DNA from: Bacillota bacterium
Lineage (GTDB): Bacteria > Bacillota > Sulfobacillia > JABLXB01
Direction: 5' to 3'
Assembly (NCBI GenBank): GCA_024653225.1
Contig: JANLGA010000001.1
Span: 18,590 to 58,666, forward strand
Length of the DNA stretch: 40,077 nt
The notes under the pieces were generated by a model that had not been told where the DNA came from, did not search any database, and saw only the letters and a list, made by a program, of their open reading frames with translations. Positions within the stretch are counted from its first letter, which is position 1, and each line of letters begins with the position of its first letter. The translations under genes were made by a program, and so were the position numbers. This document shows, piece after piece, positions 1-40,077 of this stretch.

Positions 1-3000
1 GCCGAAGTGGCGGCCCGCGGCAACGTCGTGGTGACTGCTTCCAGGGAGGGTATGTGGCTCTGGCCGGTAGCAGCGACTGCGGACATAACCCTCACAGGCA
101 ACTCGGTCAATGGCTACAATGAGGGCGACCACGACTTCATGACGGCCCTCAAGATCGTCAGCAGGCCGGCCTCGCTCAATGGCGAAACGACATCGGGCGA
201 GATGCTGGCGGCCGTTAAAGACGACAACCCCGGCATAGACAGTGTCTATCTCCAATGGATGATGGTACGGGAAGGGGAGAGCATCCAGGCAGCCATAAAC
301 GCTGCCCTGCCGGGTGACACGGTCGAGATCGAACCAGGCACTTACAATGAACAGGTAACTATCAACAAGTCCGTGAAACTGCGCGGCGCCGGGATCGATG
401 AGACGATCCTGAGTGGCGCCGGTTCCGGTGCAGGCATAACGATACCCTATGCGGGCCAACCGTTCTCGGGTATCGAAATCTCCGACCTGACTGTCACGGG
501 ATATGAGGACGGCATCCTGATATTGGGCACCAACAGCAACCTGCTCGTGGAGGACGTGAAGGCCGCGGAGAATGTCCGGCACGGTATATGGAGCCAGTCC
601 TGGAACATCAAGAACTGGATCTTCAGGGGGGTAAACGCTTCGGACAACGGGGGCACCGGCGCCATTGGGCGGGGTATCTGGATCATAAACGGCGTCAAAG
701 AGGGCATTACCATCGAGGACGGCACGTTCAACCGCAACAGACTCGTGGGCATTGACATCAGCGATGGCAGTGTCACAGGCCTGACTGTCAGGGGAAACAC
801 AGTTATCGGCAACGGCGATTCAGGCATTGCCGTGCTCGGTGCGAAGGGTCCCATGGCCAATATGATTGACGGCAACACCGTCACAGATAACGGCAGGTTC
901 GGGATTGAGATCAAGAACCCTTCGGGTAACGGGCAGAGCAGCGGGGCTGGAAGCATAGTAGTGTCGAACAACGTCGTATCGAGGACTGAGGAAGCCACAG
1001 ACCAGCGCGACTATGCGGGTATCGCGGTATTCAGGCGGCAGCCGGTTCTACAGTACAATGCCGACCAGCCGTGCGGCGTCGTGGTAGCCCGCAACACCGT
1101 GACGGGCTACCAGCGCAAGCCTTCCGGCTCGACCGGTGATGGCTTCGGCATCGTGGTTGAGGGGACCAATCATACAGTTACCGGCAATGTGGTCACCCAG
1201 AACGACGTCGGCATCCAGGCACAGGCTGGGAATCCGGTGCTGAATCAGCAATCGACTGACTACTTCGATAGGGGCGATGCCGCCGGATTCAGTGGCAAGA
1301 TAACTCAGAACGTCATTGTGAGTAACACGATTGGGGTAAGAAGCGTGGGTGTCGCCACTCAAGTAGATGCCACCCGGAACTACTGGGGAGAGGCGGGACC
1401 GGGGGCCCAGATCAGCGGCGACGTCGAGTACTTCCCATGGGCCCTCGACGATACGAGAAACGCGAGCGGCGATTTCCTGCATCTCACCAATTCTGACACG
1501 GATGTAGTGGTTGTGGACGATGCCTGGCTTGGGTTGGCGAACAAGACCCCGGTGGAAGTAGACGGCACGGACTACTACGTCGGCGTGAACGCCTTCGGCT
1601 CCATACAGGACGCCGTGGAGGCCGTGGACGACGGGGGCACCGTCAACGTCGCCCCCGGTGAGTATGCCGAGACGGTCGCAATCGAGGACAAGAACGGCGT
1701 CACGGTCAAGGGATCGGGCAGGGGGGAAGGGGGCACGGTCATCAGGCCGGATGCCCTGCTTTCGACCGGCATGGGTCACAAGTACGACCCAGACATGAGG
1801 GTGACGGTGTTCGTCAACGATTCTACCGACGTGACCATGCGGGATATGACGATAGACGGCAACGACCTGGGCGGGAACGCCGTCGTGTTCTGGAACGCCT
1901 CGACGGGTTCGCTGGAGGGCCTTGAGATCGTGAACTGCGGGCCGTTGCGGGGGGCCCAGACGGGGCAGGGGATCGCGGTGGACGCCGGCTCCGGCCGGGT
2001 GACGAGGCTCGAGGTGAACAACTGCGACATCCGCGGGTTCAACAAGAACGGCATTGACGTGGTGGACGGTAACGGGGCCGCCACCGGGGGCGGGACGATC
2101 ACCGTGGACGTCACGGGCGGCTCCATCACGGGCGCCGAGCCGACGACCGTGATTGCCCAGAACGGGATAATGTTCTGGGAGCGCGCGGGCGGGACGGTGG
2201 GAGGCACCGTGAGCGGCGTCGGCATCTCGGGAATCGAGTACACTCCCGACACAAACGAGGCCTGCGGCGTACTGGCCTACGCGCAGAAGCGCGGCGCGCT
2301 GTCAATCGAGGACACGCGCTTCTCCGGCACGGAGGTGTACATCGGGCTGGGCGCGGGCAGCTCCGGCGGTATTGACGCCTCGTCCTGCGTGTTCGACGGG
2401 GTGTCCCCCGCCGAGGCCTCATTTGCGCAGCTCGCGGCCATCGAGGACCGGATAATCCACAAGATGGACGACGCCGCGTGCGGGCTGGTCGCCTTGCTGC
2501 CGCGGACGGTGGTTGCGACGCCGAACAACCGCGGGATCCAGGCCGCGATAGACGTCGCCTCGCCGGGCGACAGAGTGTTCGTCGCAGCCGGCGGATACAA
2601 TGAAGCCATCTCCATTGCGAAGCCGCTTACATTGCGCGGCGACCCGTCTGCGGATCGGCCGGTCGTCAACATACCATGTAGCAGGACATCCAATGACACG
2701 TCGGTGGGCGTCTTCGAGATAAGAGCCGACGACGTGCTCGTGGAGCATCTCAGGCTGGTAAAGGAAGATCAGGGCGGCTGGAACAACTCAGTCATAGCCA
2801 TCCCGCGCGGGGGTTCGTGGCCGGCGTACACCATAGAGTACGAAGACATCACCCTTCGGGACCTCGTCGTCGAGAAGGGCGGAGCCGGCGCGTACATAGC
2901 GGCGGGCGATATCACAATCGAGGATTGCGAATTCTTAGATCAGCGGGAAGACGCCCTGTTCTTCGACGCGGTGTCAGGAACCACGAACGTGCTCCGGAAC

Positions 3001-5313
3001 AGGTTCGTGGGTTCGCCGGGTTCGAAGAAAGCGATCATCTTCGAGAACTTCAGTGACAAGGACCCCGGCGTGACCGGGACTGTTAACATCCGAGGGAACG
3101 TGGTCAACGGCAAGAACCACCTGTTCCTATACAACCAGTGGCGTAAACCCGAGAACAAGGTCGACATCAATATTGCGGACAACGTCGTGGAGGCCGTGGC
3201 CGGCGATGCGATCGCGGTATTCGACCCGCGTCCCTACGACCCGTCGTTTGACCCGCTGAATTTCCGCAAGATACAAAGCATTCGAGTCACGGGCAACGAT
3301 CTCTCGGGGGCGCCTACCTCCTGCTTCGCGGTGCTGAACATTGACGACCCCAACGCTGTCGTCATAGACGCCACCGGCAACTACTGGGGCGACGACGCCG
3401 GACCGAATCACGCGGTGACCAACCCCGAGTCAGCGGGCGGCGCTGTGAGCGACAACGTTATTTACAGCCCGTGGAAGAAAACGGACGGAAGCGAAGGGAC
3501 GCTGGCAATCGGGCTCGACGGCGCCTATGACTGGGACAACGACGAGGGGGACGTGACCATCACCGGACCGCAGGGACTGGTGGTCGGCGTCGTCAAGGTG
3601 AACGGCAGGGAAGTCCGTCCCACGCCGAAAGTCGAGGACGGGATGTTCTCGGTGGAGCTCGAGGAGGGACCCAATGACATCTGGGTGGAGGCCTCGGACG
3701 CCACGGGCAATGTCTACAGGGGTACGTGCGGGATCTCCAGGGACAAGACGGCGCCCGTGACGACAATCACGCCGAGCCGCGGGGTTGACGGCTTCGACGG
3801 CTGGTACAAGGGCCCCACGGCTCCCACGGTACTGCTCGCCGCCGAGGCGGACGCGACCATTCGCTACCGCTGGAACGGCGGGGAATGGTTCGAGCACGGC
3901 GGCCCCGAGGTCGAGCTGCAGGTGCCGGAGGGCGAGAGCACGCTGGAGTACTTCTCGACCGACGCGACAGGCAACGAGGAGCAGGTCAAGAGCGCCGCGT
4001 TCAAGGTTGACACGGTGCCACCGACGGGCTCCATCACGATCGCGGGCCGCAAAGACGAGATCGGGTCGAGAGAGGTGACCATCACCCTCGCGTCGGCCGA
4101 CGCGGAGCGGATGAGGGTCTCAAACGACGCCGGGATGAGCGGCGCGACGTGGCAGGCGTTCCGGCAGGAGATGAGTTGGACCCTCACCGACGGGTACGGT
4201 CCCAAGAGGGTTTACGCGCAGTTCAGGGACCACGCGGGCAACGAATCGGTGGTGTACAGTGATGTCATCAACTACGTGAGGTCAGAGGCCGAGGCGCCGC
4301 CCGCAGGGCCCGCCCCGGCGCCCCCGGCTCCTCCGGTCGTGGCCGGTTCGACGACCCAGGAGGTAACTGCCGAGACCGGCGGGACGGTGTCGCTGCCCGA
4401 CGACAGCGCGCAGGTAACCCTGCCGCCCGCGGCGGTCGAGGACAACGTGACTGTCACGATAGCCCCGATGACGGAGGTTGCGGAGCCGTCGCCCGGCATG
4501 GTGAAGGTTGGGAACAGGGTATTCGAGATAACGTGCGAGACGGCTGCCGGGGAGCCGGTGCGGGCGTTCTCGAAGCCCATCATCCTGACGTTCCGGTATG
4601 AGGAAGAAGAGCTTGGTGGGGCGTCCGCGGAGGATCTGAGGGTGTTTTACTGGGACGAGGGGTTGGCTGCGTGGATAGCGATACCGAGCGAGGTAGATGT
4701 TGAGGCGGGGACGGTTACTGGTGTAACGGATCACCTGACGGTATTTGCGCTGATGGTGAAGCCTGGGATGCCGAGGATGCCTGACATCAAGGGTCACTGG
4801 GCGGAGGCGCACGTGCTGAAGCTGGTGAGCCTGGGTGTTGCTGGTGGATATCCTGACGGTACGTTCAGGCCGGAGGAGACGATTACCCGGGAGCAGTTTG
4901 CGAAGATGGTGGTAGTGGCGGCGGGGATACAGGCTGAGGCTGTGCCGGAGCTGGGGTTTGCGGATGCGGGGGAGGTTGCGGAGTGGGCTAAGGGGTACGT
5001 AGCTGCAGCAGTGAAAGCGGGGATAATCAAAGGACTTGACGGGAACAGGTTCGGGCCTGGTGAAGCGGTGACGAGGGCCCAGGTGGCCACGATGCTGGTA
5101 CGCGCCCTGGGGATCGAGGTTGGGGAGGCGGGGACGCAGTTCACGGACGATGCGGAGATACCGGCGTGGGCGGCCCGCGGAGTACGTGCGGCGGTGGAGA
5201 AGGGGATAGTCGGGGGCTTTGAGGATGGCAGTTTCAGGCCTGGTTTGAGTACGACTCGTGCTCAGGCGGCGAAGATGTTGTCGCGGTTCATGGAGGTGAG
5301 GCTCGCCGATTAG
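1..5313 (+). CDS. Giant surface protein, 5' end cut by the window edge. Three right-handed beta-helix (PbH1/NosD-like) modules, Ig-like domains, a Pro-rich linker and three C-terminal SLH domains.
   Basis: The frame is open from base 1, with no stop before the GTG at 7. Three modules open with the same signature: SIQAAINAALPGDTVEIEPGTYNE (~nt 280), SIQDAVEAVDDGGTVNVAPGEYAE (~1600) and GIQAAIDVASPGDRVFVAAGGYNE (~2533). Each is followed by Gly/Asn/Val-rich beta-helix rungs, with NYWG motifs near the ends of modules 1 and 3. An APPAGPAPAPPAPP linker lies at ~4300 and an SLH triplet at the end. Confidence 0.85.
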   Translation, partial: AEVAARGNVVVTASREGMWLWPVAATADITLTGNSVNGYNEGDHDFMTALKIVSRPASLNGETTSGEMLAAVKDDNPGIDSVYLQWMMVREGESIQAAINAALPGDTVEIEPGTYNEQVTINKSVKLRGAGIDETILSGAGSGAGITIPYAGQPFSGIEISDLTVTGYEDGILILGTNSNLLVEDVKAAENVRHGIWSQSWNIKNWIFRGVNASDNGGTGAIGRGIWIINGVKEGITIEDGTFNRNRLVGIDISDGSVTGLTVRGNTVIGNGDSGIAVLGAKGPMANMIDGNTVTDNGRFGIEIKNPSGNGQSSGAGSIVVSNNVVSRTEEATDQRDYAGIAVFRRQPVLQYNADQPCGVVVARNTVTGYQRKPSGSTGDGFGIVVEGTNHTVTGNVVTQNDVGIQAQAGNPVLNQQSTDYFDRGDAAGFSGKITQNVIVSNTIGVRSVGVATQVDATRNYWGEAGPGAQISGDVEYFPWALDDTRNASGDFLHLTNSDTDVVVVDDAWLGLANKTPVEVDGTDYYVGVNAFGSIQDAVEAVDDGGTVNVAPGEYAETVAIEDKNGVTVKGSGRGEGGTVIRPDALLSTGMGHKYDPDMRVTVFVNDSTDVTMRDMTIDGNDLGGNAVVFWNASTGSLEGLEIVNCGPLRGAQTGQGIAVDAGSGRVTRLEVNNCDIRGFNKNGIDVVDGNGAATGGGTITVDVTGGSITGAEPTTVIAQNGIMFWERAGGTVGGTVSGVGISGIEYTPDTNEACGVLAYAQKRGALSIEDTRFSGTEVYIGLGAGSSGGIDASSCVFDGVSPAEASFAQLAAIEDRIIHKMDDAACGLVALLPRTVVATPNNRGIQAAIDVASPGDRVFVAAGGYNEAISIAKPLTLRGDPSADRPVVNIPCSRTSNDTSVGVFEIRADDVLVEHLRLVKEDQGGWNNSVIAIPRGGSWPAYTIEYEDITLRDLVVEKGGAGAYIAAGDITIEDCEFLDQREDALFFDAVSGTTNVLRNRFVGSPGSKKAIIFENFSDKDPGVTGTVNIRGNVVNGKNHLFLYNQWRKPENKVDINIADNVVEAVAGDAIAVFDPRPYDPSFDPLNFRKIQSIRVTGNDLSGAPTSCFAVLNIDDPNAVVIDATGNYWGDDAGPNHAVTNPESAGGAVSDNVIYSPWKKTDGSEGTLAIGLDGAYDWDNDEGDVTITGPQGLVVGVVKVNGREVRPTPKVEDGMFSVELEEGPNDIWVEASDATGNVYRGTCGISRDKTAPVTTITPSRGVDGFDGWYKGPTAPTVLLAAEADATIRYRWNGGEWFEHGGPEVELQVPEGESTLEYFSTDATGNEEQVKSAAFKVDTVPPTGSITIAGRKDEIGSREVTITLASADAERMRVSNDAGMSGATWQAFRQEMSWTLTDGYGPKRVYAQFRDHAGNESVVYSDVINYVRSEAEAPPAGPAPAPPAPPVVAGSTTQEVTAETGGTVSLPDDSAQVTLPPAAVEDNVTVTIAPMTEVAEPSPGMVKVGNRVFEITCETAAGEPVRAFSKPIILTFRYEEEELGGASAEDLRVFYWDEGLAAWIAIPSEVDVEAGTVTGVTDHLTVFALMVKPGMPRMPDIKGHWAEAHVLKLVSLGVAGGYPDGTFRPEETITREQFAKMVVVAAGIQAEAVPELGFADAGEVAEWAKGYVAAAVKAGIIKGLDGNRFGPGEAVTRAQVATMLVRALGIEVGEAGTQFTDDAEIPAWAARGVRAAVEKGIVGGFEDGSFRPGLSTTRAQAAKMLSRFMEVRLAD
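4777..5310 (+). other. Three tandem SLH (S-layer homology) cell-wall anchoring domains
   Basis: The three repeats read MPDIKGHWAEAHVLKLVSLGVAGGYPDGTFRPEETITREQFAKMV, FADAGEVAEWAKGYVAAAVKAGIIKGLDGNRFGPGEAVTRAQVATML and FTDDAEIPAWAARGVRAAVEKGIVGGFEDGSFRPGLSTTRAQAAKML. This is the canonical SLH pattern. Confidence 0.9.
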
Positions 5314-5364
5314 CGGGGAAGCCGGCGGGGCTCCGGGATGGAACGGCGGCGGGCCTGGAATGAA

Positions 5365-5388
5365 GGGGAGCGGCGTGAGCCGCTCCCC
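5365..5388. terminator. Bidirectional stem-loop between the convergent surface-protein gene and ilvC
   Basis: GGGGAGCGGC-GTGA-GCCGCTCCCC forms a perfect 10-bp stem with a tetraloop. It is followed by a T-containing tract on both strands (AACTGATCGTTCTTCG on the plus strand, TTCATTCC on the minus strand). Confidence 0.7.
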
Positions 5389-5407
5389 AACTGATCGTTC
5401 TTCGAGG

Positions 5408-6415
5408 TTAGGCGGGGCTCCTGGTGCCTTGCTTCAACCACGGCATCATGCTGCGCAGCGCGGCGCCGACGCGCTCGATCTGGTGTTCGGACTCCTTGGC
5501 CATCAGGCTCGAGAGCACCGGCCTGCCGGCCTGGTTCTCGAGTATCCACTCGCGTGCGAAGTCCCCGGATTGGATCCTCGAAAGGGCATTCTTCATGGCC
5601 TGCTTCACCTCCGGGCCGACGATCCGCGGGCCGCAGGCGAGGTCGCCGTACTTGGCGGTGTCCGACACGTTCCTGCGCATGTGCGCGATCCCGCCCTCGT
5701 AGATGAGGTCCACGATCAGCTTGAGCTCGTTCAGGCACTCGAAGTACGCGACCTCCGGCTGGTATCCGGCCTCGACGAGCGTCTCGAAGCCCGCCTTGAT
5801 GAGCGAGGTGACCCCGCCGCAGAGGACGGCCTGTTCGCCGAGCAAGTCGGTTTCGGTCTCTTCCGCGAAGGTGGTTTCGATGACGCCCGCGCGCGTGCAC
5901 CCGATCGCCTTGGCGTATGCCAGGCCCGTGCGTCGCGCGGACCCCGACGCATCCTGGTGGACTGCGAGCAGGGCCGGAACGCCCGCGCCCTCTAGGAACA
6001 TACGGCGGACCAAGGCGCCGGGCGCCTTGGGGGCCACCATGAACACGTCCACGTCGCGCGGCGGCACCACCTGGCCGTACAGGATGTTGAAGCCGTGCGA
6101 GAAACCCAGCGCCTTGCCCTCCGAGAGGTTGGGGAGGACCTTCTCCAGGTAAACCTCCCTGTGCTGGTGGTCGGGGAGGAGGAACATCACTACGTGCGAC
6201 GAGGAGACGGCCTGTTCCGGCGTCATGACCCGAAAACCCAGGCTCACCGCCTTGTCCCACGAACGACCGGGGCGCAGGCCGACCACCACCTCGATCCCGC
6301 TATCCCTCAGGTTTTGCGCCTGCGCGCTCCCTTGGCTCCCGTACCCCAAGACAGCCACCCTGGACCCCCGCAGGTGCGCGAGATCCGCGTCCGCGTCGTA
6401 GTAAACCCTCGCCAT
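5408..6415 (-). CDS. ilvC: Ketol-acid reductoisomerase (class I KARI)
   Basis: The N-terminus [48 protein letters not shown] is the canonical KARI Rossmann start. The gene is full length at 335 aa. A G-rich SD (GGGGGG, 6424-6429) lies upstream of the ATG. Confidence 0.95.
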
Positions 6416-6944
6416 CGTGCGTGCCCCCCTTACTCTGTGCGTTGCACATCGCCTTGCCGCCGACCTGCCTGCCGCCGCGGGCCATGGCGATGCGGCCCGT
6501 GCGGACGACCTCGATGATCCCGAATTCCGCGAGGAGGCTCATCATAGCCGCGACCTTGTCCTGGTCACCGGTCACCTCCACCACGAGGCTCCGCCTCGCC
6601 ACGTCAACGATCCTGGCGCGGAAAATGTCGGCGAGCTGCTGAATCGCGGCCCTCTGGGACGGCGGCGCGTACACCCTGACCAGCGCGAGTTCGCGGCTTA
6701 TCGCTTCCGGTCCCTCGAGGACTGACACCTTGAGTACGTTGACCAACTTGTCCAGCTGTTTCTTCACTTGCTCCAGGACCCTGTCGTCCCCGTCAACCAC
6801 GACTGTCATCCGCGAGAGGGTGGGGTCCTGCGTGACCCCGACTGCGAGGCTCTGGATGTTGAATCCCCTCCGCCCGAACAGACCCGCCACCCGGGTCAGG
6901 ACGCCGGGCTGGTTCTCCACGAGTATGGAAAACGTCTGAATCAT
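6300..6944 (-). CDS. ilvH: Acetolactate synthase small (regulatory) subunit, with an unusual ~40-aa C-terminal extension that overlaps ilvC
   Basis: [33 protein letters not shown] is the ACT domain, and the homology runs through ...[19 protein letters not shown]. It then reads on for ~50 more Gly/Arg-rich residues to a stop at 6300. The start overlaps the ilvB stop (ATGA at 6941-6944). Confidence 0.85.
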
Positions 6945-8608
6945 GTCGCGCCACCCCGGGACTCGACGATTATCCGGGAAATGGACTCCCCGGGCGGCAC
7001 CATGGGGAGGACGTTCTCCTCGGGCGGCACCGGGCAGTGGAGCAGGCCGGGACCCGGGTTCCGGAGGAGCGATGCGAGGCCGTCCTCAACCTCGGTGGGT
7101 GAGCCCGCCCGCCAAGCGGCGAGGCCGTACGCCCGCGCGAGGGCGACCCAGTCGGGACCCCGCAGTGACACTGCAACCAGGTTGCCGCCGAAGAACATCT
7201 CCTGCCACTGGCGAACCATGCCGAGGCTCGTGTTGTCGAGCAGGACTATCTTGACGGGCAATCGCTCCTGGACCACCGTGGCCAATTCCTGCACGTTCAT
7301 CTGGAGGCTACCGTCTCCCGTCACGAGGACGACCGTTTTCCGTGGGCATCCCAGGGCCGCTCCGACGGCGGCCGGCAGACCGTACCCCATTGCCCCGAGC
7401 CCGCCCGACGTGATGAGCGTCCCGGGGTGGTAGAAGGGATAATGCTGGGCCACCCACATTTGGTGCTGCCCGACGTCGGTGACAACGATCAGGTCGTCAC
7501 TGCGAGCGAGCCCCTCGGTCGCGGCCGCCAGCGCCATGATCGTGCGGACGGCTGTGCCGTCGTCGGCGCCCGGGCGCTTCATCGAATTGACCCTGCTCAC
7601 CCACTCGTCGTGTCGCTTCTCGGGGACGAGGGGGAGCAGGTCCTCGAGCACGTGCCGGATGTCTCCCACTATGGGTATGTGGGCGGGGACGTTCTTGCCG
7701 AGCTCGGCGGGATCCACGTCAACGTGAATGATCTGCGCCGACGGCGCGAACGACTCCCGGGCCCCCGTGACCCTGTCGCTGAACCGGACGCCGAGCGCCA
7801 GGAGAACGTCGCACTCCTGGACCGCGCCGTTGGCCGCCGGCGTCCCGTGCATGCCCATCATGCCGAGGAACAGGGGGTGGCCGGCGGGCATCGTGCCGAG
7901 GCCCATCAGGGTAGTCGCCACGGGCGCGCCGGTTTTCTGGGCGAGCCGGACCAGCAGCGGGGATGCACCGCTCCACTTGACGCCTCCACCCGCGAGGATT
8001 ACGGGGCGGCCCGCGGCGGCCAGGGTCCGGGCGGCCCTTTCCATCTGGGCGGGATGTCCCCGTTGCCGGGGCCTGTAACCGGGGAGGCGGGGAGTGGAGT
8101 CGGCGCCCTCCGGCACTTCCGCGTCCATCACGTCTCGGGGGACGTCCACGAGGACCGGCCCCTTGCGCCCAGCCTGGGCGATGTAGGCGGCCTCGTTCAA
8201 CACCCGGGGGAGGTCGTCCACCCTGTTCACGAGGTAATTGTGCTTGGTGAGCGACATGGTGGCCCCGAATACGTCCGTTTCCTGGAAGGCGTCGCGGCCG
8301 AGCTGGGCCGTGGACACCTGGCCCGTTATCGCGAGCACGGGGACGGAATCGAGGAAGGCATTCGCCAGGCCGGAAACCAGGTTCAACGCCCCGGGTCCGG
8401 AGGTGGCCACGCACACGCCCAGCCTGCCCGTGGCCCTGGCGTACCCGTCGGCGGCCATGGCGGCCCCCTGCTCGTGGCGGACCAACACGTGGTGTATGGC
8501 GGTCGGCATCGCGTCGTACAGCGAAATGACGGCGCCGCCGGGGTAGCCGAACACGGTCTCCACGCCCAGGTCTATCAGGGAGTCCCAGATGGCTTCCCGT
8601 CCCCTCAT
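6941..8608 (-). CDS. ilvB: Acetolactate synthase large (catalytic, ThDP-dependent) subunit
   Basis: The sequence from MRGREAIWDSLIDLGVETVFGYPGGAVISLYDAM is colinear with AHAS large subunits, including the ThDP motif GDGSLQMNVQELAT. The start was chosen at the internal ATG 8608, which overlaps the ilvD stop (ATGA at 8605-8608). The 39 Arg/Pro-rich codons upstream in the ORF track are probably not translated. Confidence 0.92.
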   Translation of the reverse strand: MRGREAIWDSLIDLGVETVFGYPGGAVISLYDAMPTAIHHVLVRHEQGAAMAADGYARATGRLGVCVATSGPGALNLVSGLANAFLDSVPVLAITGQVSTAQLGRDAFQETDVFGATMSLTKHNYLVNRVDDLPRVLNEAAYIAQAGRKGPVLVDVPRDVMDAEVPEGADSTPRLPGYRPRQRGHPAQMERAARTLAAAGRPVILAGGGVKWSGASPLLVRLAQKTGAPVATTLMGLGTMPAGHPLFLGMMGMHGTPAANGAVQECDVLLALGVRFSDRVTGARESFAPSAQIIHVDVDPAELGKNVPAHIPIVGDIRHVLEDLLPLVPEKRHDEWVSRVNSMKRPGADDGTAVRTIMALAAATEGLARSDDLIVVTDVGQHQMWVAQHYPFYHPGTLITSGGLGAMGYGLPAAVGAALGCPRKTVVLVTGDGSLQMNVQELATVVQERLPVKIVLLDNTSLGMVRQWQEMFFGGNLVAVSLRGPDWVALARAYGLAAWRAGSPTEVEDGLASLLRNPGPGLLHCPVPPEENVLPMVPPGESISRIIVESRGGAT

Positions 8609-10290
8609 GGCCCGTGGGCCTCCCCGTCGCCGACCTCGAGGACGGCCCAGTGGGATGCGTCGCGGACGTGGGCGCGGTATCGCCCGAGGATTCCCCGGGG
8701 CGGCTCCCCGGGCGGCCTGCGCCACACCGCTCGCCGTCGGCCCATCTCGTCGTCGTCAATCAGCACGTCAATTCTGCCGGCGGCCACGTCCAGCGACACC
8801 GGATCGCCGTCCCGCACGAGGGCTATTGGTCCGCCGGCGAACGCTTCGGGACTGACGTGACCCACCGCCCCTCCGCGCGTCGCTCCGGAGAATCGGCCGT
8901 CCGTCACGAGGAACACCCTTCCCTCCAGGCCGAGCCCCGTCAGCGCCGAGGTCGCGTGCAGCATTTCGCGCATGCCGGGACCCCCCGCCGGTCCTTCGTA
9001 CCGGATGACGACGCAATCCCCCGGCGCGACGGCGCCGGAGAGGATGGCTCGGACGGCCGGCTCTTCGCCGTCGAATACGCGCGCCCTCCCCGTCTGTTTC
9101 CAGGAAGTGGGGGCGAGACAGGCTGTCTTCACCAGGGCGCCCGCGGGAGCCAGGTTGCCGTGAAGCACGCGCAGGCCTCCGGTTTCCGCCCACGGACGGT
9201 CGAGGGGGCGAATGACGCTTCCGTCAGGGGAAGGCGCCCCTCGGACGGCGTCCGCCACGGTGACGCCCAGAATGGTGAGGGCGTCGCCTCGAAGGAGCCC
9301 CCCGGTCGCCAGCTCTTTCATTATCACCGGGAGACCGCCGGCACGATCCAGGTCCTCGGCGAACAGCTCGGACGCCGGGCTCAGCCTGCACAGCTGCGGT
9401 GTCCGCCGGCCGATCTCCTCGACGAGGTCCAGGTCGAACCGGACCCCCGCCTCCGCCGCGATGCATCCGAGGTGGAGTACGCTGTTCGACGATCCCCCGA
9501 GCGCCATGTCAACGGCGAGCGCGTTGGCGAACGCGTCGGCGGTCAAGATCCGTGAAGCGGTGAGGCCGGCGCTCCAGGCCGAAACGGCAAGGCGCCCGCT
9601 GTGCCTCGCGAGAATCGCCCTGCGGCTCGACGTCGCGGGCACAGTCGCGCTGCCCGAAGGCGCCATCCCAAGGGCCTCCGCCATGGCCGACATCGTGTTA
9701 GCGGTGAACATCCCGGCGCACGAACCCGGGCCGGGGCAGGCCGCCTCTTCCAGGAGGCGGAGGGCCCTTTCGTCCAGGCGCCCGCCGGAGTACGCGCCGA
9801 CGGCCTCGAACACGTCGGAGAGATCCACCTTCCTACCGCCCAGGAACCCTGCCTCCATGGGGCCGCCCCCGCAGAAGACGGCGGGGATATCCAGCCGGGC
9901 GGCGGCCATCAACATACCCGGGATCACCTTGTCGCACCCCGCCACGAGGACGAGCGCGTCGAGCGCGTGCGCGCGCGCCATCACCTCGACGCAATCCGCG
10001 ATTAGCTCCCTGCTGGGGAGCGAGTAGAACATCCCGGCGTGCCCCATGGCGAGACCGTCGCAGACCCCGGGGACGCCGAAAGGCAGCGGTACCCCGCCGG
10101 CCTCGCGGACCCCCTGGCAGACCGCTTCGGCGATGTCCCCCAGATGCACGTGCCCCGGGACCAGCCTGCCCCAAGGCACGGCGACCCCCACAAACGGTCG
10201 AGACATATCCTCGGCGCCCAGGCCGAGCGCCCGCAGAAGGGCGCGGTGTGGCGTCCTTTCCGGCCCCAGTTTCACTGCGTCGCTCCTCAT
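8605..10290 (-). CDS. ilvD: Dihydroxy-acid dehydratase
   Basis: MRSDAVKLGPERTPHRALLRALGL... and CDKVIPGMLMAAARLDIPAVFCGGGPM are typical IlvD/Edd family sequences. The ATG at 10290 is preceded by GGAGGG 7 nt upstream. The TTG at 10317 is an alternative start. Confidence 0.93.
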   Translation of the reverse strand: MRSDAVKLGPERTPHRALLRALGLGAEDMSRPFVGVAVPWGRLVPGHVHLGDIAEAVCQGVREAGGVPLPFGVPGVCDGLAMGHAGMFYSLPSRELIADCVEVMARAHALDALVLVAGCDKVIPGMLMAAARLDIPAVFCGGGPMEAGFLGGRKVDLSDVFEAVGAYSGGRLDERALRLLEEAACPGPGSCAGMFTANTMSAMAEALGMAPSGSATVPATSSRRAILARHSGRLAVSAWSAGLTASRILTADAFANALAVDMALGGSSNSVLHLGCIAAEAGVRFDLDLVEEIGRRTPQLCRLSPASELFAEDLDRAGGLPVIMKELATGGLLRGDALTILGVTVADAVRGAPSPDGSVIRPLDRPWAETGGLRVLHGNLAPAGALVKTACLAPTSWKQTGRARVFDGEEPAVRAILSGAVAPGDCVVIRYEGPAGGPGMREMLHATSALTGLGLEGRVFLVTDGRFSGATRGGAVGHVSPEAFAGGPIALVRDGDPVSLDVAAGRIDVLIDDDEMGRRRAVWRRPPGEPPRGILGRYRAHVRDASHWAVLEVGDGEAHGP

Positions 10291-10330
10291 CGGTCGTCCC
10301 TCCAGTCGCTGTGTCAATCGGTCCCGCCAG

Positions 10331-11464
10331 CTACTCGTTCGTCGGCGATTCCGAGGCGGGGCCTCCGCGGCCGTGCCCGTCGTCGCGGATTGCGCGGCGG
10401 ACGAGATCTCCCATGGCCGAGGTGCCGACTACCTTCGATCCCTCTTCGGCGATATCCGGGGTCCTGTAGCCGGCGTCCAGCACGCGCATGACCGCCGACT
10501 CTATGCGGGCGGCGGCTCGCCGGCCGCTTTCGCCGGGGCCGGAGTACATGAGAAGCATGCTCGCGCTGAGAATGGCCCCGATCGGGTCGGCCAGGTCCCG
10601 CCCCGCCAGCCCCGGGGCGGAGCCGTGCACGGGCTCGAACAAACCGGGACCGGATGAGTGGCCCAGGGAGGCCGAGGGCAGCAGACCCAGCGACCCGACC
10701 GCGGCGCCCGCGAGGTCGCTCAGGATGTCTCCGAACGTGTTCTCCGTCACGAGCACGTCTATCCGCCAGGGGCGGAGAACGAGTTCGGCGGCGGCGGCGT
10801 CCACGTACATGTGTTCCAGGGCGACGCCCGGGTAATCGGCGGCGACTCGCTGCGCCGTCTCCCGCCAAAGGCGCGAGCAGGACAGGACGTTCGCCTTGTC
10901 CACGGAGAGCACCCCGCGCCTCCGGCGCGCGGACAGCTGAAAGGCCAGCCGCACGACCCGCTCGACCTGGTGCTCGTCGTAGCGCATGGTGTCAACGGCC
11001 GACCGGGTGCCGCCCCTCGACCGGCACCTCGACGGCGTGCCGTAGTAGAGGCCGCCGGACAACTCGCGGACGATGAGCACATCCATCCCCCGCGCCGCCA
11101 CGTCCGCCCGCAGGGGCGAGACGCCGACCAACGGACGGTGTGACCTCACGGGGCGGATGTTCGCGCAAAGCCCGAGGGAGGCACGGAGTGCCAGGAGCCC
11201 CGACTCCGGGCGCTTCGGCCGGGGCAGGCGGTCCCACTTGGGCCCGCCGACCGCACCGAGGAGCACGGCGTCGGACTCGCGGCACGCCGCCAGAGTCTCC
11301 GCGGGGAGCGGCTCGCCGCACTGCTCGATCGCGTCGCCCCCGACCGGCAGGTACGTGCAGTCTATCGCCAGTCCCTCGGCGGCGCCCGCCTCCCGCATGC
11401 ATTCCACTGCCGCGGCGGTCACCTCCGGGCCGATGCCGTCCCCAGGGAGCACCGCGACTCTCAT
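10331..11464 (-). CDS. leuB: 3-isopropylmalate dehydrogenase
   Basis: MRVAVLPGDGIGPEVTAAAVECM... and ENTFGDILSDLAGAAVGSLGLLPSASL are isocitrate/isopropylmalate dehydrogenase signatures. The start overlaps the leuD stop (ATGA at 11461-11464). Confidence 0.95.
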   Translation of the reverse strand: MRVAVLPGDGIGPEVTAAAVECMREAGAAEGLAIDCTYLPVGGDAIEQCGEPLPAETLAACRESDAVLLGAVGGPKWDRLPRPKRPESGLLALRASLGLCANIRPVRSHRPLVGVSPLRADVAARGMDVLIVRELSGGLYYGTPSRCRSRGGTRSAVDTMRYDEHQVERVVRLAFQLSARRRRGVLSVDKANVLSCSRLWRETAQRVAADYPGVALEHMYVDAAAAELVLRPWRIDVLVTENTFGDILSDLAGAAVGSLGLLPSASLGHSSGPGLFEPVHGSAPGLAGRDLADPIGAILSASMLLMYSGPGESGRRAAARIESAVMRVLDAGYRTPDIAEEGSKVVGTSAMGDLVRRAIRDDGHGRGGPASESPTNE

Positions 11465-11959
11465 GGCGTTTCGGGACGCGTCCTGACGTACCCGACCAGG
11501 CCTCCCGCTCGAAGTATCGCGGCCGCCGGGCCGTCCGGCGCCCGGGCGGGGATGGCCTCACCGGACGAGAGGCGGAGGACTCCAGCGGCGACGTCCACCT
11601 CCGCCTGCCAGCCCGGCTTTACGCGGAGGCGCGCCTCGGCAGACTCGAGTACGAGCAATCCCGATGTTGATGGCGTTTCGGAAGAATATCCGGGCGAAGG
11701 ACTCGGCGACCACGGCGGCGACGCCGCACGCCCGAAGCGCCCGGGGCGCGTGCTCCCGCGAGCTTCCACACCCGAAGTTCCTTCCAGCTACTACGATGTC
11801 GCCCGGACGCACCCGCGCCGCGAACCCCGGGTCTGCGACCTCCATGCAGTGGGCGGCGAGCACGCGCTCGTCGTGGGTGTTGAGATATCGGGCCGGTATG
11901 ATGGCGTCCGTGTCAACGTCGTCCCCGAACACCCATATCCTACCCGCGGCGACTTTCAC
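11461..11959 (-). pseudogene. leuD: 3-isopropylmalate dehydratase small subunit, interrupted by a single-base frameshift at ~11659 as sequenced
   Basis: Frame A (GTG at 11959) reads [26 protein letters not shown]...[10 protein letters not shown]...[13 protein letters not shown] and then runs into nonsense. Frame B (to the stop at 11461) continues LLVLESAEA...GGLVGYVRTR, as expected for LeuD. The span is 499 nt, which is 166 codons plus 1 nt. The two frames meet at ATC GGG (A) TTG CTC. Confidence 0.8.
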
Positions 11960-13169
11960 GGCCGATCACCTCCCCGGGGTGGACTATGGCGCCTGCGACC
12001 GCGGTCGCCGCGGCGACGGCCGGACCGGCGAGATAGACGCGGCTTTCCGGGTGGCCCATGCGCCCGCGGAAGTTGCGGTTCGTCGTCGCGAGGCATACCT
12101 CGCCCGGCGCGAGCACCCCGGTGTGCCCCCCGAGGCACGGCCCGCACGTCGGGGTCGAGACGGCGGCGCCGGCCTCGAGAAACACGTCAATGAGCCCGGC
12201 GCGGAGCGCGCGCAAGTAAACCCGCTGCGTGGCAGGTATAACGATCATCCTCACGCGGGGGTGGACTTTCCTCCCGGCGAGGATCGCCGCGGCCTCGACC
12301 AGGTCAATCAGGCGCCCGTTCGTGCATGACCCGATCACGACCTGGTCCACCGGCGTCCCTTCGACGCTCCCTATCGGCACCACATTGTCGGGCGAGAATG
12401 GGCACGCGACCTGCGGCTCGAGATCGGAGACGTCCCACACGAAATGCTCGGCCGCCTCGGCCCCCTCGTCGTCGCGCCAGTCCCCCGTCGGGACGATGCC
12501 GGCTTTCGCGCCTGCCTCCACTGCCATGTTGCACAGGGTGAGAAGCCCGTCCGCGGGCAGGTTTGACACCGTCTCCCCCGTGAACTCCAGTGCCGCGTAG
12601 TTCGCGCCCTCGCAACCGAGCCTCGACAGGAGGAGGAGAGCCAGGTCCTTGGCCCCGACCCACCTCGGGAGCCGACCGGTGAACTCAATGATGTAAGTGG
12701 GCGGGACTCGGAGCCACAGCTCCCCCAGGGCCATCGCGCAGGCCAGGTCCGTCGAGCCCACGCCGGTCGCGAATGCACCCAGGGCGCCGCAGGTGCAGGT
12801 GTGCGAATCAGCCCCGACCATCAGGTCGCCGGGGTGCAGCACTCCCAGCTCGGGAACGAGGGCGTGCTCCACCCCCATGCGCCCTAGCTCGTAGTAGTGC
12901 TTTATGCCCTGTTCGTGCGCGAATTCTCGGAGTTTCCGCGCCTGGACGGCGGAGTCTATGTCCCTGGCCGGCAGGAAATGGTCGGGCACGAGTATCACGC
13001 GGCCCGGGTCGAATACCTTGTTGCGGCCCATCGCCGACATCTGCTCTATCGCCAGGGGGGCCGTTATGTCGTTGGCCAGGCACCAGTCCACCCGCGCCCA
13101 CACCGTCTCGCCGACCCGCACCGAGCCGAGGCCGGCGTGAGCGGCGAGGATCTTCTCGACGGCGGTCAT
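11940..13169 (-). CDS. leuC: 3-isopropylmalate dehydratase large subunit (aconitase-family)
   Basis: [41 protein letters not shown]..., [18 protein letters not shown] and [11 protein letters not shown] give the Fe-S ligand cysteines. The start was chosen at ATG 13169, overlapping the leuA stop (ATGA at 13166-13169). The 132 Arg-rich codons upstream in the ORF track lie inside leuA and are rejected. The 3' end overlaps the leuD start by 20 nt. Confidence 0.92.
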
Positions 13170-14731
13170 AGGTCGCCACACGGGTCGTCGCCGCCTCCTC
13201 CCCGGGGGGATGCGGGCCTGGAAGGTGTGCCCGCGAGCCACCTGTTCACCGCTTGCAGGTACGCCCTGACGCTGGCCTCCAGCACGTCGGTGCTCACTCC
13301 CCTTCCGGAGTACACGGCCCCGTCGCGCTCCACGCGGACGACCGCTTCCCCGAGGGCGTCCTTGCCGCCGGTGACCGCCTTGAGCGAGTATTCGCGAAGC
13401 TCGAAATCCACGCCGACTGCGTTCTCCACGGCCTTGAGCAGGGCGTCCACAGGACCGTCTCCGCACGCGGCGCCTTGCACTGTTCGGCCCTCCCCGGACA
13501 GTGAGACCGCCGCCGTAGGTAAAGCCTGGTTGCCGGTTAGGACCTGGAATCGCTCGAGCGACCAAGTGGCGGGCTCCTTCAGGGCCTCGTTCCCTACTAT
13601 GGCCTCGAGGTCGGCGTCGGTGATGTGTTTCTTTCGGTCGGCGGTCTCCTTGAAGCGCGCGAACACGCGTTTCAGCTCCCCTTCCGAGAGGCGGTAGCCG
13701 AGTGCCGCGAGGCGCTCCCTCAGGGCGTGCCTGCCCGAGTGTTTGCCGAGCACTAGGCGGCTGGCGGGCATGCCGACGTCTTCGGGGCGCATTATCTCGT
13801 AAGTCGTCGGTTCCTTGAGCACGCCGTCCTGGTGAATGCCCGATTCGTGGGCGAAGGCATTGGCTCCGACGACGGCTTTATTGGCGGGGACCGGCATGCC
13901 GGTCAGCGCGGCGACGAGGCGGCTGGACCGGTATATCTGGTCGGCCGCGACGTTGGTGCCGGCGCCGAGCGCCTCGCCCCTGACCTTCAGCGCCATCACG
14001 ATTTCCTCGAGAGACGCGTTGCCGGCGCGCTCCCCGATGCCGTTAATCGTGCACTCGACCTGGCCCGCACCCGCTTCGATGGCCGCGAGGGAGTTGGCCG
14101 CCGCGAGACCGAGGTCATCGTGACAGTGCACTGAGAGGACCGCGTTCTCGATGCCCGGCACGCTCTCTCGCAGGTGGCGGATCAATCCCGCGAACTCGCG
14201 GGGGGTGCTGTAGCCCACCGTGTCCGGGACGTTGATGGTGGTAGCCCCGGCCTCGAGCACCGCCTGGAAGAGGCGGCGGAGGAACTCGGGGTTGCTTCTG
14301 GTGGCGTCCTCGGCAGAGAACTCCACGTCGGGCGTGTAGCGACGCGCCGACCTGACCGCGGCGACCGCCGCCTCCACCACCTCCGCGGGCTCCTTCCGCA
14401 GCTTGAATTTCATGTGTACGTCGGACGAGGCGATGAACGTGTGGATCCGGGCGCGCGCCGCCCCGGACAGCGCCTGCCCGGCCAGGTCAACATCCCCCGG
14501 GTTCGCGCGGGCGAGCGCGCAGATCACGGGACCCGTCACCTCGCGCGCGATGGCCTTCACGGCGTCGAAATCGCCGGAGGAAGCGACTGGAAACCCGGCC
14601 TCGATGACGTCCACGCGCAGGCGGGCGAGTTGCCGCGCTATTTCGAGCTTCTCGGCAGGCGTCAGGCTCACCCCCGGGGATTGTTCGCCGTCCCTGAGCG
14701 TGGTGTCGAAGACGAGCACTTGCCTTTTCAA
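13166..14731 (-). CDS. leuA: 2-isopropylmalate synthase
   Basis: [48 protein letters not shown] and [21 protein letters not shown] are LeuA signatures, and the C-terminal LeuA dimerisation/regulatory domain is present. The start codon is TTG, with a GGGGGGG SD 7 nt upstream. Confidence 0.95.
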
Positions 14732-14796
14732 TTGCGTACCCCCCCAATCGGTTCAGCCGGCCCGGCGGCGGGACGTTCCGCGGGATGCCCCCGGAA

Positions 14797-14860
14797 TATA
14801 GAAAGACCCGTGTCGGCACGGATTCCAGCTGACAGGAACCTGCCGCTCGGGTCTTCTATA
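14797..14860 (-). terminator. Long imperfect hairpin plus U-tract in the leuA leader (candidate attenuator/terminator)
   Basis: The minus strand reads UAUAGAAGACCCGAG-CGGCAGGUUCC-UGUCAGC-UGGAAUCCGUGCCG-ACA-CGGGUCUUUCUAUA followed by UUCC. This is a GC-rich extended stem whose 3' side runs into UUUCUAUAUU. It sits ~65 nt upstream of the leuA TTG. Confidence 0.6.
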
Positions 14861-15056
14861 CCCACGGTGTACCCGCGGCGCGAGGACGCCTGCGGGCTGG
14901 TACCGCTCGGTCGCTGGCCGCCCCGCCCGCGGGCGGGGCGCGGAACCCTAGGTACCTTTCCTGCGACGCTTTGCTGCGTACAAGGCTGCTTATGACTGTG
15001 GAACATACGACGCGGGATTCCATATTCCTGCCGTCGGTGACGCGGAAGCCCCGCCG

Positions 15057-15085
15057 TTGACATCCCCCCGCGGGGCGGAGATAAT
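15057..15085 (+). promoter_or_regulatory. SigA-type promoter of alaS
   Basis: TTGACA (15057-15062), a 17-nt spacer, then GATAAT (15080-15085). It is positioned just upstream of the T-box leader. Confidence 0.75.
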
Positions 15086-15091
15086 ATGAGC

Positions 15092-15400
15092 CAGGCGCGT
15101 GTCAACTGCGGCCGTGCCTTCGCGGCCGCACGGATTCTCGTCAAGCAATGCGTGCGCGAGGAAGGGGTCAACCGGCCGCCGTCCGGCAAAGAGAGGGAGC
15201 CATCGGTGCGAGGCTTCCCCGGGCGACTCCGGAGGCCGCCCCGGAGCGCGGGTCGAATGAAGGTGACGCGGGAGCCGCACCTTCGAGGAGACCCAGGGAG
15301 CGCCCGATACAGCGCGCGAAGATGCGCCGTCTTCCGGCGAATCAGGGTGGTACCGCGAGAGCAACCTCTCGTCCCTGGCGGGGCGGGAGGTCAATTCTTT
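15092..15400 (+). promoter_or_regulatory. T-box riboswitch leader of alaS (Stem I, T-box antiterminator and terminator)
   Basis: - The T-box sequence is AAUCAGGGUGGUACCGCGAGAG (15340-15362). Its antiterminator has helix A1 AGGG/CCCU, the bulge UGGUACC and helix A2 GCGAGAG/CUCUCGU.
- The competing terminator is CCUCUCGUCC (15365-15374), loop CUGGCG, GGGCGGGAGG (15381-15390), then UCAAUUCUUU.
- Stem I elements are an AG bulge CAAAGAGAG (15187-15195), a distal loop AUCGGUGCGA (15202-15211), and a basal helix GAAGG (15161-15165) / CCUUC (15280-15284) flanked by GA-motif-like CGAG/GAGG. Confidence 0.9.
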
Positions 15401-15454
15401 GAGGGCCGCGGCGACTTTGCGGGTCCGCGGCCGAACGCGGGGGAGGGTAAGACG

Positions 15455-18118
15455 ATGGAGAGCATGGGTTCGGATAGAATCAGGCGGGAGTTCCTGGGGT
15501 ATTTCGAGCGGAACGGCCATACAGTGGTGCCGAGTTCGTCACTTGTTCCGCACAATGACCCCACCCTCCTCTTCACCAACGCCGGAATGGTCCAGTTCAA
15601 AGACGTGTTCCTGGGCACCGACAGGAGGCCGTACACCCGCGCGGTGACTTCGCAAAAGTGCGTCAGGGCCGGCGGCAAGCACAACGACCTCGAGAATGTG
15701 GGATACACGGCGAGGCACCACACGTTCTTCGAGATGCTCGGCAATTTTTCTTTCGGCGACTACTTCAAGAGGGAAGCCGTCCGGTACGCGTGGGAATTCC
15801 TGACGGAAGTGCTGGGGCTCCCGCGGGAACGGCTGTGGTTCACCGTGTTCAGGGACGACGACGAGGCGGCCGCGCTGTGGCGCGAGACCGCGGGGGTGAC
15901 GGACGACAGGATCGTGCGGCTGGGGGAGAAGGATAACTTCTGGGCCATGGGGGACACGGGCCCCTGCGGGCCGTGCAGCGAGGTCGTGATTGACCGTGGA
16001 GAGCAGTACTCCTGCGGGGCGCCCGAATGCTTCATCGGGAAATGCGACTGCGACCGGTGGCTGGAGATATGGAATCTCGTGTTCATGCAGTTCAACAGGG
16101 ACCGGGACGGCAAGCTGACGCCGCTGCCCAAGCCGAGCGTGGATACGGGGATGGGTCTCGAGCGGATCGCCTCGGTGCTGCAGGGGGTGGACACGAACTT
16201 CGACACGGACCTGTTCACGCCCATCATCGAGAAGATCTCCGAGCTCGGAGGCGAGGCGCCCGGGGGGGGCAAGGTGTTCGCCTACCGGGTCATCGCGGAC
16301 CACGCGCGGGCGTGCACGTTCCTCGTGGCGGACGGGGTGATTCCCGGCAACGAGGGGCGCGGATACGTTCTCAGGCGCATCCTCCGCCGGGCCGTCAGGT
16401 ACGGCAGGGTGCTCGGCATTGACGGCCCGTTCCTGCACCGGCTCGTCCCGGCGGTGGGGAGCGTGATGGGGAAGGCCTACCCGGAGGTGGTGGAACGCGC
16501 CGACCTCGCCGCCAGGGTCATCGGCGCGGAGGAGGAGCGCTTCCTCCAAACCCTCGAGCAGGGAATGAAGATGGTGTCGGACCTGGTCGAGAGGGCGGCG
16601 GCCTCCGACCGACGGGAGATTGACGGGCGCGACGCCTTCATGCTGTACGATACGTACGGATTCCCGTTCGACCTAACGAGGGACATCGCCAGGGAGAACG
16701 GGCTGGAAGTGGACAGGGCGGGGTTCGAGTCGGCGATGGACGAGCAGAGGCGGAGGGCCCGCGAGGCCCGGAGGGCCGGGGCACGGGAGTACGACGCGGG
16801 GCCCTGCGCCGCCCTGCAGGACGTTCCGGCCACGGTGTTCACGGGATACACAGGCCTGTCGTCCAGGTCCACCGTGATCGCGCTCCTGAAGGACGGCGAC
16901 CGCGTCCCGGCGCTCGCGGCGGGCGACCACGGCGAGGCCGTGCTCGATGCCACCCCCTTCTACGCGGAATCGGGGGGACAGGTCTCGGACTCGGGCGTGA
17001 TAAGGGGACCGTCGGGCACCGCCCGGGTGGAAGACTCGCGCAGGCTGCCGGGGGGGCGAGTGGCCCATGAAATACTTGTGGAGCAGGGGGTTCTTGCCGA
17101 GGGGGACGGCGTGACCGCGGTGGTGGACGAGGAGAGGAGGGCGGCCGTGCGCCGAAGCCACACGGCGACACACCTCATCCACCGCGCACTGAAGATGGTC
17201 GTAGGCGATCACGCGAATCAGGCGGGCTCCCTCGTGGCGCCCGACAGGCTCAGGTTCGACTTCACGCATTTCGCGCCCCTGTCAGTGGAGGAGATCCGAA
17301 AGATCGAGCGCCTCGTGAACTCCAAGGTGATGGAGGACACGACCGTCGAGGTCGCGGAGATGGCACTGGAGGAAGCCAGGGCGGAAGGAGCGGTGGCTCT
17401 TTTCGGGGAGAAGTACGGCGACAGGGTGCGCGTCGTGCGGATCGGCGACTTCAGCAAGGAGCTCTGCGGCGGCACCCATGTGAGCGCGACGGGCGAGATC
17501 GGCGCGGTGAAAATAGTCTCCGAGTCGGGCATCGGGTCGGGGCTCAGGCGACTGGAGGCGGTGACCGGCTGTGGGGCGCTCGCCCACGTAGAGGAGCTGG
17601 AGCGGCTGCTTGAAGACGCCGCGGCCGTCCTCAAGGCGGTGCCGGCCGAGATCCCCGCGAGGGCGGCCGATCTCGCGTCGCGCGTCAGGGCGCTGGAGCG
17701 CGAGGTCGAGAGGCTCAGGGCGGTCGCGGCGCGGCGGGCGGTGAACGCAATAGCGTCGGGGGCGGTCAGGGTCGGCGATTCCAGGATAGCTTGCGGCCGC
17801 GTCGAGGCCGACAGCATCGAGGCGCTGAGGTCCATGGGCGACGCGCTGCGGGAGGAGATCGGCTCGGGCGTGGTGGTGCTGGCGGCGGCCCTGGAGGACA
17901 AGGCGTGCTTCGTCTCGATGGTGACCGACGACCTCGTTGGAAGAGGGGTTCACGCGGGTAAGATAGTGAAGGAGGCGGCCCGGGCTGCGGGCGGCGGCGG
18001 AGGAGGACGGGCCGACATGGCCGAGGCGGGGGCGAAAGATGCGGGCGGGATACGGGCGGCCCTGGAGAGGGCGCTCGAGTTCGCCCGCACGGAGGTCGCG
18101 TCCGCGCTCGGGGTGTAG
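15455..18118 (+). CDS. alaS: Alanine--tRNA ligase
   Basis: [54 protein letters not shown]... is an AlaRS N-terminus. The editing-domain HxxxH/CxxxH motifs ([20 protein letters not shown]) and the C-terminal DHHA1-like domain are present. The ATG at 15455 is preceded by GGGAGGG 7 nt upstream. The ORF-track start at 15086 runs through the T-box leader. Confidence 0.95.
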
Positions 18119-18201
18119 CGGGAGGCCGCGGCGGGGAAGGAGAAGGAGTGCGAGCCGCCGAACCATGTACTGGCCTGAATATCCCTCGGGGGGGCTTTAG
18201 C

Positions 18202-18456
18202 ATGGTCGAACCAGCTGATAGCACGCGAATGTTCAAGGTAAAACCCGAAGAGGCATACAACGCCAGGGACGTGCTGACTCAGGTCTATCAGGCTCTCAAG
18301 GAAAAGGGATACAACCCCATCAACCAGATAGTCGGCTACCTGCTTTCGGGAGACCCCGCGTACATTACCAGCCACAAGAACGCGAGGAGCCTCGTGCGGC
18401 GCATCGAGCGCGACGAGTTGCTGGAGGAACTCGTCAGAAACTACCTCGAGAAATGA
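18202..18456 (+). CDS. ireB: IreB/UPF0297 family small regulatory protein (YrzL-like)
   Basis: [59 protein letters not shown] is the highly conserved UPF0297 core. The gene sits directly after alaS, as in Bacillus. The start is the ATG at 18202 after a G-rich SD. Confidence 0.88.
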
Positions 18457-18482
18457 TTTCACACCCCCGTGCGGTGGTGATA

Positions 18483-18510
18483 CCGGGGCGGGCCTCCGGC
18501 CCCGGCTTTC
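18483..18510 (+). terminator. GC-rich stem-loop after ireB
   Basis: CCGGGGC-GGGCCUCCG-GCCCCGG followed by CUUUCG. The U-tract is weak. Confidence 0.45.
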
Positions 18511-18544
18511 GCCGGCCGGATAAGGGGCCGGGGGGTGGACCCGC

Positions 18545-19210
18545 GTGATTCCGCTTCGCGACAGCGCCCGGTCGCGTCGCTTCCCGGTCGTGAATGTGGC
18601 CCTCATCGCGGTCAACGTGGCGGTGTTCCTGTACGAGATGACCCTTTCCACCCGTCAGGTTGACGCGCTGTTCCGCGCCTTCGGCCTCGTTCCCGCGAGG
18701 TTCGGCGCGGCCGGGGTGTATTCGTTCCTTCCCCTACTCACATCCCAGTTCCTTCACGGGGGCCCCCTCCACGTCGGCGCCAACATGCTGTACCTCTGGG
18801 TGTTCGGCGACAACGTCGAGGACAGGATGGGACACCTGCGCTACCTGGTGTTCTACCTGCTGCTGGGGACCATCAGCGGCCTGACCCACGTCATGTTCAA
18901 TCTCCGCTCCCGGGTTCCCACGGTCGGCGCCTCCGGTGCCGTCGCCGGCATCCTGGGCGCATACTTCCTGATGTTCCCCAGGTCCCGCGTGGTCGCCCTG
19001 GTGCCGCTCGTTTTCTTCTGGAGCGTAACCGAGGTGCCGGCCGTGGTGTTCCTGCTCTTCTGGTTCGTGCTGCAGCTCGCGAGCGGCGTGGCGAGCGCGG
19101 GAGCCGCCCAGGTCGGCTCGGGGGTGGCCTGGTGGGCGCACATCGGGGGATTCGCGGCGGGCGCCGCCCTCGTCGGGTTGTTTCGGCCGAAGAGGAGATG
19201 GCCGTACTGA
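18545..19210 (+). CDS. Rhomboid-family intramembrane serine protease
   Basis: Six or more predicted TM segments. The catalytic Ser lies in GASGAVAGILGAYF (GxSG) and the catalytic His in WWAHIGGFAAGAAL. A conserved HxxxN-like FLHGGPLHVGANMLYLWVFG is present. GTG start. Confidence 0.88.
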   Translation: MIPLRDSARSRRFPVVNVALIAVNVAVFLYEMTLSTRQVDALFRAFGLVPARFGAAGVYSFLPLLTSQFLHGGPLHVGANMLYLWVFGDNVEDRMGHLRYLVFYLLLGTISGLTHVMFNLRSRVPTVGASGAVAGILGAYFLMFPRSRVVALVPLVFFWSVTEVPAVVFLLFWFVLQLASGVASAGAAQVGSGVAWWAHIGGFAAGAALVGLFRPKRRWPY

Positions 19211-19228
19211 AGAACCGCCGTACTGAAG
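19201..19228 (+). repeat. 12-nt perfect direct repeat (GCCGTACTGAAG, twice, 4-nt spacer) spanning the rhomboid stop codon
   Basis: GCCGTACTGAAG at 19201-19212 and again at 19217-19228, separated by AACC. The first copy contains the TGA stop at 19208-19210. Confidence 0.9.
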
Positions 19229-19294
19229 GACTCCTTCCCGCCGTCAAGAACAATATACCCGGTTTCGCCAGAATCCAGCTGGGAGGCGGTTTGG

Positions 19295-20395
19295 TTGCCC
19301 GAGAAGGTGACGATAAGCGTGATCAAGGCCGACGTGGGGGGTTGGGTGGGGCATTCCAGCGTGCACCCGGCCTTGATCGAGAAAGCGCGCGAGAACCTCC
19401 GGGAGAGGGGTTCGGGGCTCCTCATTGACTCCTACGTGGCCACCGTGGGGGACGACATCAACCTGATCATGACTCACAGGACCGGCGTGGACTCACCGGC
19501 CGTTCACGAGCTCGCGTGGGACACGTTCGTCGCGTGTACGGCGGTCGCTAAGGAGCTGAAGCTGTACGGCGCGGGTCAGGACCTGCTTTCCGATGCTTTC
19601 TCGGGCAACGTCAGGGGAATGGGACCCGGCGTGGCCGAGATGGAATTCGTCGAGAGGCAGGGCGAACCCGTCGTCGTATTCATGGCGGACAAGACGGAGC
19701 CGGGGGCGTGGAACCTGCCGCTGTACAGGATGTTCGCGGATCCTTTCACGACCATAGGACTGATAATAGACCCGAAGATGCACACCGGGTTCAGGTTCGA
19801 GGTGGTGGACCTCATCCGTCACAAGAAGGTGATGTTCAGCTGCCCCGAGGAACTGTACGACCTGCTCGTGTTCATCGGGGCGCCCGGAAGGTATTGCGTC
19901 AAGTCGGTCTACTCGAAGGCGCTCGGCGAGATATGCGCGACCTCCACCACGGAGAGGCTCAACCTGACGGCCGGCAGGTACGTCGGCAAGGACGACCCGG
20001 CGCTGATAGTGAGGTGCCAGAGCGGGATGCCCGCGGTGGGCGAGGCGCTCGAGGCGTTCGCGAATCCCCACCTCGTGGCGGGTTGGATGCGGGGCTCGAA
20101 CCACGGCCCGTTGATGCCGGTGTCCGCGAAAGACGCCACCCCGACCAGGTTCGACGGTCCCCCCAGGGTGGTCGCACTGGGCTTCACGCTGTGCAACGGC
20201 CGGTTGCTCGGCCCGCAGGACTTGTTCGCGGACAAGAGCTTCGACAAGGCGAGGCAGATAGCCAACGACGTGGCGCACTACATCCGGGGACTCGGGCCGT
20301 TCGAGCCGGGCAGGCTGCCCCTCGATGAAATGGAGTATACTACGCTCCCGGACGTGATGAAGAGGCTTTCGGATAGATTCGAGGACGTGGACTGA
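19295..20395 (+). CDS. fbp: Bifunctional fructose-1,6-bisphosphate aldolase/phosphatase (class V FBPase, archaeal type)
   Basis: TISVIKADVGGWVGHSSVHP, DDINLIMTHRTG, YGAGQDLLSDAFSGNVRGMGPGVAEMEF, FMADKTEPGAWNLPLYRMFADPF, GWMRGSNHGPLMPV, RFDGPPRVVALGF and EMEYTTLP are colinear with the FBP aldolase/phosphatase family. TTG start with a GGGAGG SD 8 nt upstream. Confidence 0.93.
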   Translation: MPEKVTISVIKADVGGWVGHSSVHPALIEKARENLRERGSGLLIDSYVATVGDDINLIMTHRTGVDSPAVHELAWDTFVACTAVAKELKLYGAGQDLLSDAFSGNVRGMGPGVAEMEFVERQGEPVVVFMADKTEPGAWNLPLYRMFADPFTTIGLIIDPKMHTGFRFEVVDLIRHKKVMFSCPEELYDLLVFIGAPGRYCVKSVYSKALGEICATSTTERLNLTAGRYVGKDDPALIVRCQSGMPAVGEALEAFANPHLVAGWMRGSNHGPLMPVSAKDATPTRFDGPPRVVALGFTLCNGRLLGPQDLFADKSFDKARQIANDVAHYIRGLGPFEPGRLPLDEMEYTTLPDVMKRLSDRFEDVD

Positions 20396-20422
20396 CGGGC
20401 CGGAGGGCCCGGTGGATGAGGC

Positions 20423-21370
20423 ATGGAATATCGCACGCTCGGGCGGACCGGGCTGAGGGTATCGAGACTGGTGTTGGGGACCCTCTCGATGGGTCCCCTT
20501 CAGGCCGACCTGGGGGTTGACGAGGGCGCGGCCCTCATCAGGGCCGCCGTCGAGCTCGGGGTGAACCTGCTAGACACGGCCGAGGTGTACGGTAACTACC
20601 CGCACATCAGGAAGGGATTGCGCGGCCTGGGCGACGAGATGATGGTCGCCGGGAAGTCCTACGCGTGCACCTGGGATGGGATGAAGCGAAGCGTCGAGGC
20701 CGCCAGGCGGGGCATAGACCGCGATGTGATAGACATCTTTCTCCTGCACGAGCAGGTTTCCGCACTCACCCTGGAGGGTCACAGGCCGGCGCTGGAATAC
20801 CTGCTCGAGGCGAAGGTGCGCGGCATCGTGCGCGCGGTCGGGGTCTCGACGCATTTCGTCGAGGTGGTCAATGCGGCCGCCGGAATGCCGGACGTGGAAG
20901 TGATCCATCCACTGCTGAACCGCTCCGGGATCGGCGTCAGGGGCGGCACCCTCGATCAAATGGTCGAGGCGGTGACCCTGGCCCACGCATCGGGGAAGGG
21001 CGTCTATGCCATGAAGGCCCTGGGCGGCGGGACGTTGTTGGAGGACGTGGAGTCGAGCCTCGCCTGGGTGAGGGACCTACCGTGTGTCGACGCGGTCGCC
21101 GTGGGGGCGGCAGACCCCCGCGAGCTGGAGATGGACGCGCTCGTGATGGCGGGCGGGCCGGTGCCGGAGAGTCTCAGAGACGCCGTGAGGAGGCGCCCCA
21201 AGGTGCTCGTCATCGAGGAATCGTGCACGGGGTGCGGCGAGTGCGTGAAGGCATGCCAATTCGGAGCGTTGGCGGTGGTGGAGGGACGGGCTCGGGTGTC
21301 GCCGTCATCGTGCACGCTGTGCGGGTATTGCGCGGCGAGGTGCGAGGGCTTCTTCATCAGGGTGGTGTGA
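20423..21370 (+). CDS. Aldo/keto reductase fused to a C-terminal 2x[4Fe-4S] ferredoxin-like domain
   Basis: The N-terminus MEYRTLGRTGLRVSRLVLGTLSMG...LLDTAEVYGNY is AKR-like. The C-terminus CTGCGECVKACQFGALAV...CTLCGYCAARC carries two CxxCxxCxxxC-type cluster motifs. Confidence 0.85.
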   Translation: MEYRTLGRTGLRVSRLVLGTLSMGPLQADLGVDEGAALIRAAVELGVNLLDTAEVYGNYPHIRKGLRGLGDEMMVAGKSYACTWDGMKRSVEAARRGIDRDVIDIFLLHEQVSALTLEGHRPALEYLLEAKVRGIVRAVGVSTHFVEVVNAAAGMPDVEVIHPLLNRSGIGVRGGTLDQMVEAVTLAHASGKGVYAMKALGGGTLLEDVESSLAWVRDLPCVDAVAVGAADPRELEMDALVMAGGPVPESLRDAVRRRPKVLVIEESCTGCGECVKACQFGALAVVEGRARVSPSSCTLCGYCAARCEGFFIRVV

Positions 21371-21384
21371 GGGCGGTGTGAGGG
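21364..21384 (+). repeat. 10-nt direct repeat (GGTGTGAGGG, twice, 1-nt spacer) spanning the AKR stop codon
   Basis: GGTGTGAGGG at 21364-21373 and 21375-21384. The first copy contains the TGA stop at 21368-21370. Confidence 0.9.
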
Positions 21385-21428
21385 ACCCGACGGGGTTGGG
21401 GCGCGAGCGGTCGCAAGCGAAACGCGTG

Positions 21429-21848
21429 ATGGCGCTCGACATCGGCGACAGGAGAACGGGGGTGGCCGTGAGCGACGAGCTCGGCATCACCGCCCAGGGA
21501 CTCTGCGTCATAGAGGCGCGAGAGACGGATTCGCTCGTCGGGCGGGTAATGGAGCTCGCCGCCCGTCACAACGTGGGTCTGATCGTGCTCGGCCTACCGC
21601 TGAACATGAATGGGACGGCCGGCGAACGAGCCGAGAAAGTCAAGATGGTGGCCTCGCGGCTTAGGGAGAGAGCGGACGTCGAAGTTGGCTTCTGGGACGA
21701 GCGGCTCACGACCGTGCAGGCGAACAGGGCGCTGCTGGAGGCCGACCTCGGGAGGAAGCGGAGGAAGCGCGCCGTGGACGTGGCCGCGGCTGTGCTTGTG
21801 CTCCAGGCCTTCCTGGACAGGCGTCGCGGCGAACGTCCGCGGGATTAA
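21429..21848 (+). CDS. ruvX: YqgF/RuvX family putative pre-16S rRNA nuclease (Holliday-junction-resolvase-like)
   Basis: MALDIGDRRTGVAVSDELGITAQGL...LGLPLNMNGTAGERAEKV...DERLTTVQAN...VDVAAAVLVLQAFLD is the YqgF pattern. The start is uncertain. The GTG at 21426 or the GTG at 21378 are alternatives. Confidence 0.88.
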   Translation: MALDIGDRRTGVAVSDELGITAQGLCVIEARETDSLVGRVMELAARHNVGLIVLGLPLNMNGTAGERAEKVKMVASRLRERADVEVGFWDERLTTVQANRALLEADLGRKRRKRAVDVAAAVLVLQAFLDRRRGERPRD

Positions 21849-21857
21849 ATCGTGGCC

Positions 21858-21899
21858 GGCGGGAACATTATGGCGGGAACATTGTGGCGTGAACACCGG
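21858..21899 (+). repeat. Three imperfect tandem copies of a 14-nt unit in the ruvX / DUF1292 intergenic region
   Basis: GGCGGGAACATTAT (21858-21871), GGCGGGAACATTGT (21872-21885) and GGCGTGAACACCGG (21886-21899). Confidence 0.85.
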
Positions 21900-21970
21900 C
21901 GGCCTTTCCGACGCAGGGGCGAACCCCCGGCCCCGGTCGCACATCCGGTCGAAAGACGAGGTGATTCGCC

Positions 21971-22249
21971 TTGACAGGGGCGAAGGATGACGATGTAGTC
22001 GTCCTGACGGACGAGGACGGAGAAGAGCACGAATTCACCGTGGTGGACGTCATCGAGGTGGACGGCAACGACTATGCCGTGCTCCTCCCGATGGGCCAGG
22101 AACACGGCGAGGGCGAGGAGGAGGAAGCGGTGATCCTCCGAGTGGAGTCGGACGACGAGGGCGAGGACATCCTGGTCGAGATCGAGGACGACGACGAGTG
22201 GGAGCGGGTGGCGGAGGCGTGGGAAGAGATCGCGGAAGATGAACAATGA
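21971..22249 (+). CDS. DUF1292 (YrzB-like) acidic small protein
   Basis: VVLTDEDGEEHEFTVVDVIEVDGNDYAVLLP...EAVILRVESDDEGEDILVEIEDDDEWERV is the typical DUF1292 pattern. The gene sits after ruvX, as in Bacillus. TTG start. Confidence 0.8.
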   Translation: MTGAKDDDVVVLTDEDGEEHEFTVVDVIEVDGNDYAVLLPMGQEHGEGEEEEAVILRVESDDEGEDILVEIEDDDEWERVAEAWEEIAEDEQ

Positions 22250-22272
22250 CCGGCCCACCCGCATTGGATGGT

Positions 22273-22300
22273 CGGCCCCGCGGTCGGGTCCGCGGGGCCG
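22273..22300. terminator. Perfect 11-bp GC stem-loop between the convergent DUF1292 gene and mltG
   Basis: CGGCCCCGCGG-TCGGGT-CCGCGGGGCCG. No strong U-tract on either side. Confidence 0.5.
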
Positions 22301-22348
22301 AGTTGTCTCGTGGCGACCCTCGTGCGGCCCGGCTGCCTCCGCGGCCGC

Positions 22349-23383
22349 CTACTTGAACCCGTACGGCTTGTATTTCTTCATCGCGTTGATGTGGTCCCTG
22401 AGCGTCAAGCTGAAGCAGTGGGTCCCGTCGTTCTTTGCCACGAAGTACAGGTATTTCGTCTCCGCCGGGTAAAGGGCAGCTCGAATGGAGGCCAGGCCGG
22501 GGGCTGCAATCGGTCCCGGAGGGAGGCCGGGTTGCCCGTAAGTGTTGTACGGGGAGGCCACCTTCGTATCTTCTATCGTGACCGGGCCGGTGAATTTGCC
22601 CAGCGCGTACCTTACGGTGGGGTCCGCGTCCAGTTTCATGCCCATCCTGAGCCTGTTGTGGAACACCCCCGATATCAGCGGCCGCTCGTCGTCGGCCATC
22701 GCTTCTTTCTCTATGATCGAGGCGAGCGTGACGACCTGGTGAACCGACATCCCCGTCTCCCAAGCACGGGCTCGCAACTGCTCCGTGAACACCTCGCGAA
22801 ACCGCCTCACCATTATCTCCGCCATCTCCCTTTCGGTCGTGCCGCGCCGTATCCTGTAAGTGTCGGGGAAAAGGTAGCCCTCCAGCGGCTCCTTGAGCTC
22901 GCAGTTGGTGGGCAAGAACTCGGCGACGAGGGTTCGGTCGCGCGCCGCCGCAAGGAACGCCGCCTTGTCAACGACTCCCTGCGACGCGAGGACCTCCGCC
23001 GTCTGCTCGACGGTCAGCCCCTCTCTCACGGTGAACGGGTGTGTCACTATCGGGCCCGACACGAGGCGCTCCAGGATTTCGGCGGGCGACATCGCGGCGC
23101 TGAACTCGTATTCGCCCGCCCTTATCTCGTCATCCAGGCCCTTGTACTCGGCGAGGAGGCGGAAGAGCAGGGCGTTCTTGATGAGGCCCTCGGCCTCGAG
23201 GATGCCGGCGACCTTTGCCGCCGTGGCCCCCTGCGGCACCTCCAGCACCTTGGGGGCGGCCGTCCCCGGCGAAACCGGCTTCAGCAACAGGGTCACTTCG
23301 GCCGCCGCAAGCGTCGCGACGCCGATCAGCAGGGCCCCCAGGGCTATCAGAAGGACGGGCCTGTACTCGGGGCGAAGTGCCAT
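22349..23383 (-). CDS. mltG: Endolytic murein transglycosylase MltG (YceG family)
   Basis: An N-terminal TM segment (VLLIALGALLIGVATLAAA), a LysM-like region, and YceG core motifs EGYLFPDTY, ASIIEKEA, SGVFHNRL, ASPYNTYGQPGLPPGPIAAPG and YLYFVA. The start is the ATG at 23383 with GGAGG 5 nt upstream. The ORF-track start at 23497 adds 38 unlikely residues. Confidence 0.9.
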   Translation of the reverse strand: MALRPEYRPVLLIALGALLIGVATLAAAEVTLLLKPVSPGTAAPKVLEVPQGATAAKVAGILEAEGLIKNALLFRLLAEYKGLDDEIRAGEYEFSAAMSPAEILERLVSGPIVTHPFTVREGLTVEQTAEVLASQGVVDKAAFLAAARDRTLVAEFLPTNCELKEPLEGYLFPDTYRIRRGTTEREMAEIMVRRFREVFTEQLRARAWETGMSVHQVVTLASIIEKEAMADDERPLISGVFHNRLRMGMKLDADPTVRYALGKFTGPVTIEDTKVASPYNTYGQPGLPPGPIAAPGLASIRAALYPAETKYLYFVAKNDGTHCFSLTLRDHINAMKKYKPYGFK

Positions 23384-23536
23384 GCATGCCTCCGTTTTCT
23401 GTATGCCGCCGACCGCCCGGGTTCGAAGGCGGAGTCGGAACGGTAGAGCTGTGATTCTATTCCGTCCGCCGGGTTTCCTTGTGGTGGTCGGCATCACATA
23501 TTGTGACCCGGTTGGGACGACGGGAGGGGTCTGGTA

Positions 23537-24466
23537 TTGACGGTCCTAGTGACCGGCGGCGCCGGGTTTATAGGATCCCACGTGGTGGCGGGGCTCCTGC
23601 GAGCCGGGACGACAGTGGTCGTCTTGGACGACCTGTCCACCGGGGACAGGTCGAATGTCCCGCCCGACGTTCCCCTGCACGTCGTGGACGTGGCGGGGGA
23701 CATCTCCGACCTCGTGTCCGGCTGCGCTCCACAGTGCATAGTGCACCTCGCGGCCCAGGCTTCGGCGGCCGCCTCAATGGATGACCCGGCGGCCGATTGC
23801 GCCTCGAACATCCTGGGCACGGTGAACGTCCTGGAAGCCGCGGTGCGGGCGGGCTGCAAGCGGTTCGTGCTCGCGTCTTCGGCCGCGGTCTACGGGATGC
23901 CGTCCTCCCTGCCGGTGAAGGAAGACCACCCGCTGTGCCCGCAGTCTTTCTACGGCTTGTCGAAGCACTCCGCCGAGCGCTACGCGATGATGTTCGAACG
24001 GGCCAGGGGCATCCAGACGGTAATACTCAGGTACGCCAATGTGTACGGGCCGGGGCAGGGGATCCACGGAGAAGGCGGCGTGGTGGCCACGTTCACATCA
24101 GCCGTGCTGGGGGGAAGGCGCCCCGAAATCCACGGCGACGGTACCCAGACGAGAGACTTCATCTTCGTCGAGGATGCCGCCGAGGCCACGGTGCGGGCGG
24201 CGCTCGGGTCGTCGAGCGGCGTGATGAACATATCCACCGGTTCGGAGACCAGCATCGCCTCCGTCTTGGAGCGGGTCTTGAAGACCTGCGGGAGTTCCCT
24301 GGAACCCGCCTTCGGGCCGAGGCGGCCGGGCGACCTGGACAGGAGCGCGCTCGACCCGTCGCGGGCCAGGTCGGTGTTGGCGTGGGAGCCCCGCTTCTCC
24401 TTGGAGCTGGGACTGACGAGGACGGTCGAATGGTGGAGCCGCGTCAGCCGCGGAACCCCCTCCTGA
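23537..24466 (+). CDS. NAD-dependent epimerase/dehydratase (UDP-glucose 4-epimerase-like SDR)
   Basis: MTVLVTGGAGFIGSHVV carries GxxGxxG, and the catalytic YGLSKHSAE carries YxxxK. The length is ~309 aa. TTG start with a GGGAGGGG SD upstream. Confidence 0.88.
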   Translation: MTVLVTGGAGFIGSHVVAGLLRAGTTVVVLDDLSTGDRSNVPPDVPLHVVDVAGDISDLVSGCAPQCIVHLAAQASAAASMDDPAADCASNILGTVNVLEAAVRAGCKRFVLASSAAVYGMPSSLPVKEDHPLCPQSFYGLSKHSAERYAMMFERARGIQTVILRYANVYGPGQGIHGEGGVVATFTSAVLGGRRPEIHGDGTQTRDFIFVEDAAEATVRAALGSSSGVMNISTGSETSIASVLERVLKTCGSSLEPAFGPRRPGDLDRSALDPSRARSVLAWEPRFSLELGLTRTVEWWSRVSRGTPS

Positions 24467-25664
24467 CGTCGCGGCGCGCCTTCTCGCGGGCGGCGAGGGC
24501 GGTGTCGAGCTCGGCCGTGCCGCGGAGCGGCGAGACCCGTCCCCTTCGCACCGAGTCCAGGGCCACGACCGCGTTCCACCCGTGCTCCTCCGTCCAGCGC
24601 CCGAGGTTGGGGCGAAAGGCCGGGACGAGGGAGGGCGGCAGACCGGGACGCGAGCCTGCCCTGGAGATCGCTTTCGCGAGCTCGACTGCGAGCGCGGCTC
24701 GGACGGCCCCCGGGTCGCGCGGCCGCCTGAAGACCACGGCGCCGTTGACCCTGAGCGGTCCTGGGGACACCCCCGTGGAGGGCACCGGGACAAGGCGGGG
24801 CTCAAACCCGGTTTCCGGCGAGGCCGTGCGGAGGATTTCGGCCGACAAGATCGGGCTGCAGCCGGCGAGGAATCCGACATTGCCCCGGCGGAAGGCCCCG
24901 ATGGAATCCCTGTCCGGCACCCCGATGTACACCGTCCGCGCCAGGTCCCGACGGCATACCAGGCGGGCGAGCTCGGCCGGGGGGGCCGAAAGCAGGGCGG
25001 ACGACTCCAGCGCCCCGCCGGCGGCGGCGGGCTCAAACCCGAGGTCGCAGTCGAAATCCGGCGAGGAGGGGTCCACGAGCGCGGGGACGTAGCCCGCCCC
25101 CTTGAGCATCGTGCACGCCTCTTCGAATTCGGCCCACGTCCACACCACGGTCTGACCGATGTCGAACCCGGAGCGGATGGCCGCGGCGGAATTGCAGACC
25201 CACGCTCGCCCCTCGATCCAGGTCGGGATGGCCAGCAGCCGACGGTCTGCGGAGCACCCCGCCAATGCCTCCGGCAGGTACGACTGGAGTTCCAGGGCCG
25301 AGACATAGGGTCCCAGATCGACCTGGAGATCCCCGCTGTACCAGGCCAACCCCCCCGGAGGGGGCAGAAAGACGTCGGGGGGATCGCCGGATTCCACGGC
25401 TCTCCCCACGGCTCGACCGCACTCCCGGTAGCCCATCGGGGTGATTTCCACCTTCGTGCCCGGGTGGGCTGCCTCGAACCTCGAGGCAACCCCGGCCAGA
25501 TCGGTCTCCGGGCCCGAGATCGGGGCGGGCCACCGGTACGCCCAGACTCGAAGCGCGCCGACCCACGAAACAGCCCCGGGGGGCTCTTCAAGGGGGCGGA
25601 AGGGAATGCAGCCCGCCACGATGGCGGATGCGAGCACAGCGAACGCGACCCGTCGGATAATCAT
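24444..25664 (-). CDS. Lipoprotein, ABC-transporter family-1 extracellular solute-binding protein (orphan, with no permease or ATPase nearby)
   Basis: The signal peptide and lipobox are MIIRRVAFAVLASAIVAG|C. LRVWAYRW...FEAAHPGTKVEITPMG...ESGDPPDVFLPP resembles sugar-type SBPs. This is the only frame in this stretch with non-Arg/Pro-biased composition. The ATG at 25664 was chosen over the ORF-track start at 25700. The 3' end overlaps the epimerase 3' end by 23 nt (convergent). Confidence 0.7.
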   Translation of the reverse strand: MIIRRVAFAVLASAIVAGCIPFRPLEEPPGAVSWVGALRVWAYRWPAPISGPETDLAGVASRFEAAHPGTKVEITPMGYRECGRAVGRAVESGDPPDVFLPPPGGLAWYSGDLQVDLGPYVSALELQSYLPEALAGCSADRRLLAIPTWIEGRAWVCNSAAAIRSGFDIGQTVVWTWAEFEEACTMLKGAGYVPALVDPSSPDFDCDLGFEPAAAGGALESSALLSAPPAELARLVCRRDLARTVYIGVPDRDSIGAFRRGNVGFLAGCSPILSAEILRTASPETGFEPRLVPVPSTGVSPGPLRVNGAVVFRRPRDPGAVRAALAVELAKAISRAGSRPGLPPSLVPAFRPNLGRWTEEHGWNAVVALDSVRRGRVSPLRGTAELDTALAAREKARRDVRRGFRG

Positions 25665-25731
25665 TCTGGCGTGCCCCCGTTTGCCGCCCGTTGCGGGCAT
25701 CCGGTAGAAAGGTTATGAAACGCGGAAGGGG

Positions 25732-26538
25732 CTAAGAACCGGGGGTCGCCGCCGGTCCCCACGGGGCGAGCGCGCACGGCCCCGTACAGCACTTGCCGCA
25801 TATGTCGAGCGGCTCGGGCACCGAACAGTGCCGGACGAGATACTCGCCTACGACCTTCAGGTGGTCGCGGCAGGCGTCCCTTCTGAGGCCGTCCGTCGTC
25901 AGCGCCCCCACGGGGCATCGCTCGACACACGCCGAGCAGGACGCACCGGCGAAATACCCGCAAAACGACGGCCGGCTTCGTCCGGCGGCCCCCCGCGCGA
26001 GGTCCGCCGCGACCACGATGCTGGAAACCCTTCCGGCGCACCCGCGCTCTGTGATGAGCATCTGGTGCAGCCCGATTTCGCCCATCCCCGCGATCACGGC
26101 GGCGCTCTTGTGCGACCACCGGGCGCGCAGGGAGACGGGGTCGTAGTTGTGGGTGGGCTGCTGCCAGGAAGCCGCCACCCCTTCACGGGCGAAAGCCCTT
26201 TCCAGCTCCGCGCACATCAACGTGAGCAAGGCATTTGTCTCCACGTACGCCGTTCCCCATTCGGCGGCGCAGACGGTCGCGACCGCGTTCGCCCTGACGA
26301 GGTCCGCCTCGAACGGGAGGAAGAAGCATGCGACGGACTGCGCGCCCGGGAGGACCTCGGAGGGCAAGAGGTGCCCCGGGACATGCGTGTCTCGGAGGAA
26401 TTGCCAGCGGGGGTCGTCGGCTCGCGCGTAGCCGAACAATGGCTCGCGGTAACGCGTCTTCCCCCCGTGTTCCGCCGCCATGCGCCTTACGGTGCTTTCC
26501 AGCACGGCCCTGAGACGCGAGGCCTCGCTGTCCTCCAC
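25732..26538 (-). CDS. QueG-like / reductive-dehalogenase-superfamily Fe-S protein (epoxyqueuosine reductase homologue)
   Basis: SHKSAAVIAGMGEIGLHQMLITERGCAGRVSSIVVAADL followed by CSACVERCPVGAL and CGKCCTGPC cluster motifs. The GTG at 26538 is preceded by GAGGGGG 8 nt upstream. The ORF-track start at 26694 is less likely. Confidence 0.55.
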   Translation of the reverse strand: MEDSEASRLRAVLESTVRRMAAEHGGKTRYREPLFGYARADDPRWQFLRDTHVPGHLLPSEVLPGAQSVACFFLPFEADLVRANAVATVCAAEWGTAYVETNALLTLMCAELERAFAREGVAASWQQPTHNYDPVSLRARWSHKSAAVIAGMGEIGLHQMLITERGCAGRVSSIVVAADLARGAAGRSRPSFCGYFAGASCSACVERCPVGALTTDGLRRDACRDHLKVVGEYLVRHCSVPEPLDICGKCCTGPCALAPWGPAATPGS

Positions 26539-26787
26539 TTGACGTACCCCCTCATGGGTGTCCGCCGTCCGGCCCGGCAGGCCGACCGGCGCGGTCCCGC
26601 TGCCGCATTTCTGCGCGGCCTGCGGACGCACCTGCACCGGTGAATGGAACCGGCCCGCGCCGTCCCTCGTCAAACAGGCGGGACCGCGCTTCAATAATCT
26701 GGAAGGGCTCTCCCGGGAACCCCCACATCCCGGGGCCCGGCGCCGAAATAGTGTGGGGAAAAGGGTGCGAGTAGGAGGTATTGGTCC

Positions 26788-28938
26788 ATGCGCTTGTTCC
26801 GGAAATCCCTGTGCATAGCGGCTGTGCTTTCGATGGTGGTCGGCCTCGTCGGGGGGACCGCCGCGGCCCGTCCCGGCAACCCATGGGACAGTGGCTTGAA
26901 GCTGGGGGTCCTCAAGAAGGCGTTCATTGACGAGGATGAAGCGCCCTGGGCGGTCGGTTACATGGCCAAGATGAAGCTGAAGGGCATAATGCAGGGCTAC
27001 CCCGGCGGTAAGTTCATGCCCAACTCCCCGGTTTCCCGGGTGGAGCTCGTCGTGCTCGCCGTGCGCGCCAAGGGCCTGGAGGAAGAGGCGAGGCAGAGGA
27101 ACGGAGCGGTTCTGCCGTTCGGCGACGCAGAGAATATCTACCGGAAGTATCCGTGGGCGGTCGGCTATCTCGCGACAGCGGTGAGTGCCGGACTGATCCC
27201 GTCGGGGTCCGCGCCGTTCCAGCCCGAGAAGCCCGCCACGCGCCTCTGGACAGCCGAGGTCCTGATCAGGGCGATGGGCCTGGAGGACGAGGCGGAGGAG
27301 GCGATGGACGCCGATCTGCCGTACACCGACGCCGGGGAGATCCCCGACGACAAGGTCGGCTACGTAGCGGTGGCGTTGGAGCGCGGGATCATGATGGGCT
27401 ATGGCACCACGTTCAGGCCCTTCGCACCGATCCGTCGCTGTGAAGTGGCGGCCGTGCTCGACAGGATGGAGGAATCGCTGCCCCCGCTCGGGTACGAGGT
27501 GAGGGGCGTGATCACCGGCATCAACAGGACAAAGCCGGCCGTGACGATGAGGGTCTACGACAAGAAGTGGTGGAGCTTCGGCACCCTGGTCCGCTCTGCG
27601 CTTACGGGCAACGTGTTCACGGGCACCGTGACGATACCGGTGTCGGAGGACGTCCTGGTCTTGATAGACAAGCGGGTCTCGGAGTTCGAGGACCTCGAGA
27701 TCGGGTTCAGGGCGACCGTGCTCAGGAATTCCGACGGCGTCGCGGTACTGATTGATGCAAACTCCGGGGGCGCGACACCGAACTGGCCGGTCCCCGGCAC
27801 GGCCACGAAAGAGGGATCGGTGGAAGACATCACGCTGGGGACTTCGCCCAAGATCACGATCGAGGACGAGGACGGGACCGAGTGGACGTACTCGATAGCG
27901 CCGAACTGCGCCGTCTACATGGACGATGAAGAGATAGATCTCGAGGACGTGGAAGAAGGCGATTGGGTCACCCTGAGGATCGTGGACTCGAAGGTCACGA
28001 GGATCGTCGTCGAGGAAGAGGAGGAGACGGTCGAATCGGAGAAGGACGGAGAGGTCACCGAGATCAGGACCACCACCAGCCCCAAGCGGATAACCATAAG
28101 GCTGGCCGGCGGGTCAACGTTCACCGCCGCCATATCCGCCGACGTCGTGGTCAAGGAAGGCGGTCGAACAGCCTCGCTCGACGATGTGAGCGTGGGAGAC
28201 GACGTACACCTCCACCTGCGCGACGGCTACGTCGTGAGGATAGAGATCGAGGAACCGGCTGCAACCGAGTATGAGGGCGTCGTGACCTCCGTATACGCCT
28301 CCGGTTCGAGGAGGATAACCATCCGCCTGGACGACGGCAGGACCATGAGCGTGGCCGTGGCGTCCGGCGTGGTCGTCAAGTACGACGGAGCCGCCGCCAA
28401 GCTCAGCGACGTCCGGGTCGGAGACTCGGTGAAGATAACCGTGACGGGATCGCAGGTGACGAGGATTGACATCGAGCGCAGGACCGTCACGGAGCGGAGG
28501 GGAACTGTGACCCAGGTCGAAACCGGGACCTCGGCGAGGATCTGGATACGGCTCTCCGGCGGCTCGGTCGAGAGTTACCAAGTCGCTTCGAACCCGCACG
28601 TGGAGTACAAGGGCGAGGACCTCAAGCTCGACGACGTGGTCCCGGGTGACAGGGTGAAGCTCGCCATATCCGATTCGAAGGTCGGGGAGATACTGATAGA
28701 GGAAAGGCCGGTCTTCGAGACGAGCGGCACCATAACAGCCGTTGGCTCAAGCTCGACCGAGGGTCGCACCATCACCATCAAGGAATCGTCGGGCAACCAG
28801 CCCACGTACAAGGTCTCCGCGGACGCGGCGATCAAGGAAGGGACGCAGACCATATCGTTCAATGACCTGGAGCAGGGAGACAAGGTAACCCTCAGGGTGG
28901 AGGGCAACCTGGTGACCAGGATAACCGTAACGGGGTGA
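26788..28938 (+). CDS. Secreted SLH-domain protein with five to six tandem ~70-aa beta-rich repeats of unknown function
   Basis: An AGGAGG SD and a signal peptide MRLFRKSLCIAAVLSMVVGLVGGTAAA. Three SLH domains occupy aa ~45-230, followed by repeats of the form G-x-V/I-T-x-[IV]...[RK]I[TW]I[RK]...V...V......L-x-D[VL]-x-x-GD-x-V-x-[LI]......V-x-RI. Confidence 0.85.
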   Translation: MRLFRKSLCIAAVLSMVVGLVGGTAAARPGNPWDSGLKLGVLKKAFIDEDEAPWAVGYMAKMKLKGIMQGYPGGKFMPNSPVSRVELVVLAVRAKGLEEEARQRNGAVLPFGDAENIYRKYPWAVGYLATAVSAGLIPSGSAPFQPEKPATRLWTAEVLIRAMGLEDEAEEAMDADLPYTDAGEIPDDKVGYVAVALERGIMMGYGTTFRPFAPIRRCEVAAVLDRMEESLPPLGYEVRGVITGINRTKPAVTMRVYDKKWWSFGTLVRSALTGNVFTGTVTIPVSEDVLVLIDKRVSEFEDLEIGFRATVLRNSDGVAVLIDANSGGATPNWPVPGTATKEGSVEDITLGTSPKITIEDEDGTEWTYSIAPNCAVYMDDEEIDLEDVEEGDWVTLRIVDSKVTRIVVEEEEETVESEKDGEVTEIRTTTSPKRITIRLAGGSTFTAAISADVVVKEGGRTASLDDVSVGDDVHLHLRDGYVVRIEIEEPAATEYEGVVTSVYASGSRRITIRLDDGRTMSVAVASGVVVKYDGAAAKLSDVRVGDSVKITVTGSQVTRIDIERRTVTERRGTVTQVETGTSARIWIRLSGGSVESYQVASNPHVEYKGEDLKLDDVVPGDRVKLAISDSKVGEILIEERPVFETSGTITAVGSSSTEGRTITIKESSGNQPTYKVSADAAIKEGTQTISFNDLEQGDKVTLRVEGNLVTRITVTG
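27811..28935 (+). repeat. Five in-frame tandem protein repeats (~68-75 aa each) inside the SLH protein, with a sixth degenerate copy upstream (~27496-27750)
   Basis: The five units are:
- KEGSVEDITLGTSPKITIEDEDG..VEEGDWVTLRIVDSKVTRIVVEE
- GEVTEIRTTTSPKRITIRLAGG..VSVGDDVHLHLRDGYVVRIEIEE
- YEGVVTSVYASGSRRITIRLDDG..VRVGDSVKITVTGSQVTRIDIER
- RRGTVTQVETGTSARIWIRLSGG..VVPGDRVKLAISDSKVGEILIEE
- TSGTITAVGSSSTEGRTITIKESSG..LEQGDKVTLRVEGNLVTRITVTG. Confidence 0.85.
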
Positions 28939-28969
28939 ACCGCCGGCGGACTGCGGCCGGACGGGTTCG

Positions 28970-28999
28970 AGCGGGGCCGTCCTTCGGGGAACGGCCCCG
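28970..28999. terminator. Stem-loop between the convergent SLH-repeat gene and bioY
   Basis: GCGGGGCCG-UCCUUCGGGGAA-CGGCCCCGC followed by GGUUGUUCGG on the plus strand. Confidence 0.55.
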
Positions 29000-29012
29000 C
29001 GGTTGTTCGGAC

Positions 29013-29621
29013 TCAGCGGGATCGGCGGGCCGACAGGACCGGAAGGACCTTCCGCGCGAGAAGGCTCGCCGCGGCCGCCTTGATCAGGTCGCCCGGCACG
29101 AACGGCAGTACGACGGCCGGCAGTACGGCCAAGGCGGGTCTGCCGGTGAGGTGGGCGATCCTCACTGTCGCGGACGCGTAAATGACGGCGGTGCCCAGCA
29201 CCATCGAACCGAGCGTGCGGGCGAACCCGGCGTTCTTCGAGGGCCCCGCGAGGCCGCCGACGACCAGGGGCACAAGGGGAAACGCGAGGAGATACCCGCC
29301 CGACGGGCCGAGCAGGACACCCAGCCCCCCCCTCATCATGGAGAAAACGGGAACACCCGCGGCCCCGAGGGCGATGTAGGCGAGCATTGCGATGGCGCCG
29401 TCCCTCGGCCCGGCGACGGCCCCGGAGAGGAGCACGAAGAAAGTCTGCAGCGTGAACGGGACTGGGAGCTGCGGCAGGGGCACCGCCAGAACGGCCCCCG
29501 CCGCCGTGAGCGCGGCGAGCAGGGCGGGGACCGTCACCCGGGTCGCCGCAACCGCCCCGAGTCCGCCGTCGGCTGGGTCGTACGTGTTCACGTCATCACC
29601 GGCTTCGGACGCCGCGGCCAT
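29013..29621 (-). CDS. bioY: Biotin transporter BioY (ECF S-component)
   Basis: VPFTLQTFFVLLSGAVAGPRDGAIAMLAYIALGAAGVPVF...GGLGVLLGPSGGYLLAFP...LPFVPGDLIKAAAA are the BioY family hallmark motifs. The exact start is uncertain because there is no clear SD before the ATG at 29621. Confidence 0.88.
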   Translation of the reverse strand: MAAASEAGDDVNTYDPADGGLGAVAATRVTVPALLAALTAAGAVLAVPLPQLPVPFTLQTFFVLLSGAVAGPRDGAIAMLAYIALGAAGVPVFSMMRGGLGVLLGPSGGYLLAFPLVPLVVGGLAGPSKNAGFARTLGSMVLGTAVIYASATVRIAHLTGRPALAVLPAVVLPFVPGDLIKAAAASLLARKVLPVLSARRSR

Positions 29622-29644
29622 CCGGCCGCGCGTGTATACACGAA

Positions 29645-29700
29645 ATGATACCAGCCGGCAGCCTAAACGTCAACTGCCGTGCCGCGCCAAGGTTAACGTT
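29645..29700 (-). promoter_or_regulatory. bioY promoter with an overlapping BirA-operator-like inverted repeat
   Basis: On the minus strand, TTGACG (29673-29668) is followed by a 17-nt spacer and TGgTATCAT, an extended -10 (29653-29645). The inverted repeat AACGTCAAC (29666-29674) / GTTAACGTT (29692-29700) matches at 8 of 9 positions, has a 17-nt spacer, and covers the -35. It lies between the birA stop and bioY. Confidence 0.6.
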
Positions 29701-30682
29701 AGTCCGGCGGGTCCGGACGGAGGGTGACGTCCCCGGACAGGAATCGCCGGATCTCGCCGTCGTCCGTCTTGACCACTAACGCGCCGTCGCCGTGAACGGC
29801 CACCGCCGTTCCCTCGAACGTCTCGTTGATGCCCCTGACGGTGACCCTCTTTCCGATAGTGGCGGAGTACGACGCCCACTCCGACACCACCGACTCGGGG
29901 CCTCCTTCCAGGAAGAGCGAGTATAGTTCGTCGAGTTCTTTCAGGACCGCTCTGAGCACTGCGGCCCGGTCAACGCGCTTCCCAAGCTCGGCATCGAGCG
30001 AGGTATGAAGGCCGGCGGCGGCGCCGGGCAGCGGTCTCGTCCCCAGGTTGACGTTTATGCCGATACCGATCACAACGAAGTCCACTTGGTCGGCTTCGGC
30101 GACCATCTCGGCCAGGATCCCGCAGACTTTCCGGCCGCCCACCAGGACGTCGTTCGGCCACTTGATCTCCGGCCTCAGTCCGAGTGACGACGCTATGGCC
30201 TTCGCCACAGCCACCGCCGCGAGGAGGGTGAGCCCCTGCACCTCGGCCGGCGCGAGCCGGGGTCGGAGCAGCACCGAAAAGAGGAGGCCGGCCCCCGGAG
30301 GGCATTCCCACCGCCGGCCCAATCGGCCCTTCCCCGAAGTCTGTTCCTCGGCCACGAGTACGGTGCCCTCGGCTGCGCCCTCCGCCGCCAAGGATTTCAG
30401 GAGGTCGTTGGTGGAGGTGGTCGTCGCCAGGTACCGGACCTTGGACCCGATCACGCGGGTGTTGAGTCCCGCCCTGACCACTTCGGGGAGGAGCTTGTCA
30501 GGGGCCGCCACGAGGGCGTAGCCCGACCGTGGCTGCCCGATTATGGTGTAACCGTCGCGACGGAGGGCCGTGACGTGTTTCCACACGGCGGTGCGGGAGA
30601 TGCCGAGCAGGGAGCTCAGCCGCTCCCCGGAGACGAACCTTCCCCGCTCTTCCCTGAGCGCCCTGAGCACTTCGTGTTTCAC
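29699..30682 (-). CDS. birA: Bifunctional biotin--[acetyl-CoA-carboxylase] ligase / biotin-operon repressor (class II BirA)
   Basis: An N-terminal winged HTH (LSSLLGISRTAVWKHVTALRRDGYTI), the biotin-binding loop GKGRLGRRW, KWPNDVLV, and a C-terminal SH3-like domain. The GTG start overlaps the upstream aminotransferase stop (GTGA at 30679-30682). Confidence 0.93.
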   Translation of the reverse strand: MKHEVLRALREERGRFVSGERLSSLLGISRTAVWKHVTALRRDGYTIIGQPRSGYALVAAPDKLLPEVVRAGLNTRVIGSKVRYLATTTSTNDLLKSLAAEGAAEGTVLVAEEQTSGKGRLGRRWECPPGAGLLFSVLLRPRLAPAEVQGLTLLAAVAVAKAIASSLGLRPEIKWPNDVLVGGRKVCGILAEMVAEADQVDFVVIGIGINVNLGTRPLPGAAAGLHTSLDAELGKRVDRAAVLRAVLKELDELYSLFLEGGPESVVSEWASYSATIGKRVTVRGINETFEGTAVAVHGDGALVVKTDDGEIRRFLSGDVTLRPDPPD

Positions 30683-31908
30683 CGGGAACTACCCGCGATC
30701 TCGGCGACCGCCCTCTCGATGCGGGCGAGCGCTTCCCTGATGTTGGCCTCGGAGTTCGCAAATGAGACCCTCAAGTATCCCTCGCCGGCCGCGCCGAAGG
30801 CCGACCCGGGGACCAGTGCCACGCCGGTCTTCTCCAGCAGCCTCATGGCCAGGTCGGACGACGTCATGCCGATACCCTTCGCCGACGGGAACGCGTAAAA
30901 GGTGGCGGCGGGTGCGCGGCACGAGAACCCCGGTATACGGTTGAATCCCGATACGACGAGGTCGCGCCGCCTCTTGTACTCGAAGACCATGGTGGAGACG
31001 CAGTCCTGCGGGCCCGTGAGCGCGGCGAGCGCCGCCCGCTGGGAGACCGTGGTGACGCTCGCCACCATGTGTTCCTGCACGCGCGTCATGGCCCGGATCA
31101 CGTGGGGTCGCGCTATGACGTAGCCGACCCTCCAGCCGGTCATGGAGTAGGTCTTGGAGAAGGAGTTCACGGTTATGACCCAGTCGCGCACCTCCGGCAG
31201 CGACGCCGGGCTGAAATGCTCGCCCTCGAACAGGATGCTCTCGTACACCTCGTCGGATACGAGGTAGGCGCCGGCGTCCGCGCACATCCGGGCTATCTCC
31301 ACCAGGTTCTCCCTGGACGTGACCCCTCCCGTGGGGTTGGAGGGATTGTTGACGATTACGGCCTTGGTCCTCGGCGTCATCGCCGCGCGGACAGCGTCGG
31401 GGTCGAGACCGAAGCCGTCCTCTTCGCGGATCCGCACGTACACGGGCGTGGCGCCGGCCAGCTGGGCGTGGCCGGTGTAATTGATCCACCCGGGATCCGG
31501 GATCAACACCTCGTCGCCGTCGTCCACGAGGGTGAGCATCAGCGCGGCCAGGGCGCCCATCGCACCGTGGGTGATTATGACCTCCGTGGTGGGATCGGCC
31601 TCGATCGAGTTTTGCCTGCGGGCCTTCTCCGCCACAGCGGCGCGCAGTGCGGGGTCTCCCATGCTGGGGGCATACTTGGTCCAGCCGCACTCGGCGGCTT
31701 CGGCCGCCGCCCTCACTACGTGAGGCGGGGTGGGGAAATCGGGCTCGCCGATTTCAAGATGGATGACGTCCTTCATCGCCAGCGCCATGTTGAATATCCT
31801 GCGGATCTCGGGCTGCTTGATGCGCCCGGCCCTCGTCGAGATGGGGAAACCGTCCACTTCGAATCCCTCCCCAGGCACTTCTCGGGTCATTGGCAATGAG
31901 ACCTGCAT
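30679..31908 (-). CDS. Class I/II PLP-dependent aminotransferase (aspartate/aromatic aminotransferase-like)
   Basis: IHLEIGEPDFPTP, NNPSNPTGGV, and SFSKTYSMTGWRVGY, which contains the PLP lysine motif. Start at the ATG 31908 or the ATG 31890. Neither has an SD. Confidence 0.88.
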   Translation of the reverse strand: MQVSLPMTREVPGEGFEVDGFPISTRAGRIKQPEIRRIFNMALAMKDVIHLEIGEPDFPTPPHVVRAAAEAAECGWTKYAPSMGDPALRAAVAEKARRQNSIEADPTTEVIITHGAMGALAALMLTLVDDGDEVLIPDPGWINYTGHAQLAGATPVYVRIREEDGFGLDPDAVRAAMTPRTKAVIVNNPSNPTGGVTSRENLVEIARMCADAGAYLVSDEVYESILFEGEHFSPASLPEVRDWVITVNSFSKTYSMTGWRVGYVIARPHVIRAMTRVQEHMVASVTTVSQRAALAALTGPQDCVSTMVFEYKRRRDLVVSGFNRIPGFSCRAPAATFYAFPSAKGIGMTSSDLAMRLLEKTGVALVPGSAFGAAGEGYLRVSFANSEANIREALARIERAVAEIAGSSR

Positions 31909-31999
31909 ACGTCCAGTATATTCTTTCGTGGCCCGGCCTGTCCAGGAGCGCCCGAGGGCGCGGCGGGAAGGTAGTCCGAGCAGACCCGGCGAAGAACGG

Positions 32000-33667
32000 A
32001 TGGGGTTTCACCCGGTGTGCTATTCCGGGAGACTCCCGGGAATCAGTCTTGGGGGGATTGACCTGGCCGAAGAATCCGGAGCCCCGCGGCACTCCCTGGA
32101 GGGCGGGGTGGGTGGGGCGGCCGCGGTGATATCGGTGCTCGCCGCCGCCGCGAAGGTGGCCGGATTCCTAAGGGATCGGACCCTGGCCGTCGCTTTCGGC
32201 GTCGGCGCGGAATCCGACGCATACATGGTGGCGGCCTGGGTCCCGGGCTTGATCGTCACACTGGTCACGAGCGGAGTGGTCACAGGCCTTCTCCCGGTGT
32301 TCACGGGCATGACGGCCGTCGGCCGGAGAGACAGGGCCTGGCGCGTGGCCTCCGCTGTGTTGAGCGGAACGGTCCTCGGGTGCGCCGTCCTGACGGCGTT
32401 CGGGATGGCATTCCCGCAATCGATCGTGCTCGCGCTCGCCCCGGGATTCCCGCTGGAGACGGCCGCGCTGACGACCAAGCTCCTCCGCATTTCCCTCCCG
32501 GCCATGCTGTTCATCGGCTTGTTCGCGGTGGAGTCGGCCGTCCTCCAGTCTCACAAGCGGTTCACCCTCTCCGCGGCCGGTCCAGTCGTGGTCAATGCCT
32601 GCACCATCGCGGGCATCGTCCTCCTATCGCGGCGGATGGGGATCGCCGGGGCGATGCTCGGGACGGTCGCGGGATACGCCGCGCAGTCGCTGCTGTTGCT
32701 ACCCTCCGTGGCTTGGCGCTGGGGGCGGTTCTCGCCTGGAGCGGGCGTACGCGACCCGGAGTTTCGCGAGGTAATGCGGCTGGCTGGCCCCGTGCTGGTC
32801 CTGAGCGTCTTCTCGCACGCTTCGGGCGTGATCGAGAAGTACCTCGCCTCGGGACTGACCCCGGGCAGCGTGGCGGCGCTTTCGTTTGCGAACAAGCTCG
32901 TCCTGCTTCCGGCCGGGCTCTTCTCCGCCGCGCTCTCCACGGCCATGTTTCCCCGCATGGCGGAGGCCTCCGCCAGGGAAGACCGCGACTCGCTCCGTCG
33001 TTTCGTGTTGGGGGGATCCCGAGCCCTCGCCTACCTGGCGATCCCGGCGGCCGTGGGGCTCGCCGCGATGAGGCGACCGATAGTGAGGGCCTTGTTCGAG
33101 AGCGGCGCCTTCGGGAGTGCCGCGACGGAAGCCACCGCCGCCGCCGTGCTGTGGTACTCGGCCGGTATGCTGTTCTGGTGTGTCAACCCGGTCCTGGAGC
33201 GGGCGTTCGCCGCCACGAAGGATACGATGACGCCGTCGGCTGCGGGCATTGCGCGGGTCGCGGCGTTCGGCCTCGCGGCCGCTCCCCTCTCGCGCGCCCT
33301 GGGCCACGAGGGCATCGCGCTGGCCGCCTCGGCGACGGCGGGACTCGCCTGCATCTTTCTGTGGGTGGTGCTGGCGTCGAGGCTCCGGATCGAGATCGGA
33401 CGCGCCGAGGTGTTATCGTTCCTCGTGCGAGTCGCGATCGGCTGCGGAGCGATGGTGGCGTCCACCACGTGGGCGCTGCGACGGGTCGCGATCCTCGGCC
33501 TCGACGGGGGCGTCGTCGCGACCCTTGCGTGTGTCGGGGCGGGGGGTGCAGTGTACCTGGTGACGACGTACGCGTTGGGGGTTGCCGAGGCTCGCGATCT
33601 CGCGCGGGCGGCCGCGGCTGGAATCCGGCGGATGCGCGGGCGATGGGGCCGGCGACCGGCGGCATAA
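32000..33667 (+). CDS. murJ: Lipid II flippase MurJ/MviN (MOP superfamily)
   Basis: AAKVAGFLRDRTLAVAFGVGAESDAYMVAAWVP is the MurJ N-terminal signature. About 14 TM segments. The start is uncertain. The GTG at 32108, with GGAGGG 4 nt upstream, is as good as the ATG at 32000. The ORF-track start at 31730 lies inside the divergent aminotransferase gene. Confidence 0.85.
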   Translation: MGFHPVCYSGRLPGISLGGIDLAEESGAPRHSLEGGVGGAAAVISVLAAAAKVAGFLRDRTLAVAFGVGAESDAYMVAAWVPGLIVTLVTSGVVTGLLPVFTGMTAVGRRDRAWRVASAVLSGTVLGCAVLTAFGMAFPQSIVLALAPGFPLETAALTTKLLRISLPAMLFIGLFAVESAVLQSHKRFTLSAAGPVVVNACTIAGIVLLSRRMGIAGAMLGTVAGYAAQSLLLLPSVAWRWGRFSPGAGVRDPEFREVMRLAGPVLVLSVFSHASGVIEKYLASGLTPGSVAALSFANKLVLLPAGLFSAALSTAMFPRMAEASAREDRDSLRRFVLGGSRALAYLAIPAAVGLAAMRRPIVRALFESGAFGSAATEATAAAVLWYSAGMLFWCVNPVLERAFAATKDTMTPSAAGIARVAAFGLAAAPLSRALGHEGIALAASATAGLACIFLWVVLASRLRIEIGRAEVLSFLVRVAIGCGAMVASTTWALRRVAILGLDGGVVATLACVGAGGAVYLVTTYALGVAEARDLARAAAAGIRRMRGRWGRRPAA

Positions 33668-33694
33668 GATTCGCGGAGCGGCAGAACAATATCC

Positions 33695-35383
33695 TTGCCG
33701 AACAACGCAAGGCAGGGATTTCCGCCAGTGTCAAGGATTCGCCTCACGGCGGCGGCTTCATTCGTGTGCATGATCCTCCTTCTCGCCAGGCTGTTCACGA
33801 TCCAGGTGCTGGGGTCGCGGCGGCTGTCGTCCGCCGCCGTCGCCCAAAGGGCGTACGGCGTACAGCTGGAGCCGGCGAGGGGACAAATCCTCGATAGGAA
33901 CCGCGTTCCGCTCACGGACTTCCGTCGGCTCTCCGCAGTGGTTTTCCCCTGCTTGGTCCGCGACAAGGAACGGGCGTCGGGGATCGTCTCCTCGGTCCTG
34001 GGGCTCAATAGAGAAGCCGCCGAGGAGGCGTTCTCCGGGCCTGCGCCCGCGAAGTTGAGGGAAGGCGTCACGGCGGACGAGGCCGAAGCGCTGCGGTCGG
34101 CGGGCGTGGAGGGGGTGTTGATAGTCGAGGAGAGCCGGCGATACTCGCGGACCTCGCTGGCACGCCACGTGGTCGGGTACACGGATGCTTCGGGACGGGG
34201 AGTTGCGGGGATCGAGCGGGCATTCGACGACCAGCTCCGGGGAGAGGCCGCGAAATCCCTGGCGGTGTGCGTGGATGCCGCGGGCAGGCCGTTGACGGGA
34301 GTCGGATACCGGCTCCTCGGACGCGGCACACCGGGGGGCGGGCTGGACGTGGTACTGACGATTGACTGCAAAGTCCAGGCAGCCTGCGAACGGGTTCTCG
34401 ACGAGACATTCGAGTGGGACGGGCCCGGGGCGTGCAAGGGCGCCGCCGTAGTGGTCCTTGACGCGCGTACCGGGGAGATCCTGGCGATGGCCGCCAGGCC
34501 CCAATACGACCAGGACCGGGTCGGGGATCACATCGCGGACCCGCGCGCCCCGCTGCTGAACCGCTGCGTCAGGCCGTACGTGCCCGGTTCCGTGCTGAAG
34601 GTGGTGACCGCGGCCGCGGCGATCGAAGAGGGCCGCGTGGGCGTGGGTGAGCGCTTCGTTTGCCCGGGCTGGGTGCAGGTGGGGCCGACGAGGCTGGAGT
34701 GCTCCAGCGCGGTCGCCGGCGGGCACGGCGTGCTCGGTTTCAGGGAGGCGCTGGCCCATTCGTGCAACGTCGCCTTCGCCGAGGTGGGCCGGAGGATCGG
34801 TGCCGAAACGCTCATCGGGTACATTCGCCGATTCGGCTTCGGAAGGGAGACGGGGGCAGTGTCGTCCGGAGAGAGTCCCGGGTCGGTCCCGGATCCCCTG
34901 GGCGCGACCACGGGTGACGTCGCGGGCATCTCGATCGGCCAATGGAAGCTCACCGCCACCCCGCTGCAGGTGGCACAGGCGATGACGGCCGTCGTCAACT
35001 CGGGGACGATGCTCCCCGTCACGCTCGTGAAGGAGATCTCGACCCCCGGCGGGCGCGCGGTGAGGGTATTTCCGCGCCCGAAGCCGGTCCGCGTGGTGTC
35101 GCCATCCACCGCCGCCTGGGTCCGCAGAGGGTTGCTCGACGCCGTGACCTACGGAAGCGGCCGAGCGGCGATGGTCGCCACGGTCGGCTCCGCGGGGAAG
35201 ACGGGCTCTGCCGAGACGGGGAGGATCTCTGGGGGCGGGAGCGTGCTTCACGCGTGGTTCGCGGGCTACGCCCCCGCTCTCGCGCCGAAGTACATCTGCT
35301 GCGTTCTGGTGGAAGAGGGCGGGTACGGCGGGGCTGTCGCTGCCCCGATGTTCAGGTCTATAATGGAAGAGATACTGCGGTAA
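33695..35383 (+). CDS. Class B penicillin-binding protein (transpeptidase; FtsI/MrdA/SpoVD family, no PASTA domain)
   Basis: An N-terminal TM segment (AASFVCMILLLARLF), a dimerisation domain (RGQILDRNRVPL), SxxK in PGSVLKVV, SxN in HSCNVAF, and KTG in AGKTGSAE. Start at the TTG 33695 or the GTG 33728. Confidence 0.9.
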   Translation: MPNNARQGFPPVSRIRLTAAASFVCMILLLARLFTIQVLGSRRLSSAAVAQRAYGVQLEPARGQILDRNRVPLTDFRRLSAVVFPCLVRDKERASGIVSSVLGLNREAAEEAFSGPAPAKLREGVTADEAEALRSAGVEGVLIVEESRRYSRTSLARHVVGYTDASGRGVAGIERAFDDQLRGEAAKSLAVCVDAAGRPLTGVGYRLLGRGTPGGGLDVVLTIDCKVQAACERVLDETFEWDGPGACKGAAVVVLDARTGEILAMAARPQYDQDRVGDHIADPRAPLLNRCVRPYVPGSVLKVVTAAAAIEEGRVGVGERFVCPGWVQVGPTRLECSSAVAGGHGVLGFREALAHSCNVAFAEVGRRIGAETLIGYIRRFGFGRETGAVSSGESPGSVPDPLGATTGDVAGISIGQWKLTATPLQVAQAMTAVVNSGTMLPVTLVKEISTPGGRAVRVFPRPKPVRVVSPSTAAWVRRGLLDAVTYGSGRAAMVATVGSAGKTGSAETGRISGGGSVLHAWFAGYAPALAPKYICCVLVEEGGYGGAVAAPMFRSIMEEILR

Positions 35384-35433
35384 ACGGATTTGATTCCGCC
35401 GGCGTGCCTGCGGCGTCGAGACGGTGAGCGGAC

Positions 35434-36474
35434 TTGGGGCGGATACCGGCCGGCGAAGCCTTCCCGGCGAGAATCAGGGGCGTGACCATGGTGGCGGCGG
35501 CCGCCGCGATCTGGGGTTCGATCGGGGTGACCGGCAAGGTGTTATTCTCCCGGGGCCTGGACGCGGGGCTGGTGTCATCCGCGAGGGTGCTCCTCGCGTT
35601 CCTCATGATGGCCTCCGCCATGCTCTGTTCGAGGCGCGACCTGCTCAGGATCGGGTTCCGCGACGCCCTGTTGTTCCTCTGCTTCGGGGTGTTCGGCACG
35701 GGCGCCTACACCCTGCTCTACATGCTCGCAATAGAGAAGACCACCGCGTCGCTCGCCGTCGTGCTTCTGTACACGGCGCCGTTCTTCGCGATCCTGGTCT
35801 CCCGCGTGGTGTTCGGTGAACCCCTGACCCGCGCCAAGGGCGTCGGCCTGTTGCTCGCCGCCGCCGGGGTCGCAATGTGCGTCGGGGGCCGCACGTTTTC
35901 TCTCACTCGCGCGGACCTGCACGGGATCGCGTGCGGCCTGGGCTCCGGATTGGCCTACGGGCTATTCGGGGTGTTCGGCAAGATCGGCTTGAAGCGGCAC
36001 GACTACCGGACGGTCGTGACTTATTCGCTGGGGTTCGCCGCGGTCTTCCTCGCTGCGTTCAGGCCGCCCTGGGCGGTGCCGGCGGTGACCCGCGACCCGA
36101 GGGCGTGGGCGGCGCTCCTCTACCTGGCCGCAGGACCGACGGTGCTGTCGTACTGTCTCTACCATGTCGGGCTCCAGTCGGTCGAAGCGGGCGTGGCGAG
36201 CATAGTGGCCACGGTCGAGGTCGTCGTCGCGCTGTTGTTCGGTAGGGTCCTCCTCGGCGAAAGGATGTCCCCGGTCCAGCTCCTCGGCGCCGCGGCGGTC
36301 ATGGCGGCGGTCGCGTCAGTCCAGCCGGGTGGTTCCTCCGGCCGGCCGGCGTTGCAGGGATCCGTGTTTCGTCAGCAGAATTCTGGCACGGCATGCCGGC
36401 GGCCTTCGGACTGTCGAGCCGAATGGTCGCACGGTTCAAAGTCGAGGGAGAGAAGGGGAGGAGATCATGGCTGA
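35434..36474 (+). CDS. EamA/DMT-superfamily transporter (10 TM) with a low-complexity C-terminal tail
   Basis: Two EamA halves, AAAAIWGSIGVTGKVLF... and ...LYLAAGPTVLSYCLYHVGLQ. The last ~55 aa are Gly/Arg/Ser-rich and may not be functional. The start is uncertain (TTG 35434 or ATG 35488). Confidence 0.8.
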   Translation: MGRIPAGEAFPARIRGVTMVAAAAAIWGSIGVTGKVLFSRGLDAGLVSSARVLLAFLMMASAMLCSRRDLLRIGFRDALLFLCFGVFGTGAYTLLYMLAIEKTTASLAVVLLYTAPFFAILVSRVVFGEPLTRAKGVGLLLAAAGVAMCVGGRTFSLTRADLHGIACGLGSGLAYGLFGVFGKIGLKRHDYRTVVTYSLGFAAVFLAAFRPPWAVPAVTRDPRAWAALLYLAAGPTVLSYCLYHVGLQSVEAGVASIVATVEVVVALLFGRVLLGERMSPVQLLGAAAVMAAVASVQPGGSSGRPALQGSVFRQQNSGTACRRPSDCRAEWSHGSKSRERRGGDHG

Positions 36475-37747
36475 CCTGAGGGAGCGTCTCCGCATAGATT
36501 CCAGGGAGCTCGGGGCCATCAACGACCTGCTCACCGACCCGAACAACAGGGCGGTCTCCGCGATACTGGACGTCGTCGCCAAGTACGGCACGCCGGACGA
36601 GATAAACCGTAAGGCCCGCGAGGCGAGGAAACTCGAGAATCTGCTGGGCAGGCTGAAGAAGATGGATTCCCCGTACCTCGCGGACGTCGAGTGGCTGATC
36701 GAACAGCGGGATTCCGGCGCGTTCATAACGGTCACCCAGTATAGGAAGAAGGTGCTCGGCGACAGGGCCGTCGGGATGAAGTTCAAGGACGATTTCGCTG
36801 TCACGCTGGAGATAAGCGCCGCCCAGTATTTCCCGTGGATCAGGCTGGAGGCCGAGCAGTCCATAGCGAACGGCGAGCTGATGCCCGCCCGCTTCATCAG
36901 GGTGCGGAAAATGAAAGAACAGGAGAAAGACGACGGCGACATCGTGGCGTTCGCGGCGGCCATGCAGGTGATGGGGGCCAGCTACGTCGAGACCCTCGAC
37001 ACCAAGGGAACGGACGGCTCGAATGTCCACCTCGGCGGCCCCGCGACGATCACGGGGTACTTCGGCGGCATAGGGGAGCCCAACGACTACGCGTTGAAGT
37101 GGATAGACGAATACCTATACTACTACACCAACTACGGCGTCAGGCAGGTGCTCAATACTAACCCCGGGACCGTCTTGCTGAGCTACATCATCTACAAGCT
37201 GGGCATTGACAACGAGTTCAAGATCTCGGTGTTCATGGGGAACGACAATCCGTACGCCGCGCTGTGGACCCTCATAGGGGCCAAGATGTTCTCCCGGCCG
37301 GACGGAACTACGCCGCTCGTGGGGTTCAATTGGAGCAATTCGATAAACAACGAGACCATGGAAATCACCGCCGAGCTTCGGAAGGCGCTCGGCTTCGAGA
37401 ACGAGATCCGGTTCGAACATCACATCACGGAGGCGTACAGGAGCATCGTGCGGCAGCCCTACGACAGGAGGGCCGAGCTGGTGGCCGTCGCCGACCACGT
37501 GAAGAACATCTCGGCGAAGCACGAGGGCGGCGACGTGAAGACGGAGATGGAGATCGAGGCGCAGGGCGGCCACTGCTCCGACATACTGGACTACTTCAGG
37601 GACAAGTCGGAGATCATCGCCAGCGGCGACTGGGACGCAGTGACCCGCAACTACCTGGACAAACATGCGGCCGTGAACAACACCGCACGGGCCCTGACGG
37701 AACACGGGCTCTCGTTCCTGGCGGCCCCCAACCTTCACCACAGGTAG
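36467..37747 (+). CDS. Conserved-looking hypothetical protein, 426 aa, family not recognised
   Basis: A strong SD, GGGGAGGAG, lies 5 nt before the ATG at 36467, and the start overlaps the EamA stop. The composition is normal and globular, rich in Y/N/K/F/W in a GC-rich genome. The gene has its own terminator. It is the only frame here without Arg/Pro bias. Confidence 0.75.
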   Translation: MADLRERLRIDSRELGAINDLLTDPNNRAVSAILDVVAKYGTPDEINRKAREARKLENLLGRLKKMDSPYLADVEWLIEQRDSGAFITVTQYRKKVLGDRAVGMKFKDDFAVTLEISAAQYFPWIRLEAEQSIANGELMPARFIRVRKMKEQEKDDGDIVAFAAAMQVMGASYVETLDTKGTDGSNVHLGGPATITGYFGGIGEPNDYALKWIDEYLYYYTNYGVRQVLNTNPGTVLLSYIIYKLGIDNEFKISVFMGNDNPYAALWTLIGAKMFSRPDGTTPLVGFNWSNSINNETMEITAELRKALGFENEIRFEHHITEAYRSIVRQPYDRRAELVAVADHVKNISAKHEGGDVKTEMEIEAQGGHCSDILDYFRDKSEIIASGDWDAVTRNYLDKHAAVNNTARALTEHGLSFLAAPNLHHR

Positions 37748-37765
37748 CACGGGATCGTGGGATCC

Positions 37766-37805
37766 GCGCGGGCGGCCGGCATCCGGCGCCCGCGCTCATT
37801 TTCCT
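37766..37805 (+). terminator. Rho-independent terminator of the 426-aa gene
   Basis: GCGCGGGCGGCCGG-CAU-CCGGCGCCCGCGC followed by UCAUUUUCCUC. Confidence 0.8.
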
Positions 37806-37894
37806 CGGGACAGGCACGCGCGGGCGCGGCTGAAATATAATTTAAAGCTGCACTCCCGACTCACGCCACAACCGCCGTCAGGAGGTGACTCCCA

Positions 37895-38236
37895 GTGGTG
37901 GGGCTGCTATCCCTCTTGGAGCAGTCGCTTTGCAGGTGCCTCGGATTCGCCGCTTCGTACGTGAACGCTTCGAACACGTTTCCCCAGCCGCTGTCGGAAA
38001 GAGAGGAAGCCATGTACCTCGACCTCTTGGACAGGGGCGACAGGCACGCGCGCAACGTGCTCATCGAGCGCAACCTCCGCCTGGTCGCCCACATCGTGAA
38101 AAAGTTCGACGGGAGCGTCGAAGACCCCGAGGACTTGATATCCATCGGCACCGTCGGCCTCATCAAGGCGATCGGGACCTTCAACCAGAAGAAGGGAACC
38201 CGGCTGGCAACCTATGCCGCGCGGTGCATCGAGAAC
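37895..38236 (+). pseudogene. sigK: 5' fragment of the sporulation sigma factor pro-sigma-K gene (pro-peptide plus regions 1.2-2.4 only)
   Basis: GTG start with GGAGG 9 nt upstream. [114 protein letters not shown] is colinear with pro-SigK. After codon 114 the ORF reads on to 38440 without sigma-factor similarity, and regions 3-4 are absent from the window. Confidence 0.85.
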
Positions 38237-38282
38237 GACGTGTCGGGTATAAGTGCCCGGCGGAAGCGGTTTCCAGATCGTG

Positions 38283-38312
38283 TTGACCTTTCCTCGGGGG
38301 CCGATGTATACT
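38283..38312 (+). promoter_or_regulatory. SigA-type promoter of pckA
   Basis: TTGACC (38283-38288), an 18-nt spacer, then TATACT (38307-38312). It lies ~35 nt upstream of the first in-frame ATG of pckA. Confidence 0.6.
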
Positions 38313-38346
38313 CTGAACAGCCCGAGCGGTTTCACGAGTTCTCGTC

Positions 38347-39930
38347 ATGGGATGTGATTCGATGGGCTCGCTTGGCCAGGTTTGCCGCCCCGATCCGCTT
38401 CGTCACCGACTCTCCCGCCTGGGATGCGGCCACCTCATAGTGAACCCGTCTCCCGCCGAGCTCCGGGATATGGCCCGCAAGGACGAAATCACCACCTGCT
38501 ACGGCAGCGCTTGCTACATCACCAAGGTCAGGAACAGGAGCGCCAAGCAGTCATACATCGTCTCCGGCCAAGTCCCGGTGGGCGTGAGACAACCGGTCAT
38601 AGAAGCCGAGACGGCGGCGGGTGTGGTCGGGCGCGTCCATTCGTACCTCTCGGACAAGACGGTGATACGGCTCGACAGGTCGCTTTGCGCGAACCCCGAG
38701 GCGCGCATCAACTGTCGCCTGTATATAACCGCGGAGTACGCGAGGATCCCATACATGTGGCACGATACCCTGTTCCCGGCGCCCGCCGTCGGGTCACCCG
38801 ACGTGGTATCGGTGTACGTGCCCGAATGGCCGGAGCGCATGATACTGATCTACCCCGCGGACCGGGTCACCTACATACTGGGGACCGACTACTTCGGCGA
38901 ATGCAAGAAGTCTTTCCTCAGGATGGCAATGTACATCGCCAAGCAGCGGGGTTGGCTTGGGTTCCACGCGGGCTCGAAGGTCGTCCGGGTGGAGGACGGG
39001 GACGGCTCGACCCGGGAAGTCGGATTCATAATGTTCGGGCTCAGTGGCACCGGCAAGACGACCCTCACCATGCACGATCACGGCCTGGCGTACCCCGAGG
39101 GTGTCGCGATACGCCAGGACGACGTCGTGCTCATGAGGAGCGACGGGTACTGCTACGGTACGGAAAACGGGTTCTTCTTCAAGACGGAAGGACTCGAGCC
39201 GTCCCAAACCGTGCTGTGGAACGCCGCGACGAGGGCCGATGCCATACTCGAGAACGTGAAAGTCGGGGAGGACGGGTCAGTCGATTTCCTCGATTGCTCG
39301 CTCACTTCGAACGGCCGCGGCGTGGTGGCCAGGGCCAACGTTGCCCACACCGACGGCACCTGCGACCTCCGGAGGGCCGACAAGATCGTGTTCATCACCA
39401 GGCGGAACGACATCGTGCCGCCCGTGGCGAAGCTCGACCCCGAGCGGGCCGCGGCGTTCTTCATGTTGGGGGAGTCAATTGAGACCTCGGCCGGCGACCC
39501 GTCGCGGGCCGGGCAGTCCAAGCGCGAAGTGGGCACCAATCCATTCATAGTGGGTCCGGAGCACGAGGAGGGCAACACGCTCCTCGAGTTCCTGCGCGCC
39601 TCGCCGCAGATAGAGTCGTTCCTGCTGAATACCGGGGCGGTGGGCGAGAACACGGGTTTCAAGGGTCGCAAGATAACCGTCGGCGACTCCACACACATCA
39701 TGCTGCAGATCGCCAGGGGCGGGATCGCCTGGAAGAGGGACCCCGATTGGGGGTACCTGGTGCCGGAGGCCGTCGAGGGGATGGACGCGGAGGCGTACGA
39801 TCCGAGGAGGTACTACTCGGCGGCCGAGTACCGCGACAGGACGGAGAAACTCCGGAAGGAGAGGATCGCGTGGCTCGCGCAGTTCCCGGGCCTCAGGAGC
39901 GAGATCGTCCGTTCCATCGAGTGCCGCTAG
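38347..39930 (+). CDS. pckA: Phosphoenolpyruvate carboxykinase (ATP)-like
   Basis: [13 protein letters not shown] aligns with the conserved N-terminal NPS/NLS..EL block of ATP-PEPCKs. RSAKQSYIV resembles RSPKDKFIV. The P-loop [12 protein letters not shown] is present, as are [17 protein letters not shown] and FMLGES. The central region is divergent. The start is uncertain (ATG 38347 or 38362, less likely GTG 38440 or ATG 38470). Confidence 0.8.
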
Positions 39931-39966
39931 CCGTCGTCGTTTTCGCACCCGCGCGCGGCGAATAAG

Positions 39967-39995
39967 AATCACCCCGAGAGGGGTGATTTCGTTTG
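39967..39995 (+). terminator. Rho-independent terminator of pckA
   Basis: AAUCACCCC-GAGA-GGGGUGAUU followed by UCGUUUG. Confidence 0.8.
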
Positions 39996-40077
39996 TCCCA
40001 CGGGAAGGATCGGCCGCCCGAACCGCGGGGCCGGCGGATGCGCCTGGAAGTGGAGCCCGGCGATCCGGGGCCCGGCG

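Follow-up and report, generated by a model that had tools for sequence, protein, structure and literature searches.

A predicted 3.3-kb non-prophage element carrying pckA splits sigK in an uncultured high-GC Bacillota lineage

In this Bacillota bacterium, a non-prophage 'mini-skin' element of 3,334 bp interrupts the sporulation gene sigK after codon 114 and is very probably excised in the mother cell. The structure of this element is read from the nucleotide sequence, and its excision is argued by analogy with known skin elements. Along the sigK strand, the element comprises, in this order, attL, a promoter-like site, the phosphoenolpyruvate (PEP) carboxykinase gene pckA, a hairpin, a small open reading frame (ORF), a gene for a large serine recombinase, and attR. 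The window, by which we mean the whole stretch of 40,077 nucleotides that was analysed, holds the 5′ half of sigK together with the first part of the element. The off-window half of the element was read from a near-identical metagenome contig and not from the window's own assembly.

The 5′ segment of sigK (the equivalent of spoIVCB) occupies positions 37895–38238 of the forward strand and comprises the pro-peptide and regions 1.2–2.4, i.e. codons 1–114 and the first two bases of the codon for Glu-115. It belongs to an ORF of 181 amino acids (37895–38440) with a GTG start, which is real judging from the reading of the sequence. The pro-region of its product aligns with residues 12–30 of Bacillus subtilis pro-sigma-K; the full alignment covers residues 12–116 of the ORF and 12–115 of the B. 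subtilis protein with 64% identity (E = 3e-47) and ends there. Against the SigK equivalog TIGR02846, the ORF scores 167.1 bits (E = 4.2e-49) over profile positions 6–127 of 227 only, so that the 5′ half alone stays below the cut-off of 298.65 bits; the Pfam domain Sigma70_r2 is found in the segment. The first-pass annotation of this DNA had stated that only residues 1–114 of pro-sigma-K are present and that homology breaks at 38237. Both statements hold, as alignment and profile stop at the half, and the break coincides with the predicted crossover dinucleotide GA at 38237–38238. The following 67 codons of the ORF (38239–38440, forward strand) are an out-of-frame read-through tail made of element DNA and not of sigK, the similarity to SigK ending at residue 116. 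Truncated SigK relatives from several lineages likewise carry unrelated tails after ...ARCIEN[DE], with 10 of 10 diverging right after this motif. Using full-length SigK and its C-terminal half as queries, tblastn found no second sigma-K-like sequence in any frame of the 40-kb window (best E = 2.9), in agreement with the earlier statement that the remaining 1.8 kb hold nothing of regions 3–4.

Upstream of sigK (37836–37888, forward strand) an AT-rich TATAAT box at 37836–37841, for which no −35 match was found, is followed by the ribosome-binding site AGGAGGTGA at 37880–37888. Alignment of the regions upstream of sigK with those of relatives displayed an ATATAA-like box as the only common part, and no convincing mother-cell promoter emerged from it.

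The closest database protein is MCR4397379.1, an entry of 180 amino acids representing the same ORF, which NCBI labels merely as a 'sigma-70 family' protein. Because it is located on a contig of 59,445 bp in a metagenome-assembled genome (MAG), the source contig extends beyond the window. Through a neighbouring protein of 426 amino acids we reached a JGI metagenome contig of 57,816 bp (L001), which differs from window positions 26467–40077 by 3 mismatches in 13,611 bases (99.98% identity) and runs on downstream; adding 26466 to an L001 coordinate gives the window coordinate. The genes of L001 encode, in order and on one strand, a Sigma70_r2 protein (181 amino acids), PEPCK_ATP, an ORF of 70 amino acids, a recombinase of 490 amino acids, and a Sigma70_r4 protein of 107 amino acids, the last listed in the L001 gene table at 15150–15473 on the sigK strand. 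Around position 15100, L001 contains ...GAGCCGAGATCGAGATCTTGATGTACCTGCGG...; its translation, EILMYLRSARK..., continues region 2.4/3 as expected. The missing 3′ fragment, which according to the first-pass annotation should begin near EILMHLR if the gene is split, was hence found as EILMYLR..., with a serine recombinase beside it and a shared GA. This 3′ segment of sigK spans L001 15107–15473 (window-equivalent 41573–41939) on the sigK strand and is in direct orientation to the 5′ segment at L001 11429–11772.

The attL core CGAGAACGA is located at 38230–38238 and the attR core CGAGATCGA at L001 15098–15106 (window-equivalent 41564–41572), both on the forward strand, in the contexts ...TGCATCGAG-AACGA-CGTG... 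and ...GAGCCGAG-ATCGA-GATCTTG..., respectively. Sequence identity between attL and attR is short (CGAGA-N-CGA), and the shared junction cores in related elements are AACGA (L002) and GAGAT (L022). No dinucleotide other than GA, with which the codon for Glu-115 begins, is common to attL and attR in L001, L002 and L022 and also restores ...CIENEILM.... Joining the halves in silico after this GA removes the 3,334 bp between them and yields an in-frame protein of 236 amino acids. The composite scores 347.5 bits on TIGR02846 over profile positions 7–226 of 227, i.e. above the cut-off of 298.65 bits, and contains both Sigma70_r2 and Sigma70_r4; it thereby combines regions 2 and 4 with an N-terminal pro-sequence ahead of ...YV-N--FPQPLS, as is required of a SigK. 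The predicted attB joint reads ...TGCATCGAGAACGA/GATCTTGATGTACC... (longer form CGCGGTGCATCGAGAACGAGATCTTGATGTACCTGCGG) and the predicted attP joint ...GGAGCCGAGATCGA/CGTGTCGGGTATAAG... (longer form CTAGGAGCCGAGATCGACGTGTCGGGTATAAGTGCCC), the slash marking the joint. The locus thus displays the properties of a skin element, namely an interrupted frame, halves in direct orientation, a shared GA that restores the ORF, and a recombinase at the edge, with the crossover predicted from a short match. The prophage-like content of the classical skin is absent from the element, which holds only pckA, the 70-amino-acid ORF and the recombinase gene; such content is not universal for elements of this kind (10.1101/2022.02.25.481979, PMC5595907).

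A syntenic relative (L002/L003, from GCA_013178305.1 and a Logan assembly) has flanking genes in common on both sides: BioY, BirA, an aminotransferase, MurJ, PBP and EamA upstream, and a HAD hydrolase, a response regulator, T2SSE, a prepilin peptidase, an M20 peptidase and DegS downstream. Its SigK halves are 69% and 82% identical to those of the present locus, and its small ORF, recombinase (64.5% identical) and sigK 3′ half are arranged alike. The element of this relative lacks pckA, measures 1,969 bp, and is broken at the same dinucleotide as L001. Another related element, that of L022, measures 2,524 bp.

The recombinase gene (L001 13736–15208, window-equivalent 40202–41674, on the sigK strand) starts 125 bp past the last base of the window (40077). 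Its product of 490 amino acids has the complete domain set of a large serine recombinase, with scores of 123 bits for Resolvase, 72 bits for Recombinase and 50 bits for Zn_ribbon_recom, and its motif IYVRVSSDEQ aligns with the catalytic-serine region of the TP901-1 integrase. The gene abuts attR; its frame has no stop codon before attR and enters the sigK 3′ half for 34 codons in another frame, so that excision would alter the C-terminus of the recombinase. The earlier statement that no recombinase is nearby is correct inside the window, but it proves to be an effect of the window's edge. The proposal of a split sigK with a recombinase at the far end is borne out by L001, where the recombinase adjoins the 3′ half.

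The small ORF preceding it (window-equivalent 39993–40205, L001 13527–13739, forward strand; 39993–40077 within the window) encodes 70 amino acids from TTG 39993 or 55 amino acids from ATG 40038 and shares 4 nt with the beginning of the recombinase gene. Profile searches of NCBIfam and Pfam returned no family match for it, and pairwise BLAST between the versions of L001 and L003 was insignificant. Nevertheless, aligning small ORFs in the equivalent position upstream of related recombinases at 11 loci displays a core of about 30 residues, xxxVxxVxxGxxEEAxxALxRAxRLLxxWxL. We regard the small ORF as a candidate recombination directionality factor, based on this weak family-level motif and on its position, which is like that of Skr of B. 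subtilis, while its size is like that of CD1234 of Clostridioides difficile.

Between pckA and the small ORF, a terminator-like hairpin is located at 39957–39997 on the forward strand (AATCACCCC-GAGA-GGGGTGATT, followed by TCGTTTG), with a folding energy of −23 kcal/mol and z = −4.0. A core of 23 nt, AATCACCCCGAGAGGGGTGATTT (window 39967–39989), is identical in L001 and L002/L003, where it lies 3 nt before the small ORF, whereas the DNA around it is much less conserved between the two; this core is unique in the window, with 0 matches expected in shuffled sequence. The idea that the hairpin is simply the terminator of pckA was rejected, as the identical copy occurs in the relative that has no pckA, and for the same reason the hairpin belongs to the recombination module. 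In the simplest reading, the hairpin would be an intrinsic terminator which shields the recombination module and in the present locus doubles as the terminator of pckA; most likely it ends transcription from sigK and pckA before the recombination module is reached. We also considered that read-through from the sigK promoter drives the recombination module, since the genes are co-oriented. This is not favoured because of the strong conserved terminator-like hairpin that intervenes. No mother-cell promoter was recognised for the recombination module, and scans of the window for Rfam families and tRNAs found nothing.

The gene pckA encodes an ATP-dependent PEP carboxykinase and spans 38347–39930 on the forward strand, with alternative starts at 38362 (NCBI, where the PckA call comprises 522 amino acids) and 38470 (JGI). 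Read from ATG 38347, the product scores 572.7 bits on NF006821 (cut-off 369) and is aligned from residue 28, as compared to 557.3 bits when read from 38470. The start at 38347 given by the first-pass annotation is hence plausible on the higher score, although NCBI sets it at 38362, and we consider that translation plausibly begins at either of these two positions. The product matches Pfam PEPCK_ATP with 253 bits and contains the P-loop GLSGTGKT, whereas on the classical equivalog TIGR00224 it reaches 103 bits against a cut-off of 590 and therefore falls into a divergent ATP-PEPCK subfamily. A consensus scan recovered the TTGACC-18-TATACT site that had been described as the promoter of pckA as a sigma-70-type promoter-like site (38283–38312, L001 11817–11846, forward strand), matching at 10 of 12 positions; with 1 site found and 0.5 expected, it counts as a consensus match only. 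A recent foreign origin of pckA found no support in its composition, the GC3 of 0.85 being indistinguishable from that of host genes. In a search that reaches close relatives only, the nearest pckA came from a Bacillota MAG (77% identity) with a different upstream neighbour, followed by one from Acidobacteriota (58%). Comparison with L002/L003 indicates that pckA was either inserted after attL, ahead of the recombination module, or lost in the relative. The housekeeping-type gene which abuts the break, and which had made the locus look atypical, is carried as cargo by a small element whose recombinase gene lies past the end of the window.

By analogy with SpoIVCA/Skr of B. subtilis and CD1231/CD1234 of C. 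difficile, the most probable mechanism is recombination between attL and attR at GA, which the recombinase would carry out in the mother cell with the small protein encoded upstream of it as directionality factor. Recombination would release a circle of 3.3 kb carrying attP, pckA, the small ORF and the recombinase gene, and would restore sigK. Pro-sigma-K would then be processed as in Bacillus, and the forespore chromosome would retain the element. Within this model, pckA would have entered later, as cargo, between attL and the recombination module.

Among the alternatives, the element may be just as described without acting as a developmental switch: it might be an ordinary integrative element whose excision, if it still occurs, has no link to sporulation, or it might be frozen in place with sigK silenced in this population. 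The organism is uncultured, no sporulation-specific promoter was identified, and a hairpin resembling a terminator stands between the sigK promoter and the recombination module, all of which is compatible with this idea. However, the element holds no transfer or phage genes, and its occurrence in the same position with syntenic flanks in a distant relative points to vertical inheritance within sigK and not to recent mobility. Moreover, all experimentally studied sigK interruptions with a large serine recombinase are excised in the mother cell (PMC5025042, PMC6957869, PMC10745906). Hence, we consider a non-developmental element to be improbable.

It is less probable still that the 5′ fragment is a decayed relic, as the first-pass annotation had envisaged, left beside pckA in a lineage which no longer needs sigma-K. 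The window alone would give this impression, with only a 5′ half whose ORF runs into unrelated sequence, and so would the NCBI label, which goes no further than 'sigma-70 family'. Yet an intact in-register 3′ half follows 3.3 kb downstream, the composite passes the SigK equivalog cut-off, and the recombinase ORF is of full length with all domains. Moreover, a relative retains this split although its SigK halves have diverged to 69% and 82% identity, which argues for long-term selection on both halves.

Two further explanations raised at the outset have next to no weight. An atypical architecture with a distant 3′ half, due to a very large element or to an inversion-type rearrangement, would account for the absence of a 3′ half from the remaining 1.8 kb of the window, and in four related loci (L004, L013, L015, L017) there is none within 10 kb or before the contig ends; in L001, however, the 3′ half follows after 3,334 bp on the same strand and the two cores are directly oriented, which contradicts both variants. 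A chimera or mis-join of the assembly at about 38237 would produce a similarly abrupt, single-base loss of homology, but the identical junction occurs in the NCBI MAG protein MCR4397379.1 and in the JGI contig (3 of 13,611 bases differ), two further assemblies of the relative (NCBI and Logan) are broken at the same dinucleotide, so that four assemblies agree, and the synteny of the flanks extends beyond either end of the element.

Returning to a small element that is excised in the mother cell, it is conceivable that the pckA cargo is not incidental. Excision would move the PEP carboxykinase gene off the mother-cell chromosome onto a non-replicating circle just as sigma-K turns on, or the cargo may render the element unlosable without loss of pckA; in addition, the hairpin might act as a regulatory RNA structure that masks the ribosome-binding site of the small ORF and times excision. 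We consider this extended scenario unlikely. If true, removal of pckA would couple late sporulation to a changed gluconeogenic capacity.

Control of late sporulation in this uncultured high-GC Bacillota lineage would thus follow the classical mechanism of a rearranged sigK, in a form close to the smallest, as suggested by the structure of the locus and, for excision, by analogy. The 'sigma-70 family' protein of 180 amino acids in the public MAG is half of sigK. The 3.3-kb element and its relative of 1,969 bp extend the small end of the known range of skin sizes, a minimal recombination unit can acquire a metabolic gene, and the conserved small ORF and the conserved hairpin are candidate control parts.

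Small skin elements are well established. Galperin et al. (2022) catalogued 15 split sigK genes, with skin elements that span 2.6–48 kb and have only a SpoIVCA-like recombinase gene in common (10.1101/2022.02.25.481979). The gene spoIVCA is usually located immediately upstream of spoIIIC, the 3′ half of sigK (10.1101/2022.02.25.481979, main text and Table S7), and small elements are known from Sulfobacillus acidophilus TPY (2.6 kb), Alkaliphilus metalliredigens (3.5 kb), Thermacetogenium phaeum (3.6 kb) and Pelotomaculum thermopropionicum (4.2 kb) (10.1101/2022.02.25.481979). The present element is like these, with a length of a few kb, 2–4 ORFs and no common genes beyond the recombinase. The likeness is closest for S. 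acidophilus, in which a recombinase of 487 amino acids is located at the edge beside the sigK 3′ half on the sigK strand (Table S7), as compared to 490 amino acids in the same position here. Unlike the published small elements, which were compared by their description, the present one carries a gene of central metabolism (pckA) as cargo, and the element of L002/L003 (1,969 bp) lies below the published minimum of 2.6 kb.

As regards B. subtilis, AACGA at the junction of this locus covers the Asn-Glu codons. We take AATGA to lie probably at the same Asn-Glu codon position of B. subtilis sigK, in line with the alignment to the B. subtilis protein. With AAT-GA standing for the Asn-Glu codon pair, the point of insertion looks homologous to that of the B. 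subtilis skin. The B. subtilis recombination core has been reported as AATGA (PMC10745906), as opposed to AACGA here. In common with the B. subtilis skin, sigK is split, and a large serine recombinase is accompanied by a small candidate directionality factor that abuts or overlaps its start; Skr of B. subtilis has 64 amino acids, and its gene overlaps the start of spoIVCA (PMC6957869). The pro-sequence is likewise present, so that processing of the SpoIVFB type is expected. On the other hand, the B. subtilis skin is prophage-like with 48 kb and 67 ORFs, as opposed to 3.3 kb, 3 ORFs and no phage genes here, and spoIVCA adjoins the 5′ half on the opposite strand, whereas the recombinase gene of the present locus adjoins the 3′ half on the same strand.

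In C. difficile, the large serine recombinase CD1231 and a factor of about 70 amino acids are necessary and sufficient for excision of skinCd, with cell-type specificity provided by the small factor (PMC5025042), i.e. the directionality factor CD1234 of 72 amino acids (PMC5025042). That element is larger (14.6 kb versus 3.3 kb), occupies a different insertion site in sigK and is oppositely oriented, and the C. difficile SigK lacks the pro-sequence that is present here. The gin element in gerE of Bacillus cereus ATCC 10987 is excised in mid-sporulation by the recombinase GirC and GirX (42 amino acids) (PMC5595907). Like the present element it is a non-prophage intervening element, its only essentials being a serine recombinase and a tiny directionality factor; unlike it, gin interrupts gerE instead of sigK and carries three recombinase genes. 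Taken together, small skin elements with a recombinase beside the 3′ half are known, and the present locus leaves the picture of skin elements unchanged. Its additions are modest and mildly new: the pckA cargo, a relative of less than 2 kb, a conserved hairpin, and a family of small ORFs.

The public annotation lists the 5′ half of sigK (MCR4397379.1, 180 aa, window 37898–38440) as a sigma-70 family RNA polymerase sigma factor; the read-through tail of this ORF overlaps the neighboring pckA (MCR4397380.1, window 38362–39930). Mis-annotation of the same kind has been described for split sigK genes (Galperin et al., 10.1101/2022.02.25.481979). Outside the region of the sigK-splitting element, which carries pckA as cargo, the window is ordinary chromosome: an SLH/beta-helix surface protein of 1,768 aa (7–5313, forward strand), an ilv/leu cluster on the reverse strand (6944–14731; TPP enzyme, dihydroxy-acid dehydratase, isopropylmalate dehydrogenase, an aconitase-family subunit and LeuA), and alaS (15086–18118). 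Rfam and tRNA scans of the window returned no matches. A second gluconeogenic gene, encoding a class V fructose-1,6-bisphosphate aldolase/phosphatase (19295–20392, forward strand; PF01950, 599.8 bits), precedes the cargo gene pckA by 18 kb.

The serine recombinase of the element is encoded on the near-identical metagenome contig L001 (13736–15208, equivalent to window 40202–41674). Its reading frame lacks a stop codon before attR and extends 34 codons into the 3′ half of sigK, in a different frame. The recombinase of the syntenic relative L002 likewise reads about 29 codons past attR into the sigK 3′ half, while that of a further relative, L022, does not. Excision would exchange the C-terminal tail of the recombinase for another one.

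A hairpin with the core AATCACCCCGAGAGGGGTGATTT (window 39957–39997; L002/L003 10492–10514) lies upstream of the small ORF, its core separated from the TTG start codon by 3 nt. The core is free of differences between the two elements, although their recombinases are only 64.5% identical. The 3′ arm, GGGGTGA, could double as the Shine-Dalgarno sequence of the small ORF, and the hairpin might therefore mask this ribosome-binding site in addition to terminating transcription.

The first-pass annotation had listed an atypically split sigK among three explanations for the window, a description that does not suit this locus and that is really fitted by L013 (10001–20537; CM136180.1, a 4.3-Mb chromosome) and L015/L016. 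The related sigK 5′ halves of these loci (P0068, P0006) are broken at the same ...ARCIENE position, and the 10 kb downstream contain neither a serine recombinase nor a sigK 3′ half. Neighboring genes appear cellular (glutaminase, AgrB, GGDEF, PFOR; beta-lactamase, RRM protein, peptidase M3, PBP1A), and a 395-aa protein without Pfam match is common to both neighborhoods.

The split sigK of Caldinitratiruptor microaerophilus (L004, 10001–20435; AP025628.1) harbors an element of more than 10 kb, with cargo resembling defence and mobile-element genes (a FitA/PIN toxin-antitoxin pair, ArdC, HEPN/nucleotidyltransferase, AbiEii, a second resolvase and a methyltransferase). At this locus and at L017, another split sigK, the recombinase adjoins the sigK 5′ half on the opposite strand, which is the same placement as in B. 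subtilis.
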